A stretch of DNA of 64,000 nucleotides from positions 704,001-768,000 of the forward strand of contig CAVWPA010000003.1 of NCBI GenBank assembly GCA_963756875.1, given 5' to 3'. The notes under the pieces were generated by a model. That model saw only the letters and a list, made by a program, of their open reading frames with translations, had not been told where the DNA came from and ran no database searches. How positions within the stretch are numbered: position 1 is the first letter of the stretch; the number at the start of each line of letters is the position of its first letter. This DNA comes from an uncultured Verrucomicrobiae bacterium. Its GTDB lineage: Bacteria > Verrucomicrobiota > Verrucomicrobiia > Chthoniobacterales > UBA10450. This document shows, in pieces, positions 1-64,000 of the stretch. The translations under genes and the position numbers were made by a program.

Positions 1-1355
1 TACCAGCGATCGTCTTCGTAATCTTCTTCCGTGTGGTCGCCGCGCTTTTCGCCACTGATGACAAAATCCTGGTCGACTTTTGGCAATTCTTCGAAAGGAA
101 GATGGATGTCGATCTCCTCGCGCGCGCAGGCGCGAAGCAGGTCCTTTTGCGATTCGCCGAATTCTTCTCCTCGAAAAACGCGAACCACTCCCTGGGCGAT
201 GCTCAAACTGCGGTCCGGGATGGCCTTGTTCAGATCGATCGCAATGGTGCGGCCAAATCCGCGGCATTCCGGACAGGCGCCGAGCGGATTGTTGAAACTG
301 AAAAGGCCCGGCGTGGGCGGCCGGATATCGGTGTCGCAATGCGCGCAATGCCAGCCGGTGGAAAAGGGAAGCTGAGAGTTGTTAGTTGAGAGTTGAGAGC
401 CCTCTTGAGTGAGCGCGATGACATTTACCTTGCCTTTGCCGAATCGCAGCGCGGTCTCGAGCGCTTCGGTCAAGCGCGCGCGATTCTCTGGCGCGATCGT
501 GACGCGATCTTGAATGACCTGGACGCGCGCGCCCAATCGCAACTTCTTTGGAGCGGCGTCAGCGCGAACGATCTTGTTATCGATCCAGACGCGCAGATAG
601 CCCTGTTGCTGTAGAAAATCGAAAAAGATGCGCGGCTCTGTCTTGGCGGGAACCGAAACCCAAAACGTGATCAGCGCGGTCTGGAGAGCGCACGCGCCTC
701 GCGTGCTAACGCCAGTCCGGCTCGGACTTCCGGCGCCTTCGCCGGAAAGTTCCATAACAGGCGCCGGGGGCGCATTATTTTTTGATGAATGTGTTCGGCC
801 GGGGCGCCGAACACTGCACGCGAGGGCGCGTGCGCTCCCCGGATGCGGCTGCGTCGTTTCCGTTTCCGCTGCGTATCCGAACGAGTCAAACACCTGATCG
901 GCGATCGATTTGGCTGTTTCGGGGCGGATTTCGCGACCGCAGGTCGGACAAAAGGCGCGCGCGACTCGTGGCCACAACAGTTTCAAATAATCGTTGATCT
1001 CCGTCATCGTCCCGACGGTCGAGCGGGAACTCTTTACGGGATTCGATTGCTCGATGGCGATGGCGGGCGGAATTCCGCGGATCTCGTCTACGCGCGGCTT
1101 GTCCATGCGATCGAGGAATTGCCGCATGTACGGGCTGAACGTTTCGACGTAGCGACGTTGTCCCTCGGCGTAAACGGTCTGGAAGGCGAGGCTCGATTTT
1201 CCGCTCCCGCTTGGGCCGGTGACGACCGTCAATTTCCCCAGCGGGAGATCGACATCGATGCCTTTAAGATTGTTCTGACGCGCCCCGCGGATCTCGACGC
1301 AGGCGTCCGGGGCGACCTGGTTGACGCGATTTTTCTGAGTGACCTTCGAACCCAC
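1..1355 (-). CDS. uvrA: Excinuclease ABC subunit A, N-terminal part (runs off the left edge, so it is missing from the ORF track)
   Basis: Manual translation from GTG 1355: VEIRGARQNNLKGIDV..VVTGPSGSGKSSLAFQTVYAEGQRRYVETFSPYMRQFL..RSTVGTMTEINDYL..CPTCG..CAHC..FSFNNPLGACPECRGFG (Walker A and Zn fingers); no stop seen in this frame. Confidence 0.96.
   Translation of the reverse strand, partial: MGSKVTQKNRVNQVAPDACVEIRGARQNNLKGIDVDLPLGKLTVVTGPSGSGKSSLAFQTVYAEGQRRYVETFSPYMRQFLDRMDKPRVDEIRGIPPAIAIEQSNPVKSSRSTVGTMTEINDYLKLLWPRVARAFCPTCGREIRPETAKSIADQVFDSFGYAAETETTQPHPGSARALACSVRRPGRTHSSKNNAPPAPVMELSGEGAGSPSRTGVSTRGACALQTALITFWVSVPAKTEPRIFFDFLQQQGYLRVWIDNKIVRADAAPKKLRLGARVQVIQDRVTIAPENRARLTEALETALRFGKGKVNVIALTQEGSQLSTNNSQLPFSTGWHCAHCDTDIRPPTPGLFSFNNPLGACPECRGFGRTIAIDLNKAIPDRSLSIAQGVVRVFRGEEFGESQKDLLRACAREEIDIHLPFEELPKVDQDFVISGEKRGDHTEEDYEDDRW
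371..400. repeat. Short heptamer tandem array (AGTTGAG-type) inside uvrA
   Basis: gctgagagttgttagttgagagttgagagc; reads SQLSTNNSQ in the uvrA frame. Confidence 0.6.
681..842. repeat. ~160-bp palindromic MITE-like element inserted in frame in uvrA
   Basis: Terminal inverted repeats ggagagcgcacgcgcctcgcgtgc / gcacgcgagggcgcgtgcgctcccc; the same family occurs at 21586-21709. Confidence 0.9.
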
Positions 1356-1394
1356 TGGAAACAATCCCAGATGGCGAGGTTCTTCGCAAATTCA

Positions 1395-1479
1395 CTGTAA
1401 GACGTTTTGCTCAGCGAAACGCGGCGCTGAAGGGCCTTAACGCGCATGCGCCGCGTCGCCCGGAGGGCGACGGCTACAG
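1395..1479. repeat. Degenerate REP-like doublet (CTGTA...CTACAG ends)
   Basis: ctgtaagacgttttgctcagcgaaacg ... cgtcgcccggagggcgacggctacag, with two internal hairpins. Confidence 0.6.
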
Positions 1480-1480
1480 G

Positions 1481-1521
1481 GTCATCCCGAACGAAACGAC
1501 GTCTTCGCGACTCGGGATGAC
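1481..1521. repeat. GTCATC...GATGAC palindromic repeat
   Basis: gtcatcccga ... tcgggatgac; related to 19398-19426. Confidence 0.65.
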
Positions 1522-1526
1522 AGAGT

Positions 1527-3335
1527 TTAACCCTTGAGCCGCGCCGCGAGCTGTTCCTGTTGTTTATACAGCTCGTCGGGAACAACGCCGCCTAACGAAT
1601 CGAAAAACTTTTTGTGCTCGGCGATCTCTTTCTGCCACTCCTCGTGATCGACGCCGAGGATTTCGACGATGCATTGGTGGTCGACCTCCAGCCCGGCAAG
1701 ATCGAGATCGTGCAGACCGGGCAACCAGCCGATGGGCGATTCGACTGCGCCGCCGGATTCTTCGCAGCGATCGATGATCCACTTGAGTACGCGCAGGTTT
1801 TCGCCGAAACCGGGCCAGAGAAATTTTCCGTCGCTGCCTTTCCGGAACCAGTTCACGTTAAAAATGAGCGGCGGATGGGTCAGACGTTTTCCAATGTCCA
1901 TCCAGTGCCGGAAATAATCGCCGATGTTGTATCCGCAAAACGGCAACATCGCCATCGGATCGCGTCGCACCCGGCCCACGGCACCGGTTGCGGCGGCGGT
2001 GGTTTCCGACGCCATGGTCGCGCCCAGATAAACACCGTGCTCCCAATCGAACGCCTGAAACACGAGCGGCACCGTGTCGCTGCGGCGTCCGCCGAAAATA
2101 ATCGCGCTGATCGGCACGCCTTCGCCCTTCTCGATGGCCTGATCGAGCACGGGATTATTCCGCATTGGCGTGGTGAAGCGGCTGTTGGGATGCGCCGCTT
2201 TCTCCTTCGACGCGGGCGTCCAATCGTTGCCCTGCCAATCTTTCGCGTGCCCGGGCGGCGGACCGTCCTTGCCTTCCCACCAGGCGTCGCCGTCATCGGT
2301 GAGCGCGACGTTTGTGTAGAGCGTGTCGTGCGCGATCGATTTCATCGCGTTGGGGTTTGACTTGTAACTCGTGCCCGGCACGACGCCGAAATAGCCGTTC
2401 TCGGGATTGACCGCGTACAACCGGCCGTCGCGAATCTGCATCCAGCCGATGTCGTCGCCGATCGTCGTGACTTTCCAGCCCTTGAAATGTTCCGGGGGAA
2501 CGAGCATGGCAAAATTGGTCTTCCCGCACGCGCTCGGGAACGCGGCTGCCACGTAGTGTTTGCGGCCTTCGGGCGATTCCACACCGAGGATCAGCGTGTG
2601 CTCGGCCATCCAACCCTGTGTCCGTGCCAGATACGAACCGATACGCAACGCGAGACATTTCTTGCTCAACAAGACATTGCCGCCGTAACCCGAACCGACC
2701 GAGATAATGGCGTTGTCCTGTGGAAAGTGGCAAATGAACCGGCGCTCCGGGTCGATATCTAATAATGAGTGGACCCCGCGGTTCCATTCCGCGGCCGGGT
2801 CGTCACTGAGCCGCTCGACCGCGGCCGCGCCCATGCGCGTCATGATGCGCATGCTAAGCACGACGTAGATGGAATCGGTAATTTCGAACCCGACTTTTGC
2901 GAGCGGCGAATCGACCGGGCCCATGATGTAGGGAATGACGAACATGGTGCGGCCGCGCATCGCGCCCTTGAGCAGGCCCTGCAGCTTTGAATATGTCTCG
3001 CGCGGTTCGGACCAGTTGTTCGTGGGGCCAGCCTCTTCTTTCGTCGGTGTGCAGATGAAAGTGAATTGCTCGACGCGTGCGACATCGTTCGGATTCGAGC
3101 GATGCAAAAACGAGTGGGGAAGCTTTTCCTCGTTGAGTTTAATCAACACACTTTGGCGGCAGGCTTGTTCGAGCAGGAACTCGTTTTCGGCGTCCGAGCC
3201 GTCACACCAAAAAATATTTTCCGGCTGAGTCAGCTTCGCGACGTCGCGCACCCAATCGAGCACCGCCTGATTCGCCGGCTTTGCTGTCTCCCCTGTCCGG
3301 AAGGGAGTGGAGATGGCAGGCGCAATATTATTCAT
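1527..3335 (-). CDS. pckG: Phosphoenolpyruvate carboxykinase (GTP)
   Basis: NDVARVE, GSGYGGN, AAFPSACGKTN, GDDIGW, NPENGYFGV, AAHPNSRF, RRDPMAMLPFCGYN and NWFRK motifs; start placed at MNNIAP. Confidence 0.96.
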   Translation of the reverse strand: MNNIAPAISTPFRTGETAKPANQAVLDWVRDVAKLTQPENIFWCDGSDAENEFLLEQACRQSVLIKLNEEKLPHSFLHRSNPNDVARVEQFTFICTPTKEEAGPTNNWSEPRETYSKLQGLLKGAMRGRTMFVIPYIMGPVDSPLAKVGFEITDSIYVVLSMRIMTRMGAAAVERLSDDPAAEWNRGVHSLLDIDPERRFICHFPQDNAIISVGSGYGGNVLLSKKCLALRIGSYLARTQGWMAEHTLILGVESPEGRKHYVAAAFPSACGKTNFAMLVPPEHFKGWKVTTIGDDIGWMQIRDGRLYAVNPENGYFGVVPGTSYKSNPNAMKSIAHDTLYTNVALTDDGDAWWEGKDGPPPGHAKDWQGNDWTPASKEKAAHPNSRFTTPMRNNPVLDQAIEKGEGVPISAIIFGGRRSDTVPLVFQAFDWEHGVYLGATMASETTAAATGAVGRVRRDPMAMLPFCGYNIGDYFRHWMDIGKRLTHPPLIFNVNWFRKGSDGKFLWPGFGENLRVLKWIIDRCEESGGAVESPIGWLPGLHDLDLAGLEVDHQCIVEILGVDHEEWQKEIAEHKKFFDSLGGVVPDELYKQQEQLAARLKG

Positions 3336-3524
3336 GGTAAACGTGGCATGGGCCTCCGGCCCATGAATCATCGGCAGCCGCTTTCGCAGGACGAATTCGG
3401 CGTGCCAGGCGATGCCGATGCCACAGAGAAGCCATCTTCGCCGCATATGGCAAACTTCTCCAAGAAATTTTTCGCGGGCCTTCGAAGTCGGTTGCGCGCG
3501 GTAAACGGCAGCGTTTATTGATGC

Positions 3525-4370
3525 ATGTTCGGAGTTACCACCTCCGATGATTATCGGCCGGTTGCATGGATGGGACGTTATCCACTCGACGTCACAACGA
3601 TCCTGGTCGGGGTACACGTCGCGCTGGCCGTCGGTGCCTGCCTTCTAATTGCGCTGGGCGCCGGACCGGTACTCGGCTATCTCCAATTCGACAGCGCTGC
3701 TGTTTTGTACAGCGGCCAGATCTGGCGTCTTGCCACCTATGCATTCGTTCACGCTCCTTCGATGCTGCTTTGGTTCGCGGTCGAGATGTACATGCTGTTT
3801 GTGTTTGGCCGGGAAGTGGAACGCTTTATTGGCCAGCGGGCCTATGTCGCTCTCTACGGCATCTTGCTTTTAGCGCCCACCCTTTTGCTCACTGGCTGGG
3901 GCGTCTGGCAGCGGTCGGGTCTTGCAGGTTCGCCCGCGTTGCACTTCGGAATTTTCGTCGCCTTCGCAACGATCTATCCGCGAGCAGAACTGCTTCTTCG
4001 GATCACCGCCAAATGGGCCGCTGTTATTCTCGGAGGCATTTACACGATGCAACTGCTCGCCTACCACGCCTGGAGCGATCTGGTCGTGGTCTGGACAAGC
4101 ATCGGCGCGGCATTCCTGTTCGTGGAATTGCGCGGCGCAGGACCGGAGTTGGCATGGTGGAACAAGATGAAGGAATCTGCGCGGCCACGTCCCAAATTCC
4201 GGGTCGTGCAGAAATCAATCCCCCGCCGGGACGCGGAGCCGGACGATCTGTACGATTCGGTCGATCCGATTCTCGACAAAATTTCCAAATCCGGCATCGG
4301 GAGTCTGACTGCAAACGAGAAAAAAATTCTCGATCGCGCGCGGGACCGGCTTTTGAAGAAGGAGAAGTAA
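3525..4370 (+). CDS. Rhomboid-family membrane protein with C-terminal DUF6576-like domain (catalytic motifs degenerate)
   Basis: GQIWRLATYAFVH, multiple TM segments, C-terminal VDPILDKISKSGIGSLTANEKKIL. Confidence 0.85.
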   Translation: MFGVTTSDDYRPVAWMGRYPLDVTTILVGVHVALAVGACLLIALGAGPVLGYLQFDSAAVLYSGQIWRLATYAFVHAPSMLLWFAVEMYMLFVFGREVERFIGQRAYVALYGILLLAPTLLLTGWGVWQRSGLAGSPALHFGIFVAFATIYPRAELLLRITAKWAAVILGGIYTMQLLAYHAWSDLVVVWTSIGAAFLFVELRGAGPELAWWNKMKESARPRPKFRVVQKSIPRRDAEPDDLYDSVDPILDKISKSGIGSLTANEKKILDRARDRLLKKEK

Positions 4371-4389
4371 CGCGGGCGCGCCTGGTGGT

Positions 4390-4842
4390 TCACAACGCCC
4401 GTCGCAGTAAATCGACAAACTGGGCCGATGTTTTCGCGCGCAGGATAGCGGCGCGTATTGCGTTATCGCGCAAAAGACGCACAAAGGCGCCGACACAAAT
4501 CAAGTACTCGTTCGCCAACCGTTGCGGCACTCCGATCAGAAAAATCAGCCGGGCGCGCCGGTTTTTTCCAAACGGGATCCCCGTGTCGCTGCGCCCGATT
4601 CCGAGCACGATTTGATCGACCAGGTCGGTGCGCAAATGTGCAAACGCGATCTGGCGCTCGACCGTGCTGGCGTGGACTTCCTGGCGCGCCAGCAGTTGTT
4701 CGAGAAATTTTTCGGGGTCGTCGATTTTGCCATTTGCGCCGAGCATTTGAACGAGCTCGCGCAAGGCGCCGACCTTGGTGGGCGCCCGCAATTGCAGGGA
4801 AACCTGCTTTTCGTCGAGGAGATCGGCTGGAGCGATGGCCAT
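4390..4842 (-). CDS. PTS EIIA-type (Fru/Ntr family) protein
   Basis: LLARQEVHASTVERQIAFAHLRT (phospho-His motif region) and RLIFLIG; start at MAIAPADLL. Confidence 0.8.
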   Translation of the reverse strand: MAIAPADLLDEKQVSLQLRAPTKVGALRELVQMLGANGKIDDPEKFLEQLLARQEVHASTVERQIAFAHLRTDLVDQIVLGIGRSDTGIPFGKNRRARLIFLIGVPQRLANEYLICVGAFVRLLRDNAIRAAILRAKTSAQFVDLLRRAL

Positions 4843-4849
4843 AGGATTT

Positions 4850-4884
4850 AGTCGATAGTTGATGGTTGATAGTTGATAGTCGAA
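4850..4884. repeat. Five-copy heptamer tandem repeat (RGTYGAT)
   Basis: agtcgat agttgat ggttgat agttgat agtcgaa. Confidence 0.85.
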
Positions 4885-4890
4885 CGCGAA

Positions 4891-5697
4891 ATGCCCGATG
4901 CCATCAACTTCGCAAAGCTCTGCGAAATCGTCGCGAAGCTGCGCGCGCCAGGGGGCTGCCCCTGGGATCGCGAGCAAACCCATGAATCGCTTCTGCCCGC
5001 GCTTATCGAAGAGGCTTACGAGGTGGCCGGAGCGGTAAGACAATCGGACGACGCAAATTTTCGCGAAGAACTCGGCGATCTTCTCCTGCTCGTGGTCATG
5101 AACGCCGAAATCGCGCGCGAGTCGGGTCGATTCGATATCGACAGTGTGATTCGCGAAGTGACCGAAAAACTGGTGCGGCGCCATCCCCACGTTTTCGGCA
5201 AGAGCGATGCGCGCGACAGCGGCGCGGTCTTGAAACAATGGGAAGCGATCAAGCGAGAGGAAAAGGCGGACTCCCATTATCTTGCCAGTTTGCCGAAAGC
5301 GTTGCCGGCACTGGTCCGCGCGCAGAAAGCACAAAACAAAGTCGCGCGCGTGAACTTTGATTGGAAAAAAATCGAAGATGTTCTCGCGAAGGTGGATGAA
5401 GAGCTGGCGGAAACGAAAGACGCGATTCAATCACAAGATGGACCGTCGATCGAGGATGAGATCGGCGATTTGCTTTTCGCCGTCGTGAATTTATCCCGCA
5501 AATGCAAGATCGATTCTGAGAGCGCGTTGCAAAAGGCGACCGACAAGTTTGTCGCGCGGTTTAACCGGCTGGAAGACGAACTTCGATCGCGCGGCAAGAA
5601 GCTGGGAGATGTGGATCTGGCGGAGTTGGATGAGATCTGGGAGGAGATAAAGAAGCGGAAAACGCCGAACGTCCAACGCCCAACGCCGAATGTCTGA
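4891..5697 (+). CDS. mazG: Nucleoside triphosphate pyrophosphohydrolase MazG
   Basis: LRAPGGCPWDREQTHESL, EEAYEV, EELGDLL, KLVRRHPHVF and a second EIGDLLF domain. Confidence 0.95.
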   Translation: MPDAINFAKLCEIVAKLRAPGGCPWDREQTHESLLPALIEEAYEVAGAVRQSDDANFREELGDLLLLVVMNAEIARESGRFDIDSVIREVTEKLVRRHPHVFGKSDARDSGAVLKQWEAIKREEKADSHYLASLPKALPALVRAQKAQNKVARVNFDWKKIEDVLAKVDEELAETKDAIQSQDGPSIEDEIGDLLFAVVNLSRKCKIDSESALQKATDKFVARFNRLEDELRSRGKKLGDVDLAELDEIWEEIKKRKTPNVQRPTPNV

Positions 5698-5736
5698 ATT
5701 CAGCATTGGACGTTCCACATTGGGCGTTCGGCGTTT
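5661..5736. repeat. Inverted heptamer arrays (AACGYCS)n...(TTSGRCG)n overlapping the mazG stop
   Basis: aacgccg aacgtcc aacgccc aacgccg ... ttggacg ttccaca ttgggcg ttcggcg; same family as 22218-22320. Confidence 0.85.
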
Positions 5737-5772
5737 GCTTCTGCTCTTGCTTTGGCGATATTGCCCGTCCCC

Positions 5773-6225
5773 ATGTCGATTCTGATTAATTTCCTACTCG
5801 CGGCTTACGTGGTGGTCGCGCTGCTGATGGTCTTCGTGATCCTGATGCAGCGCCCGCGGAGTGAAGGCCTGGGTGCGGCATTTGGCGGCGGCGTGACCGA
5901 AAATATTTTCGGCGCGCAGACCACGAATGTGCTCGTGAAATTTACGGCCTGGCTGGCGGGCATCTTTTTCGCGATTACATTCGTGCTGTCGATCCTGTAT
6001 GCCCACAGAGCCACCGGCGATACCAGCACTCTGCGGCGCGAATTGCTGAAAACCGAAACTGCGCCGCAAAGTGCGCCCGCATCTCCGGGCACCCAAAATT
6101 CTCCGGCGCCTTCCGTTGTGCCATCGGCGGCTGCTCCAGCGGCCGGCGGTTCGCCGACGGGAACTGTTCCAGCGCGGCCTGTTGCTCCGGCGCCAGCCAA
6201 GGCGAAAGTGACGCCGAAGCCGTAG
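5773..6225 (+). CDS. secG: Preprotein translocase subunit SecG with Pro/Ala-rich tail
   Basis: ILMQRPRSEGLGAAFGGG..FG..VLVKFT between two TM helices. Confidence 0.92.
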   Translation: MSILINFLLAAYVVVALLMVFVILMQRPRSEGLGAAFGGGVTENIFGAQTTNVLVKFTAWLAGIFFAITFVLSILYAHRATGDTSTLRRELLKTETAPQSAPASPGTQNSPAPSVVPSAAAPAAGGSPTGTVPARPVAPAPAKAKVTPKP

Positions 6226-6235
6226 AACCGGTTGG

Positions 6236-9200
6236 TTACTCCTGTGCCGACGTTTCCGCCGCGGGGATATGGGTCTTAAATAAGACGAGCAGGGCGGGAA
6301 GGACAATCAGCACGAGCGGCAGCGCGAAAACCAGACCGGCAATAATGGCGATAGCCAGCGGCTGCTGCATCGCCGAGCCGCGACCGATCCCAAGTGCAAG
6401 GGGCGACAAAGCCAGAATTGCCGCGAACGCAGTCATGAAAATCGCGCGCATCCGATTGATCCCGGCAAGAACAAAGCGGTCGTCGGTCGGTGGAAGTTCG
6501 CGAAACTCGGAATAATAGAAAATCGCGATCTCGGTCACGATCCCGACGATCATGGTCATGCCCATGCGTGAGGTGATGTTGAATTCCGTCCCGGAGACCC
6601 ATAGCCCCAGGAAAACGCCGGCGACGGCGAACAACGGGATGAGGAGCATGGCGATTGCGACGCGGAAGCTTTCGTAAAGAAAAAGCAACAACAGAAAGAC
6701 CAGAATTAGGGCGGCGATTAAGATGATCGTGAGTCCATGAAATGCGATCTGCTGTTGTTCGTAGAGGCCGCCGAACGTGTAGAGGATGTTGCCCGGAATC
6801 ACTCCAGAGCTGGCGAGCTTCCTTTTGACGTCGCGAACCGTCGAACCCAGATCGCGACCGCTGATGCGCGCGGTCACTGCCGCCATGCGTTTCAAATCCT
6901 CACGCATGATTTCCGGCTGGCCGCTCAGCGGGATGAGTGTGGCCACGCGCTTCAGTGGAAAGAGGTGGCCGTCCGGCGCGCGCAAAAGGAGATTTTCGAT
7001 GTCGCGCATGGTTTCGCGCGCGTCGTGCGGAATCCAAACACGCACGCCGATCAACTTCGGCCCCTGTTGCACATAGGTGGTCACCCTGCCGGCAAGGAAA
7101 TCGTCGAGCGCTTTGGTGACTGCGTCGGGATCCATTCCTTCGAGCGCGACTTTGACCCGGTCGACCTGGATGTTGAGCGCATCGCCCGCCGGGACGATGC
7201 CATTTTTCACCTCAACTACGCCGTCCACTTTTGAAATGGTATCGGCAACTTTTGGCGCGAGTTTGCGCAATGTTGCCTCGTCGTCCGAAAAGAGTTTGAT
7301 TTCGATCGGTTGCGGCACACTGGTCAGGTCGCCGATCAGATCTTCCATGAGTTGCAACGTCTCGATTTGCAGACCAGGCACATGTTTTTCCACCTGCGTG
7401 CGCACGCCATCCATCACTTGTTCGATTCCGCGCCGTGGAAACGGTTTTAAGCGAACGAAAAAATCGCCGGTGTTGGCTTCGGTAATTCCGCCGCCGAGTT
7501 GAAGCCCGGTGCGGCGGGAGTAGGTCTGGACCTCCGGCGTTTTTTGCAGAATCGATTCCACCTGCCGAAGAAGGCGGTCAGTCTCGGCCAGAGAAGTGCC
7601 CGGCGGCGAGATGTAATCGAGAATGAAACCGCCTTCGTCCATCACCGGCATGAAACCGGAGCCCACATTTTTAAAGGCGACAAAACCAAGGAAGAGCAGC
7701 GGAATGATAAGGAAGAATACAAGGCGCGGCCGACGCAGCAGACGCTGCATTTTGTCGCGATAGAATTCGTGCAGACGGCGCATGGGCGCAGCGTGTTGAT
7801 CGAGTGGCGCGCCTTCGTGCTTTAGCAGGACCGCGCAGAGAATCGGCACCGCCAGCCAGGCGACCGCAAACGAGATAAGAAGACTGGACGCCATGGTCAG
7901 GGAAAGGGCCTTGAAAAACGCACCGGTTACGCCGGTAAGAAAAGCGAGCGGCGTGAAAATGATGATGGTGGCCGCAGAGGAGCCGGCGAGCGGATTAGTG
8001 AATTCACCGGCGGCACGGAGAACACGGGAGCGGGTGTCGCCTTCGATCGAACCGCGGACACGGCGGTCGATGTGTTCCACCATCACAATGGCGTCATCTA
8101 TTATGAGTCCCACCGCCGCCGCCATGCCGCCCAGCGTCATGATGTTGAAACTCATTTTCAGCACATAGAGGAGGAGGATGGTCGCCGCCAACACGGCGGG
8201 GACAGTCAGCGTCGCGATCAATGTCACTTTCCAATCCCGCAGAAATATGAACAGGACGATTGCGGCGAGAAGAACGCCGATGACGACTGCGTCGCGCGTG
8301 CTGTGTTCGGAAGTGGTGATGAGCTCGCTCTGGTCGTACCAATTCGCGGTCTTCACGCCCTCCGGAATCTGTTTTTTTATGTCGCGTAGTTTTGCCCGGA
8401 TGCCGCGCGCGATTTCCACCGTGTTACCGGATGGTTGTTGGTAGACTTGAAAAATGACCGCGTCGTGGCCATCGGCGGTCACTCGAATCCATTGCGGCTG
8501 GGACGAGTGTTCGATCGTCGCCACGTCGTCGAGCAAGACCACGCCGTCGGGGGTGGAACGCAGCACGGTGTGCTCGATTTCATCGAATTTCCGAAACCGC
8601 GTGTCGGAGACGACCAGATAAAGCTTGTCGTATTGCTCCAGACGGCCGACGGCGACGAGAACGTTCGAGCCGGAAAGCGCGCTTGCCACGTCGGCGATGG
8701 TCATCTTGAACGACTGCAATTTGTCGGGATCGATATCGACCCGGTATTCCTCAACGCGGCCGCCCTGGACGCCGACGCGCGCGACTCCCGGGACCGTGGA
8801 AAGGGCCGGACGCAGTGTGTAGAGCGCGAGGTCGCGCAACTCGACAAGCGAATGCGAATCGGATGTCAGGCTGTACGCGATGACGGGAAACACAGTCGGA
8901 TCCATGCGCTCGACTTCAAAAGAAGTGCCGGTCGGAAGGGACGGCAGAATTTTGTTCACCTCCGATTCGCATTGGAGCATGGCCGAGATCATGTTCTGAC
9001 CCCAACTAAAGTTGACGGAGATTTCCGCGGTGCCGCGGCTGGTGGTCGATCGGATGCCGCGAACGCCAGGAATAGCGCGCACCGCTTCTTCCACCGGCGT
9101 GGTTATTTCCACAACCATGCGCTCCGCGGGGCGATCGCCGGCATCGAGCGTGATCCGGACGCGAGGAAAACTAACCTGCGGGAAAAGTGCGACCGGCAGC

Positions 9201-9292
9201 GAGAAACTGGCGATCACGCCGGCGAGTGCGAGCGCGCCGAGCAAAAACAAAATCGAGCGGGCATGGCCCTGCGCCCACGCGGTCAGGCTCAT
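6236..9292 (-). CDS. RND efflux permease subunit (AcrB/CusA family)
   Basis: 1018 aa; LPVALFP, FNIMTLGGMAAAVGLIIDDAIVMVE, RMRAIFMT, MQQPLAIAIIAGL. Confidence 0.93.
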   Translation of the reverse strand: MSLTAWAQGHARSILFLLGALALAGVIASFSLPVALFPQVSFPRVRITLDAGDRPAERMVVEITTPVEEAVRAIPGVRGIRSTTSRGTAEISVNFSWGQNMISAMLQCESEVNKILPSLPTGTSFEVERMDPTVFPVIAYSLTSDSHSLVELRDLALYTLRPALSTVPGVARVGVQGGRVEEYRVDIDPDKLQSFKMTIADVASALSGSNVLVAVGRLEQYDKLYLVVSDTRFRKFDEIEHTVLRSTPDGVVLLDDVATIEHSSQPQWIRVTADGHDAVIFQVYQQPSGNTVEIARGIRAKLRDIKKQIPEGVKTANWYDQSELITTSEHSTRDAVVIGVLLAAIVLFIFLRDWKVTLIATLTVPAVLAATILLLYVLKMSFNIMTLGGMAAAVGLIIDDAIVMVEHIDRRVRGSIEGDTRSRVLRAAGEFTNPLAGSSAATIIIFTPLAFLTGVTGAFFKALSLTMASSLLISFAVAWLAVPILCAVLLKHEGAPLDQHAAPMRRLHEFYRDKMQRLLRRPRLVFFLIIPLLFLGFVAFKNVGSGFMPVMDEGGFILDYISPPGTSLAETDRLLRQVESILQKTPEVQTYSRRTGLQLGGGITEANTGDFFVRLKPFPRRGIEQVMDGVRTQVEKHVPGLQIETLQLMEDLIGDLTSVPQPIEIKLFSDDEATLRKLAPKVADTISKVDGVVEVKNGIVPAGDALNIQVDRVKVALEGMDPDAVTKALDDFLAGRVTTYVQQGPKLIGVRVWIPHDARETMRDIENLLLRAPDGHLFPLKRVATLIPLSGQPEIMREDLKRMAAVTARISGRDLGSTVRDVKRKLASSGVIPGNILYTFGGLYEQQQIAFHGLTIILIAALILVFLLLLFLYESFRVAIAMLLIPLFAVAGVFLGLWVSGTEFNITSRMGMTMIVGIVTEIAIFYYSEFRELPPTDDRFVLAGINRMRAIFMTAFAAILALSPLALGIGRGSAMQQPLAIAIIAGLVFALPLVLIVLPALLVLFKTHIPAAETSAQE

Positions 9293-10356
9293 TTCTTTTT
9301 TGGGATTGCCACGGCCATCCCGTCTTCAAGCTCGTAATTGCCGACGATAACGACGGGCATGCCCTGGTGCAGATCGTTCGCCATGATTTGCACTTCTTTT
9401 CCGTTCTGGACGCCAATTTTGACGGTGTGTTTGACGGCGCGATTGTTTGCCACCGTAAAGACCTGATAGCCGCGCGATTCGTCAGGCAGGACAGCGGAAC
9501 GCGGCGCCACCAGCACGTTCTTTTCCGTATGTTCAATTTCGCCGCGCACGTAAGAGTCCAGCAACAATTTGGTCCCCTCCGGCAACGCCACGTAAACTTC
9601 GACCAGCCGCGTCGCCGGATCGATGCGATGCGTGACCAGCCGGATCGAACCTTCCACACTGGCCTCATTCGGATTGTTCACTGGAAAGATCGAAACGGGG
9701 GCGCCTTCCACTGCTGCCGCAAGATCTTCCGCCTCGACGCCCAGCTTCACTTCAATCTCGTTCTCAGCGACGATCTCGACGAGCGGTCCGCCGGCCGGAA
9801 CGATCTGCCCGTCCTGCACATTGACTTTGGCGATGACGCCGGCCATGTCCGCATGGATGCGATTGTCGCCCCCCGCGCCGGCGCGTTGCAACGCGCTGAG
9901 TTGCGCCGCCGCATCGCGTGCCGTTTTTTCCGCCGCGCTCAGGTCCTGGTTGGTCGCGAGTTTCAAATTGAAGCGCGTCTGGGTTTGCTTGAGTTCCTTT
10001 TGCGCGGTTTCGGCGGCGTTTTTCGCCTGTTGAAATTGCAGCTGTGCCGCAGGGCTCGGTTCGATTTCGGTCAGCGGATCGTCTTCGCGCACGAATTGGC
10101 CCGGCGCCACGAGGATATGCTGGACGCGTGTCTCGAATGCCACGGAGACCGAATGTGTTTTGCCCGGCTGCGCGATCACGCTTCCGTAAACTGTGATTTT
10201 CTCGGTGATCGCTTTGTTCTCCAAATTTGCTACCTGCACTTGCGCGATGGGGCCGCCTTCCTTTTTCTCTTTTCCAACGCTGAACCGTTGCACGATCCAC
10301 GCAAGAACAAGGATGACGGCGAGCGCCGCCGCGATGATGGCGAATGTCTTTTTCAT
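9289..10356 (-). CDS. RND periplasmic adaptor (membrane fusion protein)
   Basis: N-terminal TM segment, lipoyl-like halves flanking a coiled coil, IDPATR; 4-nt overlaps with both neighbours. Confidence 0.9.
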   Translation of the reverse strand: MKKTFAIIAAALAVILVLAWIVQRFSVGKEKKEGGPIAQVQVANLENKAITEKITVYGSVIAQPGKTHSVSVAFETRVQHILVAPGQFVREDDPLTEIEPSPAAQLQFQQAKNAAETAQKELKQTQTRFNLKLATNQDLSAAEKTARDAAAQLSALQRAGAGGDNRIHADMAGVIAKVNVQDGQIVPAGGPLVEIVAENEIEVKLGVEAEDLAAAVEGAPVSIFPVNNPNEASVEGSIRLVTHRIDPATRLVEVYVALPEGTKLLLDSYVRGEIEHTEKNVLVAPRSAVLPDESRGYQVFTVANNRAVKHTVKIGVQNGKEVQIMANDLHQGMPVVIVGNYELEDGMAVAIPKKK

Positions 10357-11714
10357 TGCGAACCAAGCACAGCGTTTGACGGCAGATAGCGACCCGAGGC
10401 GATCTCCAGCGCGGTGCGCGCCTCGAGCAATTGTTCCTCCAGTTTGATCAACTGAATCCGTTTTTGCAGCAAATTGCTTCTCGCGGTGTAATAGCTGAGC
10501 ACATCGAAGTTGCTCTGTTCGATCGCCTTCTGCGCGGAATCGACAAGCCTTTCCAGAACAGGCAAAGCCTCTTCCGCCGCGGCGATTTGCCGGTCTAACG
10601 AACGAATGTCCGCAATGGCCACGGCAATATCGGAACGCGCTTCGAACACCCGCTGGTCGTATTCGTCACGCAATCGCTGCCTGGTTGCGCGCTCCGTCTC
10701 GATGACTCCCTGGTTGCGATCGAAAATCGGCACCTCGGCGGTGATGTTGAATCCATCGCTTTGCACGTTGGTATTGTCCTTGGCGTGCACGAACGCCAGC
10801 GACATTCTCGGGAAGCTCGCGAGAATGGCTGCGCGCACCGTCGCATCCTGGCTCTGGTACCCTTCGCGCAGCCCGAGCAGATCGAGCCGCCGCGATTCGA
10901 TGTTCGCAACCAAATCGCGCTCATCGGGCGGATCGAGATGTCGCGGCAGTTTCAGCCCCTTTCGCAAGGCAACGTTCGTTTGCGGTTCCACTCCCAGGAT
11001 TTTGTTCAAACCAAGCCGCTGCTTTTCAAATTCCTGCTCAAGAGAAAGCATAATCCCCCGCGAGTCCTGGCTGGCCGATTCGACTGCGGCCAGTTCAAGC
11101 ACTGTTTTCTCGTGCGCATCGACCGCTTTGCGCATGGTGTCCGCGCTTTCCTGCAACCCGCGGTTTGCCTCGCGCGCGCGGGACGATTCCCTGTCCAGGG
11201 CGACAACGCGATAAACGCCGGTGCGTGCGTTCTCCGCCACCTGCCATTCCTGCCATGCAATGTCGAGATCGACTGAGCCGAGATTTTTTCGGGCGGCCTT
11301 TCGTTTGGGCAGAAATGGAATGAGCGCGGTGAATTCCCAGCCGGCAGCGAAGTTATAAGCGGTCGTTGTACCGGCCGTGTTGCCGCCTGTGACGTAATCG
11401 CGTCCGTAAGAGACAATCACGTTCGGCAGAACTCCGGCCTGGACCAGTTGCGCGATTGCCAGCCCGCGCCGGTCGCGAATCGTTCGCAACGCAGGGTTCG
11501 AATAGAGCGCAAGGCTGGCTGCTTCATCCGGGCCGATGCCGTGACGAAGATCGACAACCTGCGGTGGAATCTCAGCGCTGTGAATACGCCACGCGGGAAT
11601 TCGCAGCGCCTCCGCCGCGGCGTTGGGAAACGGCCGCTCCGGCCAGGCGCATGTTGTCGATGCAAGAAGAAAGACAAATGCGATCTTGGCCGGATTTTTC
11701 GTTAAGCAGCGCAC
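10353..11714 (-). CDS. TolC-family outer membrane efflux protein
   Basis: ALYSNPAL, RRLDL, VPIFDRNQG, helical repeats; lies in the RND operon. Confidence 0.88.
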   Translation of the reverse strand: MRCLTKNPAKIAFVFLLASTTCAWPERPFPNAAAEALRIPAWRIHSAEIPPQVVDLRHGIGPDEAASLALYSNPALRTIRDRRGLAIAQLVQAGVLPNVIVSYGRDYVTGGNTAGTTTAYNFAAGWEFTALIPFLPKRKAARKNLGSVDLDIAWQEWQVAENARTGVYRVVALDRESSRAREANRGLQESADTMRKAVDAHEKTVLELAAVESASQDSRGIMLSLEQEFEKQRLGLNKILGVEPQTNVALRKGLKLPRHLDPPDERDLVANIESRRLDLLGLREGYQSQDATVRAAILASFPRMSLAFVHAKDNTNVQSDGFNITAEVPIFDRNQGVIETERATRQRLRDEYDQRVFEARSDIAVAIADIRSLDRQIAAAEEALPVLERLVDSAQKAIEQSNFDVLSYYTARSNLLQKRIQLIKLEEQLLEARTALEIASGRYLPSNAVLGSQ

Positions 11715-11782
11715 GTTGGCTGAATGATACGACGGAGTACGTTTTCGTCGCGCGGAGAACAGAGGCCGCTGTGCGTTATAGT

Positions 11783-12139
11783 TTAGGGTTTCTTCTGGTC
11801 CGCGGCTGCTTCATTCGCCTGGTCCTGTGGTGTTTCGATCTGCACACTCGCGATCTTGCCGGTCTTCGCATCTACCTGCACCTCGGTGATGTTCTTCGAA
11901 TGCGGCATGGCAATGTCGAATGACCAGATCAGTTTGCCGTGTTCTTTCTCAAGTTCAGCGGCCTTGACGGTGCCATTAGGCACTTTGGCCAGCGCGGTGG
12001 TTTGGGCTTCGGCTTTGGTGATCTTGGCCTGGGCTTGCAATTGGGCCTCTGTCTCGCCCGCGGCAAGTAAAGGAGAAGCCATGAGGCCGGCGACCGCGAT
12101 GGCGGCGACGGCGATTGTGACGTGGAGTTTGGTTTTAAT
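11783..12139 (-). CDS. Small secreted PepSY-domain protein (start uncertain: ATT 12139 or ATG 12082)
   Basis: AKITKAEAQTTALAKVPNGTVKAAELEKEHGKLIWSFDI..EVQVDAKTGKI. Confidence 0.85.
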   Translation of the reverse strand: MKTKLHVTIAVAAIAVAGLMASPLLAAGETEAQLQAQAKITKAEAQTTALAKVPNGTVKAAELEKEHGKLIWSFDIAMPHSKNITEVQVDAKTGKIASVQIETPQDQANEAAADQKKP

Positions 12140-12252
12140 GAATGCAGTCTAAGCGCCAAAGCTGTCGGTTTGCCCGTGGTTGAGGTTACAACTTTGTTAT
12201 TTTCCACCCGGCGTCTCGCTTCGCTGCGCGTTTTCGATTATCGTTGTACGCC

Positions 12253-12927
12253 ATGCGCATTCTGGTGGTGGAAGATGAAAAGAAACTGGCGACTTTTTTG
12301 CGCAAAGGACTGGTGGAAGAGAGACTGACTGTTGATCTCCTGCACGACGGAGATGAAGCGCTCGAACAAATTCTGACGCGACCTTATGACGCGATCATCC
12401 TGGATATCATGCTGCCGCACCGCGACGGCTTGAGCATTCTGGGCGAGATGCGGCGACAACATAACAACACGCCGGTGCTTCTGCTCTCCGCCCGTGGCAA
12501 CGTCAACGAGCGCGTGGAAGGGCTCAACCTGGGCGCGGATGATTATTTACCGAAGCCATTTTCCATCAGCGAAGTCGTGGCACGCGTGCGAGCATTGTTG
12601 CGCCGGGCTTCCGGCGAACACGCGACCCTGATGCAGGTGGGCGATTTGTCACTGAACGTCGTCAACCGGGAAGCGATGCGTGGTGGGGTGAAGGTCGACC
12701 TGACCAATCGCGAATTCGCATTGCTGGAATACCTAATGGCCCATGCCGGCCGCGTTGTCACCAAGACCGCGCTCTGCGAACATGTGTGGGAACACCATTT
12801 CGATACCGGTACCAACGTGGTTGAGGTCTGCATCCAACGATTGCGGCGGAAGATCGACGAAGGCCATGAAAGCAAGCTCCTGCAGACGATCCGCGGCGCC
12901 GGTTACGCGCTCCGGGCAGGCGAATGA
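12253..12927 (+). CDS. OmpR/CusR-family response regulator
   Basis: MRILVVEDE, ILDIMLP, GADDYLPKPF, LTNREFALLEYL, TIRGAGY. Confidence 0.95.
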   Translation: MRILVVEDEKKLATFLRKGLVEERLTVDLLHDGDEALEQILTRPYDAIILDIMLPHRDGLSILGEMRRQHNNTPVLLLSARGNVNERVEGLNLGADDYLPKPFSISEVVARVRALLRRASGEHATLMQVGDLSLNVVNREAMRGGVKVDLTNREFALLEYLMAHAGRVVTKTALCEHVWEHHFDTGTNVVEVCIQRLRRKIDEGHESKLLQTIRGAGYALRAGE

Positions 12928-14339
12928 AAAAAATCAGAACGCTGCGCGGGCGAGTGACTCTCTGGTCCGCCGGCATCGTCACGGCGGCGCTGGTTTTATT
13001 TGGCGCCGGCGCTGCCTGGAATCTTCGGCAGGAACTCATTGAAAACATCGACAATGAGATTCAAACCGAAGCGCGAGATTTCTTTAAGGGAATCCAGCGG
13101 CAAAGCGTGGATTGGAACGACCCGAGAAGTGTCGAATCGCTCTTCGATCAATCGAAGCGCTTTCATTACGTGGAAATACACGACGCTTCGGGGCGCCTGC
13201 TCTATCGCTCGCCTAACCTCGAAAACCAGGAAGTGTTTTCGACTGAGCCAAGCGGGAAGCTGAACAATGTCGATTGGAACGGCCGCACGCTTCGCTTCGG
13301 TGTATTCCAAAGGGAGGGAATCACTCTAACACTTGGAAAAAGTCTCGAGGAAACGAGCGAAACGTTAATCGAGCTGGCATCCGCTTATCTGTTCGCATTA
13401 CCGCTCGTCGTCGTCGCGGTCGGAGTTGGCAGTTGGTGGATCGCCCATCGCGCCGTCAATCCGGTCAAACTTATCGCAGCGCGGGCCGCGAAAATTTCGG
13501 CGTCCGATTTGCACCAGCGCCTTCCCGAATCTTCGGCACAAGACGAGATCGCGCATCTTACGCGCGTGTTGAACGCAATGTTTGACCGCTTGCAACGAAG
13601 CTTCGAGCAGGTCACACGATTTACGTCTGATGCGTCTCACGAATTGAAGATGCCGCTGGCGGTGATGCGCGCGGAAGCGGAAATGGCGTTCGACTCGCCC
13701 GATCTCGCACCAGTTCAACGCGAGGTGCTCTCGGATTTAATCGAACAGTGCACCCAGCTCTCACAAATTGTGGACGGTCTTCTTTTTCTCTCGCGAGCTG
13801 ATGATCGCCGTCTCGCCGTCGAGCAGGATCCGGTCGATTTGGTCGCCATGGTGCGTGAGCTGACCGAGGACGCGGAAATTCTGGCCGCGCAATCGACTCT
13901 TAACCTCGAGTACAAGATGCCGGCGGAGCTTTTTATGCCTGGTGATCTTCGGCTTCTGCGGCGGGCCGTGATGAACCTGATCGACAATGCGATTAAGTAT
14001 AACATTCCCGGCGGGACGGTGGTTTTATCGGTATCGCTTAACGGAGAGAACGCCCGGATCAGCATTCGGAACACAGGCGCCGGCATCCCGCCCGAGGCCC
14101 AGGATCGAATCTTTCACCGGTTTTACCGGAGCGATTTATCGCACAATCAAAGCACACCCGGCCATGGACTTGGGTTAAGCATTGCGCGGGAGATTGCGCA
14201 GGCGCACGGCGGCGATGTCGTGCTGGTGCAATCGGATTCGCACTGGACGGAGTTTTCTCTTCTGTTGCCGGTAATGGGCATGCGCACCGAGACTGGCAAG
14301 TCCAATGAAGCAGCTGCGCCAGATCGACAATTCGAGTAG
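12924..14339 (+). CDS. HAMP-domain sensor histidine kinase (CusS-like)
   Basis: Two TM segments, FTSDASHEL H-box, NLIDNAIKY, GHGLGLSIA. Confidence 0.93.
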   Translation: MKKIRTLRGRVTLWSAGIVTAALVLFGAGAAWNLRQELIENIDNEIQTEARDFFKGIQRQSVDWNDPRSVESLFDQSKRFHYVEIHDASGRLLYRSPNLENQEVFSTEPSGKLNNVDWNGRTLRFGVFQREGITLTLGKSLEETSETLIELASAYLFALPLVVVAVGVGSWWIAHRAVNPVKLIAARAAKISASDLHQRLPESSAQDEIAHLTRVLNAMFDRLQRSFEQVTRFTSDASHELKMPLAVMRAEAEMAFDSPDLAPVQREVLSDLIEQCTQLSQIVDGLLFLSRADDRRLAVEQDPVDLVAMVRELTEDAEILAAQSTLNLEYKMPAELFMPGDLRLLRRAVMNLIDNAIKYNIPGGTVVLSVSLNGENARISIRNTGAGIPPEAQDRIFHRFYRSDLSHNQSTPGHGLGLSIAREIAQAHGGDVVLVQSDSHWTEFSLLLPVMGMRTETGKSNEAAAPDRQFE

Positions 14340-14481
14340 CGCTCGCGTGGCTCTTCGCTTTTACGAACGCTTTCGTGAACGCTGAAACAGCTTTCCGTGT
14401 TCGTTCTCGATTTCTGCGCTCTTGAATTTTTCTGCGCGGCACTTTTTGAAGCCGCGATCCCGGCCCAAAAAGTTTGCCCAA

Positions 14482-14526
14482 TTGTCACGTTCCCGCCATC
14501 TGGCTGTAACAATCGGCTTCTAGCGT
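14482..14526 (+). promoter_or_regulatory. Pho-box/OmpR-type direct repeats plus candidate -10 upstream of the porin gene
   Basis: ttgtcac (14482), ccgccat (14493) and ctgtaac (14504) at 11-bp spacing, then tagcgt at 14521. Confidence 0.45.
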
Positions 14527-14583
14527 CCGCGGTTAAAAGGAACTGTCGCAGGCAACCGAACCCTAACCACAAAAGGAGAAACT

Positions 14584-16146
14584 ATGTTTACAAAGAAGTT
14601 CGTACTACGGGCAGCGGGCGCAAGCCTGGCTGCGGCCATTTCACTCGGGATCCAACCGGCCCGCGCGGAAACATCTGAAGCCGAGCGACTCGCGCGCCTC
14701 GAGAGCGCGGTCAATCAACTGCAGAAGGAGAACAGCGAGCTCAAAAAAGAAGTGAGCAGCTTGAAGAAACAGGCCGCCGCCGGACCGGCGATCCCCGCGG
14801 AAGGCCCGACGAAGACACAGGTCACTTACGATGGAAAAACGTACGTCGAAAAAACTGTTCCCATTGAAAAGAGCAGTGCCGAAAAGTGGAAATTATTTGG
14901 ACCGCTAACCGAGCTCGAGCTCTACGGCGATGCTCGGGTGCGTTATGAATACCGCGGTGGCCAGCTGCCTTCAGACGGCCGCAACCCAAACGATTGGTAC
15001 GAGCGCAAGCGCGAGCGCTATCGTCTGCGCATCGGGCTCAAGGGGAAATTGACGGACGACTGGTTTTTCGGCGTGCGCTTGGAAACGAGCACCAACCCCC
15101 GCTCGACCAACGTGACCTTTGGCGATGATTCGGGGCCATTCGGGAAGTCGAGCGATTCGATCAATGTTGGTCAGGCTTATCTCGGGTATCGCGGTTTTCC
15201 CGGCGTCACTTTGACCGCCGGCAAAATGGGGAACCCGTTCGTAAACACGCTTATGGTATGGGACGGGGACATCAATCCGGAAGGACTCGCCGAACAATGG
15301 AAGCACACGTTTAGTATCGGCGGCGGCGAACCGGCGCCGCAGACCTACAGCAAGGATGGCACAGCCCTGGCCGGCGCACCGCCCGCGGAACCAACGCTAA
15401 AAATCGACCTCTTCGCCAACTTCGGGCAATTCGTTTACGACGACGCGAACCCGGAAAATCCAATCGGGCCGCGGCCAACGACGAGCGCAAACGGCCCGAA
15501 CCAGCTGGTTCCCAACACCGACGCGTTTATGCTCGGCTGGCAGGTCGGAGCAAAGTTCACCTTCCCGAAGAAGTTCTACTTCCAAATCGCGCCAACGATT
15601 TACAATTACACCGGGAACGGCGACTCGTTTAATGTTCATTTCCAAGGCGACAACGCCGCTACAAACCAGACCGGAATCAATAGTCTGCTCGTTTACGACA
15701 TGCCGGCGGAATTCGGCTGGAAGGTTGGCAATCTGCCAATGCGAATCTTCGGCGATTTCGCCGTGAATCTCAACGGAGGCGACCGCGCGACAGCGGCTGG
15801 GCACCCCGGCTATGGCGACCAGCGCTATGCCTATCAAGCCGGCGTGGGGATCGGTCAGCTCAAGAAAAAGAACAATTGGCAGCTGAACGCTTTCTGGCAA
15901 CACACCGACCAGTATGCACTCGACCCGAACCTGGTTGATTCGGACATTTTCGACGGCCGCGTAAACATGGAAGGCGTCGTTTTGCAAGGTGGTTACATGT
16001 TGAGCGACGCGATTGTTTTCAACCTCACTTACGCTTACGCCTGGCGGATTGATAATGCCCTCGGCACTGGCGGCACCGGGGACCTCAGTCTCAACCCCGT
16101 CGATCAGTACCAACTGTTTCAAGCGGACCTGAGCGTCAAATTCTAG
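14584..16146 (+). CDS. Putative outer-membrane porin with N-terminal coiled coil
   Basis: Signal peptide, coiled coil, LYGDARVRYE..RERYRLRIG..NPRSTN; C-terminal QADLSVKF ending in Phe. Confidence 0.85.
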   Translation: MFTKKFVLRAAGASLAAAISLGIQPARAETSEAERLARLESAVNQLQKENSELKKEVSSLKKQAAAGPAIPAEGPTKTQVTYDGKTYVEKTVPIEKSSAEKWKLFGPLTELELYGDARVRYEYRGGQLPSDGRNPNDWYERKRERYRLRIGLKGKLTDDWFFGVRLETSTNPRSTNVTFGDDSGPFGKSSDSINVGQAYLGYRGFPGVTLTAGKMGNPFVNTLMVWDGDINPEGLAEQWKHTFSIGGGEPAPQTYSKDGTALAGAPPAEPTLKIDLFANFGQFVYDDANPENPIGPRPTTSANGPNQLVPNTDAFMLGWQVGAKFTFPKKFYFQIAPTIYNYTGNGDSFNVHFQGDNAATNQTGINSLLVYDMPAEFGWKVGNLPMRIFGDFAVNLNGGDRATAAGHPGYGDQRYAYQAGVGIGQLKKKNNWQLNAFWQHTDQYALDPNLVDSDIFDGRVNMEGVVLQGGYMLSDAIVFNLTYAYAWRIDNALGTGGTGDLSLNPVDQYQLFQADLSVKF

Positions 16147-16213
16147 GAAATATTCCGGGGCGCGGATTCAATCTTACAAATATTCAGTCCGATTCAGCAA
16201 GGCAACTGGTTAG

Positions 16214-16258
16214 GTCAGAAAAAGCCCGCCGGGGATGCGCCTCGGCGGGCTTTCTGAC
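16214..16258. terminator. Hairpin, probable intrinsic terminator
   Basis: gtcagaaaaagcccgccgggg-atgcg-cctcggcgggctttctgac, downstream of the porin gene. Confidence 0.6.
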
Positions 16259-16419
16259 GTTGGCTGCAGGACGACCGGGAGGACGTCGTCCGAAAAATCG
16301 CCAGGAAGTCTCGCAAAGGCACGCGGATCGTTTAGACTTCGCGTATCCATGATGATGCCGGCCAGACTTTACCGCGCACGCAGCGACAATGCGGTGCAGC
16401 GAATGACCGCTTCCGGCAC

Positions 16420-16758
16420 ATGAAACGAAAAACCAGGCGCCGCGGGAAACGACCGTCCGAGCCGCGTGAAGCTTCCCCGCTGACCATGCTGGACTCGGAA
16501 CTGCAGAGGCTGCGCCGGGACCTTCGTGCAACCGCGCAAGCGTACGTCGCGCGACTTGAAGCCGACCTGCGCGCCGCAGCAGCCGTGATCAGGTCGTTCG
16601 AACCGGTTGAAAAGCTTTCGCGCGAGCAGCTTCATCAAATCCGCGATCTCACAATCGAGCTGCGCAAACCCAAGCTCAAACCGGAGAAAGGCCGCCGTAA
16701 AGATTTGCGCAGGATCGATTCGTTAATTTCCGATCTGCACTCAGCGGTGACGGAATAA
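16420..16758 (+). CDS. Hypothetical basic helical protein
   Basis: 112-aa ORF filling an intergenic gap; KLKPEKGRRKDLRRID. Confidence 0.65.
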   Translation: MKRKTRRRGKRPSEPREASPLTMLDSELQRLRRDLRATAQAYVARLEADLRAAAAVIRSFEPVEKLSREQLHQIRDLTIELRKPKLKPEKGRRKDLRRIDSLISDLHSAVTE

Positions 16759-16759
16759 A

Positions 16760-16812
16760 GTTAAAAGGTGAGGCCGCGCCGTTGTAATTTTGTAACGGTT
16801 TTAACTTTTTTT
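16760..16812. repeat. GTTAAAA/TTGTAAC-type short repeat element, left of the DUF3303 gene
   Basis: Contains ttgtaacggttttaacttttt, identical to 17161-17181. Confidence 0.75.
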
Positions 16813-17098
16813 AAACGTCGTTCGCTTCGGCGGCGGCCATGCCCGCCATCATCGCGGCTGCTTCCGCAGATGTGCGCACGGGAACGATCTCGAAATCCAT
16901 CAAGTCGCGCCAGTTATCGATCCATCGATCCAGCAGCGCGAAGTCGTCGGTCTGCATCAGTTGCCAGCAGGTTTTGAAATCGTGATCAATCCAGCTGGAG
17001 ACGTAAGATAATCCGTCCGGCATCATCCTTCCTTTTTCCCGGAGGCGGCGATAAATCGCGGGCGCGTCCTTGAAGCGTTCGATCACCATGTAGAGCAT
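16811..17098 (-). CDS. DUF3303-family protein
   Basis: MLYMVIERF..IYRRLREKGRMMPDGL.YVSSW..W.DLMDFEIVPV. Confidence 0.8.
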   Translation of the reverse strand: MLYMVIERFKDAPAIYRRLREKGRMMPDGLSYVSSWIDHDFKTCWQLMQTDDFALLDRWIDNWRDLMDFEIVPVRTSAEAAAMMAGMAAAEANDV

Positions 17099-17107
17099 GG
17101 AATAACA

Positions 17108-17184
17108 GTTAAAAGGGTTACAAAGTTACATCGTTAAAAAAGGCAGAGCCGTTCTAAACCTTGTAACGGTTTTAACTTTTTAAC
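17108..17184. repeat. GTTAMA arrays with inverted counterpart, right of the DUF3303 gene
   Basis: gttaaaagg gttacaaa gttacatc gttaaaaa ... ttgtaacggttttaactttttaac. Confidence 0.75.
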
Positions 17185-18367
17185 TATTTCTGAGTTCTTC
17201 GTTGGTTTCGGCGAAGGCGTTCACCGCGAATTCCAGATCTTCGCGCGAATGCGCGGCCGAGACCTGCGTGCGGACGCGCGCAGTGCCGTGCGGCACGACC
17301 GGATAGAAGAAGCCGATGACGTAAACGCCCTTCTCCAGCATGCGCGTGGCGAACTTTTGCGACTTGGCGGCGTCGCCGATCATGATTGGAACAATGGGAT
17401 GCGTGCCCGGTTTGATCGTCAGGCCGCGTTCGGTCAGGGCGGCACGAAAATATGTCGTGTTCTCTTCCAGCTTGTCGCGCAATTCGGTCGACGCGCTGAG
17501 CATCTCCAGCGCTTTCAAGCAGGCGGCAACGATTGGCGGAGCGATGGTATTTGAAAAAAGATACGGGCGCGAGCGTTGCCGCAGAAGATCGACAATTTCC
17601 TTGCGTCCGCTGGTGAATCCGCCGCTGGCGCCGCCGAGCGCTTTGCCAAGCGTGCCGGTGATAATGTCGATCTTCCCCATGACACCACGGTATTCGTGCG
17701 TGCCGCGGCCTGTTTTACCGAGAAATCCGGTGGCATGCGCATCGTCGATCATGGTGAGCGCGTCGTATTTGCCCGCGAGATCGACGATCTCCTTCAGGTT
17801 CGCGATTGTCCCGTCCATCGAGAAACAGCCGTCCGTAGCGATTAGTTTAAAACGGATATCTTTGGCTTCCTTGAGCTTCGCTTCGAGATCGGCCATGTCG
17901 TTGTGCTTGTAGCGAAAACGTTGCGCTTTGCAGAGCCGGATGCCGTCGATGATCGATGCGTGGTTCAGCTCATCGCTGATGATTGCATCTTTTTCAGTCA
18001 GCAACGTTTCGAATAGCCCGCCATTCGCATCGAAGCAGGAGGGGTAAAGAATTGTCTCCTCGGTTCCAAGAAATTTTGTCAGCGCGGCTTCGAGTTTCTT
18101 GTGAATGTCCTGTGTCCCGCAAATGAAACGGACGCTGGCCATGCCAAACCCGTGCGTGTCGAGAGCTTCTTTGGCAGCGGCGATGAGAGCGGGATGATCG
18201 GCCAGCCCGAGATAATTGTTTGCACACATATTGAGGACGCGTTTGCCGTCGGCCACGGCGATATGGGCATCCTGCGGGCTGGTGATGATGCGCTCGGTTT
18301 TGTAAAGACCCTGGGACTTTATCTCCTCAAGTGTGCCTAAAACTTGCTTTTTAAATTCGGCCAGCAT
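17180..18367 (-). CDS. kbl: 2-amino-3-ketobutyrate CoA ligase (glycine C-acetyltransferase)
   Basis: [52 protein letters not shown]; tdh is nearby. Confidence 0.96.
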
Positions 18368-18549
18368 CTTGAATGGCAGATTACGCGGATTTAAACCGAT
18401 AGCCAAAGAAGGAATTTGAAATGAGAGCCACCGCAAGCGGGGGGACGAAGTCCGGCGACAACTGTTTTTGTGGACCTCGTATTAACATTTGTCCGAAAAA
18501 TCCCTTGCCAGCCTGTGAATAACTAGTTAATAACTTCCCGGCGATTACC

Positions 18550-19300
18550 TTGACCCACGCTGAACTTCGCAGCCTTGCCCTGGCCGTTCTCGCGGCTTTC
18601 ATCGCAATCATTCTCGCTTCGTGCGAAACGACTTCGCGCGCTTTGCCGCAGTACCGAAGCCGCTCTGACAAAGACCGAATTTCAGAACGTTCGCACCACG
18701 GCCTACACCGACACAGAGGCCGACCACCGACCGTACAGCAATCACAACGCATTGGGCGGCGAGCTTCACGCGGCCGGGCCGGCGATCCATCGCGCTGAGA
18801 ATGTCGCGCCGGCGATTGCGGTCGGTCTCGAGGAGCAATCGGATTATCAGCGTGTGTCGAACTCCGGCGTGCGGCTGCAGCCCTTTTCCGCCGAAGAGCG
18901 AACGACTACGACGCGCGTGACAACAAGACGCGCAACCAGAACGAGACGCGGTGCGAGACGCGCCGGGGCGGTTTCAAGAACGCCGCGCATCGGGAGCGCC
19001 GCTGCCGATTGGTCGCGCTGGCCGGTGGGAACGACGTTCCGGTTGCTCTCGACCGGGCAAGTTTATCGCGTTGACGATTACGGCTGGGCGCTAAGCGGCC
19101 GTAACACGATCGACCTCTACATGGCCAACCAGCGCGAAATGAATTCGTGGGGCGCGCGGCAGGAACCGATCCAGATTCTGAAATGGGGCGATCCGGGACA
19201 AAGCCTGCAGTTCCTCCAATCGCACCAGAACTACAAGCACATCAAACGGATGGTGCTCGAGCTCGAAGGCCGCGACCGGGAAGCCGCCGCGCTGCAATAG
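18550..19300 (+). CDS. 3D-domain lipoprotein; one frameshift near 18654 (probable extra C)
   Basis: Lipobox ILASC in the 18550 frame joins VRTTAYT..SAAADWSRWPVGT..VDDYG.AL.G.NTIDLY in the 18575 frame. Confidence 0.8.
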
Positions 19301-19361
19301 CCGCCTGCAACTTGTTGCGGTCCCCGCTTAAGGGGAGTCCGGACGCATATGATCCTCTGGA

Positions 19362-19426
19362 AATCCGCGGTATCCGTGTAATCCGCGGTTATTTTGAGAG
19401 ATCCTTCGACTTCGCTCAGGATGACA
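19362..19426. repeat. 9-mer ATCCGYG repeats followed by a GTCATC-family half element that overlaps the tdh stop
   Basis: aatccgcggtatccgtgtaatccgcgg, then gagatccttcgacttcgctcaggatgaca. Confidence 0.65.
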
Positions 19427-20468
19427 GAGGGCTCCAATCGAGGACGATTTTGCCGGAGTTGCCGGATTTCATCAGCTCGATGGCTTCCTTGAACTGCGTG
19501 TAGGGAAACCGGTGAGTGATGACCGGCGAGATATCGAGGCCGGACTGGATAAGCGCGGTCATTTTGTACCAGGTCTCGTACATCTCGCGACCGTAAATTC
19601 CCTTGATGGTGAGCTGGTTGAACACAACCAGGTTCCAGTCGATCGCAGCGCTGCCGGGCATGATGCCTAACAAAGCGATTTTTCCGCCGTGAAACATATT
19701 CGGCAGGATGTCGGCGAATGCTTTTGGATTGCCGGACATTTCCAGCGCCACGTCGAAGCCTTCTTTCATGCCGAGTTTTTGCATGGCCTCCGGCACATTC
19801 TGGCTGCGCACGTCGACGCCCACAACATTCGGCGCCATTTTACGGGCGAGATCGAGACGATACGGATTGACGTCGGTGATAACGACGTGCCGCGCGCCGG
19901 CGTGCTGGCAAATCGGAATCGCCATGCAACCGATGGGCCCGGCGCCGGTGATGAGCACATCTTCGCCGACGAGATCGAACGTGAGCGCGGTGTGCACGGC
20001 GTTGCCCAGCGGATCGAAACAGGAGAGTACATCGAGCGAAATCGACGGATCGGCATGCCAGCAGTTTGATTGCGGGATGGCCACGAACTCCGCAAAGGCG
20101 CCGGGGCGATTCACGCCTACGCCCTGTGTATTTGGGCAAAGATGCCGCCGGCCGGCGAGGCAATTGCGGCAATGTCCACAGGTGATATGACCTTCGCCAA
20201 CCACGAGATCGCCGGACGCGAAGCCTTTGACATGGTCGCCCACGGAGTCGACCACGCCGACGAATTCATGGCCAATGGTCATGGGGACGGGGATGGTTTT
20301 CTGCGCCCAGGCGTCCCAGTTATATATATGTACGTCCGTGCCGCAGATCGACGTTTTCACGACGCGGATGAGGACGTCGTCGCCATCGGCCCTGGGAACC
20401 GGGACATCCTCGAGCCAGAGCCCCGGCTCGGCTTTCGCCTTCACCACGGCTTTCATCGTTTTCTGCAC
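19416..20468 (-). CDS. tdh: L-threonine 3-dehydrogenase
   Basis: [57 protein letters not shown]. Confidence 0.96.
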
Positions 20469-20509
20469 GACTGGAAGCTAGGCGAATCGGGAACGCAGGA
20501 AAACAGGAA

Positions 20510-20571
20510 TTGTAGGGCAACCGTTCCGGTTGCCGTTATGCGGCTGGGCAGGCGACGCGCCCGGCCCACAA
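20510..20571. repeat. GTAG-type REP doublet (family A)
   Basis: ttgtagggcaaccgttccggttgcc...ggcaggcgacgcgcccggcccacaa; reverse-orientation relative at 34650-34708. Confidence 0.8.
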
Positions 20572-20642
20572 TTGCGCTTCGGATTCAATCTCGCGTGCGT
20601 TCTCCTTGCACGGCGTATGATCATTGGAGATGATTCCGCTGC

Positions 20643-21557
20643 ATGCCCACAACGCTTGAGCAACCCGCTCCCACCAAGGCAACGCCCCGCGCTGTTTTCG
20701 TTCTGCGCTTCATCAGCACGGTCGTGCTTTGGTCGGTCGCGCTGGCCATCGCATTTTCCGGCTACGAAGTTTTGTTTTGGTTATTAATCAGCGTGTTCGG
20801 ACTGATCGCACTTTGGGAGTTTTATCGAATGCTCGATCATCGCGGGCTGCCGAATTTCAAAATCACGGGAATGATTTGCGGCGCGGTTTTGCTGGCCGGC
20901 AGTTTTTATTACTTCGCCAAAATCGGACCAGCGCAGTCGTACGATTTCGAGGTCGCGGTGTTGCTCTTTTTTCTGCTGACGGTTTTCACGCGGCAAATGT
21001 TTGCGCGTTTGCGGGAGGACGAACCGCTGCAAACCATGGCCTACACCCTCTTCGGTTTGCTGTACGTTCTTTGGCTTTTCAATTTCCTCACAAAAATTGT
21101 TTACCTCACGCCGCGATCGAGCACCGGCGCGGTAACAGGCCAGTTTTATGTCTTGTACCTGATCGCGGTCACAAAATTCAGCGACATGGGCGCCTATTTG
21201 ACCGGGAGCGTGATCGGACGGCACAAGATGACTCCGCACATCAGTGCAAAAAAAACCTGGGAAGGATTTTTCGGGGCGCTCGTTTTTGCGCTGCTCTGCA
21301 GCCTGGCTCTGTTCAAATTGATGCCTGGGCATTTGTCAGCGCTGACCTGGACGCACGCGACGGTTCTCGGTTTGCTGCTTGGATTCGCCGCGGTGATCGG
21401 CGACTTGGCGGAGTCGATTGTAAAACGAAGCACGGGCGTAAAAGATTCCGGGAATCTGCTGCCTGGAATCGGCGGAGCGCTCGACCTGGTGGACAGTCTG
21501 CTGTTTACTGCGCCGTTGTTGTTCTTTTATCTCCGCTTGGTGGTCCGGGTTCCATAA
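20643..21557 (+). CDS. cdsA: Phosphatidate cytidylyltransferase
   Basis: SDMGAY..GRHK..ISAKKTWEG, GDLAESIVKR..KDSG..LPG.GGALDLVDS. Confidence 0.95.
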   Translation: MPTTLEQPAPTKATPRAVFVLRFISTVVLWSVALAIAFSGYEVLFWLLISVFGLIALWEFYRMLDHRGLPNFKITGMICGAVLLAGSFYYFAKIGPAQSYDFEVAVLLFFLLTVFTRQMFARLREDEPLQTMAYTLFGLLYVLWLFNFLTKIVYLTPRSSTGAVTGQFYVLYLIAVTKFSDMGAYLTGSVIGRHKMTPHISAKKTWEGFFGALVFALLCSLALFKLMPGHLSALTWTHATVLGLLLGFAAVIGDLAESIVKRSTGVKDSGNLLPGIGGALDLVDSLLFTAPLLFFYLRLVVRVP

Positions 21558-21585
21558 AGAGATGCGCTCTATAGCGGGAAACTTT

Positions 21586-21709
21586 GGGGAGCGCACGCGC
21601 CCCGCGTGTAGTCTCCGGCGCCCTCGACGGAGACATTTTTCCGGGGTGAGCCGCAAGGGCTTTTCGGCGAGGGCGCCGAAAAGAGCACGCGAGGGCGCGT
21701 GCGCTCCCC
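21586..21709. repeat. Intergenic copy of the palindromic element found inside uvrA
   Basis: ggggagcgcacgcgccccgcgtg ... gcacgcgagggcgcgtgcgctcccc. Confidence 0.9.
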
Positions 21710-21734
21710 GGAAGCTCCGCGGCGAAAACTGTAC

Positions 21735-22991
21735 ATGAAACGCAAACGTGTTGTTGTTCTTGGCGCGACCGGGTCGATCGGGGAAAGCGCGCTAAAGGTT
21801 GCGCGCGACATTCCGGAACGGATGGAAATTGTCGGTCTGGCGGCGAACAACAACGCCGAAAAGCTGGCCAAGGCTGCAAACAAGGTGCGACCGCAAGCGG
21901 TTTGCCTTGGGAACGTAACGAAGATCGAGGCGTTGCGGGCGGCGCTTGAGTACGAGCCGCAGATCTTCGCCGGTGAAGAGGGACTGCGCGAGATCGCGTG
22001 CCTGACGAATGCGGACATGGTGCTGGTCGCAATTGTAGGCACGGGCGGATTGCGTCCCACGCTGGCTGCGATTGAAGCAGGCAAGGATCTCGCGGTGGCG
22101 AGCAAGGAGATTTTGGTGATGGCGGGCGAGATTGTGATGCGGGAAGCGCGCGAAAACGGAGTGCGTGTGTTGCCGGTGGACTCGGAGCACAATGCGATTT
22201 TTCAATGTCTGGAAGGCAAACGCCGAACGCCCAACGCCGAACGTCGAACGTCGAATGCAGAGAACGCGAGTCCGGTTCTGCCTTCGGCGTTGGATGTTGG
22301 ACGTTGGGCGTTGGACGTTTCTGATGTGAGAAGGATCATTCTCACCGCTTCGGGTGGTCCATTTCGCGAAACACCGCGAAAAGACTTTGATGCGATTACG
22401 GTGGAACAGGCCCTGAAGCATCCCACCTGGAACATGGGGCCGAAAATCACGATCGATTCGGCGACGCTTTTCAATAAAGGCCTCGAAATGATCGAAGCCC
22501 GGTGGCTTTTCGGGGTCGAAATGAAACGGGTGGAAGTGGTGATCCATCCGCAAAGCATCGTTCATTCGATGGTCGAATTTGTGGATGGCTCCACGCTGGC
22601 GCAGCTGAGTTACTCCAACATGTGTTTTCCAATTCAATATGCGGTCACCTGGCCGGAACGCGTGCCGAACAGTCTGCCGCCACTGGATTTTTCGAAATTG
22701 TCGAAGCTGGAATTTTTCACGCCCCGCTTTGAGGATTTTCCGGCGCTCAGCCTGGCGCGAAAGGCGGGCGAAACCGGAGGCACGCTGCCGGCGGTCATGA
22801 ATGCCGCGAACGAAGTCGCGGCCGCGGCGTTTTTGGAGCGACGGCTCCGTTTCCCGCAAATCTGGGAAACGGTCGAAAAGGTGATGGCCACGCACGCCAA
22901 CGTTGCGCAGCCGAATCTCGATGCCATATTGCGGGCCGATCAATGGGCGCGCGAGGAAGCGCTGAGATGCGTTAAATCGTTGAAACGGTAA
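21735..22991 (+). CDS. dxr: 1-deoxy-D-xylulose-5-phosphate reductoisomerase
   Basis: LGATGSIG, LPVDSEHNAIFQ, LTASGGPF, HPTWNMGPKITIDSAT..NKGLEMIEA, NAANE. Confidence 0.97.
   Translation: MKRKRVVVLGATGSIGESALKVARDIPERMEIVGLAANNNAEKLAKAANKVRPQAVCLGNVTKIEALRAALEYEPQIFAGEEGLREIACLTNADMVLVAIVGTGGLRPTLAAIEAGKDLAVASKEILVMAGEIVMREARENGVRVLPVDSEHNAIFQCLEGKRRTPNAERRTSNAENASPVLPSALDVGRWALDVSDVRRIILTASGGPFRETPRKDFDAITVEQALKHPTWNMGPKITIDSATLFNKGLEMIEARWLFGVEMKRVEVVIHPQSIVHSMVEFVDGSTLAQLSYSNMCFPIQYAVTWPERVPNSLPPLDFSKLSKLEFFTPRFEDFPALSLARKAGETGGTLPAVMNAANEVAAAAFLERRLRFPQIWETVEKVMATHANVAQPNLDAILRADQWAREEALRCVKSLKR
22218..22320. repeat. Inverted heptamer arrays inserted in frame in dxr
   Basis: aacgccg aacgccc aacgccg aacgtcg aacgtcg ... 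ttcggcg ttggatg ttggacg ttgggcg ttggacg; encodes KRRTPNAERRTSNAENASPVLPSALDVGRWALDV. Confidence 0.9.
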
Positions 22992-23055
22992 CTCGTTCAA
23001 GCGGCCAGCCCCGGCGGTCGGCCACTGTTTACTCATCGCTAATCACCAGTCATTC

Positions 23056-24720
23056 ATGAGCATTTTGTTCCACGGCGCGCGTTTCCTCTTTATCCTGCTC
23101 GAAGTTCTGGTTCTCTTTAATCTGCTCATCGTGGTGCATGAGCTCGGCCATTTTCTGGCGGCCCGCTGGCGCGGGCTCTATGTCGAAAAGTTCGCGATCT
23201 GGTTTGGCAAGCCGCTTTGGAAAAAAACGATCAATGGCGTCCAATACTCGTTAGGGACGCTGCCTTTTGGCGGGTTCGTTGCCGTGCCGCAGCTGGCGCC
23301 GATGGACATTATCGAAGGCAAAGCAGACGTCGATCGCGCGAAATTGCCGCCAATTTCAGTGCTGGACAAGATCATCGTGGCGTTTGCCGGGCCGCTGTTC
23401 AGTTTCGGCCTGGCCGTGGTGTTCGCGGTCGTCATTTCAGTGGTGGGTCGTCCGGTGAGTGAATCGGAGTCCACCACCACCATCGGATACGTCATGCCGG
23501 ATTCGCCGGCGTCGCGCGCCGGGTTAGAAGCCGGCGACAGGATTCTATCCGTTGACGGACACCAGGTTTCCCGTTTTGGCGGGATGGGCGACGACAGCAT
23601 TCAGTGGCAGATTGTGCGCAGCGAAAAGGAAACAATCCCAATCGCGGTCGCGCGCAAGGTGGACGACACGACGAAGAAATTGACTGTTGAGGCGAAGCCG
23701 ATTGTCCCGCCGACCAAGCCGTGGATGCGCAAGGCATTGCGGCAGATTGAAATTGTTCCGGCCGAAACACCTTTGGTGGCAAAAGTGCAGCCGGATAGCC
23801 CGGCTGCGAAGGCGGGTCTGAAGCCGAACGACGTGATTACCGCGATCAACGGCCAGCCCCTCTACCATATTCTTGGCCTTGCCGATTTTATTCGCAAATA
23901 CCAGGGCCAGCCGCTGACGCTTACGGTGGAACGAGGCGGGGAGCCGGTTCGGCTTCCGTTCGATCCCGGTTATCCCAAAGTCGCGTCGGTGTTCAAGGAC
24001 AGCCCGGCCGATCGCGCCGGTTTGAAACCGGGCGATGCAATCATCGCGGTCGACGGCCAGAAAATGACGAGCACGCTGGCGATCTCCGATTACATCTCCA
24101 AACATGCGGCGCAGGCGATTTCCCTGACGTTCGAGCGCGACGGCGTGCAACATACGGTGAAGGTGAAGCCGGAAGCCCCCGTAGGCGAAACCACCCCTCG
24201 CATCGGAATTTACTGGGATGAAGATTACGGAATTGTCCTGGATTCCTATGGCAAGCTCGCCGTCGTGCATCCGAATCCGATCGAGCAAGTCCGGGCCGCG
24301 ACGTTGTCGATCTTCAACACGATCGGCGCCATCGCTTCGCCCAAGTCGGACGTGAAACTGCAGCATATGAGCGGGCCGGTGATGATGCTGCGCATCTATT
24401 ATGTCATGTTCGAGAACAAGGAGGGGTGGCGAATGGCGCTTTGGTTCAGCGTCGTGCTGAATGTGAACCTGGCGCTGCTGAATCTGTTGCCCATTCCGGT
24501 TCTCGATGGCGGCCATATCATGCTCGCGGTGATCGAAGGCGTTCGCCGCCGGCCGGTGAATACCCGCGTCCTCGAAGTGGTGCAGACCGCGTGTGCCGTC
24601 CTGATTATCGGGTTCATGGTTTATATCGCTTTCTTCGATGTCGAAGACCTTTTCGGCGGGAAGGGGAGGCCGAGATTCGTGCCAAAGGCGCCGCCGGCTC
24701 AATCGGGACAAAAGCAGTAG
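23056..24720 (+). CDS. rseP: RIP metalloprotease RseP with three PDZ domains
   Basis: [21 protein letters not shown]; three SPA..AGL..GD/ND repeats; follows dxr. Confidence 0.93.
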
Positions 24721-24766
24721 CGCGGCAGCGTTGCGCGGCCGTTTTCATTCCGTAAACTTTGTGGCG

Positions 24767-26627
24767 GTGAACTATTGCGATAACCCATTGGTTTATCAGC
24801 GCCGGAAGACGCGTGAAGTGCGTGTGGGCCACGTCGGTATCGGCGGGGCCAACCCCATCCGTGTTCAATCGATGATCACGTGTGACACGATGGATACGGA
24901 AAGTTCCATCCAGCAAACGGTGGAGCTGGCGGAAGCCGGCTGCGAAATAGTGCGCATCACTGCGCCGACAGTGAAGGATTCCCGCAATCTGGAGCACATC
25001 GTAAAGGGTTTGCGCGAGCGCGGCTGCGACGTGCCAATCGTGGCCGATATTCATTTCAAGCCCGAAGCGGCCATGGAGGCGGCCCGGTGGGTCGATAAAG
25101 TCCGGATCAATCCGGGCAACTATGCCGACTCGAAGAAATTCGTGATCCGGGAATATACGGACGAGCAGTACACTTCCGAACTCGCACGCATCCGCGAGCG
25201 ATTCACGCCACTGGTTGAGCTCTGCAAGAAGCGCGGCATTGCCATCCGCATCGGCACCAATCACGGCTCGTTGAGCGATCGCATTCTTAATAGATACGGC
25301 GACACACCCCTCGGGATGGTGGAGAGCGCTCTCGAATTCGCGCGCATCGCGCGCGACCTCGATTATCACGCGTTTGTTTTCTCGATGAAGGCCAGCAACC
25401 CGAAAATCATGATCGCTGCCTATCGCCTTTTGGTCGCTCGACTGAACGAAGAGGGCCCGGATTGGAATTATCCGGTCCACCTGGGGGTAACCGAAGCCGG
25501 CGAAGGCGAAGACGCACGAATCAAAAGCGCCATCGGAATCGGCTCGCTGCTGGCGGACGGAATCGGGGACACCATCCGCGTCTCGCTCACCGAGGACAGC
25601 ATTCACGAGATTCCCGTAGCGAAAGCGCTGATTGAGTGCGGAATGCGGAGTATCGATTGCGAATTGCAGCACTCCGCAATCGACACTCCGCAACTCCGCA
25701 ATCTCGTTCGACCCCTTCTCGTATCAGCGACGCGCCAGCGAGACGATCGCAGTAGCGGGAATCGGTGAGCCGGGTGAAACCGTCAAACTCGGCGGCGAAG
25801 AATTGATCCGGGTCGTCGTCAGGCAGGCAAATTTCGAAAAGGTCGCGCACAAAATCGACAAAATGGGCGATTACAAGCCGGAGATTGTTTACGAGAACGC
25901 CAGCGTCAGGGAAATCGATCCGCGTGACAGGGAGGCGATTGCCCTGTTGAACGAAGGCGCGGAACCGCAGTTCGTTACGGTCCGAGACGATGTCGATCTG
26001 CCCATGATCACGGCGTTTCGTCTGCTGGCCGCGAACCTGGCGCCACGGCACCCAATTTTGTTAAAGGATATTTTGAATTGCAGGGCGTCTGTGTCAGACG
26101 CCGGCCAGAGAGATGGCGTTTCACAGAAACGCCCTGCAAATTTTCTGGACACTCTTCTCATCGCGTCCACAAACATCGGCTCGCTGTTGTGCGATGGGAT
26201 TGGGGACGCCGTCCTGGTGCAAGGCGAAGAAGCTCCGGGGCAGGCGTTGCGGCTCTCTTATAATATACTACAGGCCGCGGGGTCGCGGATTTTCAAAACC
26301 GACTACGTGGCCTGCCCTTCGTGCGGGCGGACGTTGTTCAATTTGCAGACGACGACGGCGCGTATCAAAGAGGCAACCTCGCATCTGAAAGGCGTCAAAA
26401 TTGCGATCATGGGTTGCATCGTAAATGGCCCGGGAGAAATGGCGGACGCCGATTTTGGTTATGTTGGCGGCGCGCCGGGCAAAGTGAATCTCTACGTCGG
26501 CAAGACGCCGGTAAAGTTCAATATCCCGGAAGCGGAAGCAGTTGATCGACTGAAGGATTTGATCCGCGAACACGGCAAGTGGGTCGAGCGTGCGATGCAA
26601 CCGGCTCCGGCCGAGATGCCCGCATAA
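24767..26627 (+). CDS. ispG: HMBPP synthase IspG (long form); apparent +1 frameshift near 25694
   Basis: [46 protein letters not shown] in ORF 24638; [27 protein letters not shown] in ORF 25632. Confidence 0.95.
25634..25703. repeat. Inverted heptamer arrays (TGCGGAR / TCCGCAA) inside ispG, at the frameshift
   Basis: gagtgcggaatgcggagtatcgattgcg ... ctccgcaatcgacactccgcaactccgcaatc. Confidence 0.8.
26078..26139. repeat. REP-like doublet inserted in frame in ispG
   Basis: ttgcagggcgtctgtgtcagacgcc ... ggcgtttcacagaaacgccctgcaa: inverted termini plus two internal hairpins. Confidence 0.85.
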
Positions 26628-26851
26628 TTCTGCGATAGTAACGATCCCTGCTTTTAACGATTAATAGAGGCGTCCGGTTCGTTTCGAGATGGTGATCACC
26701 AGCTCCTCGCATGGCATCGCCTACGCCGAACGTTCGCCGTACATTTCCGAAGATTTGCGGGGCAATTTGGATTGACGCGTCGTATGTGGACTCACTACGC
26801 TTCATTTGAGCAGGGGCAACGGGGGAACTCGGAACTTCAACCCAAACGTTT

Positions 26852-29674
26852 ATGAAGAACTATCGGCCTCAAATTGCAGCATGCCTGATCCTCGCGGTCG
26901 GCGTTGTTACCGGAAAAGCTGGAACGATTTTTTACCAGGGCATTCCCGCCACGCAAAGCGACACCAATTCTGGGATCAGCAGCGACAACCAATACACCAC
27001 CGCGGTGGATGGTGGAAATGCGCGCGGAACCGATCGTGTCATCAATGGTATTACACTTTACGCGCTGAACGCCAACGGTCAGTCGGCTACAGCTGACAAT
27101 TGCACAGTCAATGCGTTGGCCGGCAATCTGTCGAATGCCGGCGGGGGGAGCTCCAGTATCCAGGCGGACGGAGTTTTCAAGGAGGTTGAGTCGGATATGA
27201 CGTTTAACAACGGCGCTCCCGACGACTCGCAACAAGAGATTGTGCTCGACCCGGAGAGTTTGGAAGCGGGCACGACTTACGATTTGCGTATTTACATCTG
27301 CAATCCGTCAGGGCGAAACCGGCTCGTGAACTTGTCTTTCGTCGGCGATGGGCAACCGGCGGTGGAGACGGGATTTTTCAATGAAGACGATGCGCGGACG
27401 TCGCCGGGCGGCTTCAAGGACCCCAATCAGGCGTATTACATCGATTATCGATTCACCTGGGATGGCGATTCGACTCCCGGGGTAACCATCACGCAGAAAT
27501 CCGGGAGCGCGCCGTTTGTGTTGTATGCGTTGACCAACCAGATTGTTCCTGGCGGTGCGGCCGAAGCGGCGCCCGAAGAAGAGGGGGCCGTGGCCGAAGG
27601 TGAAGCGGGCGCGGCCGAGGGCGAGGGTGAAGGAGTATCGACCGGATTAGTAAGTCAGGAGTCCGATGAGATCGGCGTGGCAAGCGACGATTTTTACGGT
27701 AGCGACTCGCTCAGTAACAACGGGCACTGGGTCAGCGTGCAAAAATGGGGCAGATGCTGGCAGCCCACCAATGTGCCGAGCGGTTGGTGCCCCTACACGA
27801 ACGGAACCTTTCAGCAGTGCGACGATTGCGGTTGGACCTTTGTCTCGGACGAACCGTGGGCATGGGCCTGTTACCATTACGGGCGGTGGCTGAAAGTCAG
27901 TTACGGCTGCGGATGGTGCTGGGTGCCGGGCAGGGTCTGGGCGCCGTCGTGGGTCTCTTGGCGCAAGGGGCGCGATTCATCGTGCGACTGCATCGGCTGG
28001 GCGCCGCTGCCGCCCACGGCCGGTTGCGAGTTTGGCGTCGGCGTGAGCACGTGGGTCGACGAAACCTGCGATATCGGTCCCGATTGTTACACCTTCATTG
28101 GCATCGGAGATTTCGGCCGCGGATCGTACTTCGGATGCGGCTGCATCTACGAGCAGTCGCGGAATATCACAATCATTAGTCAGACGATCAACATCACCAA
28201 CATTTCCTATACGAACTTTGGCACTTATTGCGGGGGACCCGATTACAATTGGTGCAACACGGAAATCCGTCAGCATGGCGGCCAGGAGATCGAGAAAATT
28301 CATGTCAACCGCTTCGACGATCCCAGTAAGATGGGTGGAAAGTTTTCCAAGCATGAAGGGAATCAACTCGGCCTTCTGTCTCCCCACATAAAGAACGAGA
28401 AGAATCCGAAGCATGAGCCGAAGATCGCGGGGCATATTTCCAACAAACAAATCGACCACGGCTGGAAGGGTGTGAAGGATCCGAGCACTCGGAAAAAATT
28501 AAAGAACGAAATTGCGCAGCAAAATCACGGCAAAAATTCCAAGAACACCAAGGCCACTTTACCAACTGGTGTTGCGCAAAAATTTGGCAAGCACGGTGGC
28601 ACTGGCAGACAGGGAATCACGCAGGGAGGCAAGGGGCAACACCCTGGTGGAAAAGGAGGTAAAGGAGCCGGCGGCAAATCGTTTACGGGCGGCAAGGCGG
28701 GCGGAGGCGGATTCAATCAGCATCCGGGCGGCAAAAAAGGAAAGCAGGGTCAGGGCGCTGGTGCGGGCACGGCCGGAGCAGGAAAATTTAATCAGCATCC
28801 CGGAAAGGGAGGCAAAGGACAGGGAGGCGCTGGCGGCGCAGGGATCAGCACCGCCGGGGGTGGAGGCGGCAAGGGTCGCCATCTTGGCCATCCTGGCCAG
28901 TCGTTCAAGGGTCAAGGTGGCGGCGGAGCGAAGGGAGCTGGCGGCGGAGCCGGCAAGGTGACGGGCGGCGGTCAGCATCCCGGAAAGGGTAAAGGCAAAG
29001 GCGTTCAAGGTGGCGCAGGGGGAACGCACGCCGGCGGAAATATTCAGGGCGGGACCGGTCGCACTGGCGGCAAAGGTCGCAATAAAGGTCAGGGAGCGAC
29101 GACTCAGGGTGGAAAGGGTTTTAAACAGGGAGGCCAGGCTGGTCAGGGAGGCGGAGGCGGCCGCGTTGGCAGCAAAGGTCGCAATAAGGGTCAGGGAGCG
29201 ACAACTCAGGGCGGAAAGGGTTTTAAACAGGGAGGCCAGGTTGGTCAGGGAGGAGGAGGCGGTCGGGTTGGCGGCAAAGCTCACAACAAAGGTCAGGGAA
29301 CGACGGCTGGTGGACAAGGTTTTAAGAAGGGAGGCCAGGCTGGCCAGGGCGGAGGAGGCGGGCGCGTTAAGGGCAAAGGTTACAATGCAGGTAAGGGAGC
29401 AACGACCCAGGGTGGACAAGGCTTTAAATCTGGAGGCCAGAAGGGTCAGGGCGGTGGTGGTGCAGGAAAAGGTCACGCCAAACAGCAGCAAGTCAGGCAA
29501 CCGCAGGGGGCCCAGCGTACGACGGGCGGTGGTGGTGGCGGTGTCAAGCAACAGCAATTTCAGCAACACCACGCCGGTGGCGGTGGCGGCGGCGGTGGTG
29601 GCGGTGGCGGCGGCGGCGGCGGTGGAAGAGGGAGAGGAAAAGCGGCAAAACCCACTCCAACTCCGCATAGATGA
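26852..29674 (+). CDS. Secreted protein: N-terminal globular domain, acidic linker, Cys-rich DUF6600-like domain, long Gly/Lys/Gln repeat tail
   Basis: Signal peptide; W.PYTNG..GWTFVSDEPWAWACYHYGRW..WVPG..WAPSWVSWR..IGWAPLPP. Confidence 0.85.
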   Translation: MKNYRPQIAACLILAVGVVTGKAGTIFYQGIPATQSDTNSGISSDNQYTTAVDGGNARGTDRVINGITLYALNANGQSATADNCTVNALAGNLSNAGGGSSSIQADGVFKEVESDMTFNNGAPDDSQQEIVLDPESLEAGTTYDLRIYICNPSGRNRLVNLSFVGDGQPAVETGFFNEDDARTSPGGFKDPNQAYYIDYRFTWDGDSTPGVTITQKSGSAPFVLYALTNQIVPGGAAEAAPEEEGAVAEGEAGAAEGEGEGVSTGLVSQESDEIGVASDDFYGSDSLSNNGHWVSVQKWGRCWQPTNVPSGWCPYTNGTFQQCDDCGWTFVSDEPWAWACYHYGRWLKVSYGCGWCWVPGRVWAPSWVSWRKGRDSSCDCIGWAPLPPTAGCEFGVGVSTWVDETCDIGPDCYTFIGIGDFGRGSYFGCGCIYEQSRNITIISQTINITNISYTNFGTYCGGPDYNWCNTEIRQHGGQEIEKIHVNRFDDPSKMGGKFSKHEGNQLGLLSPHIKNEKNPKHEPKIAGHISNKQIDHGWKGVKDPSTRKKLKNEIAQQNHGKNSKNTKATLPTGVAQKFGKHGGTGRQGITQGGKGQHPGGKGGKGAGGKSFTGGKAGGGGFNQHPGGKKGKQGQGAGAGTAGAGKFNQHPGKGGKGQGGAGGAGISTAGGGGGKGRHLGHPGQSFKGQGGGGAKGAGGGAGKVTGGGQHPGKGKGKGVQGGAGGTHAGGNIQGGTGRTGGKGRNKGQGATTQGGKGFKQGGQAGQGGGGGRVGSKGRNKGQGATTQGGKGFKQGGQVGQGGGGGRVGGKAHNKGQGTTAGGQGFKKGGQAGQGGGGGRVKGKGYNAGKGATTQGGQGFKSGGQKGQGGGGAGKGHAKQQQVRQPQGAQRTTGGGGGGVKQQQFQQHHAGGGGGGGGGGGGGGGGGRGRGKAAKPTPTPHR
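29066..29461 (+). repeat. Four ~102-bp coding tandem repeats
   Basis: Units start at 29066, 29168, 29270 and 29369; consensus GGKGRNKGQGATTQGGKGFKQGGQAGQGGGGGRV. Confidence 0.9.
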
Positions 29675-29947
29675 TTCGTCCGGAGAGCGACCACGCCAGT
29701 CTGATTCGCTAAAACGAAGGCGACTCTAGAAAATTGATCGTCAAGCTGCTGCTGTGACTCGTTAGGCTTATGCCGGACGAAGCAAACACTGATTTCTGGG
29801 GGCCAATGGGAGATGCTGAGTCGCCCGTTTATACCGCCAGGTAATGGCAGTTTTTGGACTCGGATTTTCTAGAAAATAAGCTTGACGTTTTCATAACAAC
29901 TCGGGCAGTCTGGACGCTTACTTCATTGTAGTGCAATTCCAGAACCT

Positions 29948-32900
29948 ATGAAATCCACCAGTCGATTTACCTATTTAAACTCTGTCCTGACAATTTTGAC
30001 TGCGTTCGCCTTGGTCCTGCCTCTTGCAGGTCAGGCGGCGCCCGGCACTCGCGCCGCGCAAGTGGCGAACAAAGCGCCGGCCAACGACGCTGCTTTGCCG
30101 CCGAGCCGGCAAGCGGCTGTGCCCGTAATGGTCGAGATGAACGCTGCTCCCGCCGCCGTCTCCTATGCTGCCGCGCTGAAATCGGCGCAAGCGGCGTTCG
30201 ATGCCAAACGTAGCCAGGCGTTGGCGCATCCAAAAACTAGGAGTTCCAAGCGCGTACTCGCCCAGACTTCTGTGCAAATTAGCTCCAGTGCCGCGAAACA
30301 GATCGCGAACAACGTCCGGCAGCTGGATCAAGCACAAAAAGCGATTCTGTCCTCTCTGACCGGTGGCACGATCCATGGAAAGGTTCTTTTCCGCGCCCAA
30401 CGCGCGTACAACGGCATCGCAATGCTGGTCAGCCCCGATAAGATTGCCGCGATCGCATCGATGCCGGGAGTGAAAGCGGTGCATCCGATGCATCCGAAGT
30501 TTCTTACCGCCGCTTTTTCGGACATCGATTTTCTCGGCGGCCGTTCGTTTTGGACGAAGGCTCCGTTCGGCATTCACGGCGAGAACGTTAAAGTCGCCGA
30601 CATTGATACGGGTTTGGATTACATCCATACGGATTTCGGCGGCCCTGGTTCGTCCGGTTACAGCGTGGTGACCGATCACAGTTCCCCGGGTTCAGTCCCT
30701 AACGCATATTTCCCGACGCCCAAAGTTCCAGGTGGCTACGATTTCGCGGGTGACGCTTACGATGCAAACAACAGTCCTTCTCCCGACCCCGATCCGTTCG
30801 ATTGCAATGGTCACGGCACGGCCACGGCGAGCTTGATTGCCGGTTACGGCGTGACCAACGCGGGCTTCACTTATTCTGGAAGCTACGATGGAAGCAACCC
30901 GATGATGAGCGCGCTGTCGATCAGCCCTGGTTTTGCGCCGGCTGCGAAAATTTATCCATTGCGCGTTTTCGGCTGCGCCGGTGCGACCAACCTGGTCGTC
31001 GAAGCGATCGAATGGTCGATGGACCCGAACGGCGACGGCAATTTTTCCGATCACATGGACGTGGTAAACATGTCCCTCGGTGCGGACGACGGGTATGCCG
31101 ACGATCCCGATGATGTGGCGGCCTCGAACGCGGCATCCATCGGCGTGATCATCTGCTCCGCGGCCGGCAACGCAGGGGACACGTACTATGTGCACAGCAG
31201 CCCGGCAGCTGCCAGCGGCACAATGAGCTGCGCCGCCACGTACAACGATCAAAACGGCTTCATTTACAATGCAAACGTCACGGCCAATGCCCCGGCGGGG
31301 ATTGCCGGCCAAAAATATTTTTCGATTTACGGCTCCGCCAGTCCGGCCGTGGGTGGCGGCGGTCTCACCGGGGACCTCGTTTACGGCGTGCCAAATAACG
31401 CTTTAACCGCATTTACCAACGCCGCGGATATCAGTGGCAAAATCTGTCTGATCGATCGTGGTGCTGTGAGTTTCGTGGACATGATCACGAAGGCGTCCAA
31501 TGCGGGTGCTATCGGCGTTGTCGTGAACAACTTCAATCATCCGGGGGATCCGCCAATCGTCATGGCGACGGGCGGACAGCCGCCAATTCCCGCGGTCATG
31601 ATTTCCAAGACCGATCGCGATACGATCAACACCGCCGCCGGCGGATTTGATGGCACCACTGGAGAACCGACAACTGCGACCAACGTCACGATGAACAATG
31701 ACGCCGGCACTCTCGTTCTGCCTGCCAATGGACCGGGAGCGCTTGCTGGCGCCGGATCGACGGACACGGTTCCTTCCTATACATCGCGTGGACCGCGCCT
31801 CCCTGATACCGCGCTCAAACCGGATATCGCAGCGCCAGCGGAAGTGACCGGCGTTGCCGTGGTCGGATCAGGTAACGGATTTGAAAATTTTAACGGCACT
31901 TCCTCAGCTACGCCGCATGTCGCCGGCTCGATGGCCCTGATTACGCAGATGCATCCGACATGGAGCGTGCAGGAAAGAGAAGCCCTTGCTTGCGAAACAG
32001 CAACTCACGATCTCGCCACCACGGTAGGTGGATCGACACTGATCGGCGTCGGCCGCATCGGTGCGGGCCGCGTCGACCTAACCAAGGCGAGCAACGCGAA
32101 TGTTGTTGCCTATAACGGTACCGACCCGAATCTGATCGGCGTATCGTTTGGCGATGTGGAAGTCCCGGTTGATGGATCGAAAACGCTGTCGAAATCCGTC
32201 AAGGTGACGAACAAGGGAGGAACTGATGTGACCTATGACATCACCTACCAGGATGTCACCGCGGCGTCAGGTGCGTCGTTCACGCTACCAGCTTCTGTGA
32301 CTGTGCTGGCGAATAGCACCAATACCTTCAACGTAACGTTTTCGGCTACCGGCAGCGCGCTGCGCCACGAACGTGATCTTAGCACGGGCACGAGCCAGGC
32401 GACCTCGTTTGGCACCTTCTCGCGCCAGTATATGACGGAGAAGGCCGGTTATGCCGTGCTCACGCCGACGAGCGGCCCCGAACCGACCATTCGTGTTGCG
32501 TTGTATGCCGCGCCGAAACCGACGTCGACCATGCACGCCACCACGACAGCTGTGGTTCCCGATGCCGCCTCCGGAAGCTTCACGATTAACCTGTCTGGAA
32601 GCAGCATCAACACGGGCGCCAGTTTCCCGACCGACATTGTCAGTTACACCAAAGGATTCGAGCTGCAGTATGCGAGTCCGCTTGCCGGTTCTCCGGGTGC
32701 GCCGACGAATCCCAACGTGCTGAAATACGTCGGTGTCACCAGTGATTGGAACAACCAAAGCCCGGCCGGCCAAGCTGGTTTCGCTACATGGCTGAACTTC
32801 GCGATCGTCGGGTTCGGTAACGCGGCTGTTCCGGATTTCAATTCCGCGGACAAGGAAATCTTCATGGATCTGGATTTCGACAACGTCTATGACGTGGCGA

Positions 32901-33622
32901 TTTTCCTGACGCAGCTTCCCAATGGGACGTCGCCAACCAACGTCTACTTCTCAGAGCTGGTGGACATCGCGGGCGTCTTCGGCCCACCGGGGAACGCTTA
33001 CTTTTGGGAGCCGACCGATGCGCGGTCTGTCTCGCCTACCAGTAGGGACACGAACGCGTTCAACAACAACGTGGTCACGGTTCCGATCGACGGGTTGGTC
33101 GGCACCGGGTACAGCGCATTCCAGTATCAGGTTGTGACATTTGATCGCAACGGCAACGAAGTAGACGAAACACCGATCCTTTATTACGATGCCGCCAATC
33201 CCGGCCTGGATGCCACACCGCCCGCCACGTTTGAGCCGTTCTTCCTGAACGACCTGCCGGCGACGAGCATCGCGGTCAACTACAACGGCACAAACTTCCA
33301 GAATAACTTCTCGAAGGGGGTACTGTTGGTCCACATGCACAACGGGACGGGCAGTCGCACTGATGTCGTTGCGTTCCGCAAACCGACGATCGCCAGCTTT
33401 AACCCTACCAGTGGAAAAGTGGGCGATATGATCACGATCACCGGCTCCAACTTTAACGCCGGCACCGTGGTGAAGTTCTTTAACAACAAGACGGCAACTG
33501 TCAACGTGCTGACAGCGAACACGCTGGTGGCCACAGTGCCATCCGGAGCGGTGAGCGGCCCGGTCCGCGTGCAGAACGCGGCCGGATTCTCGTCGAAGCC
33601 GGGATTCACAGTAATTCCTTGA
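29948..33622 (+). CDS. Secreted S8 subtilisin-like protease (Vpr-like) with PA domain and C-terminal IPT/TIG domain
   Basis: DIDTGLDY, NGHGTATA, SAAGNAG, KICLIDRG (PA domain), FNGTSSATPHVAG; PTIASFNPTSG..ITITGSNF. Confidence 0.93.
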   Translation: MKSTSRFTYLNSVLTILTAFALVLPLAGQAAPGTRAAQVANKAPANDAALPPSRQAAVPVMVEMNAAPAAVSYAAALKSAQAAFDAKRSQALAHPKTRSSKRVLAQTSVQISSSAAKQIANNVRQLDQAQKAILSSLTGGTIHGKVLFRAQRAYNGIAMLVSPDKIAAIASMPGVKAVHPMHPKFLTAAFSDIDFLGGRSFWTKAPFGIHGENVKVADIDTGLDYIHTDFGGPGSSGYSVVTDHSSPGSVPNAYFPTPKVPGGYDFAGDAYDANNSPSPDPDPFDCNGHGTATASLIAGYGVTNAGFTYSGSYDGSNPMMSALSISPGFAPAAKIYPLRVFGCAGATNLVVEAIEWSMDPNGDGNFSDHMDVVNMSLGADDGYADDPDDVAASNAASIGVIICSAAGNAGDTYYVHSSPAAASGTMSCAATYNDQNGFIYNANVTANAPAGIAGQKYFSIYGSASPAVGGGGLTGDLVYGVPNNALTAFTNAADISGKICLIDRGAVSFVDMITKASNAGAIGVVVNNFNHPGDPPIVMATGGQPPIPAVMISKTDRDTINTAAGGFDGTTGEPTTATNVTMNNDAGTLVLPANGPGALAGAGSTDTVPSYTSRGPRLPDTALKPDIAAPAEVTGVAVVGSGNGFENFNGTSSATPHVAGSMALITQMHPTWSVQEREALACETATHDLATTVGGSTLIGVGRIGAGRVDLTKASNANVVAYNGTDPNLIGVSFGDVEVPVDGSKTLSKSVKVTNKGGTDVTYDITYQDVTAASGASFTLPASVTVLANSTNTFNVTFSATGSALRHERDLSTGTSQATSFGTFSRQYMTEKAGYAVLTPTSGPEPTIRVALYAAPKPTSTMHATTTAVVPDAASGSFTINLSGSSINTGASFPTDIVSYTKGFELQYASPLAGSPGAPTNPNVLKYVGVTSDWNNQSPAGQAGFATWLNFAIVGFGNAAVPDFNSADKEIFMDLDFDNVYDVAIFLTQLPNGTSPTNVYFSELVDIAGVFGPPGNAYFWEPTDARSVSPTSRDTNAFNNNVVTVPIDGLVGTGYSAFQYQVVTFDRNGNEVDETPILYYDAANPGLDATPPATFEPFFLNDLPATSIAVNYNGTNFQNNFSKGVLLVHMHNGTGSRTDVVAFRKPTIASFNPTSGKVGDMITITGSNFNAGTVVKFFNNKTATVNVLTANTLVATVPSGAVSGPVRVQNAAGFSSKPGFTVIP

Positions 33623-33650
33623 CAGTTGAACAACTAAAATTGTAAAACCT

Positions 33651-34424
33651 ATGGATATGAGAATGTTTGGATTGCCCCGAGGGGTTCTGGCGCTTGCGGC
33701 GATAATCACATTGGCGTCGGTGCACTCTAGCAACGCAGGAGGCGTGCAGGGATTCGAAGCGGGCGACCCCAGCGTCACCAAGGTTGGTGATGGCAGCGCC
33801 CAGGGCACAATCGAAGGAATCAGTCCTCCGGAAGGCAGCAATCAATATGTCATTACGACGCTGAACCAGTTCGATGGGGAAGGTAATACTTCCGTGTCGG
33901 GGACGGACGCCGTGGCGCACCCTGCTCTTCAGAACTTCTTCAACGGCATTGACAGCGGAAGTATCGCGCTTCCCGACGTCGAGGGTTCGGGGTTTTACTT
34001 CACGTTCACGCTCGCACCGGGGGACATGGGAGTTTCGTTTCTATACGACTTCCTGACCAATGAGGACCGAGTGAGTGCCGTGGACACCGCCTTCTACGTC
34101 CTGTATAGCGGTACTCCTGGCAGCGCTACGGCGCTGACCGGGCCGACAACGATCGCGACCTTCAATGACGCCACCAACCTTATTTCGAGCCCGAATAAGT
34201 TCACGTTCGAAAGTGGGTACACTTCAACGATGATTTCAATTGCATCACCCGGCACTTATACGCTGGCCATTGGAATCTACGACAAAGGCGATGACGATCA
34301 TAACTCCGCGCTGCTCGTCGACAACTTCACGGCGGTCGTTCCGGAACCATCGACGATTGCTTTTTGCCTCGCCGGGGCAGGTCTGTTAGGCGCGCTCCGC
34401 ACCCGATTCAAAAGAAAGTCGTAA
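33651..34424 (+). CDS. PEP-CTERM sorting-domain surface protein
   Basis: Signal peptide; C-terminal VPEPST, hydrophobic helix, then RTRFKRKS. Confidence 0.9.
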   Translation: MDMRMFGLPRGVLALAAIITLASVHSSNAGGVQGFEAGDPSVTKVGDGSAQGTIEGISPPEGSNQYVITTLNQFDGEGNTSVSGTDAVAHPALQNFFNGIDSGSIALPDVEGSGFYFTFTLAPGDMGVSFLYDFLTNEDRVSAVDTAFYVLYSGTPGSATALTGPTTIATFNDATNLISSPNKFTFESGYTSTMISIASPGTYTLAIGIYDKGDDDHNSALLVDNFTAVVPEPSTIAFCLAGAGLLGALRTRFKRKS

Positions 34425-34455
34425 CAGGGACGAAAGTTTCATAACTTAACAAACC

Positions 34456-34490
34456 GGGCCGGGAGCGATCCCGGCCCTTTTGTTGTTTTG
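34456..34490 (+). terminator. Rho-independent terminator
   Basis: gggccggga-gcga-tcccggccc followed by ttttgttgtttt. Confidence 0.85.
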
Positions 34491-34509
34491 ATTGGTTGAT
34501 GCGCGCGTC

Positions 34510-34595
34510 CTGTAGCCACGGCTCTGTGAGCCGTTCCCGTTATTTCGCGAGACCTCTTCTGGTAGATGCGACCGGCCGCAGGCCGGTGGCTACAG
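34510..34595. repeat. GTAG-type REP doublet (family B)
   Basis: ctgtagccacggctctgtgagccgt ... gaccggccgcaggccggtggctacag. Confidence 0.85.
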
Positions 34596-34649
34596 TGATT
34601 GCCCAATTGACGCGGGCGGTTGTCACGCGCATATTCTGCGCTTCTTGAT

Positions 34650-34708
34650 TTGTAGGGCAGGCGCATCGCCTGCCGACCAAAGTGGCAACCGGAGCGGTCG
34701 CCCTACAA
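34650..34708. repeat. GTAG-type REP doublet (family A) just upstream of typA
   Basis: ttgtagggcaggcgcatcgcctgcc ... ggcaaccggagcggtcgccctacaa. Confidence 0.85.
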
Positions 34709-34723
34709 TCGCGAGGCGTCCCC

Positions 34724-36532
34724 ATGGAAAAGATCCGTAACATCGCTATCATTGCGCACGTCGATCACGGCAAGACCACGCTCGTCGATCAATTGCTGCG
34801 GCAATCGGGGACATTTCGTTCCAATCAAAAGGTGGAGGAGCGCGTAATGGATTCGATGGATCTCGAGCGGGAAAAGGGAATCACCATCCGCGCGAAGAAC
34901 GCCGCATTCCAATGGAACGATTGCCGCATTAACATCGTCGATACGCCAGGTCACGCCGATTTCGGCGGCGAAGTGGAGCGGATCATGAAAATGGTGGACG
35001 GCGTCCTGCTGGTCGTCGATGCGCACGACGGCCCGCAGGCGCAGACGCGCTTCGTCCTGCGAAAAGCGCTAGAGAACCATGCCCAGCCGATCGTAGTGAT
35101 TAATAAGATCGACAGGGAAAACGCCCGGCCGCGCGAGGTCGTGGACATGGTTTTCGATCTTTTCGTGGAACTGAAGGCAACCGATCAACAGCTCGATTTC
35201 CCCATCATTTATGCCAGTGCCAAAAATGGCTTTGCCGTCCGCGAATTGAGCGACGAGCACAAGGACATGACCCCGCTCTTCGAGGCGATTGTGCAATATG
35301 TTCCTCCGCCGGAAATTTCGACCGATCCATTTTTTCAGATGCTCGTTTCGAATCTCCATTACAGCGATTACCTCGGCCGGATTGCGCTCGGCCGCATTGT
35401 TAGCGGTCGCGTCGCTGTCGGCGACTCCATCCTCTGTCTTCATCGCGACGGGAGCCGCGAACGGTCCACGGTAACCGCTCTTTTTACCCATTCCGGGCTC
35501 GAACAGGTCGAAATCAAGGAAGCTGGCGCGGGAGAAATTATCGGCCTGACGGGATTTGAAAATGCGTACATTGGCGAGACACTTACTGCTGGAGAGGGAA
35601 GCGCGTCGCTGGAATTTGTCGATATCGATCCGCCTACGATTCGAATGCGAATCTTGGTGAACGATTCGCCGTTTGCCGGACGCGACGGAAAATTTATCAC
35701 CGCGCGACATATTCGCGACCGGCTGGTTCGGGAAACGCGCGCCAACGTCTCCCTCCAGTTCAACGATACCGACACGGCCGGAGCATTTGAGATTCATGCG
35801 CGCGGCGAGATGCAGATCGCCATCCTGGTGGAACAAATGCGGCGCGAAGGCTACGAAATGATGGTCTCACGCCCAGAAGTCATTTTTCATCGAAACGAAA
35901 ACGGCGACCTGCTCGAGCCATTGGAGAATCTCTATATCGATCTTCCGGAAGAAAACCTGGGCGACGTGTTGCAGTTGCTCGCTGCCCGCAAAGGCGATAT
36001 CGCCCATATAAATCACCATGCCAATCGTGTTTCGATTGAAGCAATCATTCCTACCCGCGGATTGATTGGTTTTGAAACAGCGCTGGTCAATCTGACCCGC
36101 GGTGAAGGCTTGATGAGCCATTTGTTTGCAGAATACGCCCCGTTCAAGGGCGAGATCGAAGGCCGGACCCGAGGCGTTCTGGTCTCGATGGAAACCGGCA
36201 CGAGCAAGGCCTACGCGCTCAACAGTATTCAGGATCGCGGCCGGCTTTTCATTGGCCCGCAAGAGGATGTGTATGAGGGCATGATAGTCGGTGAAAATGC
36301 ACGCCCGGCAGATCTGCCCGTAAATCCTTGTAAAGCCAAACGTCTTACAAACATGCGATCGCAGGGCGACGGCAAAGGGATCCAGCTCGAGGCGCCGCTG
36401 CGCTTGAGCGTGGAGCGCTCTCTCGAATACATCGATATCGACGAATATGTCGAAGCGACGCCAAAGTCCTTGCGGCTTCGCAAATGTATCCTGGAGGCTA
36501 CCGCCCGTAAACGGGCCGTCGCTGCGGCCTAG
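34724..36532 (+). CDS. typA: Translational GTPase TypA/BipA
   Basis: [64 protein letters not shown]. Confidence 0.97.
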
Positions 36533-36537
36533 AGGCC

Positions 36538-36659
36538 CTGTAGCCACCGGCCTGCCTGCCGCGCCGAAGCCGCGAAGGCGGGGTGGCCGGTCGGGCTTGG
36601 GGTTTTGAGCCGGGAAAAAGGAGGCGAACCATCGAGGACTCATAGAGCCGTGGCTACAA
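36538..36659. repeat. REP doublet (family B, reverse orientation) with a nested hairpin insert
   Basis: ctgtagccaccggcctg[cctgccgcgccgaagccgcgaaggcggg]tggccggtc ... catagagccgtggctacaa. Confidence 0.8.
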
Positions 36660-36762
36660 CCGCCCTGCTGGTGGGGCGAGACTCTGTCGAGCCGACGCAT
36701 AAAACTCTCGGGGACCGGAACCACTCGGGTTGCAAGGTCCACGATCAGCTCACCAGGGCGGG
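36660..36762. repeat. Degenerate REP-like doublet (family C)
   Basis: ccgccctgctggtggggcgagactctgtcgagcc ... gctcaccagggcgg. Confidence 0.55.
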
Positions 36763-36911
36763 CCGAGGCCTTCCGGCTAACATTGACAAACGCCGTTTTC
36801 GAGGTTTTGATATCCGGCCGGTAATTCTTCTTCGCCAGCCACTTCTCGGCAAGGCGCTGTTGGGATTGGAACTTTTTCGTCAGGCAAAAATTAGAATATC
36901 ACTCCGCAGTT

Positions 36912-37667
36912 ATGGCGGGACATAGCAAGTGGTCGAAGGTCAAACGTTTCAAGGGCGCAATCGACGCGAAACGCGGCCAAATTTTCAGCAAGCTGTCGAA
37001 GGAAATCACCATCGCCGCCAAGACCGGCGGGGGCGATCCGAGCGCCAACCCGCGCTTGCGGAGCGCCATCCAGGCCGCACGCGTGCAGAGCATGCCGAAC
37101 GATAACGTCGAGCGCGCGATCAAACGCGGGACGGGCGAGGGGCACGATGGCGGACAAATCGAGGAGATTACTTACGAAGGCTACGGCCCGGCCGGCGTGG
37201 CGGTGATTGTGGAGGCGGCGACGGACAATAAAAATCGCACTGCCGCCGAGATCCGCAGAATCTTTTCCAAGAACAACGGTAACCTCGCTTCGGCCGGCAG
37301 CGTTTCCTACATGTTCCATCGCAAAGGCCAGATCACTGTGCCCCGCGATTCGATGGATGAAGACCGCATTCTGGAAGTGGCGCTTGAAGCCGGGGCTGAG
37401 GAGTTGACAACCGAGGAGGATCAGTATGTTATTACCACTTCCCACGATCAGCTCTACGCTGTAGCTGACGCGCTTAAGAAAGCGGGTGTTACGACCAATG
37501 GGCAAAAGTTTACGTTTATTCCCGATACGACTGTTCCGGTTACCGATGAGACCGTGGCGCGTCAGGTGTTGCACTTGTGCGACGCGCTTGAAGAGGACGA
37601 TGACGTCCAGAATGTCTATTCCAATCTAGATATTCCCGACGAATTGCTGGCCAGATTACCCGACTGA
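36912..37667 (+). CDS. yebC: YebC/PmpR family protein
   Basis: MAGHSKW, NPRLR.AI, YEGYGPAGVAVIVE..TDNKNRT, DDVQNVYSN. Confidence 0.95.
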   Translation: MAGHSKWSKVKRFKGAIDAKRGQIFSKLSKEITIAAKTGGGDPSANPRLRSAIQAARVQSMPNDNVERAIKRGTGEGHDGGQIEEITYEGYGPAGVAVIVEAATDNKNRTAAEIRRIFSKNNGNLASAGSVSYMFHRKGQITVPRDSMDEDRILEVALEAGAEELTTEEDQYVITTSHDQLYAVADALKKAGVTTNGQKFTFIPDTTVPVTDETVARQVLHLCDALEEDDDVQNVYSNLDIPDELLARLPD

Positions 37668-37744
37668 GAAATTTTGCTTCGCTGCGAACGTGGCGATGCG
37701 TGCTCGCCAGAGTGGGCGATCGATTCTGCTTTTAGACTTAGATT

Positions 37745-39091
37745 ATGAACGAAGAAAAGGAAAACCAGCCGCCGCTGGAAACTGAATCCGCTGCGTCTGC
37801 TGCGCCGGAACAACGCCGTCGCCGTCCACGCCGCCGTTATCCCCGGAGACGTTATTACGATCGTGGCGACAGGGTAGAGAACTCCAGAGAACCCTACGGC
37901 GATAATTCTGACCCGGCCACCGGCGAAGGCACGGCCACGGCGCTGGAGGGGGCAGATGTCACCGAAGGCGGCGAACAGGTCCAGGCCGAGCCCGAATTCG
38001 GTGAAGGGATCATCGAGATCTCGGGGAAAGGCTTCGGTTTCCTGCGCGATCCCAAACGGAACTTCGTCCAGACGCCGCAGGACATTTTCGTTACACCGGA
38101 AATCGTGCGGCGGTTTGGTCTGCGGGATGGCATGTGGATCCACGGCGAGACCCGCAGGGGCAGTCGTGGCCCGCAATTGACCACGTTACTGACGATTAAC
38201 GGCGAAGAGCCGCCCAAGTATCAAGGGCTTCGTCCGTTTGAAGAGCTCACCACGATAAACCCGAACAAGCGAATCAAGCTCGAGACCGTCCCGGAACGGT
38301 ACACGACCCGGATCATGGATTTAATGACGCCGCTTGGAATGGGTCAGCGCGGCCTGATCGTTGCACCTCCACGCACGGGCAAAACCACGCTGCTGCACCA
38401 CATTGCGGATGCGGTCGCGAAGAATCATCCGGAGATGAAGCTGATCATTCTCCTCGTCGATGAACGCCCGGAAGAAGTCACCGATTTTCGGCGTTCGCAT
38501 CCGAACGCGGAGATCATGGCCAGCTCGAACGACAGCGACATCAAAAGCCACACCCGCATTGCGCAGCTTGCCAGCGAACGCGCGAAACGCCTGGTCGAAG
38601 CGGGCAAGCATGTCTTCATTCTGCTCGATTCGATTACCCGCACGGCCCGCGCCTTTAATAACGCGATGGCTGGTGGTGGCCGCACCATGAGCGGCGGCAT
38701 CGACGCGCGGGCCATGGAAATCCCGAGAAAGATCTTTGCGGCCGCGCGCAACACGGAAGAGGCCGGCTCGCTCACGATTGTGGCGACCGCGCTGATTGAA
38801 ACCGGCAGCCGCATGGACGAATTGATCTTTCAGGAATTCAAGGGCACCGGAAATATGGAAATGGTGCTGGACCGCAAAATCAGCGACCAGCGCATCTATC
38901 CGGCGATCGACATCTTTCTTTCCGGCACGCGCCGCGAAGAATTGCTGCTTCAACCGTGGGAGCTGGAGAAAATCAATCTCATTCGTCGCGGCCTCGCCGG
39001 TCACAAGCCCGAGGAAGCAATCCAGCGGTTGCTCATGTTCGTGAAAAAATTCCCGACCAATGCCGAGATGCTGAAAGGTATTCCGGGTTAA
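37745..39091 (+). CDS. rho: Transcription termination factor Rho
   Basis: GFGFLR, GQRGLIVAPPRTGKT, DERPEEVTD, GSRMDELIFQEFKGTGNME. Confidence 0.97.
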   Translation: MNEEKENQPPLETESAASAAPEQRRRRPRRRYPRRRYYDRGDRVENSREPYGDNSDPATGEGTATALEGADVTEGGEQVQAEPEFGEGIIEISGKGFGFLRDPKRNFVQTPQDIFVTPEIVRRFGLRDGMWIHGETRRGSRGPQLTTLLTINGEEPPKYQGLRPFEELTTINPNKRIKLETVPERYTTRIMDLMTPLGMGQRGLIVAPPRTGKTTLLHHIADAVAKNHPEMKLIILLVDERPEEVTDFRRSHPNAEIMASSNDSDIKSHTRIAQLASERAKRLVEAGKHVFILLDSITRTARAFNNAMAGGGRTMSGGIDARAMEIPRKIFAAARNTEEAGSLTIVATALIETGSRMDELIFQEFKGTGNMEMVLDRKISDQRIYPAIDIFLSGTRREELLLQPWELEKINLIRRGLAGHKPEEAIQRLLMFVKKFPTNAEMLKGIPG

Positions 39092-39092
39092 G

Positions 39093-39169
39093 CTGTAGCG
39101 GCGGTCAATGACCGCCGGTTCCAGATGTCTGCCTCGCTAAATTACGGCGGTCATGGACCGCCGCTACAG
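39093..39169. repeat. GTAG-type REP doublet (family D)
   Basis: ctgtagcggcggtcaatgaccgccg ... cggcggtcatggaccgccgctacag. Confidence 0.85.
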
Positions 39170-39172
39170 GAA

Positions 39173-39673
39173 ATGGATTGGGAGGTTCTTCCGCCGGAAC
39201 AGAAGCAGGAACGCGCGGCGCTCGAGCCTCTTTTCAAATGGCTCGCCCTGATCATGGACGATCTGCTGCGGCTGCCCGGGACGAAGTTTCGCTTTGGATT
39301 GGATCCGATCATCGGTTTGCTTCCCGGCCTCGGCGACACCGCCTCCGCTATCGTTTCAGCGCTGGCGCTTATTTATGCGGCGCGCAGCGGTGTCCCGAAA
39401 ATTCTGCTCGCGCGCATGGCCGCAAACATCCTCATCAACGAACTGGTTGGCATTGTTCCGGGGGTCGGCGATGCATTTTCGTTTTGGTTCAAATCGAATG
39501 TGCGTAACTACGAGCTGCTCAAGCGTCACATCGGCATGCCGCAGCGATCCAGACGAAGCGACTGGGTTTTTGTCATCGTCGTTCTAGGCCTGCTTTTTCT
39601 GATTGTTTTCGCGGGACTAATCGTCAGCTTCCTGGTTATTCAGGCACTCGTTCACCTCGTCGCTCCGCGATAA
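39173..39673 (+). CDS. DUF4112 membrane protein
   Basis: MDD..RLPGTKFRFGLDPIIGLLPGLGD..RMAANI..G.VPGVGD..FKSNVRN. Confidence 0.88.
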   Translation: MDWEVLPPEQKQERAALEPLFKWLALIMDDLLRLPGTKFRFGLDPIIGLLPGLGDTASAIVSALALIYAARSGVPKILLARMAANILINELVGIVPGVGDAFSFWFKSNVRNYELLKRHIGMPQRSRRSDWVFVIVVLGLLFLIVFAGLIVSFLVIQALVHLVAPR

Positions 39674-39681
39674 GACTTTAA

Positions 39682-42411
39682 TCACAGCGCGGTCTTGACG
39701 TGATGATCGTAAAGCGCATGGAGGGTTTTGCGCGCTTTGTTGTAATTCGTTGCAAAGTCGTCGGCGTTTTTGTAGCCGAGACGACGGGCCAGCTTTTTCT
39801 GTTCTTCCAAGTCGGCGGGAACCGTGGAAACACTTTTGTTTTCCCAGCGCCGTAATGTTGTCGCGCAGCGCCGGAGAAAGTCGTAACTGCTTGTGGCCGA
39901 TTCAATCTCGGCGTTCGAAAGCAAATTTCGATCGCCCAGCCCCTGAAGCGCGTCACCCCAGTTCGGCCCCCATATGCCGTTTTTCATTTGCAAGGCCTGG
40001 ACTAAAAATTCCGCTTCAATCAGTCCACCCGCCCCGGTTTTGAAATCCAGAAAGTCCGAGCCGCTGCCGCGCCCCCCGCGGATTCGCTCCAGCATGCTAT
40101 CGATCTTTTCGAAAAGATCGGGCTGCCGTCCAGTTTCGGTCCAGATTCCCTTTACCATGTCGATGTACGGGCGTTGCAACGGTCCGCTGACAGGCCGCGC
40201 GCGGGTCAGGGCATGTATCTCCCAAAGTTGAGCGCGCTGTTTGTAATACGCCTCAAAAGCGTCCAATGAGCAGACCAGCGGACCTTTTTCACCGTCCGGG
40301 CGAAGACGTGCATCCAGTGCTGCGATATTTCCCTCCGGGCTCGAAGAGGTCATCGCAACGGTAAGACTTTGTGCCGCTCGAATATCGTCGCCAACAAAAA
40401 TAACATCGAGATCCGCGCCATAGTTAATTTCTCGTCCGCCGAATTTTCCCAGCGCAATAATGGTCAGACCTTCGCCGCCCAGAAGGCCGCTTGTAAATTC
40501 CAGGCAGGCTTCAGCCAGATCGGACAGCTCCGCAAAGATCGCCGCGGGTGTGGCCAGCCCGAGGACGTCCCGCAGAACAACTCGCAGCAAATGCCGCTGA
40601 CGGTATGCGCGGATCGGGTCGAGATTCGCCGCGTCGGCACCTAACGAACCGAGTCTTCGCAAGTTTTCTGCTTTTGATCGGGGCTCATAGAACGTGGGGT
40701 CGCGCGTGATTTCCTCGAGTAGTTGGGGCCGCCGAATGAGCAGGTCGCCGGCAAAGCGACTGCCATCGAATGTCTTGATCAGTAGCTCGAGCAATTTCGG
40801 ATTCGTTACCAGGAGCTCGAAAAGCAGACTGCGCAGACCGTAGGCTTCGACGAAGCGAACGAGTTGGTTCAGCGTGAAGTCGGGGTCAGCGGCCTTCGCA
40901 AGCCAGTCGAGCAAAAGCGGCCGGAGTTTGCGAAAAACCTGGCGCGTGCGGGGCGCTACATGGAAACCGGCCCTCCCGCGTGCCAGATCGTTGAGGGCCT
41001 TGTCTGCCCGTCTCTGGTCGGCAAATATGCCGGTCGCGACCGGTCCCTCGCCGGGCGTTCCCGCGGTCACGCGCTGAAAAATCGCGCGCACGCCTGTCAT
41101 GGTTTCTTTCAGCGCAGCGATAAATTGTTGCGCGGACGCAAAGCCAAGACTGAGCGCCAGCCGTCGCAGAGGCTCCGGCTCCTGCGGCACGGTGTGCGTT
41201 TGTTGCTCGGCGTCAATCTGTAACCGGTGTTCGACCCGGCGCAGAAAACGATACGCCCGGTCGAGATCGAGAACTTCCTTCCGGGGAATCAGTTCGAGCT
41301 CCGCCAGAGCATGTAATGCTCTCAGGGTGCTCGTTTCCTGCAAGAAGGTGTGATGCGCGCCGTGAACGAATTGAAGCGTTTGCACGACGAATTCGATCTC
41401 GCGTATGCCGCCACGCCCGAGTTTCACGTTCCGCTCCAACTTGTCCGCTCCGACAACATCTCGCTCAATCCGCCGTTTGATATTGGCGATCTCTTCGAAA
41501 AGGTCCGGCGTCGGACTTTTCGGATAGATAAATGGCTGGAGCAGCTGCAGGAATTCGTAGGCGAGCTCGCGGCTGCCGCAGATTCCACGCGCTTTGATCA
41601 ACGCGAGGCGTTCCCAGGTTTCGCCAAACCCGGCATAATAATTTTCCATGCTTTCCAATGAGCGCGCCAGCGGACCGGCGGAACCCTCGGGGCGAAGGCG
41701 CAGATCGATGCGAAAAAGCGGCCCTGCGGGATCGGTCGTGGCGAAAGATTTCAGGATCTTCTCGGCTAACTGATTGAACCACTCGTGATTCGAAAGGCGC
41801 GGCGACGCCTGACCTTCGCTGCTGTATAGAAAAAGCAAATCGATGTCGGAGCTGTGATTGAGCTCGTGGCCGCCCAGTTTTCCAAGGGCAACAACGGCAA
41901 ATTGCGCGGTGGGCGAACCGGAGCTCGCGCGCAACTGCGCGTTCCAGTAATTGTAAACTTCCGTGACGCAAATCTCCGCCAGTTGCGACAGTTCGGCCGT
42001 CGTTTCTTCCAACGCCGCCGCGCCGGCCAGTTCGCGCAGCGCAATCCGCGTCATCTCGCGGCTCTTCCAGGAGCGGAGTGCGCCAAAGTCTTTGGCCGCG
42101 ACCGAGTCCTCGGTCGATCTGCGGAGATCGGCGAGCATTTCTACGTAGCCACGTTCGCTCAGAGCAATCTCCGGCTGCGAAAGCCACAAGAGCATTTCGG
42201 GATGTAGCGCCAGTCGGGTCGCGCAGATTCTGGACATGGCTAAAAGATGCAAGATTGCAGCCTCGCCCATTGGAAATTTTTCGATGAGATCGACAAGGGG
42301 AGGCGCGCTGGCCGGCCACGATTCACTCAATTGAGCGAGCGCTTGTTCGACTTGCGCAGGCTGCAACGATCCAGCCGTCTTTTTCTGGATCCAATCGGTA
42401 CGGCGATGCAT
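39682..42411 (-). CDS. glnE: Glutamine synthetase adenylyltransferase/deadenylase
   Basis: Two NT domains: ALGKLGGHELNHSSDIDL..RIDLRLRPEG..WERLALIKAR..VKLGRGGIREIEF and GKFGGREINYGADLD..DARLRPDG. Confidence 0.95.
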   Translation of the reverse strand: MHRRTDWIQKKTAGSLQPAQVEQALAQLSESWPASAPPLVDLIEKFPMGEAAILHLLAMSRICATRLALHPEMLLWLSQPEIALSERGYVEMLADLRRSTEDSVAAKDFGALRSWKSREMTRIALRELAGAAALEETTAELSQLAEICVTEVYNYWNAQLRASSGSPTAQFAVVALGKLGGHELNHSSDIDLLFLYSSEGQASPRLSNHEWFNQLAEKILKSFATTDPAGPLFRIDLRLRPEGSAGPLARSLESMENYYAGFGETWERLALIKARGICGSRELAYEFLQLLQPFIYPKSPTPDLFEEIANIKRRIERDVVGADKLERNVKLGRGGIREIEFVVQTLQFVHGAHHTFLQETSTLRALHALAELELIPRKEVLDLDRAYRFLRRVEHRLQIDAEQQTHTVPQEPEPLRRLALSLGFASAQQFIAALKETMTGVRAIFQRVTAGTPGEGPVATGIFADQRRADKALNDLARGRAGFHVAPRTRQVFRKLRPLLLDWLAKAADPDFTLNQLVRFVEAYGLRSLLFELLVTNPKLLELLIKTFDGSRFAGDLLIRRPQLLEEITRDPTFYEPRSKAENLRRLGSLGADAANLDPIRAYRQRHLLRVVLRDVLGLATPAAIFAELSDLAEACLEFTSGLLGGEGLTIIALGKFGGREINYGADLDVIFVGDDIRAAQSLTVAMTSSSPEGNIAALDARLRPDGEKGPLVCSLDAFEAYYKQRAQLWEIHALTRARPVSGPLQRPYIDMVKGIWTETGRQPDLFEKIDSMLERIRGGRGSGSDFLDFKTGAGGLIEAEFLVQALQMKNGIWGPNWGDALQGLGDRNLLSNAEIESATSSYDFLRRCATTLRRWENKSVSTVPADLEEQKKLARRLGYKNADDFATNYNKARKTLHALYDHHVKTAL

Positions 42412-42611
42412 CTGCTGGGAAATTCCTCTAAATCCGCCGAAAGACCAGTTCCGGAAATAGACTTCTGACTTTCAAACGCGCAGAAATGCCCGCTCTCTCC
42501 CGAACGCAAGCCTAGTGGTGCATTTAAACCTGACTGCTTTAAGCAGTAAAGTTCAGCAATAGCATTCGCGCTCTTGACGCGTTGGATTCCGTCTAAGCGA
42601 AAAGCAGCGAC

Positions 42612-43451
42612 TTATGCCGCCTCTTTCTTTTCCAGAATTCTCTCGCGCGCTTTGAGCAGGCTGCGCCGTTCGGTCCTGCTAAGACTTTGGAAGCCGTGCC
42701 TTGAAATTTTCTCCAGCAGCGGATCGATTTCCTCCGCCATGAGCTGCTCGGCTGTAAGTTGGCGATAACGTTCGGCCGCGGCGCGACGCTGCCGCAACAA
42801 GCGCTGCAAGATCGATGTCCGCCCGAAGCCGAGCAGGTGTGCATACATCCAGCCGGCGACGCAGCCGCCAAGCCACGCGCTGTGGCTTACTGGACCGCTT
42901 CGGTCGACGCAAACCAGGAGCAATGCGAGCAGGAAAACACCGTAACCAAGATATTTTGCCTTCAGACGAAATGGCACCCCAAATAACTTTAGCGAACTCC
43001 ATTCCAACTCCGGAAGGATTGTGGCATATGCGGCGAGCACTGCCGCGACGCCTCCGGAAGCCGCAAACAGAACCGAGTTTGCCGGCATTAGAAAAAGATG
43101 AGTGAACTCACCGCTAACGGAGCCGGTCAGATACAAATAAAGGAAATGGCGCTGGCCGAGGATTGATTCCATATCCCGGCCGAAAGCGTAAAGAACGAAC
43201 ATGTTTCCCAGGAAGTGCCACGGACCGTCGTGGAGAAAAATCGCGGTAATGAACTGCCAGGAATAGGCATCGCGTATGCCGCGATCGCTGAGAGCGAGAT
43301 AATCGGAAACGAAACCCGCTTGATACCCTTCCAGGAAAAGCTGCACAACAAACGCGGCCGCATTCGCTCCGATTAATGCGAGCAGAACGACGCGCTGTTG
43401 CTGCCTCCACGGGCGAGCAAACAATGGTGGTTTTCGCCCCGACAGCCGCAT
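42612..43451 (-). CDS. Rhomboid-family protein with DUF6576-like tail (catalytic His apparently replaced)
   Basis: WQFITAIFLHDGPWHFLGNM, AASGG, SHSAWLGG, EIDPLLEKISRHG.QSL. Confidence 0.85.
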   Translation of the reverse strand: MRLSGRKPPLFARPWRQQQRVVLLALIGANAAAFVVQLFLEGYQAGFVSDYLALSDRGIRDAYSWQFITAIFLHDGPWHFLGNMFVLYAFGRDMESILGQRHFLYLYLTGSVSGEFTHLFLMPANSVLFAASGGVAAVLAAYATILPELEWSSLKLFGVPFRLKAKYLGYGVFLLALLLVCVDRSGPVSHSAWLGGCVAGWMYAHLLGFGRTSILQRLLRQRRAAAERYRQLTAEQLMAEEIDPLLEKISRHGFQSLSRTERRSLLKARERILEKKEAA

Positions 43452-43529
43452 CGTGAAAAGGCTATCAAAATGCGGCGAAAATGTCGATGTATTACTGGAA
43501 AAAATCCGTTGCGCCCGGGTTTGCCGATC

Positions 43530-44393
43530 TTAGCCGGGTGCGAAAACACGGAGCGAGCGCTGGCGAACACAAAACTCGACCGGACAATTGCCCATCAGTT
43601 CGCCATCGACTTCGACCGGCACTTTTTCGGCGCTTGTTACGCGCAGGCGCTGCGTTTGAAAATATTCGATCTCCGGCGTGTTAATCTCGGAGCTGAATAC
43701 CACATCCTGGAGATATTTGATGATCTCGAGATAACCGAGTCGCTTGAAAATGACGACGTCCAACAGACCATCGTCGATCACCGCGTGTTTGAAAAAAGGA
43801 AATGGCCCGCCGTACAAACGCCCGTTCCCGATCAAGACGAACGAACCTTCATTAATGGAGGCATTTTCCGATTCAATAAACAGTCGGGGTGGTTGACGCG
43901 CTGCGATCTGCGCCGCTGAAATCAGATAGCTGAGCGGCCCAAAATTTTCTCGCAACCGGGTGCTGGTTTCCTTGACGACCTGAGCGTCGAGACCCACTCC
44001 AGCCAGCTGAACAAAGTATTTCCGGTTTGCACTCGGAAGATCGACCAGGCGTGTGTTCTCGCCTTGAATGATGTTCCAACAAAGCTCGAGATTGTTGCCA
44101 GGCAGTCCGAGTTCCATGGCGAAGACGTTCATCGTGCCGATTGGCAGCAGCCCCAGCGTGGCATTGCTTCCAGCCAGGCCGTTGACCACTTCGTTCACTG
44201 TGCCGTCCCCCCCAGCTGCGACAATCCGCTGGACCCCTTCCCGCGCCGCCCGGCGTGCCAGGCCCTCGGCCTCACCGGACCGCGACGTGGAGCGAACAAC
44301 GGCGCCCTTGGCAAGCGATTCGACGCGTTCGCGTCTGCGCCGGGCGCGCTGGCCATGCGCGGCAGGATTAAGAATAACAAGCGTGCGAGTCAC
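43530..44393 (-). CDS. Soluble diacylglycerol/sphingosine kinase-family lipid kinase (YegS/BmrU-like)
   Basis: ILNPAA, AAGGDGTVNEVVNGL, LPIGTMNVFA, GVGLDA, YGG, VEVDGE. Confidence 0.92.
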   Translation of the reverse strand: MTRTLVILNPAAHGQRARRRRERVESLAKGAVVRSTSRSGEAEGLARRAAREGVQRIVAAGGDGTVNEVVNGLAGSNATLGLLPIGTMNVFAMELGLPGNNLELCWNIIQGENTRLVDLPSANRKYFVQLAGVGLDAQVVKETSTRLRENFGPLSYLISAAQIAARQPPRLFIESENASINEGSFVLIGNGRLYGGPFPFFKHAVIDDGLLDVVIFKRLGYLEIIKYLQDVVFSSEINTPEIEYFQTQRLRVTSAEKVPVEVDGELMGNCPVEFCVRQRSLRVFAPG

Positions 44394-44444
44394 GGGACTT
44401 TACAATTTCTTTTCTTCGAACTTGAGCTGGGTAACGTTCTGCAC

Positions 44445-45996
44445 GTGCAAAGACTCATCCGAATCATCCTGATCGTTCTCGGAGGATTGTCGATCTTCGC
44501 CGTGGTTCTTTTACTCGGGATGAATTTGTATGTGCAATCGCAGGGCACTCAAGCGCGGATTAGGCAGGAACTGAGCCAGCGTCTCGGCACGACACTGCAT
44601 ATTCAGCGAACCAGCGTGACGCCATGGGGAGGTCTTAAATTAAGCGGCATCGCCGTTCCGCAAGCTCCCGGTTCAACACAAGCTTCGGCGAATTTTCTCG
44701 AGGCGAAATCGTTCGGACTGCGAGTCAGGATCTTTTCGCTCTTTTCCCGGCGTCTCGTCGTTACAAATGTCTCGCTGATTGACCCGAAGGTGATCTGGCC
44801 GCAGGACCAGGATGGGAAATGGAGGCTGCCGGGTGCGGAGGAGGAAAAATTCGAAGCTGCGGCCAGGACAGGTGAAGCAGTCGAGGAATCACCCACGCCA
44901 AGGTCGACTGCAGAAACAGTTGCACCTTTGAAGCCGGCTCACGCAACGGCTTCTTTTTCCAAGCGTGCAACCAACAGGAAATTTACGTTTGTTCCGGACG
45001 TTCGACGTCTGAAGGTGGCGGGCGGCGATTTTCGATTTTTGGATCGGTCCGGAAACCTTGTCGCTGCTTTCGAAGACGTTGGATTTCGTTCCAGCGTTCG
45101 CAACTCGGTTGATCTGGACGGTCGCGTTACGGTTGAAAAAATTTCGATTCGCGATCGCTTTTTCCTGGAGAAGCTGACGTCTCCGCTGCGTTATCAGCCG
45201 GGTAAGCTGGAGTTGTCGAAGATCTCTGCGCAAGCCGGCGGCGGCGACATCATGGGCCATTTCTCCATGCAGCCGCAAACCGCGGATTCGCCGTTCACAG
45301 TGGAAGTAAAATTTCGCAAGGTCCCTGTCGATCGCATCATCATCGAGGCAGGCGGCCCGCGCGGACTCGTCCAGGGTGAGATTGAAGGCAGCTTGCAAGC
45401 AGCAGGGAAAGCTGCCGATCCGAACGCGCTGGTCGGAAATGGTGAAATTCTCTTGAGGAATGGAGAGGTCCGGCAATACAGCCTGCTCGTCGCACTGGGC
45501 CAGATTTTGCAAATCGAGGAGCTAAAGCAGCTTCATCTTGAGGAGGCGGAAGCCAAATATCACATGACTCCCGGCCTCGTTACCGTGGACGAACTGATTT
45601 TGCGCTCGCAAAATATCCGGCTTTCCGCAACCGGCACGATCAGCTTTGCCGGCAAATTGCACCTCGATTCGCGGCTTGCCATAGACGAAAAAATTCGCGC
45701 CCGGCTTTTTAAGCCGATTCGGGTGAATTTTCAGCCAATCGATGAACCCGGATACTCGGCGGTCGATTTCCAGGTGACCGGGTACGATCAAACGGCCAAA
45801 AACGAACCTGCTTAAAAAAGTGGTTGGGCACGATCTGGAGGATTTGTTCGGTCGTTTCCTGGGCGGAAAGAAGGCGCGCCCGAAGAGGAACAAGTCCGAA
45901 GTTGTATCGCCGGCCGAGCCGCCCACTCCATCGCCGGCACCCAGTCGGGCCAGCGATGCAACCGAAGCTGCGGTTACGCCGAGTCCTTCGCCATGA
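44445..45996 (+). CDS. AsmA-like protein; frameshift near 45780 (extra G)
   Basis: N-terminal TM segment and beta-rich body; removing one G gives VTGTIKRPKTNLL.. and a TGA at 45996 overlapping the rsmD ATG. Confidence 0.75.
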
Positions 45997-46544
45997 GAGT
46001 GATCGCCGGTAGCGCCGGCGGTGTCAGGTTGTCTGTTCCCAGAACCGGCGTCCGCCCGACCATGGATCGGGTCAAGGCGGCCATTTTTTCCAGTTTGGGT
46101 GACACGGTCATCGGCGCGCGAGTTCTCGATCTTTTCGCGGGCAGTGGCGCGCTGGGCATTGAAGCACTCAGTCGGGGCGCTTCGTTTGCGCTCTTTGTAG
46201 ACGACGATCGGCAATCCATCGTGACGATTGAACAAAATCTGGCCAGGACCGGCCTTCAAGGGCAGTTGCGGAAACAAGACGCATTCATCTTCCTGCGCGG
46301 CATGACTTCGGGCCAAAAATTCCGGATCATTTTTGCCGATCCGCCGTACCATCAGACAGTCTCCGGGGTTTCCATTACAAAAAAACTACTGACCTGCGCA
46401 AAGCTGCCTGAAATACTGGAACCAGGTGGGCTTTTTGTTCTGGAAAAACATCCCGCGGAGAAAATGCCGGACGCGCCGTTCTGGAAGGTGCGCCGCGCAA
46501 AAGTCTATGGTGCAACTCAAGTTTTATTTCTTGAGAGCGCGTGA
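45993..46544 (+). CDS. rsmD: 16S rRNA m2G966 methyltransferase
   Basis: MRVIAG..RPT.DRVK.AIFS, VLDLFAGSGALGIEALSRGA, IFADPPY. Confidence 0.95.
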   Translation: MRVIAGSAGGVRLSVPRTGVRPTMDRVKAAIFSSLGDTVIGARVLDLFAGSGALGIEALSRGASFALFVDDDRQSIVTIEQNLARTGLQGQLRKQDAFIFLRGMTSGQKFRIIFADPPYHQTVSGVSITKKLLTCAKLPEILEPGGLFVLEKHPAEKMPDAPFWKVRRAKVYGATQVLFLESA

Positions 46545-46574
46545 GGTTTCGTGCTGATGGAGCCGCGCGGCCGC

Positions 46575-47879
46575 ATGTTTCGTTTTCTCTATAATTTGCT
46601 TTGGCCCGTCGGCCTTCTCCTTTTTTTGCCGGGCTATCTGATCAAAATGTTTCGGCGCGGCGGCTATCGGTCAAAATTCGGTCAGCGTCTCGGATGGTAC
46701 GATTCCGAAGTGCGCCGGCGGCTGGCACGGCAAAAATCGACCTGGCTGCACGCAGTCAGCGTTGGGGAAGTAGGAATCGCGCTCAAGCTCGCTGCGGAAA
46801 TGCGCGTTCTACAACCCGATCTGCAATGCATCCTGACTACGACCACGACAACCGGGTTCGCGTTTGCCAGTAAAAATGCGCTGCCATGGATCGAGGTAAT
46901 GTACAACCCGCTCGATTTTTGGCCGATCATGCGACGCGCATTTTCGGTGTTGAAACCGGCGAAAATCGTTCTGGTCGAAGCTGAGATCTGGCCGAACCTC
47001 GTGGCGGAGGCGCATGCTCATGGAATTCCAATTGCGTTGGCGAACGCGCGTCTCTCTCCGCGATCGGAGCGGAGATTTCGCCGTTTTCGACAGTTCGTTA
47101 CGCCTACTTTTCGTCTTCTTGATCTGATTTGTGTGCAGGAACCGGAGGATGTCGATCGCTGGGCTGCGCTGGGCGTCGATCGCTCCCGTATCCATTGCAC
47201 CGGCAGTATCAAGTTCGATCCGGGCAACATTTCTCTCGATCCAACGCTCGCGTGCAATGTTCTCCGCGAGTTCGAGATCGACGCAAACCGGCCGATCCTT
47301 TTGGGCGGAAGCACGCATTCCGGCGAGGAGGAAATTCTGGCCAGCATTTTCATGGAACTTCGCTCTCAGTTTCCGGGGTTGTTCCTCGTGATCGCTCCGC
47401 GCCATGCGGAGCGCGGACGAGAAGTTCAACGCAGTCTTAAGCAACTCGGCTTGCGCGTGGTATTGCGCACTCAGCCCATCGCTGATGCGGCGTCCGATTG
47501 CCTGATTCTTGATAGCACCGGTGAACTGCGAAACTGGTATGCTGCGGCGACAATCGTGTTCGTGGGGAAGAGTCTTACCGTCCATGGAGGGCAAAACCCG
47601 GCCGAAGCCATCGCCGCGGGTAAGCCGGTCTTATTTGGGCCTCACATGGAGAATTTCGCCGCGCTCGCGCGATCGCTTGTCGAACAGAAAGGCGCGATAC
47701 AGGTCGAAAACAAGAAGGGGTTGAAAGAAGCAATTTCCACTCTGCTGAACGACGAAAATCGCCGCGAAAAGTTGAGCCAGGATGCGCATCGAGTCCTCGA
47801 AAAGCACCGCTACGCGACGGCGCGCGCCGCGAAGCTGATTAATTATCTCGCGGCCCGGGCTGAAAACCCCGCAGGCTAG
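46575..47879 (+). CDS. waaA: Kdo transferase
   Basis: WLHAVSVGE, EAEIWPN, NARLS, GSTHSGEE, APRHAER, DSTGEL, GGQNPAE. Confidence 0.95.
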   Translation: MFRFLYNLLWPVGLLLFLPGYLIKMFRRGGYRSKFGQRLGWYDSEVRRRLARQKSTWLHAVSVGEVGIALKLAAEMRVLQPDLQCILTTTTTTGFAFASKNALPWIEVMYNPLDFWPIMRRAFSVLKPAKIVLVEAEIWPNLVAEAHAHGIPIALANARLSPRSERRFRRFRQFVTPTFRLLDLICVQEPEDVDRWAALGVDRSRIHCTGSIKFDPGNISLDPTLACNVLREFEIDANRPILLGGSTHSGEEEILASIFMELRSQFPGLFLVIAPRHAERGREVQRSLKQLGLRVVLRTQPIADAASDCLILDSTGELRNWYAAATIVFVGKSLTVHGGQNPAEAIAAGKPVLFGPHMENFAALARSLVEQKGAIQVENKKGLKEAISTLLNDENRREKLSQDAHRVLEKHRYATARAAKLINYLAARAENPAG

Positions 47880-48011
47880 CTTCATGTCGCTTGGTTCCCG
47901 CCGGCTTCGTTTGCGAAAAATGCAAGGAAACGCTGGGCCCCAGATTGGATCGTTTTCCGGCAATTTACCTTGCGTGCATCGGTCTCAATTCCGATATTGC
48001 CCGGCTTTTGT

Positions 48012-48087
48012 GACCCTATCGTCCAGAGGCCTAGGACACCGCCCTTTCACGGCGGTAACACGGGTTCGAATCCCGTTAGGGTCGCCA
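48012..48087 (+). tRNA. tRNA-Glu (TTC)
   Basis: Acceptor stem GACCCTA/TAGGGTC plus GCCA; anticodon arm ccgcc-ctTTCac-ggcgg; T-arm GGTTCGAATCC. Confidence 0.97.
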
Positions 48088-48170
48088 TTCGACTCGGCCC
48101 CATGAAGGGCCTCGCTCATGCGACTTGATCCCCAATTTGCCCTAGCTTGGGCGTGGGATTAGGTCCAATT

Positions 48171-49379
48171 ATGCCAAACATCAATACCAGGAAGGGCTTG
48201 ATCGGTATTCTCACCGGCGGCGGGGATGTGCCGGGGCTGAATCCCGCGATCCGCGCGGTCACGGTTCGCGCCCTGCGCGAAGGCTACCAGGTGGTCGGTC
48301 TCCGGCGTGGCTGGCTTGGCGCGATCGGCATCGTGCGCGATGAGCACGCCGACAACAGTGAGAACTTTCAAATCCTGACGGAAGAGATCGTCAATCGTGC
48401 GGCACGCACAGGCGGCACGTTTCTACATACGTCGCGTACGAACCCGCCGGCAGTGAAGAAAGAAGATGTGCCTGAGCCGCTGCGCGAAACCTACAATCAA
48501 GACAAGAACGATCTCACCCCTGAAGTCATCAAGAACCTGGATTGGCTCGGCATTGACTATCTGATTCCGATCGGCGGCGACGACACGCTTTCTTTTGCGA
48601 CCCGCTTGCACAAGGAAGGCGTCAAGGTCGTCGCGATACCCAAGACGATGGATAATGACGTGCCGGGCACCGATTATTGCATCGGATTTAGCACCTGCGT
48701 CAGCCGCACGATTGAGTTGTCGAATCGCCTCCGCACATCGGCCGGATCTCACGAACGATTTCTCGTGATGGAAGTATTCGGACGCTACGCGGGGTTCACC
48801 GCGATGCTGCCGACGATGGCGGGCGCGGCGAATCGGTGCGTCATCCCCGAATACAAATTCGACATTGAGCATCTGACCGAATTGTTGTGCTATGACCGCG
48901 CGCGCCATCCGAGCCAATATTCAGTCGTCATCGTTTCAGAAGGGGCAATATTCGAAGGGGGTGAGATGGTGTTCTCCGGCAAGAGGACCGATGCGTTCGG
49001 GCACGCGAAGCTCGGCGGCATCGGCGACCTGGTCTCGGCAGAACTCCAAGACCGCTCCTCCAAATACAACAAGGGCAAGCCTATACATGTCATCAATCAG
49101 CGTCTCGGCTATATGGTGCGCGGCGGCGATCCCGACGCGATTGATTCGATTGTGCCCATGGCGTACGGCAACCTTGCCCTTGATCTCATCTTGCGTGGCA
49201 GCCAGGGCCGCCTCGTCGTCTTGAAGAATGGGCGCTATGACAACGTGCCGATCGAAGTGGTGACCAGCACCAAGAAAACGGTCAACGTCGACAAGTACTA
49301 TAACAAGGAGCGCCTGCGTCCGCTCTACACCGATTTCGAAATGCAGCCGCTATTCATCATGGCAAGCGAGCAGGGCTGA
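48171..49379 (+). CDS. pfkA: 6-phosphofructokinase family protein (possibly PPi-dependent)
   Basis: ILTGGGDVPGLN, GGTFLHTSR, IGGDDT, IPKTMDND, EVFGR, LGYMVRGG. Confidence 0.92.
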   Translation: MPNINTRKGLIGILTGGGDVPGLNPAIRAVTVRALREGYQVVGLRRGWLGAIGIVRDEHADNSENFQILTEEIVNRAARTGGTFLHTSRTNPPAVKKEDVPEPLRETYNQDKNDLTPEVIKNLDWLGIDYLIPIGGDDTLSFATRLHKEGVKVVAIPKTMDNDVPGTDYCIGFSTCVSRTIELSNRLRTSAGSHERFLVMEVFGRYAGFTAMLPTMAGAANRCVIPEYKFDIEHLTELLCYDRARHPSQYSVVIVSEGAIFEGGEMVFSGKRTDAFGHAKLGGIGDLVSAELQDRSSKYNKGKPIHVINQRLGYMVRGGDPDAIDSIVPMAYGNLALDLILRGSQGRLVVLKNGRYDNVPIEVVTSTKKTVNVDKYYNKERLRPLYTDFEMQPLFIMASEQG

Positions 49380-49515
49380 AGCCAAAATGCGGTTTCAGCC
49401 GCCTTGGTAAATATTAGACAACTACGCGCGCGCGAAATCCTCCTTTTTCGCCATAACGCGCAGTCTACAGCGCATTTGTGGCGGAAATTGCGCAGAATCA
49501 CGAAATGTGAAAATT

Positions 49516-49539
49516 GGTTTCGAATCCCGTTAAAGGTCG
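49516..49539 (+). repeat. Partial direct repeat of the tRNA-Glu 3' end (att-like)
   Basis: ttcgaatcccgtta at 49519-49532 is identical to 48065-48078 and is followed closely by ggtcg in both copies. Confidence 0.5.
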
Positions 49540-49589
49540 ATTGGAATGGTGTTCTCTTCGTTTTTGTGGTAGGAAATACGCCCCCTCAA

Positions 49590-50618
49590 ATGCAGACGGC
49601 TTTCTTTCAATCTGGCCTTGAACATCCGCATGGCGGTCGCGCACGCGCCATCATCAAAACGCATCCGGAAGTCCGGGAATTGATGGTGCGCAATCCATAC
49701 ACGGCCCTGATCACGCTGTCACTCCTGGTCCTGCAAACAGCGATTGCATACGGGATGGGAAAACTCGGGTTCGGTTACTGGTGGCTCAGCTTGCTGGTGG
49801 CGTATTGCCTGGGCGCGTTCGCCAATCATGCCAACTACGTCATCATTCATGACGCGACGCATAATCTCATTTTGCGGAGCAAAAGCTGGAATAAAATGAT
49901 CGCGATTATCGCCGATCTTCCCAATTTAACGCCCGGTGCCATGGGCTTTCGGGTTTATCATTTAAAGCACCACTCGCATCAGGGTGATTACGAGCACGAT
50001 GCCGACCTGGCAAATCTCTGGGAGGCGCGTCTGGTGAGCAACATTTGGTATCGCAAGGCGCTCTGGTTGATGCTATTCCCGTTTTTCCAGTTGACGCGCC
50101 CTCCGCGTTTGAAGGCGATTACCATGTGGGACAGGTGGTTCGTCGTGAATTTCGTGTGCGTGGCCGCTTATGACACGGCTGTCGTTTATTTCTGCGGCTG
50201 GGCCGGGTTTTTTTATCTTGCGTTGTCGTTTCTTTTCTCGATCGGTCTGCATCCGGTAGGCGCGCGCTGGATCCAGGAGCATTACACGAACGATCCGGAG
50301 CAGGAGACCTACAGTTATTACGGACCAATCAATCGAGTTTGCCTCAACATGGGATACCACAACGAGCATCACGATTTGTCCTCGATTCCCTGGAATAATT
50401 TGCCGAAATTGCGGGCCATGGCGCCGGAGTTCTACGAGAATTTGAAATATCATCCGTCGTGGACCCGTTTGCTTTTTCAATTCATCTTCGACAAGCGCTA
50501 CAGTTTATTCTCGCGCATCGAACGAATGAAACAGCCCGCGCCCGAGGCGCAAGCCGCCCAATCGATTGTCGATCTTGGAGGCCATGAAGTTGTTAACGCG
50601 GAGGCAATCAATGCCTGA
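49590..50618 (+). CDS. Sphingolipid delta-4 desaturase/C4-hydroxylase-like (DEGS/DES family)
   Basis: N-terminal HPH..R..IIK.HPEVRELM; His boxes HDATH, HLKHH, HNEHHD; GLHPVG..IQEH; ETYSYYGP.N..N.GYHNEHHD..IPW..LP as in DEGS1. Confidence 0.85.
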   Translation: MQTAFFQSGLEHPHGGRARAIIKTHPEVRELMVRNPYTALITLSLLVLQTAIAYGMGKLGFGYWWLSLLVAYCLGAFANHANYVIIHDATHNLILRSKSWNKMIAIIADLPNLTPGAMGFRVYHLKHHSHQGDYEHDADLANLWEARLVSNIWYRKALWLMLFPFFQLTRPPRLKAITMWDRWFVVNFVCVAAYDTAVVYFCGWAGFFYLALSFLFSIGLHPVGARWIQEHYTNDPEQETYSYYGPINRVCLNMGYHNEHHDLSSIPWNNLPKLRAMAPEFYENLKYHPSWTRLLFQFIFDKRYSLFSRIERMKQPAPEAQAAQSIVDLGGHEVVNAEAINA

Positions 50619-51234
50619 ACCGGCGAAACGATTCTACGTTTCGAACAAGAACGAGAGCGTGCCGATGTTCGAAAGTAAGTTCATGGAGTTTTTTTCCCAC
50701 ATCCATCCGGCGACACCGGTGATTTTGTATGTGCCGGTGATCGTTTACCTGCTCTACCGCGCGCTCGCGCCGGGGCAAATGCCGATCCTGGCGGTGATGG
50801 TGCTTTTCCTGATTGGCGTCCTCATGTGGACGCTGTTGGAGTACATGGTCCACCGTTATGTTTTTCATTACGAACCGAAAAGCCGGCCGGGTAAGGCTTT
50901 GCACTTCATCATTCACGGCGTGCACCATGATTATCCGAACGATGCGAGCCGCCTTGTTTTGCCACCCGTGATTAGTGTCCCGATGGCGGTTCTATTTTAC
51001 TTCTTGTTTGCTTTCACTTTTGGGCAATTTGCCCCGGCCATTTCGGCTGGTTTTGGGACGGGCTACGTTTGCTACGACATGATTCACTACGCTACGCATC
51101 ATTTTCCGATGCGAAGCAGGGTCGGTCTTTGGCTCAAACAGTATCATCTGCGCCATCATTACAAAGACGACGAGGCCGGCTTCGGCGTTAGCTCTCCCCT
51201 GTGGGACTATATTTTTGGGACCACCCGAAAATAG
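50611..51234 (+). CDS. Fatty acid 2-hydroxylase-like (FA2H/Scs7 catalytic domain, no cytochrome b5 domain)
   Basis: WTLLEYMVHRYVFH, HFIIHGVHHDYPND..RLVLPP, GYVCYDMIHY..HH, YHLRHHY, FGVSSPLWD..FGT. Confidence 0.85.
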   Translation: MPEPAKRFYVSNKNESVPMFESKFMEFFSHIHPATPVILYVPVIVYLLYRALAPGQMPILAVMVLFLIGVLMWTLLEYMVHRYVFHYEPKSRPGKALHFIIHGVHHDYPNDASRLVLPPVISVPMAVLFYFLFAFTFGQFAPAISAGFGTGYVCYDMIHYATHHFPMRSRVGLWLKQYHLRHHYKDDEAGFGVSSPLWDYIFGTTRK

Positions 51235-51291
51235 TCCTGGCCGGCTCAAAATCGAGATGGAAAGGGCCTAAAAAAAGTTGCGACTAAAGCC

Positions 51292-51319
51292 TTGTCGTAA
51301 GCGGCGAAGGCGCTACAAT
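51292..51319 (+). promoter_or_regulatory. Candidate sigma70 promoter for the spt operon
   Basis: TTGTCG-16 nt-TACAAT. Confidence 0.45.
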
Positions 51320-51463
51320 AGCTGCCCCGATATGGAACTCTCCGGCACACCAGCTGGTGAGCCTTACATAAGGTATTGAAAACAATTAAGTTACATACAA
51401 GCGATTCCAGAGAGTCCTGCGCCATTAACTGGCGAGCGAAGATTTCGCGACTGGGCTCGCAAG

Positions 51464-52744
51464 ATGGATCAGGAAGGGGAATATCAACCGACGATGAGCC
51501 AGGACCCCTTCAAGCTTAGTCTCAGTAATTTCCTGGCCGCCGAGAGCAGCGATCCGCTGCAGGCTCCGCAAAGTTTCACAAATTGGGTGCGCGAGAGCGC
51601 GTGGGCCCGCGAATTGTACGAGCCCGAACTTCTTGGAACGGCGGACGCGCGCACGACGATCAATTACGATGGCAAGCCGGTCTCGGTTATCAATTTTTGT
51701 TCCTACAACTATCTTGGTCTGGCCAATCACCCGGAGGTTATTGCCGCCGCCCATCAGGCGCTCAGCACCCACGGCCTTGGCGCCTGCGGCGCGCCGATGC
51801 TCTCCGGCATGACCGATCTGCACCGGGAGCTGGAGCGGCGCGTTGCAAAATTTCTCGGGCGTGAAGACGCGATGCTTTTCAACAGCGGGTTCGGAGGGGC
51901 GCTCGGGACAATCTCTGGATTTCTTCGCAAGAGCGACGTCGCCATTCTCGACAATCGATCCCATCTCAGTCTCCGGGACGGCGCGATCCTGTCACGCTGT
52001 CGTACGGAAAAATTTGAACATAACGATCCAGAGTCGCTCGATACCGCGTTGAGCCGGCAACGCAATCGCCGTCAGCTTGTCGTCGTGGAAGGCATCTATT
52101 CCATGGATGGCGATTTCGGAAATCTGCAGGAATTGATCAGCGTCGCAGATTTGCACGGAGCCAGCGTTTTCGTCGACGAAGCGCACTCGATGTTGGGTTG
52201 TGGCGAAAACGGTCGGGGCGCGGCCGAAAAGTTCGGCGTGGAGCATCGGATTCCGCTCATCTACGGGACTTTTTCGAAGGCGTTTGGAGCCCTGGGTGGA
52301 TTCGTGGCCGGCTCGAAGGAGACTCTCCAATACCTGCGCTTTTACGCCCATCCCTACGTTTATTCTTGCGCCTTGCCCCCGGTGGTGGTGGCGGGAATTC
52401 TCAAAGCACTCGAGATCGGCATGCGGCAACCAGAGTTGCGAACACAACTTTGGGAGAATGCCGATTATTTTCATGCGCAACTTCGCGGTCTCGGCATCGA
52501 TACCGGGAAATCGACAACCTATATCATGCCGATCGTGATCGGGGAACGCGAGCGCATGTATCGCCTGGGCCATGAGCTGCGCCGGCGCGGTTTGTGGGTT
52601 GCACCGGTGGATTATCCGGCCGTGCCGTTGAATCGAGTCTGCTTCCGGGCCTGCGTTTCCGCCAAACACACGCGGGCTGACCTCGACGAAGCGCTCAATA
52701 TTCTCGAGGACACGCTGGTTCCGGCTGCGCTCCAAAGCGCCTGA
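51464..52744 (+). CDS. spt: Alpha-oxoamine synthase, probable serine palmitoyltransferase
   Basis: NFCSYNYLGL, VEGIYSMDGD, VDEAHS, GTFSKAFG (PLP Lys); specificity inferred from the neighbouring genes. Confidence 0.78.
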   Translation: MDQEGEYQPTMSQDPFKLSLSNFLAAESSDPLQAPQSFTNWVRESAWARELYEPELLGTADARTTINYDGKPVSVINFCSYNYLGLANHPEVIAAAHQALSTHGLGACGAPMLSGMTDLHRELERRVAKFLGREDAMLFNSGFGGALGTISGFLRKSDVAILDNRSHLSLRDGAILSRCRTEKFEHNDPESLDTALSRQRNRRQLVVVEGIYSMDGDFGNLQELISVADLHGASVFVDEAHSMLGCGENGRGAAEKFGVEHRIPLIYGTFSKAFGALGGFVAGSKETLQYLRFYAHPYVYSCALPPVVVAGILKALEIGMRQPELRTQLWENADYFHAQLRGLGIDTGKSTTYIMPIVIGERERMYRLGHELRRRGLWVAPVDYPAVPLNRVCFRACVSAKHTRADLDEALNILEDTLVPAALQSA

Positions 52745-52760
52745 AGCAGCGCTTGGCGAG

Positions 52761-53714
52761 ATGGTAATGCCGGAGCAGATTGATTTGCCGCTTTCTCCAT
52801 TGGAAGCGACCTACAAGACGCGTGACGTAGAGGGGATTGTCGATCTTTACTTTTATCGCAAGATCGCGTTCCGCCTGGCGCAGCTTTTCGCCAAACTGAA
52901 GATGACGCCGACGACGGTGACGCTTCTGGGCGGCGTTTTGGGCATCGCCGCCGGGCATTTGTATTTTTATCGCAATCTGCGCCTGAATGTTGTCGGGATG
53001 GTTCTACACATTTGCGCCAATGTGTTTGACAACGCCGATGGTCAGCTCGCGCGGCTGCTGAACCAAAAGAGCAGAACTGGTCGTGTAATCGATAGTCTGG
53101 TTGATCACGTAATATTCCTGAATATTTACGTCCATCTGATGCTGCGATGTTTGGTGGAAGGGGCATCTCTCACCGTCTGCCTGCTGGCCCTTGGCGCGGG
53201 AATCAGTCACGCATTGCAGGGCGCAGCCGCCGATTATTTCCGGAACGCCTATCTTTATTTTGTGAAAGGCCGATCCCGCGCGGATTGGGATTGCTCCGCC
53301 GTGTTGCGGAACGATTATCGCAGACTGAACTGGCGCACCGAGGGTTGGAACAAGTTTCTCCTTGCCACCTATCTGAATTTTACCCGACAACAGGAGCTGC
53401 TGTCGCCCAAGCTGAAACAATTGCGTGACGCGACAGTGCATGATTTTGCCGACGAGATTCCAGGTTCATTACGGGGCCATTATCGGGATATCGCTCGCCC
53501 GATGCTTCGAGGGTGGGGGTTGTTAATGACGAACACGCGCATGTTTTTTCTGTTCCTTTTCCTGGCCATCGACCGGCCCATCTGGTACTTTTGGCTCGAA
53601 GTCAGCGTTTTCAATCTTCTCCTGATTTACTTGATTTTCCGACAGGAAAAAATGGCGCGCGCCTTTCTTGAGCACCCTTATCGGGCGGCAGAAGTAACAA
53701 CAGGCGTGTCTTAA
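52761..53714 (+). CDS. CDP-alcohol phosphotransferase family protein 1
   Basis: DLYFYR..TPTTVT; signature DNADGQLAR..S..GRVIDSLVD. Confidence 0.9.
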   Translation: MVMPEQIDLPLSPLEATYKTRDVEGIVDLYFYRKIAFRLAQLFAKLKMTPTTVTLLGGVLGIAAGHLYFYRNLRLNVVGMVLHICANVFDNADGQLARLLNQKSRTGRVIDSLVDHVIFLNIYVHLMLRCLVEGASLTVCLLALGAGISHALQGAAADYFRNAYLYFVKGRSRADWDCSAVLRNDYRRLNWRTEGWNKFLLATYLNFTRQQELLSPKLKQLRDATVHDFADEIPGSLRGHYRDIARPMLRGWGLLMTNTRMFFLFLFLAIDRPIWYFWLEVSVFNLLLIYLIFRQEKMARAFLEHPYRAAEVTTGVS

Positions 53715-53718
53715 TTCC

Positions 53719-54846
53719 GTGGCGGAAATTGAAATCTCGCAAGTCAGCTCGCATCGTGACCGCGATGCCTTCATTAAGTTTCCCTGGCGCATCTACCGGA
53801 ATGATCCGGCCTGGGTCCCACCGTTAATTATTGAGCGGAAGGCGTTCCTCGACCGGACGAAGCATCCGTTTTACAAACATGGCGACGCCGCCCTGTTTCT
53901 GGCGAAGCGCAGCGGCGAAATCGTCGGTCGAATCATGGCCAGCGACGATCCGCGTTACAACGCGCTCCACGAAACGAACGTTGGCTGTTTCGGTCTCTTC
54001 GAGTGCATCGACAGTCGCGAGGTCGCGGCCGCCTTGTTCGCGGCCGCGGGTGATTGGCTGCGCGCCCGGGGACGCAGCGAGATGATGGGACCGATCGATT
54101 ACTCGACCAATTATGTTTGCGGGTTACTCATCGACGGATTTCAATATCCGCCCACGATCCTTACCTCACACAATCCGCCCTATTACGCTGGCTTGATCGA
54201 AGGCTGCGGCTTTACGAAAGCCAAAGATTGGTACGCCTGGTGGTTTTCGGAGTTTCCCGCTCCGGCGGAACGGTTGCGGAAGATTGCCGTTGCGCGGGCG
54301 GGAAAAATCGGGGTCAAGATTCGACCGATCAAGGTGAGAAAGATCGAAGACGAAGGCCAACGCATCCGGACGGTTTACAATCAGGCTTGGCAGAAGAATT
54401 GGGGGTTTGTCCCCTTTACAGAAGCTGAATCCGAACACATGGCGAAGGAAATGAAGCCGCTGATTCATCCCAAGGGAACATTGATCGCGGAGATCGGCGA
54501 TGAACCCGTCGGCTTTGTTATCGGTGTGCCGGACATCAACGTCGCATTTCGCCGTATCGATGGTCGACTGACTTGGTTTGGTTTGCCGATTGGCTTGATT
54601 AAGCTGCTTTACTACAGATTGAAAATCCGCACCGGCCGGCTCATTGCGCTTGGTGTTGTGGAAAAGTACCGCCGAGCGGGCATCGCCGAAATGCTTGTCC
54701 TTGCTTTGATGGATGCATCGTTCAAACGCGGGTTTACTGGCGAGTTAAGCATGACGCTCGAAGACAATGTCATGGTCAATCGCTTCATCGAAGCAATGGG
54801 CGCGTCGCGATACAAAACGTATCGAATCTACAGCCGCGCTCTGTGA
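53719..54846 (+). CDS. GNAT-fold protein, probable bacterial ceramide synthase (bCerS/YghO-like)
   Basis: FIKFPW.IY.NDP.WVPPL..HPF..VGRI..FGLFEC..GP..STN..GLLIDGF..HNPPYY..N.AW..NWGFVP..PDIN..LGV..YR..G. Confidence 0.75.
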   Translation: MAEIEISQVSSHRDRDAFIKFPWRIYRNDPAWVPPLIIERKAFLDRTKHPFYKHGDAALFLAKRSGEIVGRIMASDDPRYNALHETNVGCFGLFECIDSREVAAALFAAAGDWLRARGRSEMMGPIDYSTNYVCGLLIDGFQYPPTILTSHNPPYYAGLIEGCGFTKAKDWYAWWFSEFPAPAERLRKIAVARAGKIGVKIRPIKVRKIEDEGQRIRTVYNQAWQKNWGFVPFTEAESEHMAKEMKPLIHPKGTLIAEIGDEPVGFVIGVPDINVAFRRIDGRLTWFGLPIGLIKLLYYRLKIRTGRLIALGVVEKYRRAGIAEMLVLALMDASFKRGFTGELSMTLEDNVMVNRFIEAMGASRYKTYRIYSRAL

Positions 54847-56060
54847 TCAGAGAAACTTCTGCGTTTGTTATCCTGGCTGATGAATCGGCCGACTGGAAAA
54901 TTGCAGGCCTGCGCCAACTGGAACGGCTGGTTCTTGCCATTAATGAATTGCGCGACTCCAGCTCGACGGAAGCGCAGCTCGACATTGTTGTCTTTTGGAA
55001 ACCAGAGATTCCGTCTTCAAAGCGCTGGTTGCCGCGAAGCACGGCGGGTATTCGCCTTTTTGACAATAACAAGCGACAGCCTGATTTCGGTGCGCGTATT
55101 TTATCGACGCGATTGCTAGTTGGCCGCGCTGCTCTCCCGGAGTTCATCGCCAATGTGCCCTGTGTTGGAGCCGTAGCGCCAACCATGGATGAATGCCGGC
55201 TTTGGAAGGAGTCCTGGCATGACTTCGAAGTCGCTTGTCAGCGAGCTCTGACCGGGAAGAAGGTTTCACCAGCCTGGCAATACCTCAATGCTTCGGACGA
55301 AATTCCACGGTCGGAGAAAGCATTTCTCCGTCGAGTTGGAAAACCGCAGGATGGAATTGTCTCGCGTTTCATTAATCGACCGATCTCCCGAACGATCACG
55401 CGCGTTTTACTTCGTTCCCAAATAACTCCGGCTGCGTGGACAATATCGATGCTGGTCGTGCCGGTTGCTGCCTTCTTCGTGCTGCGTCGCGGAGATTACT
55501 TCGCTTTCGTAATCGGTCTCGCCATTTTTCAGTTATACAGCGTTCTGGACGGTTGCGATGGCGAAATTGCGCGGGCCAAGTATTTGGAATCGGAGAAAGG
55601 CGGAAGACTCGATACCTGGACGGATATTTTTGGTGGATTCATTTTCATCTTTGGCCTTGGATATGGCCTGTATCGGAAGCATTCCGGCGCCGCGAACGCC
55701 TGGCATTATGTCACACAAGCGATTGCCTGCGTGCTGCTTATCGGAATCAATGAGTGGCGGTTGCGGGGCCGGAGGAGCGAACGAAATGCTCCGCCGGATG
55801 ATTTGATTCCGACTTTATATCCGCGACATAAGGAGCTGATTCATCATTCGGGAATTCTGTTGCTGGGCGAGAGACTTGTGTGGTGGTTGGTTCAGTTTAC
55901 GAAGAGAGACATCTCCATTTTTGTCTTTTTTCTTCTGGCGATCGTTTCCCGTCCGGAATGGATCCTTCCGCTATGGATCGCCGTGACCGCCGTAGTATTG
56001 GTGCTGGCCGAGATCGCGCGGTGGAAACGTGCGCATTCGTCATTGGGTGGACCCCGATGA
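54843..56060 (+). CDS. CDP-alcohol phosphotransferase 2 (DIPPS-like) with a divergent N-terminal domain
   Basis: K..DGIVSRFINRPISR..Q..SVLDGCDGEIARAK..S..GG.LD...D. Confidence 0.85.
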   Translation: MIRETSAFVILADESADWKIAGLRQLERLVLAINELRDSSSTEAQLDIVVFWKPEIPSSKRWLPRSTAGIRLFDNNKRQPDFGARILSTRLLVGRAALPEFIANVPCVGAVAPTMDECRLWKESWHDFEVACQRALTGKKVSPAWQYLNASDEIPRSEKAFLRRVGKPQDGIVSRFINRPISRTITRVLLRSQITPAAWTISMLVVPVAAFFVLRRGDYFAFVIGLAIFQLYSVLDGCDGEIARAKYLESEKGGRLDTWTDIFGGFIFIFGLGYGLYRKHSGAANAWHYVTQAIACVLLIGINEWRLRGRRSERNAPPDDLIPTLYPRHKELIHHSGILLLGERLVWWLVQFTKRDISIFVFFLLAIVSRPEWILPLWIAVTAVVLVLAEIARWKRAHSSLGGPR

Positions 56061-56123
56061 GTAGATTCGGCGTTGGACGGGGGCAGCGTGGCTTGCTACT
56101 ATTCTGACCTTCGTTGTTAGCCT

Positions 56124-57074
56124 ATGGAGTCCACCTTGGCTCAAGATATTGCGCCCGTCTCCCGGCCGATTGGGCCCGGTCTGTCTTTCCGTCTCCGCTA
56201 CAGTCCTTTTTTAGCACAGATGGTGGTGATCCGGCGTTGCAATCTCTCCTGTGGATATTGCTCTGAGTACGACAAATCGAGCGATCCGGTGCCGATCGGA
56301 TTGCTGGAAACCCGGCTGCGCAAGTTGAAGGAACTCGGCACATTCGGCATTTCACTCACTGGTGGCGAACCGACACTGCACCCGGAACTGCCTCGTCTCA
56401 TTCGCATGTGCCGGACCCTGCGTTTCTTTCGCACCGGTATGATTTCAAACGGTTTCTTTTTGCGCCCGGAAATGATTGAAACGCTGAACCAGGCCGGGCT
56501 CCAGGAAATGCAGATTTCGATTGATGGTGTGCATGGCAATGACACAACGCAGAAAGTTCTGAACAACCTCAAGAAACGCCTTCGCTGGCTGCGGGAGCAT
56601 GCCCGTTTTCAAGTTTTCGTTAGCGCGGTCATCGGCGCGTGCCCGCCGGAAGAAGCGGAGGAGGTCGTCTCGTTTGCGACCGAGATGGGCTTCGCCTGGC
56701 GTGTTCTTCTTGTGCATGACGAACATGGTCAGCTCAAACTGAAGAGTGACGAGGTGAAAGCCTTCCGGAGCATCGTGAAAAAACTTCCGAAAAGTTTGAG
56801 GGAGCTTTCCGACTATCGTGAGCGCCTGATCCGTGACGGCACGGCGCCATACAAGTGTCGGGCCGGGAGCCGATATCTTTACATCGATGAATTCGGTAAC
56901 GTGAATTGGTGCTCACAAACCCGTCGCGTTTGGTCCAAGCCCTTGATGGATTATGGGCTGAACGATCTGCGGGAACAGTTCTATCGCTACAAATCCTGTC
57001 ACGCGACCTGCACTCTGGGATGCGTGCGGTCTGCCAGCCAATTGGACAACTGGCGCAAACAATCCGCCGCCTAG
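56124..57074 (+). CDS. Radical SAM protein with SPASM/twitch-like C-terminal cysteines
   Basis: CNLSCGYC, TGGEP, ISNG, ISIDG; C.AG..YLYID..G.V..C..CHATCTLGC. Confidence 0.92.
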   Translation: MESTLAQDIAPVSRPIGPGLSFRLRYSPFLAQMVVIRRCNLSCGYCSEYDKSSDPVPIGLLETRLRKLKELGTFGISLTGGEPTLHPELPRLIRMCRTLRFFRTGMISNGFFLRPEMIETLNQAGLQEMQISIDGVHGNDTTQKVLNNLKKRLRWLREHARFQVFVSAVIGACPPEEAEEVVSFATEMGFAWRVLLVHDEHGQLKLKSDEVKAFRSIVKKLPKSLRELSDYRERLIRDGTAPYKCRAGSRYLYIDEFGNVNWCSQTRRVWSKPLMDYGLNDLREQFYRYKSCHATCTLGCVRSASQLDNWRKQSAA

Positions 57075-57087
57075 CCGAAAATATTTC

Positions 57088-57867
57088 TTATCGCCGTTCG
57101 GGCAGCGCCTGGGCCCGCGTCTGCAACACCCTGGCCGCTTGCTGGAGCATCTGCGGAGTGTCGACGTCCTGCCACCAAGCATCGCCGATATCCGTGGCGC
57201 GGACCTTTCCGTCGGCAGCCATCAAGCGGACACCGTCAGCCAGGCTGCAATCTCCATTGCTCTTGGCGCGTGCGAGATAATCGAAGATCTGGGCGGGGCA
57301 GACGAACAACCCGGTGTCGATTCCATCGTAATGTCGTAGTTCTTTTCCAATAGCGACAATGCGTTCGCCGCGGGTCTGGACTTTCATCGCATCCGCCAGA
57401 TCGAAAATAGAATCGATTTTTCGGTCGACTGCCAGATTGAGCTGGTCGAGATCGGGACTTTTCAGGAGAAGGTCGATGACGGTCTGGTCAAACAAATGGT
57501 CGCTCATGGTCAAAAGAAACGGAGGTTTGACGTGATGAGCGGCGGCAAGAACCGAGATGCCATTCTGTTTTTGCCACTCGCTATTCTTGATAAAACGCAC
57601 TTCCAGTGCGGGCGGTGCCAATCGACTTACCGCAGCGCTCAAACGTTCGGCCTCAAATCCTACCACGGCATTGATTCTCTTGATTCCGGCCCGGGCCAGG
57701 GCGTCGATCGTGTAGGAAATGAGCGGTCGGCCAAGCAGTGGAACCAACGGCTTCGGGAAGGTCGGATCCGCGCCGCGCAACCGGGAACCGGATCCAGCCA
57801 TCAAAATCACTGCCTCAGTAACCAGCCTCCGTTCGAGCGAAGCGGCCGATCCTGGAAGGCTTGTCAT
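57088..57867 (-). CDS. NTP transferase resembling inositol-1-phosphate cytidylyltransferase (IPCT/LicC-like)
   Basis: AVILMAG.GSRL..PKPL, NGISVL, LLTMSDH, K....IGKEL..YD.IDTGLF, W.DVDT. Confidence 0.82.
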   Translation of the reverse strand: MTSLPGSAASLERRLVTEAVILMAGSGSRLRGADPTFPKPLVPLLGRPLISYTIDALARAGIKRINAVVGFEAERLSAAVSRLAPPALEVRFIKNSEWQKQNGISVLAAAHHVKPPFLLTMSDHLFDQTVIDLLLKSPDLDQLNLAVDRKIDSIFDLADAMKVQTRGERIVAIGKELRHYDGIDTGLFVCPAQIFDYLARAKSNGDCSLADGVRLMAADGKVRATDIGDAWWQDVDTPQMLQQAARVLQTRAQALPERR

Positions 57868-58667
57868 ATTCCGTAATACCGCTTCAGGCCCCAAAGGCGA
57901 ACGCGCTGGGGAAGAAATCGAAAGATGAGCGGCGCAATTTTGGATTGAAACGTGTCGCCTACGGTGATGCGCGGGGGTGGATTTGCTGCGTCGATCAACT
58001 TCAGAACATTCTTTGCGACCAGTTCCGGTTCCGGGGCCGCCTTCATGTTGCGATCTACGACGGTCCAGGTCCTAACCACTTTCGCTTCATAGCGCGGATT
58101 GGATTGCGCACTCTTGCTGACTGCATCGTTGAAGGCGGTGCAAATATCGCCGGGCTGGAGATCGACAATGCGCACTCTCGAATCGCCCAGTTCGAGCTGC
58201 ATAGACATGGTGAAGGCTGCCATCGCTGCCTTGGCGGCGTTGTAGGCCGCCATGAATGGAACGGGCAAACGCGAAGCCAGAGACGTCACGTTGACGATGA
58301 GGCCTTCCCCTCGCGCTTGCATCGCGTTGAGGGCCAGACGCATCAACTGCAGGTGTCCGAACACGAGCACCTGAAATTCGCGCGCCGTTTCCTTCGCAGA
58401 AAGATCTTCCGCCGGCCCGAAGTGACCGCTGCCGGCATTGTTGATAACAACATCAAAATGACCGGCTTCCGAAAGCGCGGTTGTAAACGCCTCGTCGATT
58501 GAATGGGAGTCGGACAGATCGAGCCGTACCGCGTGCAAGCGTGGCAGTTGCGGGACGCGACCAGGTTCTCGCGAGGTCCCCCAGATCTCATCTCCACGGT
58601 TGACAAGCGCTTGGGCAATGGCCAGGCCGATTCCGGAACTGGCGCCTGTGAGAAAAATGGGTTTCAT
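57864..58667 (-). CDS. Classical short-chain dehydrogenase/reductase
   Basis: TGASSGIG, INNAG, NVTS, YNAAK. Confidence 0.92.
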   Translation of the reverse strand: MKPIFLTGASSGIGLAIAQALVNRGDEIWGTSREPGRVPQLPRLHAVRLDLSDSHSIDEAFTTALSEAGHFDVVINNAGSGHFGPAEDLSAKETAREFQVLVFGHLQLMRLALNAMQARGEGLIVNVTSLASRLPVPFMAAYNAAKAAMAAFTMSMQLELGDSRVRIVDLQPGDICTAFNDAVSKSAQSNPRYEAKVVRTWTVVDRNMKAAPEPELVAKNVLKLIDAANPPPRITVGDTFQSKIAPLIFRFLPQRVRLWGLKRYYGI

Positions 58668-60229
58668 GAATGACGTTGGATTAAAAACAGCTGCAGAAAA
58701 TGGTGCTTGCTGTGGACGATTACCGAGCGGTCAAATTCGGCCAATGGTACCCGCTGCCAGCCTGCGGGTAACGGCAGATGCGCATCATCGGTATAAACGG
58801 CGACTGAGTTTTCAAGAGCTTGCGGCAAATCGCCCGGAGGCGGCACATCGCGAAACGTTTTGAATTCGGGTGCATACCACTCGGCATGTGGTACGGCATG
58901 GAGAAAGAGCAGCGCCACATTTTTGCGTTGTGAGGGTGGATAGAGCTGCATGAGATAGTGGACCATCCGTGCCGATGGCGGTTGTTCGCGATGGTTTTGG
59001 ATTACGTTTGGGATTGCGATATAAAGGAGCAAAATGGGAAGGGCCAGCGCCGTCCAATTCCACGGGGTGCGCATTTGCAGAAAGCCTCGCAGTATCGCCA
59101 CTAAAAGGAGAGGAAAAATAAGTATGTAGTACCGAGCAGTGCCACCGAGACAGACAAAAATGATCGCAATGTAGATCAGCGCCCACGGCGCGTGAAATTT
59201 CCAGAAAAGCCGGTCTTGCAGATCCCGGGGCCCGAGGATGTAGGCAGCGAATCCCCCGACGATCATCGCGATTCCAATTGCCAGTGTGACCGGCGATTGC
59301 AGAAATCCGAAACCGAGTCCGAACCAGCCGAGAAGGAAGTGTTCGGCGAAACGCGTCGCCAAATAATGAGCGCTCCAATTTCCCGCCCCGATGAAGGTAT
59401 GCGGCTTGTCCAGGCGCCACTGCCATTGGCCGTAGACAAGTTTTGGATAAACAAGCCACGCGGGAACATCAGGTCGCAAACGCGCCTGCAAATACCACAT
59501 CGGCAACAGCCACACTAGGCAGCTCGCGATCAAAACGCCCACGGCCAGGATAGATATCTTCCAGCGAGCATGTCCCATCTTTAACGCCGCGATGAGAATG
59601 ACGATGACAATCAGAATCAATTGAGGTCGCGCGCCGCTAGCAGCGGCTCCGCATAAGGACGCGCCCAACAAAGCGGCCACACTCCGGCGCTGCCAAAAAC
59701 AAATTGCCGCGAAAATCTCCAAACTCAGGAATCCTGCCGCGAGACTATCTGTCATAATTTTCGTCGCCGTCAGCCAAACGGCAGGCATAACCGAGAGGCA
59801 CGCAGCTATCCACCACGCCAAGCGCTCGTTGAGCTGAGATCGGATGATAAGAAACCATGCCGCAATGAAAAGTGCGCCGCCCACACACGACACGAGATGC
59901 AAAGAAGTTTGAGGACTGAGTCCCAAGCCCCTGGTGCCAATCCAGCCGAAGAAAATAAAAAGCGGATACCCCGGTGGATGCGGTTGATTGTTCCAGAGAT
60001 TAAATGCGCGAACACCCATGGCGAAGTTTACGGAATCGAATTCGTCAAGGCCGGCAGAACGTGTCAGCAGGTAAACTACGAACATCACCACAAAGATGGC
60101 GGCGGCTTTGACCGCCGTTTCGTAATCAACCCGGTTTGCGGCAAGCGCGCCGTTCCCTGCTTGAGATTTGTGAAGAATTCGCTGGCCCATCTTCCCACCG
60201 AATCTTCTCGATGCGAGCCGATTCGACAA
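58664..60229 (-). CDS. Polytopic membrane protein, GT-C (ArnT/PMT/DUF2723-like) glycosyltransferase candidate
   Basis: First loop LDEFDSVNFA..PHPPGYPLF, many TM segments, GARPQ; the start codon is uncertain. Confidence 0.65.
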   Translation of the reverse strand: MSNRLASRRFGGKMGQRILHKSQAGNGALAANRVDYETAVKAAAIFVVMFVVYLLTRSAGLDEFDSVNFAMGVRAFNLWNNQPHPPGYPLFIFFGWIGTRGLGLSPQTSLHLVSCVGGALFIAAWFLIIRSQLNERLAWWIAACLSVMPAVWLTATKIMTDSLAAGFLSLEIFAAICFWQRRSVAALLGASLCGAAASGARPQLILIVIVILIAALKMGHARWKISILAVGVLIASCLVWLLPMWYLQARLRPDVPAWLVYPKLVYGQWQWRLDKPHTFIGAGNWSAHYLATRFAEHFLLGWFGLGFGFLQSPVTLAIGIAMIVGGFAAYILGPRDLQDRLFWKFHAPWALIYIAIIFVCLGGTARYYILIFPLLLVAILRGFLQMRTPWNWTALALPILLLYIAIPNVIQNHREQPPSARMVHYLMQLYPPSQRKNVALLFLHAVPHAEWYAPEFKTFRDVPPPGDLPQALENSVAVYTDDAHLPLPAGWQRVPLAEFDRSVIVHSKHHFLQLFLIQRHS

Positions 60230-60280
60230 GGTGGAATGATGTAGCGGCAGCCATAGCGGAATGCGCTATAATCAACGTCC

Positions 60281-61654
60281 TTGATTGCGAGTTTACGCCG
60301 CTGGGCCAGTCTTACTCTTAGCCGTGGTTCGCCCCGAGATGGTCGCGAGCGGCGGTCGCGCGGTGTTTTTCGGGTAATGCGTCCGCTTTGGTCGGCCGGC
60401 TTCTGGCGATTCTTGTCACCATCGTCTCGGTCCCGCTCACGGTTGGATATCTGGGGAGTGAACGCTACGGCGCATGGGTGACGATTGTAAGCGTTCTCAC
60501 ATTTCTGAGTATTACCGATGCGGGTCTGGCTGCCAGTCTTACAAACGCGCTGGCCAAGGCTCAAGCCGAAGACGCGCGCGATGTCGGCCAGCGTTACGTT
60601 TCGTCCGCTTTCTTTACATTGTCGTTAATTGCGGTGGTCATTCTCATTTTCGGCAATGCACTCGCGCCGCAGATTTCGGCATTTTTGTTTCCAAGTCTGC
60701 AATCCCCAGCCGCGCGCCCTGAAATCGTTACCGCAGTAAGGGCCGCGCTGTCGATCTTCGCGCTGAATCTTCCGTTTCTGGTCAATGCTCGTGTGCTGGC
60801 CGCGCATCAAGAAAGCGCACTGGCCAACCTTTGGAACGTAGCAGGAACCGTCGGCAATCTCGGCGCTATCTCGCTGTTATCTGGTTTCGAGGCAGCCTTC
60901 CATGGCTTATCTTGGGCTGCTTCGGCTTCGGATTGCTGACGAACATCATTTGCGCCATCTGGTTGTTCGGGTTTCACAAGCCGTGGCTGCGGCCGGGGGC
61001 TGCCGGCGTCGCGCCGGCCTTTATCAAATCCCTTCTTTCCGATGGTTGGAAATTTTTCGTAATCGGCATCGGCTGGATGATCAACTGGCAAACGGACAAC
61101 GTGGTCATCGCGCACTTTCTGGACGTGGCGCAGGTGACCCCATATGCTGTCACGTTCAGCCTCTTTGCGCTGGCAACCGGGTTGCAAGCGCTTGCCTATC
61201 AATCGCTTTGGCCGGCTTACACCGAGGCATTCGCGCAACGCGACTACGCTTGGATCCGCCAGACCTTGCGCTCGAATTTCAAATTCAGCTTCATTACCAC
61301 GATTGCAATTCTCGGCACGCTTACGATTTTTGGCAGCGACATCATCCGGCTCTGGGCGGGCCCGATCGCAGTGCCACCATTTTCAGTGATTGTCTGGATG
61401 GCCGTCTGGCGGCTGATGTTATCGACGCTCATGGTCGGGGTTGCCTTCTCAATGCGACCGGACATCTGAAAGGCATGACGATTTACGGCAGTGTCACCGC
61501 AGTCTTAAACCTCATCTTATCGATCTTACTGGCCAAGAGGTACGGCATTACTGGTGTCATCGCCGGGACAGCCATCGCCTACGCCGTCGCCAGCTACATC
61601 CCAACGTTTTTGGAAGTGAGAAGCGTGCTGCGAAAGTGTTGTCCCTCTGAATGA
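60281..61654 (+). CDS. Wzx-like oligosaccharide flippase; three apparent frameshifts (about 60374, 60870, 61440)
   Basis: VPLTVGYLGSERYGAW..DAGL..LTN; QTDNVVIAHFL..VTPY; LWPAY.EA; NLILSILL..YGITG across successive frames. Confidence 0.8.
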
Positions 61655-62860
61655 ATGTCATTATTGACGTTACCAGCTCGTGCCGGTCTGTCCAAAGCAC
61701 CGGCGTTCAGAGGATGACGCGCAAAATTTTCGCGGAGCTTTCGCAACGTCTGCCGGTTACACCGATTTGCTGGAGCGAGATCGGCAGATTTTATCAAAGG
61801 CTCGGCCCCGTCGAGCACAAGCTATTGACCCGTCCTTTTGATGTACGTTCGCGACCGACGACGCGCCCGGAGATTCGCGGTCAAAAATCCGATTGCGGAA
61901 CTCCGGAGGCTCATGTTTCTGCGTCGATTCGATCTGGCGAATTCGCTTACAGAAAACGATGTTTTTATCCTGCCGGATGGTCACCACGATTTGCGGGGTA
62001 GATATCTGCCGCACCTTATCAAAAGAGGGCGAGGCCGATCGTTGGCAATTTTCCACGATGCTGCCAGGTTGCGTCTTGCTTCTCTTTACCGGATTCGCAG
62101 TCGACGTTACCTGGAATACGTCAAATCTCTTTCTGCGTTTGATCTTGTAATCTGCGTTTCCCAGGAGGCACACGATGACCTGCAGGATTTCTGGAGGCAT
62201 CTCGGCTGCAAGGCAACATCGACATGCGTTGAACCTTGGCCCGCTCAGTTGGAAAATGGCGCGTCCGGGGAGAGCCACGATGCCGCAACCAATCTTGTTA
62301 TTTGTGTCAGCTCCCTGGATCCGCGGAAAAATCATTTAGCGCTTCTGGCTGCGGCGGAAAGATTGTGGAGGGAAGGACTCAACTTCGAGCTGCACATAAT
62401 CGGCAGAGGCACGAAATTCCTGGGACTAGGAGTGGTATCGAAAATACGGAAGCTGCGGAGAGACAGCCGGCCGATTCAATGGTTGCGGCATGTCGATGAC
62501 AAGACATTGCAGCGCGAGTATAACCGCTGCCGATTCACCGTTTATCCGTCGTTAATGGAAGGTTACGGCCTGCCCATCGTGGAAAGTTTGTTACATGGGA
62601 AGCCTTGCGTTTGCGGCGACAACGGCGCTCTTGGAGAAGTCGCCCACGGCGGCGGATGTCTGATCGTCGATCAAACGAGCGTGGAGTCGCTAGCCGGCGG
62701 AATCAAAAAATTGCTGCAAGATCGAGAATTGTATATGCAGCTGTGCGCTGAATCGCGTGCGCGAAAGTTCCGTTCCTGGTCAGATTATGTCGATCGTTTC
62801 CTGCGCTATTTGCAAACGACCTCTCCCGCGCCTGCCATTCCTGGCGTTCCGTCACACTGA
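61651..62860 (+). CDS. GT4 glycosyltransferase; frameshift near 61885
   Basis: [38 protein letters not shown]. Confidence 0.85.
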
Positions 62861-63566
62861 GATGCGCTGGCCATGTGGGTGGCTGCTGATGATGCGGCCG
62901 TCCTGCATCTCGTGAATCCAATCGCACGCTTCGGCGATGGCCGGATTATGGGTAACAAGAAGCAGCGCCTTGTGCCCGCTGTGGCACCAGATCCTGCAAA
63001 AGATCAAAGGCGCGTATGCGAGTTGCTGAGTGTCGAGATTTCCAGTCGGTTCGTCGGCCAGAATGACGCGCGGATCGTTGGCCAGGGCCCGTGCGATCGC
63101 CACCCGCTGTTGTTCGCCGCCGGAAAGATGACGGCTCGGACGTCGTGATCTTGTCCCCGAGATCAACCGCTTCGAGCAGCATCGCGGCGCGATCATTCAT
63201 TTGCGACTCGGTCAGCTGGCCGAGTTGACGCATGGGAATCGTGACATTTTCCTGCGCGCGTGAAATCCTCCATCAAGAAATGGAATTGAAAGATGAAGCC
63301 AATCAGCTTCGTTACGCCTTTGCGCCAATTGATCGTCGGCCATATGCGATACCGGTTCCGATTCAATTTCGACCCAGCCGTTGTCCGGGTGATCGAGCAA
63401 TCCGAGAATATAAAGCAGAGTGCTCTTGCCACAGCCGGACGGACCGACCACGGCGTGAATGCTGCCGGGTTCGAGCTCGAGAGAAACTCCGCGCAGCGCG
63501 TGCACGCGCGATTCCTCTTCGCCGAGGTAACGCTCAATTTCCTCGACAATTCAGACAAAGACTCAT
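62852..63566 (-). CDS. LolD/MacB-type ABC ATPase; several frameshifts
   Basis: [64 protein letters not shown]. Confidence 0.85.
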
Positions 63567-64000
63567 ACGCTCGATCCGCGCAAGGTTGCGACAGGTGGGA
63601 ATTCAGCCGCGCGCCGGGCGGGCACGTAGCTGGCGATGAATACGGCGACGAATCGCGAGCAATGTTGCCCAGACGATAATGCCGCCAATCCCAAATCACC
63701 AAAAAGTGATTGGCATAGATCAACCCGCGAATCCGGATGGGAATCTGCGAAACGCCGCCACGTCATGAGTCGCGCCGAGCAAACAGCCAATCACGGAACC
63801 GGCGACGGCGATGAGCGCGCCCTGCCAGAGGAAAATCGCGCTGATATCGATTCGCCGATACCCCATTGAACGCAAAATTGCGATCTCCCGTAACCTTCGC
63901 CAGGACGACATGGTGAGGACATTGAAAATGCCGAACCCGGCGAGCAAAATGATGAGTGAGACGGTGATGGCGGCGGAAATTCGCAGTGTGAAAAAGATCT
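63563..64000 (-). CDS. LolC/E/FtsX-type ABC permease, C-terminal part; heavily frameshifted
   Basis: LAGFGIFNVLTM..REIAILRSMGY..I..IFLWQG; IASYVPARRAA...PVATLRG. Confidence 0.8.

Follow-up and report, generated by a model that had tools for sequence, protein, structure and literature searches.

A putative ceramide locus with predicted CDP-inositol head-group chemistry in an uncultured member of the Chthoniobacterales

Which lipid would be made by ten adjacent genes filling positions 49590-60229 of a 64,000-nucleotide stretch of DNA (here called the window) from an uncultured Verrucomicrobiae bacterium, and from what would its head group be built? A first-pass annotation, made from the letters alone, had read them as ten contiguous lipid genes of a ceramide locus. 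The open reading frames are located where it had placed them and carry the domains it had predicted, all with Pfam scores above the curated cut-offs (Table 1), and the ATGA overlaps it had described on the minus strand were both found in the sequence (57864-57867 and 58664-58667). The suspected Verrucomicrobiota origin was also correct, the host being a member of the Chthoniobacterales related to Candidatus Udaeobacter. Promoter and terminator scans gave no more sites than in shuffled sequence and are uninformative. Each element of the ceramide reading passed a homology or context test, and we consider that the locus probably encodes an Spt/SDR/bCerS ceramide pathway whose head-group chemistry uses CDP-inositol, all steps being assigned from homology and gene context.

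Table 1. Genes of the putative ceramide locus, with window coordinates and Pfam matches
Predicted product	Position	Strand	Pfam match (bits)
DEGS-like membrane desaturase (sphingolipid delta4-desaturase-like)	49590..50618	+	FA_desaturase 90.8; Lipid_DES 27.9
Fatty acid 2-hydroxylase-like enzyme (Scs7p/FA2H hydroxylase domain)	50566..51234	+	FA_hydroxylase 74.8
Alpha-oxoamine synthase (AOS), putative serine palmitoyltransferase (Spt)	51464..52744	+	Aminotran_1_2 179.4
CDP-alcohol phosphotransferase 1 (CDP-AP1)	52761..53714	+	CDP-OH_P_transf 46.4
GNAT-fold N-acyltransferase, putative bacterial ceramide synthase (bCerS/CerS/YghO family)	53719..54846	+	Acetyltransf_1 47.3
CDP-alcohol phosphotransferase 2 (CDP-AP2), two-domain AF2299/DIPPS-like, variable slot	54843..56060	+	CDP-OH_P_transf 35.1
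Radical SAM enzyme with C-terminal cysteine cluster, accessory	56124..57074	+	Radical_SAM 69.3
CTP:inositol-1-phosphate cytidylyltransferase-like nucleotidyltransferase (NTP gene)	57088..57867	-	NTP_transf_3 53.3
Classical SDR, putative 3-ketosphinganine/3-oxoceramide reductase	57864..58667	-	adh_short 143.9
GT-C fold (PMT_2) membrane glycosyltransferase, accessory	58664..60229	-	PMT_2 29.2 (cut-off 26.1)

The pathway would start with the AOS, which, as an Spt, would condense serine with an acyl thioester to 3-ketosphinganine. The genome encodes three AOS paralogues, namely the locus enzyme, a true BioF (430.7 bits against a cut-off of 426.45) and, adjoining Tdh, a true Kbl (669.9 bits against 493). 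Among PDB sequences, the locus AOS best matched the SPT of Sphingobacterium (262 bits); E. coli Kbl scored 250.6 bits, a cysteate acyltransferase 202 bits and BioF about 189 bits. It was below all NCBIfam equivalog cut-offs, including those of three Spt models (316 versus 640, 312 versus 500, and 259 versus 670), and the BioF model, at 341, scored it slightly above the Spt models. In a tree of 20 sequences, drawn without ALAS, CqsA, cysteate acyltransferase or chromosomal Bacteroidota Spt, the locus AOS stood apart from BioF (99/96) and Kbl (100/100) and adjoined a clade of bCerS-adjacent AOS genes, including that of the E. coli SPT locus; the node joining the two (91/88), on which this placement turns, is moderately supported, and long branches meet. 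Within the tree, it belonged to a long-stemmed clade of its own (stem 0.91), with a Bacteroides plasmid AOS as nearest neighbor. The phylogeny, suggested at the outset as a check on the SPT-like label, thus placed the enzyme on the Spt side and not with BioF, and supports the conclusion that it is neither BioF nor Kbl and sits with Spt-type enzymes. The shortfall against the Spt cut-offs, the long stem beside the plasmid AOS and the cysteate acyltransferase match would also suit a substrate other than serine, giving another N-acylated amino-alcohol lipid, such as one on a 1-deoxy base if alanine or glycine were used, or a sulfonolipid of the capnine type if cysteate were. We regard this as very unlikely, since phospho-head-group enzymes require a free 1-hydroxyl, present only when the base derives from serine, the Lipid_DES desaturase and Scs7p-like hydroxylase represent sphingolipid-type tailoring, and SPT is the best solved match.

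For the serine-based ceramide pathway, the GNAT protein would attach an acyl chain through an amide bond, yielding dihydroceramide. E. coli YghO, reported to be orthologous to Caulobacter's ceramide synthase CC_1154 (PMC9386255), was 39% identical to it across 99% of the GNAT length, and the yghO neighborhood (acyl-AMP ligase, NAD-epimerase, ACP, AOS, yghO) agrees with the aasR-cerR-acpR-spt plus cerS set as published (PMC9386255, PMC11324152). Other relatives were also found beside Spt-like genes, in a Streptomyces AOS-GNAT-epimerase operon, whose GNAT is 43% identical to that of the locus, and in two Myxococcaceae MAGs, where an AOS is followed by two GNATs. These comparisons support the proposed membership of the YghO/CC_1154 ceramide synthase family, with the activity itself predicted. 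The family is very large (8264 clusters at E ≤ 0.001), and GNATs of about 30% identity occurred without the rest of the locus in 56/101 genomes of the order; its members need not all be ceramide synthases. The 3-keto group would be reduced, before or after acylation, by the SDR, which is the genome's best match to the KdsR model NF049977 (full-length, 163.9 bits, with the cut-off at 400). When a CerR orthologue was sought across the genome, none was found (best match, 38.9 bits). The putative reductase is a plain SDR, not one of the Caulobacter CerR type.

Tailoring of the ceramide would fall to the desaturase and the hydroxylase, and both had been named correctly as DES-like and FA2H-like. 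The desaturase exceeded the cut-offs for Lipid_DES as well as FA_desaturase, and its translation shows three His boxes (HDATH, HLKHH, and HNEHH). Its reading frame is open from 49404, and related desaturases align to only about 0.8 of this longer form; translation probably begins with the ATG at 49590. Its atlas neighbors were bacterial clusters carrying PF08557, and several bacterial phyla carry DEGS-like genes, so that having one is no sign of a recent eukaryotic origin. The hydroxylase, without a cytochrome b5 domain and with its true start probably near 50611, matched only yeast Scs7p among PDB sequences (120.7 bits, E 8e-34).

Synteny, likewise suggested as a check, was followed through 80 related Chthoniobacterales loci collected via the GNAT gene, with denominators that vary per gene. 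Neighbors kept their order and orientation across these loci, which puts the arrangement far from chance. The AOS was kept in all 67 loci scored, CDP-AP1 in 69/71, the NTP gene and the SDR each in 48/51, the hydroxylase in 57/63, and the desaturase in 47 of the 55 loci with sufficient upstream DNA. CDP-AP2 was detected at E ≤ 1e-10 in 42/71, the slot elsewhere holding short or divergent forms, while the radical SAM gene (at least 60% identity) was present in 16/57 and the GT-C gene in 12/48. Of the ten-gene set, then, the core proved to be co-conserved and the GT-C and radical SAM genes to be accessory; together with CDP-AP2, these two are strain-variable extras that probably serve head-group extension or modification. 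The GT-C protein had no match among NCBIfam models or PDB sequences. In the radical SAM enzyme, the CxxxCxxC motif and the C-terminal cysteines were invariant among 18 sequences; its nearest solved relatives were BlsE, SkfB, viperin, and GDGT-MAS (42-47 bits), and Foldseek put viperins on top, but from a model with a pLDDT of only 65.7 and at a TM of about 0.55.

The inositol for the head group is predicted to come from the enzyme myo-inositol-phosphate synthase (MIPS), encoded 8.7 kb downstream of the locus, whose product the NTP enzyme would convert to CDP-inositol. The start codon of the NTP gene (ATG at 57867) overlaps the stop codon of the SDR gene. Its best solved matches were the inositol-phosphate cytidylyltransferases (IPCTs) of Archaeoglobus fulgidus (2xme, 87.7 bits, full-length) and Thermotoga maritima (IMPCT, 4jd0, 69.1 bits), with 4mnd of the IPCT/DIPPS group at 87 bits, and the IPCT part of NF041135 matched with 128.3 bits. 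Among 101 genomes sampled across the order, MIPS was present in 10/10 with a strong NTP match (the source genome and 9/9 of its family) and in 9/89 without a match, counts that come from related and hence non-independent genomes. The two genes were 11-19 kb apart on the same contig in the source genome and 7/9 family relatives, and in one related locus (L041) MIPS directly adjoins the GNAT. Sampled separately, 81 Myxococcota genomes included 19 with an NTP homologue, of which 9 showed 45-52% identity; MIPS, common there anyway (51/81), occurred in 18 of these 19 versus 33/62 others, and within about 3 kb of the homologue in 6/19. One such locus has, in order, MIPS, a hypothetical gene, a CDP-alcohol transferase, the NTP homologue (50% identical) and an HAD gene, without Spt, the arrangement put forward by Heaver et al. 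for lipid synthesis via CDP-inositol (PMC9246714). The original IPCT-like label is thus backed by the solved matches and by a MIPS link in two phyla.

IPCT likeness alone leaves the substrate unfixed, because Caulobacter CpgD, a COG1213 protein whose nearest structure is an inositol-phosphate cytidylyltransferase (T. maritima IMPCT, 24% identity), makes CDP-glycerate (PMC12275187). The ceramide core could accordingly bear another CDP-activated head group (phosphoglycerate, known from the ceramide (di)phosphoglycerate of Caulobacter, or glycerol, ethanolamine or a sugar phosphate), with the two CDP-APs adding two units successively. The presence of two transferases per locus suits a two-unit head group, CpgA/CC_1159 is described as having a CDP-alcohol transferase domain (PMC11324152), and MIPS lies outside the locus. 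We nevertheless find this unlikely in view of the full-length A. fulgidus IPCT match and the score on the IPCT/DIPPS model, the NTP relatives adjoining MIPS in Myxococcota, the lack of a ceramide kinase in the locus (the only DAGK_cat gene in the genome is about 5 kb upstream, surrounded by unrelated genes), and CDP-AP matches to a Roseomonas CpgA-like enzyme of only 29-30 bits.

In the CDP-inositol route that we prefer, a CDP-alcohol phosphotransferase would place phospho-inositol on the ceramide 1-hydroxyl in a Kennedy-type step. CDP-AP1 is the candidate for this conserved core transferase: its DX2DGX2AR...GX3DX3D motif is intact, and it sits between AOS and GNAT, separated by 16 bases from the former and by 4 from the latter. 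Its best matches were archaetidylinositol-P synthase in NCBIfam (48.3 bits) and the PIP synthase fusion 5d91 in the PDB (34.8 bits). CDP-AP2, also with an intact motif, matched the DIPPS part of NF041135 (79.7 bits), AF2299 (66.2 bits) and IPCT-DIPPS (58.2 bits), and its structure model (pLDDT 84.9) returned AF2299 (E 2e-11) and IPCT-DIPPS (E 7e-9) as top Foldseek matches over the whole length; at Pfam level, the N-terminal domain had no nucleotidyltransferase family match. By sequence comparison, neither CDP-AP had a close match among transferases whose acceptor is known, and the MIPS-linked Myxococcota enzyme matched them at 28-35 bits. Such matches could also indicate two adjacent lipid modules, with the head-group genes devoted to glycerolipids or to a soluble product and any inositol ceramide arising by transfer from phosphatidylinositol (PI). 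CDP-AP1 would then be a phosphatidylinositol-phosphate synthase, like its best matches, and the NTP enzyme with CDP-AP2 would yield phosphatidylinositol or di-inositol phosphate, AF2299 and DIPPS having soluble inositol phosphate as acceptor. The route proposed by Heaver et al. does run via PI-DAG and an HAD enzyme (PMC9246714), and the Myxococcota MIPS operon has an HAD gene and no Spt. Such a division is improbable, however: CDP-AP1 keeps its tight position between AOS and GNAT in 69/71 loci, the NTP and SDR genes share an ATGA overlap, the Pfam matches of the window genes scanned include no HAD or PAP2/AUR1-like transferase, and the inositol-lipid synthase, AF2299 and DIPPS matches are all weak (23-66 bits).

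No comparable characterized pathway had been known to the first-pass annotation. The gene content indeed differs from that of known systems, but there are close precedents in Caulobacter CpgA-D and in an alternative cluster proposed for Bacteroides. The Caulobacter crescentus region CC_1152-CC_1168 (Spt, AcpR, AasR, CerR, CerS/bCerS, and CpgA-D for ceramide diphosphoglycerate), as described, shares with our locus an Spt-type AOS and a YghO/CC_1154-family N-acyltransferase (PMC11324152, PMC9386255), and a COG1213-type cytidylyltransferase with a CDP-alcohol transferase for the ceramide phospho head group (PMC11324152, PMC12275187). Unlike it, the locus lacks an ACP and an acyl-ACP synthetase of its own as well as a ceramide kinase, CpgC and copies of LptF/G, and has a classical SDR as reductase in a genome where no CerR orthologue was found; its cytidylyltransferase is MIPS-linked and much closer to true IPCTs, CpgD being compared by its published description. 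Furthermore, its cerS-type gene shares a gene run with spt, whereas the Rhodobacteria cerS is reported to lie always in another operon (PMC11324152). The Bacteroides vulgatus/Prevotella cluster, as proposed, has an NTP transferase, a CDP-alcohol phosphatidyltransferase and an HAD hydrolase beside MIPS, with CDP-inositol as inferred intermediate, in a route via PI-DAG that is itself unconfirmed (Heaver et al. 2022, PMC9246714). Both transferase types and MIPS recur here, but without an HAD gene, with the transferases interleaved with ceramide genes and with MIPS at a distance; Bacteroidota ceramide genes are reported as unclustered (PMC11334938).

The IPCT/DIPPS enzymes and AF2299 of A. fulgidus and T. 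maritima, which act in di-myo-inositol phosphate synthesis, supply the NTP gene's best solved matches, and AF2299 and IPCT-DIPPS resemble CDP-AP2 in sequence and predicted fold, including the N-terminal cytoplasmic domain. These enzymes make a soluble osmolyte in hyperthermophiles, whereas here, in a mesophilic lineage from soil, the two predicted functions are split between separate genes of a lipid locus. With eukaryotic tailoring (DEGS1, FA2H/Scs7p), the locus shares a domain pair of DEGS type and a hydroxylase domain resembling that of Scs7p, and its predicted product, a hydroxylated unsaturated inositol phosphoceramide, would resemble the IPC of fungi and plants. In contrast to eukaryotes with their AUR1-type IPC synthase, ceramide synthase, reductase and head-group transfer here come from unrelated enzyme families. 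The phospho-inositol donor of the eukaryotic IPC synthase is PI, not CDP-inositol. Insect CPES (CDP-ethanolamine:ceramide phosphotransferase) is a CDP-alcohol phosphotransferase that puts a phospho-alcohol directly on ceramide, the chemistry proposed here, although donor, organism and subfamily differ and the two are likened by description only. If our reading is true, this lineage would build an inositol-phosphate ceramide by a route unlike that of fungi and plants.

The first-pass annotation had described ten contiguous lipid genes in two convergent blocks between positions 49590 and 60229. This arrangement, with its predicted domains, was confirmed from the open reading frames, Pfam scores and sequence; seven genes lie on the plus strand and three on the minus strand, and every listed domain score exceeded its Pfam cut-off (see the table). 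The stop codons of the two blocks are 13 bases apart. The minus-strand genes are joined by two ATGA overlaps. On the plus strand, 16 bases separate the genes for the alpha-oxoamine synthase (AOS, a putative Spt) and the first CDP-alcohol phosphotransferase (CDP-AP1), and 4 bases separate the latter from the gene for the GNAT (a putative bacterial ceramide synthase, bCerS), which overlaps the second CDP-alcohol phosphotransferase gene (CDP-AP2) by 4 bases. A scan for promoters and terminators found no more sites than in shuffled sequence. The source genome (2.69 Mb, 87.6% complete) is in three contigs, with the window at positions 704001-768000 of contig 3.

Features of the window, with domain scores and the number of related loci carrying each gene of the cluster (counted only in loci with sufficient flanking DNA)
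Feature	Position	Strand	Domain or family evidence	Related loci
Desaturase	from 49590 (ATG, most likely start)	+	FA_desaturase 90.8 bits; Lipid_DES 27.9 bits	47/55
Fatty acid hydroxylase		+	FA_hydroxylase 74.8 bits	57/63
AOS	51464-52744	+	Aminotran_1_2 179.4 bits	67/67
CDP-AP1	52761-53714	+	CDP-alcohol phosphotransferase 46.4 bits	69/71
GNAT	53719-54846	+	GNAT 47.3 bits	present by construction
CDP-AP2	54843-56060	+	CDP-alcohol phosphotransferase 35.1 bits	42/71 (E ≤ 1e-10)
Radical SAM enzyme	56124-57074	+	radical SAM 69.3 bits	16/57 (at least 60% identity)
NTP (IPCT-like nucleotidyltransferase)	57088-57867	-	NTP_transf_3 53.3 bits	48/51
SDR	57864-58667	-	SDR 143.9 bits	48/51
GT-C glycosyltransferase	58664-60229	-	PMT_2 29.2 bits	12/48
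kbl	17180-18436	-	Kbl 669.9 bits	
tdh	19416-20468	-	Tdh 554.7 bits	
cdsA, dxr, RseP-type M50 protease, ispG	20643-25768	+		
Lipid kinase gene	44040-44384	-	DAGK_cat	
ORF taken for AsmA-like gene	44064-45815	+		
KdtA	46551-47879			
Overlapping ORF pair	60388-60939 and 60902-61654	+	no Pfam family	
ABC transporter ATPase, apparently split	62852-63196 and 63193-63723	-	ABC_tran end (114-aa ORF only)	

A PLP-dependent alpha-oxoamine synthase fold was supported for the AOS by its Aminotran_1_2 score and by full-length matches to AOS models. The model scores lay near one another (BioF 341, Kbl 322 and Spt 316, 312 and 259 bits), and the protein was below the Spt equivalog cut-offs (NF047600, 316.1 versus 640; NF047599, 312.2 versus 500; NF047603, 258.9 versus 670) and also below those for BioF and Kbl. 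The BioF of the genome scored 430.7 bits, over the equivalog cut-off of 426.45, and its Kbl was far over the cut-off of 493. The kbl and tdh (cut-off, 380) genes share a strand and flank a 241-aa ORF that has no recognised family. Because a bona fide kbl/tdh pair and BioF are present elsewhere in the genome, the AOS of the locus is not the housekeeping copy. Among solved structures, Sphingobacterium Spt was the best match (262 bits), followed by E. coli Kbl (250.6), Sphingomonas Spt (227), cysteate acyltransferase (202) and E. coli BioF (~189 bits). A sulfonolipid reading was set aside, given that Spt is the best solved match, that phospho-head-group enzymes require the free 1-hydroxyl of a serine-derived base, and that the desaturase and hydroxylase are of sphingolipid-tailoring type.

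We also built a maximum-likelihood tree of 20 sequences, comprising the window AOS and eight of 67 Verrucomicrobial AOS (hand-picked across the identity range), the BioF and Kbl of the same genome, the BioF, Kbl and yghO-adjacent AOS of E. coli, a Myxococcaceae BioF, the GNAT-adjacent AOS of two Myxococcaceae metagenome-assembled genomes (MAGs) and a Streptomyces plasmid, a Roseomonas sphingolipid-cluster AOS and a Bacteroides plasmid AOS. In this sampling, which leaves aside ALAS, CqsA, cysteate acyltransferase (CFAT) and chromosomal Bacteroidota Spt, BioF (99/96) and Kbl (100/100) formed separate clades, and five AOS adjoining bCerS-type genes formed one clade (99/98). The Verrucomicrobial AOS clade (100/100; long stem of 0.91) joined the bCerS-linked side with 91/88, and this small tree (n = 20) thus gives moderate support for a placement on the Spt side. 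Clustering with BioF, which the first-pass annotation had named as a refutation of its reading, was not seen, and the BioF reading was set aside. The E. coli enzyme of the yghO-linked AOS type has been shown to be an Spt (PMC9386255). Among AOS from outside the Verrucomicrobia, the closest one in the tree (39% identical) is on a Bacteroides thetaiotaomicron conjugative plasmid; AOS of this type are found on small Bacteroides and Phocaeicola plasmids, adjoining a TetR regulator and near a MAC/perforin-domain gene.

For the GNAT, a protein search of a plasmid collection that includes misfiled chromosomes returned E. coli YghO as a full-length homologue, 39% identical across residues 4-375. In PMC9386255, YghO (ECD_02850) appears together with Caulobacter CC_1154 as the acyl-CoA N-acyltransferase required for dihydroceramide, and the link from the GNAT to CC_1154 was drawn through YghO and this literature. 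The E. coli yghO neighbourhood encodes a fatty acyl-AMP ligase, an NAD-dependent epimerase, an acyl carrier protein, an AOS, two LptF/G copies and YghO; these genes correspond to aasR-cerR-acpR-spt together with cerS, as known from Caulobacter and from E. coli BL21 (PMC9386255, PMC11324152). The association with an AOS was seen in all 67 related loci that could be scored and again, with the two genes as neighbours, in E. coli, in an AOS-GNAT-epimerase operon on a Streptomyces plasmid (GNAT 43% identical) and in the two Myxococcaceae MAGs, where the GNAT is tandem-duplicated 3' of the AOS (48% and 41-43% identical). A related-locus search started from the Myxococcaceae GNAT returned 2 loci only. 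On a Roseomonas mucosa plasmid, the GNAT is flanked by a sterol-desaturase-family gene and a nucleotidyltransferase, with LptF/G copies, a CDP-alcohol transferase, a DAG-kinase-family gene and a metallophosphoesterase in the vicinity, which is the Caulobacter type of cluster. The kinship to the Caulobacter bCerS family proposed from the sequence alone is supported by the YghO match and by spt-linked contexts in three groups. The family is large: of 1.84 billion representatives searched, 8264 clusters matched at E ≤ 0.001 and 1481 at E ≤ 1e-30. Those with a name belong to Thermogutta, Streptomyces, Myxococcaceae, WOR-3 and Spirochaetia, and one 784-residue library representative (P0121) consists of two fused GNAT copies. 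As a caveat against over-reading the ceramide synthase assignment, another 46 genomes of the order carry a homologue at about 30% identity but not the remaining locus genes.

While the Caulobacter and E. coli sets contain the epimerase-type reductase CerR, the locus has a classical SDR instead. No CerR orthologue was found in the 87.6%-complete genome with Streptomyces and E. coli queries, and the best match genome-wide (38.9 bits, E 4e-10) was outside the locus. The SDR was the best match of the genome to the KdsR model NF049977 and aligned end to end, at 163.9 bits and thus below the equivalog cut-off of 400. Its position in 48 of the 51 loci marks it, on context only, as a putative 3-keto reductase. 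The putative fatty acid hydroxylase had yeast Scs7p, which 2-hydroxylates the fatty acid of ceramide, as its sole solved relative (120.7 bits to 4zr1, residues 16-204); the match is to the hydroxylase domain, and a cytochrome b5 domain is absent from this protein of only about 207-222 residues. The desaturase carries the DEGS domain pair (PF08557, cut-off 23; PF00487, cut-off 29.7), and three His boxes were read in its translation, so that it is delta4-desaturase-like by domains. Proteins resembling it form bacterial clusters across several phyla.

Turning to the head group, both CDP-alcohol phosphotransferases were over the PF01066 cut-off of 22 bits, and the catalytic motif DX2DGX2AR...GX3DX3D was intact in their translations (DNADGQLAR..G..D...D and DGCDGEIAR..G..D...D). 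Against the DIPPS portion of the archaeal fusion model (IPCT/DIPPS), CDP-AP2 scored 79.7 bits, and its solved matches were AF2299 (66.2 bits) and IPCT-DIPPS (58.2 bits). Its structure model (pLDDT 84.9) was made from 22 sequences, namely that of the window and 21 of 32 homologues (all 15 full-length and 6 of 17 short), in which the D, G, A and R positions of the motif were invariant; it aligned over the whole length, N-terminal cytoplasmic domain included, to AF2299 (E 2e-11) and IPCT-DIPPS (E 7e-9). CDP-AP1 was weakly similar to inositol-phosphate lipid synthases (35-48 bits). Scores of the two proteins against a Myxococcota transferase from a MIPS (myo-inositol-phosphate synthase) operon (28-35 bits) and against the CpgA-like transferase of the Roseomonas cluster (29-30 bits) were such that orthology could not be assigned, and neither was recognised as a CpgA-type transferase.

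The NTP reached 128.3 bits on the cytidylyltransferase half of the archaeal model NF041135, whose cut-off of 580 applies to the fused IPCT/DIPPS enzyme. Its solved matches were Archaeoglobus fulgidus IPCT (2xme, 87.7 bits, full length), the IPCT-DIPPS fusion (4mnd, 87) and Thermotoga maritima IMPCT (4jd0, 69.1), with the next fold class after the IPCTs at 51 bits. Caulobacter CpgD is reported to have IMPCT as its nearest structure (24% identity) and CDP-glycerate as its product (PMC12275187). IPCT likeness therefore does not fix the substrate, and we examined the link between the NTP and inositol supply. The nucleotidyltransferase adjacent to the Roseomonas GNAT was dropped as a calibrator, as it scored 23.5 bits to the NTP and may be of the CC_1153 rather than the CpgD type.

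A single MIPS gene (PF01658, 126.7 bits) is present in the source genome; it lies 8.7 kb past the GT-C gene, at a distance of 11.6 kb from the NTP. In a sample of the order, MIPS was present in 10/10 genomes with a strong NTP match and in 1/2 with a weak one, compared to 9/89 without a match, and in seven of nine family members it lay 11-19 kb from the NTP on the same contig. Among 81 Myxococcota genomes, 19 had an NTP homologue, nine of them at 45-52% identity, much closer than any in other Verrucomicrobiota. MIPS was found in 18 of these 19 and in 33 of the 62 others, counts to be read with the non-independence of related genomes and the commonness of MIPS in Myxococcota in mind. It was within ~3 kb of the NTP in 6/19 and within 7-14 kb in two more. 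One such locus reads MIPS, hypothetical gene, CDP-alcohol transferase, NTP (50% identical) and HAD hydrolase; for Bacteroides vulgatus and Prevotella, Heaver et al. (PMC9246714) put forward the same layout as an unproven route to lipids by way of CDP-inositol. In two other loci the NTP domain is fused to a CDP-alcohol transferase, in one case directly after MIPS. It is difficult to account for the adjacency of NTP and MIPS if inositol phosphate is not the substrate of this subfamily. The high cross-phylum identity of a gene that most Verrucomicrobiota lack also hints that the subfamily may have spread by gene transfer. In the Myxococcota loci L112 and L113, a 51-52% identical homologue lies near an MMPL transporter and a class I/II aminotransferase; L112 additionally carries a PfkB kinase, a PLD-like gene, a 380-aa CDP-alcohol transferase, an LPG_synthase_TM protein, a GT4 glycosyltransferase and a polysaccharide deacetylase, and these loci look like another uncharacterised polar-lipid cluster.

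To compare gene content, relatives of the GNAT were sought in one genome per species; the best 80 of the 238 stretches found were kept (67-84% identical), mostly labelled Verrucomicrobiota, Chthoniobacterales, Spartobacteria or Candidatus Udaeobacter, with a few carrying other phylum labels. In a protein homologue search with the GNAT, each of the best 120 among 4863 matches had at least 78% identity, so that distant links were not illuminated. Co-conservation of the ten genes held in part: AOS, CDP-AP1, NTP and SDR were nearly constant companions of the GNAT, while the radical SAM and GT-C genes were found in a minority of loci (16/57 and 12/48). The slot between GNAT and NTP is variable, holding a full-length CDP-AP2, a short form with the membrane domain only, or a weakly similar CDP-AP-like gene plus a radical SAM gene; CDP-AP2 and the radical SAM gene occupy it together in the window and in locus L015. 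In L041, a MIPS gene (11169-12266, minus strand) directly follows the GNAT gene, and a search of 10 kb around it revealed neither an NTP nor an SDR homologue; the head-group half of this locus is therefore rearranged. The NTP occurred in 2 of 151 genomes in an even sample of the phylum. In the order sample (101 genomes), it was present in the source genome and 9/9 others of its family and, at 30-32% identity, in 2/10 genomes of one other family, and it was absent from the remaining 81. From this distribution, the locus is a trait of one family. Within the collection of papers searched, none dealt with sphingolipids or serine palmitoyltransferase of Udaeobacter, Verrucomicrobia or Chthoniobacter in this sense; the nearest work is a Black Sea survey reporting 22 Verrucomicrobiota MAGs with Spt-like genes (PMC11334938).

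The CxxxCxxC motif of the radical SAM enzyme was invariant, and its C-terminal cysteines conserved, in the window and all 17 homologues at least 70% identical. The nearest solved relatives (29-47 bits) included the nucleotide- or nucleoside-acting BlsE, viperin and MoaA and the peptide- or lipid-acting SkfB and GDGT-MAS. Viperins topped a Foldseek search (TM ~0.55), barely above other radical SAM enzymes; with a weak model (pLDDT 65.7) and all radical SAM folds scoring alike, we assign the enzyme no function. The GT-C had no sequence match in the PDB and no NCBIfam match. Beyond it, the overlapping ORF pair is faintly similar to polysaccharide flippases (SpoVB, HfsF); the same pair comes after the GT-C gene in three related loci (L010, L016 and L043) and may represent a single transporter gene, frameshifted or unusual, that is linked to GT-C. 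The apparently split ATPase, in which the 114-aa ORF is preceded by a 176-aa ORF with no family match, could reflect a frameshift, a pseudogene or an assembly error. Upstream of the locus, the cdsA run indicates that ordinary CDP-diacylglycerol synthesis is present, and KdtA that the organism also makes LPS.

Two known systems were compared with the locus. The Caulobacter CPG2 system (CpgA-D) includes a gene for the ceramide kinase CpgB, whereas the locus has no DAGK_cat gene; the sole one of the genome, which runs into the beginning of the presumed AsmA-like ORF, is ~5 kb upstream. CpgA carries a CDP-alcohol transferase domain (PMC11324152). The alternative inositol lipid cluster of Bacteroides shares the NTP and CDP-alcohol transferase genes with the locus; there, these genes and one for a HAD hydrolase lie directly beside MIPS, whereas here MIPS is 8.7 kb beyond the locus and no HAD family was found in the Pfam matches of the scanned window genes.

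As far as sequence and context reach, homology, the tree, synteny and the MIPS linkage support the first-pass interpretation of the locus as a sphingolipid pathway, possibly with an inositol head group. We consider it very probable that the core of the locus makes a ceramide-type lipid, and there is a good case that the activated alcohol is an inositol phosphate. The best reading of the whole, a Spt/SDR/bCerS ceramide pathway coupled to CDP-inositol head-group chemistry, seems rather likely. The assignment of the ceramide-acting transferase, the sequence in which reduction and acylation occur, and what CDP-AP2, the radical SAM enzyme and the GT-C do are our inferences. The first-pass annotation knew of no characterised sphingolipid pathway with this set of genes. 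The kind of system is known, from bacterial Spt/bCerS clusters, from the cytidylyltransferase and CDP-alcohol transferase chemistry of Caulobacter and from the CDP-inositol route proposed for Bacteroidota. What is new is that ceramide and inositol-type head-group genes are joined in one run, that an SDR replaces CerR, that DEGS-like and FA2H-like genes are built in and that the third slot varies; the lineage is new as well.

A more far-reaching proposal, which we rate as speculative and rather unlikely when taken together with all its steps, is that very abundant soil Verrucomicrobia of one family produce inositol phosphoceramides like those of fungi or plants, with unsaturation and 2-hydroxylation, along an entirely bacterial route. 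CDP-inositol would be transferred directly to ceramide by a CDP-alcohol phosphotransferase, and strain-variable genes would afterwards elaborate the head group. Another phospho-inositol would be attached by the DIPPS-like CDP-AP2, so that (IP)2-ceramides would have a bacterial equivalent; the viperin-like radical SAM enzyme would have the cytidine-linked or cyclitol portion as its target; and the GT-C would glycosylate the head group in the periplasm.

Bacterial ceramide synthesis by Spt, bCerS and CerR was elucidated only recently. To our knowledge, a bacterial inositol phosphoceramide route is settled solely for the PI-dependent pathway of Bacteroides, and the CDP-inositol route is a proposal. 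Since the IPCT-like and CDP-alcohol transferase genes share a run with Spt and bCerS, direct transfer from CDP-inositol to ceramide could be tested with few genes. The locus also displays a reductase swap, a classical SDR for CerR, and its DEGS-like and FA2H-like tailoring genes belong to the conserved run in most related loci. Its lineage includes Candidatus Udaeobacter, which is among the most abundant soil bacterial groups, and the envelope lipids of this lineage are consequently relevant to lipid biomarkers in soil and to insight into an uncultured group. If the more far-reaching proposal is true, part of the soil inositol sphingolipid pool now ascribed to eukaryotes would be bacterial.

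Follow-up and report, generated by a model that had tools for sequence, protein, structure and literature searches.

The textbook sphingolipids of bacteria are saturated dihydroceramides, and Caulobacter vibrioides and Bacteroides thetaiotaomicron, both named control genomes in this study, are known dihydroceramide producers. In the DEGS1/DEGS2 family, desaturase and C4-hydroxylase activities are both established, and the bases of yeast inositol-phosphoceramides are 4-hydroxylated. The FA2H/Scs7 enzymes of animals, fungi, and protists carry a fused N-terminal cytochrome b5 domain. Udaeobacter-type Verrucomicrobia are among the most abundant soil bacteria.

Several described systems are close to the locus studied here. 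According to PMC10002949, plant FAH1 and FAH2 have no fused b5 and borrow a separate one, and myxobacterial FA2H homologs devoid of b5 were reported to be functional (Ring, Schwar and Bode 2009). In Caulobacter, the ceramide acyl chain is reported to be hydroxylated by a DesA-family enzyme of the PF00487 type, not of the Scs7 type (Stankeviciute 2022, as cited in PMC11324152), and PF00487 enzymes can therefore act on an acyl chain; Zik et al. 2022 (PMC9393093) do not mention a Caulobacter acyl-chain hydroxylase. A putative alternative gene cluster for inositol lipids, proceeding through CDP-inositol, was described in Bacteroides vulgatus and Prevotella and is unconfirmed even in Bacteroidetes, as stated by Heaver et al. 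2022 (PMC9246714). A literature search conducted mostly outside subscription journals returned no characterized bacterial DEGS-type enzyme, which is not proof of absence, and the co-mentions of Udaeobacter and sphingolipids looked incidental, going by the titles and the frequency of the terms.

Here, we analyze a pair of overlapping genes, hereafter DES and FAH, in a 64,000-nt stretch of DNA (the window) from a soil-dwelling member of the Verrucomicrobia, a relative of Candidatus Udaeobacter. In a search of sequencing runs, the best DNA match of the sequence was a soil metagenome (0.26 of the sampled words); no RNA run was among the matches listed, which says nothing about expression. Both kinds of enzyme are already recognized in bacteria, and the pair adds well-supported further members. 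We propose, with a probability of roughly 0.7, that DES and FAH tailor the ceramide made by the gene cluster downstream, at C4 of the base and by 2-hydroxylation of the acyl chain, with a donor other than cytochrome b5 and with an inositol-phosphate head group on the product.

Identification of DES and FAH

An earlier note, made from the sequence alone, had recognized a DEGS-type desaturase and an FA2H/Scs7-type hydroxylase in two ORFs, both of which we confirmed at the positions given there (Table 1). DES, which runs from an ATG at 49590 to a TGA at 50616-50618, contains an N-terminal Lipid_DES domain (PF08557; 28.1 bits against a cut-off of 23 in Pfam and 31.9 bits in a six-frame search), in agreement with the DEGS-type N-terminal motif noticed earlier, followed by an FA_desaturase domain (PF00487; E of 4.3e-26, 92.7 bits), which is the layout of the DEGS family. 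The three His boxes are HDATH (residues 87-91), HLKHH (124-128), and HNEHH (257-261), and the ETYSYYGP...GYHNEHHD segment singled out in the note was located at residues 239-262. In a 36-sequence alignment including the Mya DES1-like protein, no variation is seen at H87, H91, H124, H127, H128, H257, or H260, and H261 is almost invariant. By BLASTP, DES shares 36% identity over 305 residues with the DES1-like protein of Mya arenaria (P0310; E of 5e-58 to 3e-68), and its identity to the four named eukaryotic sequences (Mya, Diaphanoeca, Auanema, and Gnathostoma) is 34-37%. The AlphaFold model has a pLDDT of 92.1; no DEGS structure was found in the PDB search. Neither of the outcomes that the note had named as refuting was observed. 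Grouping of DES with generic desaturases was tested, and we found instead the Lipid_DES domain and a position in the DEGS tree away from the three further PF00487 paralogs of the host genome.

FAH starts with the ATG at 50611 and matches FA_hydroxylase (PF04116) with an E of 9e-21 in Pfam. The FA2H/Scs7 His boxes are present as four motifs (HRYVFH, HFIIHGVHH, HYATHH, and HLRHH) and, as the note had remarked, there is no cytochrome b5 domain: Pfam detected none in FAH, and the alignment with yeast Scs7 (4zr1/4zr0; phmmer E of 8.2e-34) begins at FAH residue 16 and is restricted to the hydroxylase part of Scs7, residues 182-370. The FAH model superimposes on Scs7 with a TM of 0.83, an rmsd of 2.1 Å, and 39% identity, and the only structures retrieved with it at an E of ≤0.001 are Scs7 chains (4 of 4). 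The longer homologs of FAH, with 39-42% identity, are fused to b5 in four cases out of five, and the one with a named source is the b5-fused protein P0432 of Eimeria (41% identity). The family assignments of DES and FAH hold across sequence, profile, and fold tests, and ESM Atlas look-ups gave the same family calls for the pair and nothing further.

The two genes overlap by 8 nt, exactly as the note had reported, and the GGAGG that precedes the FAH start may function as a Shine-Dalgarno-like site (Table 1). An alternative FAH start, the in-frame ATG at 50584, which would create a 35-nt overlap, was rejected, given that a GGAGG lies merely 2 nt upstream of it and that many relatives are 207 aa long; the database copy of FAH also has 207 aa. 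The identical overlap is found in 2 of 39 related two-gene loci (L008 and L009), and a 2-nt gap rather than an overlap separates the genes in 16 of the 39. Compared with the closest relative, L008, dN/dS is 0.063 for DES (dS of 0.71) and 0.084 for FAH (dS of 0.91); both genes are under strong purifying selection, and these values indicate that they are not chance ORFs. Promoter- or terminator-like sites around the pair are no commoner than in shuffled sequence, and neither a small conserved ORF nor an Rfam element was found between FAH and the Spt-like gene.

Table 1. Location of the DES-FAH pair, of local signals, and of the downstream genes in the window
Feature	Position	Strand	Basis and remarks
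DES, DEGS-type membrane di-iron sphingolipid desaturase/C4-hydroxylase homolog	49590..50618	+	342 aa; Pfam, BLASTP, alignment, model
GGAGG, Shine-Dalgarno-like site, 6 nt before the FAH start, within the DES coding region	50600..50604	+	Read from sequence
8-nt overlap ATGCCTGA, FAH start within the DES end	50611..50618	+	Read from sequence
FAH, FA2H/Scs7-type fatty-acyl 2-hydroxylase domain without cytochrome b5	50611..51234	+	207 aa; Pfam, phmmer, model
Spt-like alpha-oxoamine synthase	51464..52744	+	426 aa; Aminotran_1_2; synteny
CDP-alcohol phosphatidyltransferase 1	52761..53714	+	PF01066; weak matches, inositol-phosphate-type synthase models
GNAT acyltransferase, candidate bacterial ceramide synthase	53719..54846	+	375 aa; Acetyltransf_1
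CDP-alcohol transferase 2, DIPPS-like	54843..56060	+	PF01066; NF041135 positions 200-349, E of 2.2e-22, below cut-off
Radical SAM protein, variable cluster member	56124..57074	+	PF04055; in 7 of 40 Verrucomicrobiota loci
IPCT-like nucleotidyltransferase, candidate CDP-inositol synthase	57088..57894	-	NTP_transf_3
SDR, 3-ketodihydrosphingosine-reductase-like	57864..58667	-	adh_short; NF049977 KdsR, full length, 164 bits against a cut-off of 400
PMT_2-type membrane glycosyltransferase	58664..60229	-	PF13231

The downstream gene cluster

DES and FAH form the head of a conserved sphingolipid gene cluster (Table 1), in which none of the Spt, GNAT, and SDR assignments reaches its curated NCBIfam cut-off. 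The synthase scores 259-316 bits with the NCBIfam Spt models (cut-offs of 500-670) and 341 bits with bioF (cut-off of 426), and we call it Spt-like on the basis of synteny; the Kbl of the genome is a separate gene at 17180-18436 (670 bits against a cut-off of 493). Among NCBIfam models, the cytidylyltransferase half of IPCT/DIPPS gives the IPCT-like nucleotidyltransferase its best score, 128 bits, which is short of the cut-off, and a MIPS (inositol-phosphate synthase) gene is located ∼5.5 kb beyond the window end. From its gene content, the cluster is likely to produce an inositol-phosphoceramide in which the base is modified and the acyl chain is 2-hydroxylated.

Distribution and genomic linkage

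Forty genomes of the family were sampled, of which 20 contain DES, 19 contain FAH, and 36 contain the GNAT gene. DES and FAH are each optional in the family, and the existence of genomes with DES only (6) and with FAH only (5) shows that their coupling is not obligatory. In the genomes that possess GNAT, DES is present in 20/36 and FAH in 19/36, versus 0/4 for each in those that do not.

Among 80 DES loci, a Spt-like gene lies in the flanking region of DES in 53 (35/40 in Verrucomicrobiota, 14/17 in Pseudomonadota, and 3/17 in Bacteroidota) and FAH follows DES in 39. In Verrucomicrobiota, and likewise in loci of the Saprospiraceae type, FAH sits alongside DES and Spt. GNAT adjoins Spt-like genes in loci of Verrucomicrobiota, Pseudomonadota, and Bacteroidota, and the linkage of DES to sphingolipid genes (Spt and GNAT) recurs in three phyla. 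Nevertheless, 27 of the 80 loci, some of them short, have neither Spt nor GNAT next to DES, including 14/17 in Bacteroidota and 4/4 in Ignavibacteriota, and the family may therefore have other substrates. These loci, together with the activity reported for the Caulobacter DesA-family PF00487 enzyme on the ceramide acyl chain (PMC11324152), would fit a DES that acts away from the sphingoid base, either on the N-acyl chain of ceramide or on another membrane lipid. We consider such a role very unlikely for the window DES, in view of the linkage to Spt and GNAT across three phyla, of the Scs7-type enzyme already present in the window for the acyl chain, and of the three other PF00487 paralogs available in the genome for ordinary acyl desaturation. 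Moreover, the Caulobacter vibrioides control genome has a PF00487 match but no Lipid_DES match, which places its enzyme in a different subfamily; Lipid_DES was found in 0 of 14 control genomes, C. vibrioides among them. Action on the sphingoid base remains the reading that we prefer for DES.

The same linkage bears on the substrate of FAH. Since PF04116 spans several specificities and Sur2, which has no solved structure, could not be ranked by the PDB comparison, FAH might instead be a Sur2-like base hydroxylase or, with KdtA two genes upstream of the pair, might hydroxylate a non-sphingolipid such as ornithine lipid or lipid A. Against this, FAH shares 39-41% identity with Scs7 and with FA2H-type proteins fused to b5 and retains all four of their His motifs, JGI applies the FA2H-specific name "ceramide fatty acyl 2-hydroxylase" to 37 of the 120 close relatives listed, and the gene adjoins DES and Spt in the loci described above and, among the sampled genomes, was found only in those that also have GNAT. 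Such a substrate is the least probable of the alternatives weighed here, and we retain 2-hydroxylation of the ceramide N-acyl chain as the predicted activity of FAH, from homology and gene context.

Relationship of DES to eukaryotic DEGS enzymes

In the tree, DES belongs to a clade of named bacterial sequences, apart from a clade whose "eukaryotic" label rests on four named sequences; 30 representatives were looked up, 4 yielded an organism name, and most tips of this clade carry no label. With a PF00487 paralog of the host as the outgroup, whose branch measures 3.67 changes per column, the backbone forks have no support, and we therefore infer neither a bacterium-to-eukaryote transfer nor the reverse. 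The window DES is not the bacterial branch closest to eukaryotic DEGS: other bacterial lineages are closer, and the more eukaryote-like bacterial copies score 42-58 bits with Lipid_DES, versus 28 bits for DES. The note had suggested that the pair informs the origin of these enzymes. Since DEGS-type genes are widespread in bacteria (at least 585 species genomes) and closer copies exist in other lineages, the pair says little about the source of the eukaryotic enzyme.

The named family members nearest to DES in the tree are DES1-like, which speaks against DES being a C4-hydroxylase of the DEGS2 kind, or an enzyme of both activities in which hydroxylation prevails, that would yield a phytoceramide-type, yeast-like inositol-phosphoceramide and not a 4-unsaturated base. 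No sequence feature that we found decides either way. Both activities occur in the DEGS family, and JGI labels the relatives of DES "sphingolipid 4-desaturase/C4-monooxygenase." Furthermore, FAH is the only PF04116 gene of the host genome, which leaves no separate Sur2-type C4-hydroxylase, and the predicted inositol-phosphate head group parallels that of yeast. On balance, we view a hydroxylation-dominated DES as rather unlikely, yet as the most serious of the rival readings.

Electron donor

Cytochrome b5 (PF00173) was found in none of six genomes, those of the host (87.6% complete) and of five relatives (94-100% complete), all of which have both genes, and flavodoxin was likewise not found in the six. 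The search of the host genome covered the rubredoxin, flavodoxin_1, and Fer2 types; it revealed neither rubredoxin nor flavodoxin_1, and no free plant-type ferredoxin, the sole Fer2 match being the iron-sulfur subunit of succinate dehydrogenase. A reductase of 405 aa with FAD_binding_1 and NAD_binding_1 domains is encoded at ∼1.06 Mb on contig 3, unlinked to the cluster. The lack of any b5 match in the assemblies searched suggests that a reductant system other than cytochrome b5 feeds DES and FAH. Electron supply via cytochrome b5, the eukaryotic route, finds no counterpart for DES in these six genomes, which lowers the case for DES working exactly like DEGS1 but not the case for its homology.

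Proposed function and significance

Our working model is that DES and FAH are oxygen-dependent membrane di-iron enzymes that modify the ceramide of the downstream cluster. The target of DES would be C4 of the (dihydro)ceramide sphingoid base, where it would introduce a 4,5 double bond, which we slightly favor, or a 4-hydroxyl, and FAH would put a 2-hydroxyl on the fatty acid in amide linkage. FAH is probably translated in step with DES, as the overlap and the internal GGAGG suggest. The modified ceramide would then most likely gain an inositol-phosphate head group via a CDP-inositol route.

More tentatively, and at less than even odds, Udaeobacter-type Verrucomicrobia may as a group make a yeast- or plant-like inositol-phosphoceramide, whose base is 4-unsaturated or 4-hydroxylated and whose acyl chain is 2-hydroxylated, by means of DEGS- and FA2H-type enzymes and a non-b5 donor. 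If this is true, bacteria could be the source of much of the "eukaryote-looking" ceramide in soil lipidomes, and the pair would be a simple bacterial system in which to look for a novel reductant that serves membrane di-iron lipid enzymes. Both of the classic eukaryotic decorations of ceramide are encoded beside the ceramide genes of a very abundant, uncultured soil lineage, and this clonable pair should allow one to address whether bacteria make 4-unsaturated or 4-hydroxy and 2-hydroxyacyl ceramides, which donor serves the enzymes without b5, and whether soil ceramide is partly bacterial.

Comparison with known systems

DES shares with DEGS1/DEGS2 (Des1; PF08557 plus PF00487) the two-domain layout, the three His boxes, and the QETYSYYGP...GYHNEHHD segment, and differs from the eukaryotic enzymes in that it is bacterial, is encoded in an operon-like cluster, and comes from a genome with no cytochrome b5 match. 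FAH aligns end to end with the hydroxylase domain of yeast Scs7p and human FA2H (4zr0 and 4zr1), with the four His motifs and a Tyr-Asp pair that aligns with Scs7 residues 322-323, but lacks the N-terminal cytochrome b5 domain of these proteins. The lack of a fusion makes FAH resemble plant FAH1/FAH2 as described in PMC10002949, but no b5 gene was found in the host genome. Like the myxobacterial alpha-hydroxylases, by their description in the same text, FAH is bacterial, has conserved His motifs, and is by prediction tied to sphingolipid formation; it comes from a different phylum, and the passage on the myxobacterial proteins describes no pairing with a DEGS-type gene.

At the level of the gene cluster, Caulobacter crescentus (Spt, CerS/bCerS, and CerR, with the hydroxylase CC_0202; PMC11324152) follows the same logic as that predicted for the window cluster, with its Spt-like synthase, candidate N-acyltransferase, putative reductase, and proposed acyl-chain hydroxylation, and its head group is phosphoglycerate whereas inositol phosphate is predicted for the window cluster. 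The CDP-inositol cluster of Heaver et al. (PMC9246714) likewise places genes for an NTP transferase and for a CDP-alcohol phosphatidyltransferase close to MIPS. The window differs from it in that no HAD hydrolase is seen, in that two CDP-alcohol transferases lie within the ceramide cluster, and in the presence of the DES and FAH tailoring genes.

A desaturase and a hydroxylase gene that overlap by 8 nt

The two ORFs, the desaturase DES and the hydroxylase FAH, lie exactly where the earlier note had placed them (see the table), and the 8 nt that they were said to share, ATGCCTGA, could be read directly in the sequence. A GGAGG stands 6 nt ahead of the FAH start at 50611; for another in-frame ATG, at 50584, the GGAGG is just 2 nt upstream. 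The start at 50611 is the better one, because a length of 207 aa is shared by many relatives of FAH and by its database copy, P0121. An identical 8-nt overlap occurs in 2 of the 39 loci that hold both genes, the commonest spacing being a 2-nt gap (16/39), and in 7 of the 39 other genes occupy the interval (992-4370 nt); several of the TTG/GTG starts picked for these junction counts are uncertain. An identical copy of FAH is in the protein collection (P0121, 100%), and the best DES among the matches listed is 84% identical; a different start may have been chosen for DES there.

Features of the window and its right flank
Feature	Coordinates	Position	Remarks
Kbl (glycine C-acetyltransferase)	17180-18436		above its cut-off
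Kbl with zinc alcohol-dehydrogenase-family gene	17180-20468		
YegS/DAGK-type lipid kinase, AsmA-family protein, KdtA	43530-47879	upstream of DES	
tRNA	48012-48084	between KdtA and PFK	Rfam, 64.1 bits
DES (ORF1)	ATG 49590 to TGA 50616-50618		342 aa
FAH (ORF2)	ATG 50611 to 51234		207 aa
Spt-like alpha-oxoamine synthase		downstream, DES strand	
CDP-alcohol transferase		downstream, DES strand	
GNAT		downstream, DES strand	375 aa
DIPPS-like CDP-alcohol transferase		downstream, DES strand	
Radical SAM gene	56124-57074	downstream, DES strand	
IPCT-like nucleotidyltransferase		other strand, converging	
SDR		other strand, converging	second-best NCBIfam match 3-ketodihydrosphingosine reductase, 164 bits, below cut-off
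PMT_2 glycosyltransferase		other strand, converging	
Myo-inositol-1-phosphate synthase (MIPS) domain (PF01658)	G000:C3:773516-773842	about 5.5 kb past the window's right end	126.7 bits

Family assignment of DES and FAH

The family-level interpretation of both genes proved correct, as judged from Pfam, named homologs, and the match to yeast Scs7. DES matches FA_desaturase (E 4.3e-26) and the DEGS-specific Lipid_DES model (28.1 bits, cut-off 23), and it contains the ETYSYYGP...GYHNEHHD segment that had been quoted for it, together with three His boxes, whose histidines are invariant, H261 nearly so, in a 36-sequence alignment that includes one named animal protein. Among 1.84 billion cluster representatives, 2288 clusters were related to DES at E<=0.001 and 391 at E<=1e-30. 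Organism names were obtained for 4 of the 30 representatives looked up, all of them eukaryotic (Mya arenaria DES1-like protein, Diaphanoeca grandis, Auanema sp., and Gnathostoma spinigerum; 35-37% identity to DES), and BLASTP aligned DES with the Mya protein at 36% identity over 305 residues (E 3e-68). A sequence search of solved structures with DES gave no match. The nearest solved folds to its confident AlphaFold model (pLDDT 92.1) were desaturase-like chains of an algal FtsHi complex (TM 0.59-0.62), followed by AlkB (TM 0.52) and SCD1 (TM 0.33-0.34), all at 11-15% identity; the predicted fold is the general membrane di-iron fold, as seen in a comparison set that holds no DEGS structure.

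FAH matches FA_hydroxylase (E 9e-21), and its PDB sequence matches are to Scs7 only (E 8.2e-34 and 2.1e-33). The alignment spans Scs7 residues 182-370, that is, the hydroxylase domain minus cytochrome b5, which bears out the claim that FAH has no such domain. Four Scs7 chains were likewise the sole matches of the FAH model (pLDDT 76.8) at E<=0.001, with TM 0.83, an rmsd of 2.1 Å, and 39% identity. Four of the five longer relatives returned combine Cyt-b5 with FA_hydroxylase (39-42% identity), one of them being named, from Eimeria flavescens. Among 120 close relatives listed, 37 carry a JGI FA2H-specific name, 18 a generic one, and 65 none. A review describes functional FA2H homologs in myxobacteria, missing only the eukaryotic context, and plant FAH1/2 that likewise have no b5 domain (PMC10002949). 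In one relative, the FAH copy (G425:C2:3108984-3109589) contains an in-frame TGA and may be a pseudogene or reflect a sequencing error.

Electron donor

Searches for Cyt-b5 gave no match in the window's own genome (2.69 Mb, 3 contigs, 87.6% complete) or in five relatives with both genes (G048, G300, G415, G421, and G442; 94-100% complete), and therefore the eukaryotic donor is not available in these six genomes. Flavodoxin_1 likewise had no match in any of the six, nor had rubredoxin in the own genome, where the only Fer2 match is SdhB. Counting DES and FAH, the own genome encodes four desaturase-family genes (PF00487) and one hydroxylase (PF04116), all needing reductant.

A candidate sphingolipid gene cluster

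Downstream of the pair lie candidate sphingolipid genes, which score below cut-off against the curated models for Spt, KdsR, and IPCT; their assignments therefore rest on best matches and synteny. The genome's Kbl is a separate gene, which with the nearby zinc alcohol-dehydrogenase-family gene looks like a kbl-tdh pair. The MIPS domain near the cluster supports the predicted inositol-phosphate head group, and the layout agrees with a CDP-inositol route, itself unconfirmed, that has been proposed for some Bacteroidetes (PMC9246714). The radical SAM gene is variable (7 of 40 Verrucomicrobiota loci), with tetraether lipid synthase Tes, far under cut-off, as its best NCBIfam match. Upstream, the order of lipid kinase, AsmA-family protein, and KdtA is kept in at least 10 related loci; a ceramide kinase has reportedly been described in Caulobacter.

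Distribution and selection

A scan of 185,579 species genomes with DES gave at least 599 stretches and at least 585 confirmed relatives. The closest among the matches listed is 92% identical and labelled Chthoniobacterales, and many others, at 76-80%, bear the label Candidatus Udaeobacter, Spartobacteria, or Verrucomicrobia. In the best 80 of these relatives, neighbors were sought by tblastn with the window's proteins (>=50% query coverage, E<=1e-8); FAH was present in at least 39 loci, GNAT in at least 44, and an Spt-like gene in at least 53, lower bounds given that some loci are short. By phylum, and with the same reservation, the Spt-like gene was detected in 35/40 Verrucomicrobiota, 14/17 Pseudomonadota, 3/17 Bacteroidota, 0/4 Ignavibacteriota, 0/1 Acidobacteriota, and the one bin labelled Actinomycetota. 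The gene order is DES-FAH-Spt-CDP1-GNAT-CDP2 (CDP1 and CDP2 being the CDP-alcohol transferases) in Udaeobacter-type loci, Spt-GNAT-DES in Beijerinckiaceae, including the cultured Methylocapsa palsarum NE2, and DES-FAH...Spt-GNAT in Saprospiraceae-type loci. Contig L013, binned as 'Actinomycetes', has a cluster of the Udaeobacter type (79-84% identity), and its binning is probably wrong. In several Chitinophagales/Bacteroidetes genomes (L040, L044-L046) DES stands alone, 61-69% identical to verrucomicrobial DES, which suggests transfer between phyla.

Lipid_DES was found in 3 of 300 other genomes sampled evenly across the phylum, two from the own family and one from another. Among 120 other genomes of the order, DES (E<=1e-10) was detected in 6 of the 11 own-family genomes, with one weak match (27%) outside the family. 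Among 40 other genomes of the family, many of them incomplete, so that "not found" does not equal absent, DES was found in 20, FAH in 19, and GNAT in 36; the two were found together in 14 genomes, DES alone in 6, FAH alone in 5, and neither gene in the remaining 15, among which are the 4 genomes without GNAT. Two of the 40 (G414 and G423), with GNAT and without DES and FAH, are flagged as unpublished; leaving them out gives 20/38, 19/38, and 34/38. We read this as a core pathway shared by nearly the whole family, to which DES and FAH are added independently as optional tailoring genes. Against L008, a related locus at which dS is unsaturated, dN/dS was 0.063 for DES and 0.084 for FAH; dS exceeded 1.5 in the other comparisons, which are less reliable.

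Phylogeny of DES

In a first tree (IQ-TREE quick, LG+G4, 156 rows, rooted on a paralog from the own genome), all 42 named bacterial sequences fell in one 47-row clade (SH-aLRT 98) and the four named eukaryotes in a separate 52-row clade (99), the backbone being unresolved. The window's DES grouped with 11 of the 12 Verrucomicrobiota sequences, and the closest neighbors of this group are from Chitinophagales (98). Within the bacterial clade, sequences do not sort by phylum, which suggests that the gene has moved among bacteria. In a second tree (FastTree, 234 rows, 78 metagenome loci added), the clade of the named eukaryotes (89 rows, support 99) also takes in sequences from bacterial-type contigs, whose neighbors are plainly bacterial (two-component systems, ammonium transporter, ABC transporter parts, CdaA), with coding densities of 0.73-0.91, GC up to 0.70, and Lipid_DES scores of 42-58 bits compared with 28 for the window. 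DEGS genes closer in character to the eukaryotic ones than the window's DES are therefore present in some bacteria. High-GC loci with bacterial neighbors and DEGS genes inside this clade include L112 (5851-7634), where a hemerythrin gene converges on the desaturase, and a 14-row clade of metagenome loci (L099-L122), with Lipid_DES scores up to 58 bits.

Comparison with known systems

DES might instead act on the acyl chain, as does the DesA-family enzyme CC_0202, which is reported to hydroxylate the ceramide acyl chain in Caulobacter (cited in PMC11324152). We consider this possible but unlikely, FAH being already present for the acyl chain and CC_0202 belonging to a different subfamily, since Lipid_DES matches none of the 14 control genomes while one of them, Caulobacter vibrioides, matches PF00487 (and also PF04116). 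DES and FAH are additional members of already known kinds, the DEGS and FA2H/Scs7 families, and the lineage that carries them is ecologically important.

Follow-up and report, generated by a model that had tools for sequence, protein, structure and literature searches.

The radical SAM gene at 56124..57074 (+ strand) of the window, the whole 64,000-nucleotide stretch of DNA analysed here from an uncultured Verrucomicrobiae bacterium, encodes an enzyme that we believe tailors the phospho-inositol head group of inositol-phosphoceramide (probability roughly 0.55). Its relatives in four phyla go with inositol-phosphate head-group genes more than with ceramide genes, and the enzyme therefore likely remodels the inositol ring. 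The inositol head group is fairly likely to be the substrate. The exact reaction is assigned only tentatively as an epimerisation overall, in which the most likely outcome would be a single inverted hydroxyl and hence a non-myo cyclitol. Head-group tailoring of inositol lipids is the probable role; a function confined to sphingolipids, or one on the lipid chains, is less probable. The gene and its motifs are genuine, the family is uncharacterised and unnamed, and the open-access literature searched showed no description of it.

The open reading frame is intact, starts with ATG and encodes 316 aa. The CxxxCxxC motif of the SAM-binding [4Fe-4S] cluster (C39, C43 and C46; 56238..56261, + strand) was invariant in 57/57 representatives obtained by 70% clustering of 293 full-length sequences, and the other Cys residues are at positions 96, 173, 245, 263, 292, 296 and 300. 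This is the sole CxxxCxxC frame longer than 200 aa within the window, and the gene is present in a single copy in the genome. Pfam matches were limited to Radical_SAM (69.3 bits, cut-off 29.5) and Fer4_12, and no B12-binding or SPASM family was matched. The CxxxCxxC and GGE motifs, a partial TIM barrel and a PF04055 score above the cut-off place the protein in the radical SAM superfamily. Five C-terminal Cys were found, as against the seven-Cys motif for two auxiliary clusters of the SPASM subclass, and PF13186 gave no match. The core begins at residue 30-33 of 316, with no cobalamin-binding Pfam match, unlike the B12-dependent class. The frame, the Pfam search and the Cys map confirmed what the sequence-only reading had described, namely CxxxCxxC, five C-terminal Cys and no cobalamin-binding domain.

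Among the best 25 of the 51 NCBIfam families matched by the protein, none exceeded its cut-off. The top match was Tes (GDGT-MAS, NF045702; 65.7 bits against 450), whose N-terminal zinc ribbon PF23545 is absent here; MoaA (TIGR02666; 60.1 against 284), viperin (NF038283; 49.6 against 180) and BlsE (TIGR04466; 45.3 against 400) scored lower. HpnH (TIGR03470, cut-off 225) lay outside the best 25 matches of the query, and an acidobacterial member reached 50.5 bits against it. In the ESM Atlas the matches were radical SAM clusters with generic names only, and a 79% identical homologue (P0107) bears the source label Verrucomicrobiota. These searches, together with the gene company described below, upheld the earlier view of an unassigned Twitch-type enzyme tied to lipid biosynthesis. 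Comparison with the orthologue in genome G170 gave dN 0.045 and dS 0.59 over 316 codons; the gene is under purifying selection. A scan for promoters and terminators found no signal exceeding that of shuffled sequences, nor any promoter-like site ahead of the gene. The protein is soluble and has no hydrophobic stretch, its most hydrophobic 19-residue window scoring 0.95.

An AlphaFold2 model from a 27-sequence alignment (mean pLDDT 89) has a core of six strands and, towards the C terminus, a sheet of three strands with helices after it. The C-terminal strands (251-254, 259-261 and 271-273) come after C245 and around C263, and the helices are followed by C292, C296 and C300. An antiparallel sheet flanked by Cys, then helices, then further Cys is the Twitch layout as defined in the accessible part of PMC6231123, and the protein is predicted from the model to belong to that subclass. 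The Twitch-like domain spans 56856..57023 (+), with the spacing C245-x17-C263-x28-C292-x3-C296-x3-C300. C292 and C296 were conserved in 57/57 representatives and C245 and C263 in 56/57; position 300 was Cys in 53/57 and Tyr in 4/57. Four of these Cys would, by prediction, ligate an auxiliary cluster, leaving C300 as a candidate hydrogen-atom donor. Tyr replaces C300 in a clade fused to GT2 domains (P0141 and P0150). Other fusions join the family to a methyltransferase-containing protein (P0124) and to a DedA/VTT domain (P0138), and each of the four is one metagenomic protein.

The closest folds were BlsE (Z 21.0, rmsd 3.3, 274 residues aligned), SkfB (20.6), SuiB (19.2), MoaA (18.6) and viperin (18.1). 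None of them exceeds 24% identity, so none of the solved enzymes appears to be an orthologue. BlsE (PDB 7VOB) is also the best sequence match (E 1.5e-11) and of similar size, but identity to it is 19%, its family model scores far below cut-off and no blasticidin-type context occurs here. SkfB (PDB 6EFN) has five C-terminal Cys with the same first spacing. However, the last Cys are arranged as Cx3Cx3C here and as Cx4CxC in SkfB, and the present enzyme has no N-terminal peptide-recognition domain and was seen in no precursor-peptide or RiPP context. The conserved residues of the clade to which the query belongs (R193, R232, R246, R250, K290, R302, R311, Q130 and H198, clade-A type) are basic or polar, and a phosphorylated polyol therefore fits better than an acyl chain.

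In the window the gene is the last of a + strand series. A sphingolipid delta4-desaturase-type gene (49404..50618; PF00487 and PF08557), whose true start is probably near 49580-49590 (the orthologue aligns from 49578), and an FA2H-type fatty acid hydroxylase gene (50566..51234; PF04116) come first. They are followed by an alpha-oxoamine synthase gene (51464..52744; PF00155) which from its context would be a serine palmitoyltransferase (spt-like). Its protein scored 259-316 bits with SPT models and 341 bits with BioF, all below cut-off, and two more paralogues lie elsewhere in the genome. Next comes CDP-alcohol phosphotransferase 1 (CDP-AP1, 52761..53714; PF01066), whose top NCBIfam matches, AIP and PIP synthases, were below cut-off and which would put inositol phosphate on a lipid. 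The GNAT acyltransferase gene at 53719..54846 (PF00583) has relatives (37-39%) in alphaproteobacterial spt loci; from this context we take it to be a bacterial ceramide synthase (CerS-like). CDP-AP2 (54843..56060; PF01066) resembles DIPP synthase and AF2299 (NF041135, 79.7 bits, below cut-off; PDB 4o6m, E 2e-17, and 4mnd, E 6e-15, covering AF2299 and IPCT/DIPPS). The gaps from spt-like to CDP-AP1, CDP-AP1 to CerS-like and CerS-like to CDP-AP2 are 16, 4 and -4 bp, and 63 bp separate CDP-AP2 from the radical SAM gene; in this genome the two are likely partners.

The radical SAM gene converges on a nucleotidyltransferase gene on the - strand (57088..57894). The encoded protein matched IPCT best (PDB 2xme, E 7e-24), followed by the IPCT/DIPPS structures 4mnd and 4jd0, and phosphocholine cytidylyltransferase (1jyk) only at E 1e-6; it would make CDP-inositol. 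Likeness to IPCT is no proof of this, because Caulobacter CpgD has IMPCT as its top structural match yet activates phosphoglycerate (accessible text of PMC12275187). Beyond it on the same strand are a 3-ketodihydrosphingosine-reductase-like (KdsR-like) SDR gene (57864..58667; NF049977, 163.9 bits, cut-off 400) and a PMT_2-type GT-C membrane glycosyltransferase gene (58664..60229; PF13231), whose product may extend the head group. The inositol-3-phosphate synthase gene (INO1; G000:C3:772922-774022) lies 12 kb past the radical SAM gene, just beyond the window, after an exporter operon. Relative to the orthologous locus of G170 (L003; window 52761-57894), dS was 0.5-0.7 for CDP-AP2, the radical SAM gene and the IPCT-like gene and 1.5 or saturated for spt, CDP-AP1 and the CerS-like gene, as if the former block had been exchanged more recently.

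Relatives were surveyed in 150 genomes of the same family, including the unpublished G152, G163 and G282, without which the counts shift by one or two. Seventy-three carried the radical SAM family, and a class-wide sample added one carrier in 150 other genomes, itself a member of the same family. Three clades were distinguished: clade A, 66-91% identical to the query, and clades B and C at 26-34%; a tree made by a quick method, with several long branches, set clade A far from B and C. Forty stretches, chosen mainly for long contigs, were compared, with neighbours labelled by direct BLAST. The tightest neighbour was a CDP-alcohol phosphotransferase of DIPPS/AF2299 type (c1; CDP-AP2 in the present genome and G170), found within 900 bp of 21/22 clade A, within 500 bp of 8/10 clade B and within 1 kb of 15/17 clade C genes. 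The 20 clade A loci also held CerS-like (18), IPCT-like (18) and spt (13) genes, and the expected co-occurrence with IPCT-like and CDP-alcohol phosphotransferase genes was thus found. Among these close orthologues the connection with sphingolipid genes is therefore upheld. The placing of the gene at the end of an spt operon, as first read, held for the present genome and G170, but in 18/20 clade A loci it is head-to-head with c1. A tandem duplication of the clade A gene was seen in G240 (L042:6399-8282).

As shown by the tally over the 150 genomes, c1 occurred in 65/73 carriers and 16/77 non-carriers (both genes in 65, radical SAM only in 8, c1 only in 16, neither in 61). The present genome (completeness 87.6%) has no c1; five of the eight c1-less carriers were inspected (G164, G170, G224, G248 and G263) and had the CDP-AP2 type in the locus. 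The CerS-like gene was present in 134/150 genomes and INO1 in 138/150, including 71/73 carriers. Since these two are near-universal and c1 tracks the carriers, the radical SAM step appears optional and dependent on the second CDP-alcohol phosphotransferase, not the reverse. The near-universality of INO1 within this family counts against the main reading. Seven loci (L024, L028, L030, L031, L033, L040 and L137) had the radical SAM/c1 pair with no sphingolipid biosynthesis gene in the stretch compared. A complex prediction for a clade A enzyme and its c1 partner scored 0.00, giving no verdict either way.

Outside the family, the best 80 of at least 598 GTDB loci were compared, and 69 of them were labelled Acidobacteriota. 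None of the 69 had INO1, IPCT-like or CDP-alcohol phosphotransferase genes in the flanks examined, where the neighbours were housekeeping genes. These bare flanks are the main contrary result for a simple operon argument. The refuting condition named beforehand, that homologues mostly occur in unrelated contexts, thus held in part: it applies to these acidobacterial neighbourhoods, although most of the genomes make inositol. INO1 was present in 41/45 carriers among those loci, and a CerS-like gene in only 4/45. In an even sample of 201 Acidobacteriota genomes, which includes the unpublished non-carrier G374, INO1 was found in 58/60 carriers against 62/141 non-carriers. Twenty further acidobacterial loci were hand-picked, two of them because INO1 lay near, and showed linkage in only three: INO1 and a PIP-synthase-type CDP-alcohol phosphotransferase within 4 kb in L168 and L169, and an adjoining CDP-alcohol phosphotransferase in L183. 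A PAP2 gene occurred in two of the 20 and a Tes-like gene in three. Tes-like radical SAM genes (zinc ribbon and core) near the family or INO1 were located at L168:11884-14130, L175:1208-3589, L186:10892-13027 and L150:3-1757; the one in L186 scored 311 against a cut-off of 450. Their placing hints at a link to brGDGT head groups. The betaproteobacteria-labelled proteins of L091 and L109 nest in the acidobacterial clade and likely come from mislabelled or mis-binned contigs.

In Myxococcota 27/251 genomes carried the family. INO1 was found in 26/27 carriers against 31/53 non-carriers tested (of 224), and five carriers had it within 10 kb. Two acidobacterial carriers and one myxococcal carrier had no INO1. 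INO1 was searched with PF01658 because a single-protein query had missed a divergent type in G302; G298 and G299 stood outside this re-test. The counts are given without p-values, and genome tallies overstate the association because kin are not independent. The 20 loci compared, of 36 myxococcal places, held CDP-alcohol phosphotransferase (12; absent from the other 8), MMPL exporter (9), IPCT-like (6), GT4 (5) and INO1 (3) genes and no spt or CerS gene, and in L195, L200 and L202 INO1, IPCT-like and CDP-alcohol phosphotransferase genes were clustered with the family. A CerS-like gene was absent from 5/10 tested carriers, three of which had a 46-50% identical enzyme clustered with c1. In L043 (Polyangiales) a PLP decarboxylase-family gene (L043:1241-3301), possibly sphingosine-1-phosphate-lyase-like, adjoins CDP-alcohol phosphotransferase, MMPL and radical SAM genes.

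Among Alphaproteobacteria the family lay beside spt, IPCT-like, CDP-alcohol phosphotransferase, LptFG, GT4, PIG-L or INO1 genes in L061, L098, L100 and L105 and alone in L119; L098 and L105 are from Nitrospirillum, a cultured plant-associated carrier. A universal partnership with c1 was dropped as an idea, c1 being present, weakly, in one of five alphaproteobacterial carriers. The common denominator over the four phyla is inositol phosphate and a CDP-alcohol phosphotransferase, not ceramide. The family tracks inositol rather than ceramide, because INO1 occurs in 58/60 and 26/27 carriers and the CerS-like gene in 4/45 acidobacterial ones. The specifically sphingolipid role first proposed was therefore not supported, as the CerS-like gene is missing from most acidobacterial and half of the tested myxococcal carriers; the head-group hypothesis offered alongside it is favoured.

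It was also proposed that the enzyme modifies or cross-links lipid chains, as Tes or Mss do. Tes is the top, if weak, NCBIfam match, and Tes-like genes lie near the family in L168, L175 and L186. According to the part of PMC13159169 available, iso-diabolic acid is made by Acidobacteria in which no mss homologue was detected, and the family occurs in 60/201 Acidobacteriota genomes. The Tes score is however far below cut-off and the zinc ribbon is missing, though seen in the Tes-like neighbours. The protein has 316 aa compared with 526 aa for the solved Tes chain, no hydrophobic stretch and polar conserved residues, and its gene partners are head-group enzymes. Chain cross-linking is unlikely, and action on the chains of any such kind improbable. 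Only a slight chance was given to a soluble inositol-derived metabolite as substrate, a di-inositol-phosphate-type solute or other, or to part of the family having no connection with the lipid pathway. In favour of this, DIPP synthase, which the partner resembles, makes a solute, the acidobacterial clade is an orphan and the enzyme itself is soluble. On the other side, lipid exporters and flippases (Wzx-type, MMPL in 9/20 myxococcal loci, LptFG, the DedA fusion P0138) and spt and CerS-like genes surround the radical SAM gene.

For the tailoring of an inositol lipid, the following pathway may be proposed. Inositol-3-phosphate synthase would provide inositol phosphate, the IPCT-like enzyme would activate it to CDP-inositol, and CDP-AP1 and the DIPP-synthase-like CDP-AP2 would assemble a head group of one or two inositol-phosphate units on ceramide. 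The radical SAM enzyme would then be an optional tailoring step, in which the 5'-deoxyadenosyl radical would take the hydrogen of a ring C-H, four C-terminal Cys would hold one auxiliary cluster, and the fifth (C300) would return a hydrogen on the opposite face. A lipid-bound phosphodiester or inositol phosphate is a likelier substrate than CDP-inositol, because 0/5 acidobacterial carriers had an IPCT-like match (a single query without positive control); CDP-inositol as a universal substrate was set aside on the same result.

The enzyme shares the radical SAM core and one Twitch auxiliary-cluster domain with BtrN (2-deoxy-scyllo-inosamine dehydrogenase, PDB 4M7T), NeoN, HygY and SpeY, and probably a cyclitol substrate as well (Z 14.1 to BtrN, with a marginal E of 0.021, and 13.4 to SpeY). 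NeoN, HygY and SpeY are further Twitch enzymes of cyclitols or aminoglycosides, NeoN and HygY being of the epimerase type. These enzymes serve antibiotic pathways, not membrane lipids, and have four C-terminal Cys where the present enzyme has five. In NeoN, Cys249 is the hydrogen donor (accessible part of PMC10991966), and by analogy four ligands plus a spare donor would make a NeoN-like epimerase. SkfB also has five C-terminal Cys but makes thioethers and is no epimerase, as far as PMC6231123 was available. In favour of epimerisation, the family has no reductase or aminotransferase as a regular companion from phylum to phylum. Two paralogues with unlike pocket residues share one cluster in Verrucomicrobiota (L014, L018 and L020) and in Myxococcota (L188, L195 and L203), which points to a single kind of chemistry carried out at two positions or on two inositols.

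The same substrate could instead be oxidised to an inosose, as by BtrN, or its 1,2-diol dehydrated to give a deoxy-inosose; a reductase or aminotransferase not dedicated to the pathway would then complete the reaction. We consider this rather unlikely. BtrN is a Twitch dehydrogenase whose auxiliary cluster is fully ligated (PMC6231123, in the text available). Genes for an aldo-keto reductase and a class III aminotransferase adjoin some clade C loci, and one for an aldo-keto reductase adjoins L119. BlsE, the top fold match, and viperin (Z 18.1) both act on sugar or nucleotide diols. Yet less than 2 Z separates BlsE, SkfB and SuiB, and function cannot be read from fold. The locus has a single SDR, the KdsR-like one, which is present too where the radical SAM gene is missing. 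In the present genome an aminotransferase of 80% identity, with a more distant aldo-keto reductase nearby, sits far from the locus, so the clade C flanks look like an insertion site. The aminotransferase, aldo-keto reductase and transaldolase genes beside clade C were accordingly judged to be insertion-site genes and not pathway genes.

Genes for sugar transfer bear on a further alternative, in which a sugar attached to the inositol lipid is the substrate; glucosamine or glucose might, for example, have its ring contracted, the reaction proposed for HpnJ and calditol synthase. The radical SAM gene follows GT4 and PIG-L-like de-N-acetylase genes in L098, L105 and L061 and is beside PIG-L in L009, L023, L025 and L026. 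It is fused to GT2 in P0141 and P0150, and GT4 occurs in the five myxococcal loci noted above. Cds and HpnJ are proposed head-group ring contractases and, likened here by description, are radical SAM enzymes remodelling a lipid head-group ring (PMC13459092, accessible text). They differ in that their proposed substrates in that text are glucose or glucosamine on GDGT or hopanoid, and no such model was among the best 25 NCBIfam matches. PIG-L is moreover no constant neighbour and is on another contig in the present genome. In Acidocella the GT4 and PIG-L genes are found with spt and the radical SAM gene at another place, and the constant neighbour is a CDP-alcohol phosphotransferase. Action on an added sugar is thus quite unlikely, and tailoring of the inositol itself is preferred.

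Known inositol-lipid and ceramide systems share parts of this logic. A putative and unconfirmed inositol-lipid cluster of Bacteroides vulgatus and Prevotella (MIPS, NTP transferase, CDP-alcohol phosphotransferase and HAD genes; PMC9246714, as far as available) follows the same CDP-inositol logic, and HAD genes flank several relatives here too. The present locus adds ceramide genes, and 'radical SAM' does not occur in the main text of PMC9246714. Caulobacter crescentus CpgA-D likewise has a cytidylyltransferase in a ceramide pathway and a tandem anionic head group, but uses phosphoglycerate, not inositol, and the accessible text of PMC12275187 has no radical SAM step. A 2026 review (PMC13459092) covers the lipid-modifying radical SAM enzymes Tes, Mss, Gms, GrsAB, Gmm, Cds, HpnH/J/P/R, Jaw5 and the ladderane enzymes; the word 'ceramide' is absent from its text, and the passages found in it treat no inositol substrate. 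Lipid chemistry would gain a new reaction if the inositol ring of a membrane lipid is remodelled here. The synthesis of inositol phospholipids and sphingolipids would then include a radical step in roughly half of the present family's genomes and 30% of the sampled Acidobacteriota, and would produce head groups that mass alone cannot separate from myo-inositol. Envelope properties and resistance to inositol-specific phospholipases might be affected. It is possible, as a more tentative generalisation, that a widespread radical SAM family rewrites inositol stereochemistry or the ring in the phospholipids and sphingolipids of bacteria, each member of a paralogue pair working at its own ring position. 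Non-myo-inositol membrane lipids would then occur in Verrucomicrobiota, Acidobacteriota, Myxococcota and some Alphaproteobacteria, as lipids that are isobaric with the ordinary ones and invisible to routine lipidomics.

Several other genes were observed in the present genome. A DAGK/YegS-type lipid kinase gene (window 43530-44393, - strand), which could be a ceramide or sphingosine kinase, lies 5 kb upstream of the sphingolipid genes. Downstream, a flippase-like gene extends over several frames (60388-61654, + strand), a GT4 gene over two (61651-62860, + strand) and an FtsX-type permease gene over three (63569-63998, - strand). These breaks are likely assembly indels, as several relatives show similar ones, and pseudogenes are possible. 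On another contig (L142:6769-9722; G000:C1) are a GT-C glycosyltransferase gene and a PIG-L-like de-N-acetylase gene, which flank the radical SAM gene in some relatives; together with PIG-V-like and GT9 genes of relatives, this pair suggests a GPI/GIPC-like glycolipid.
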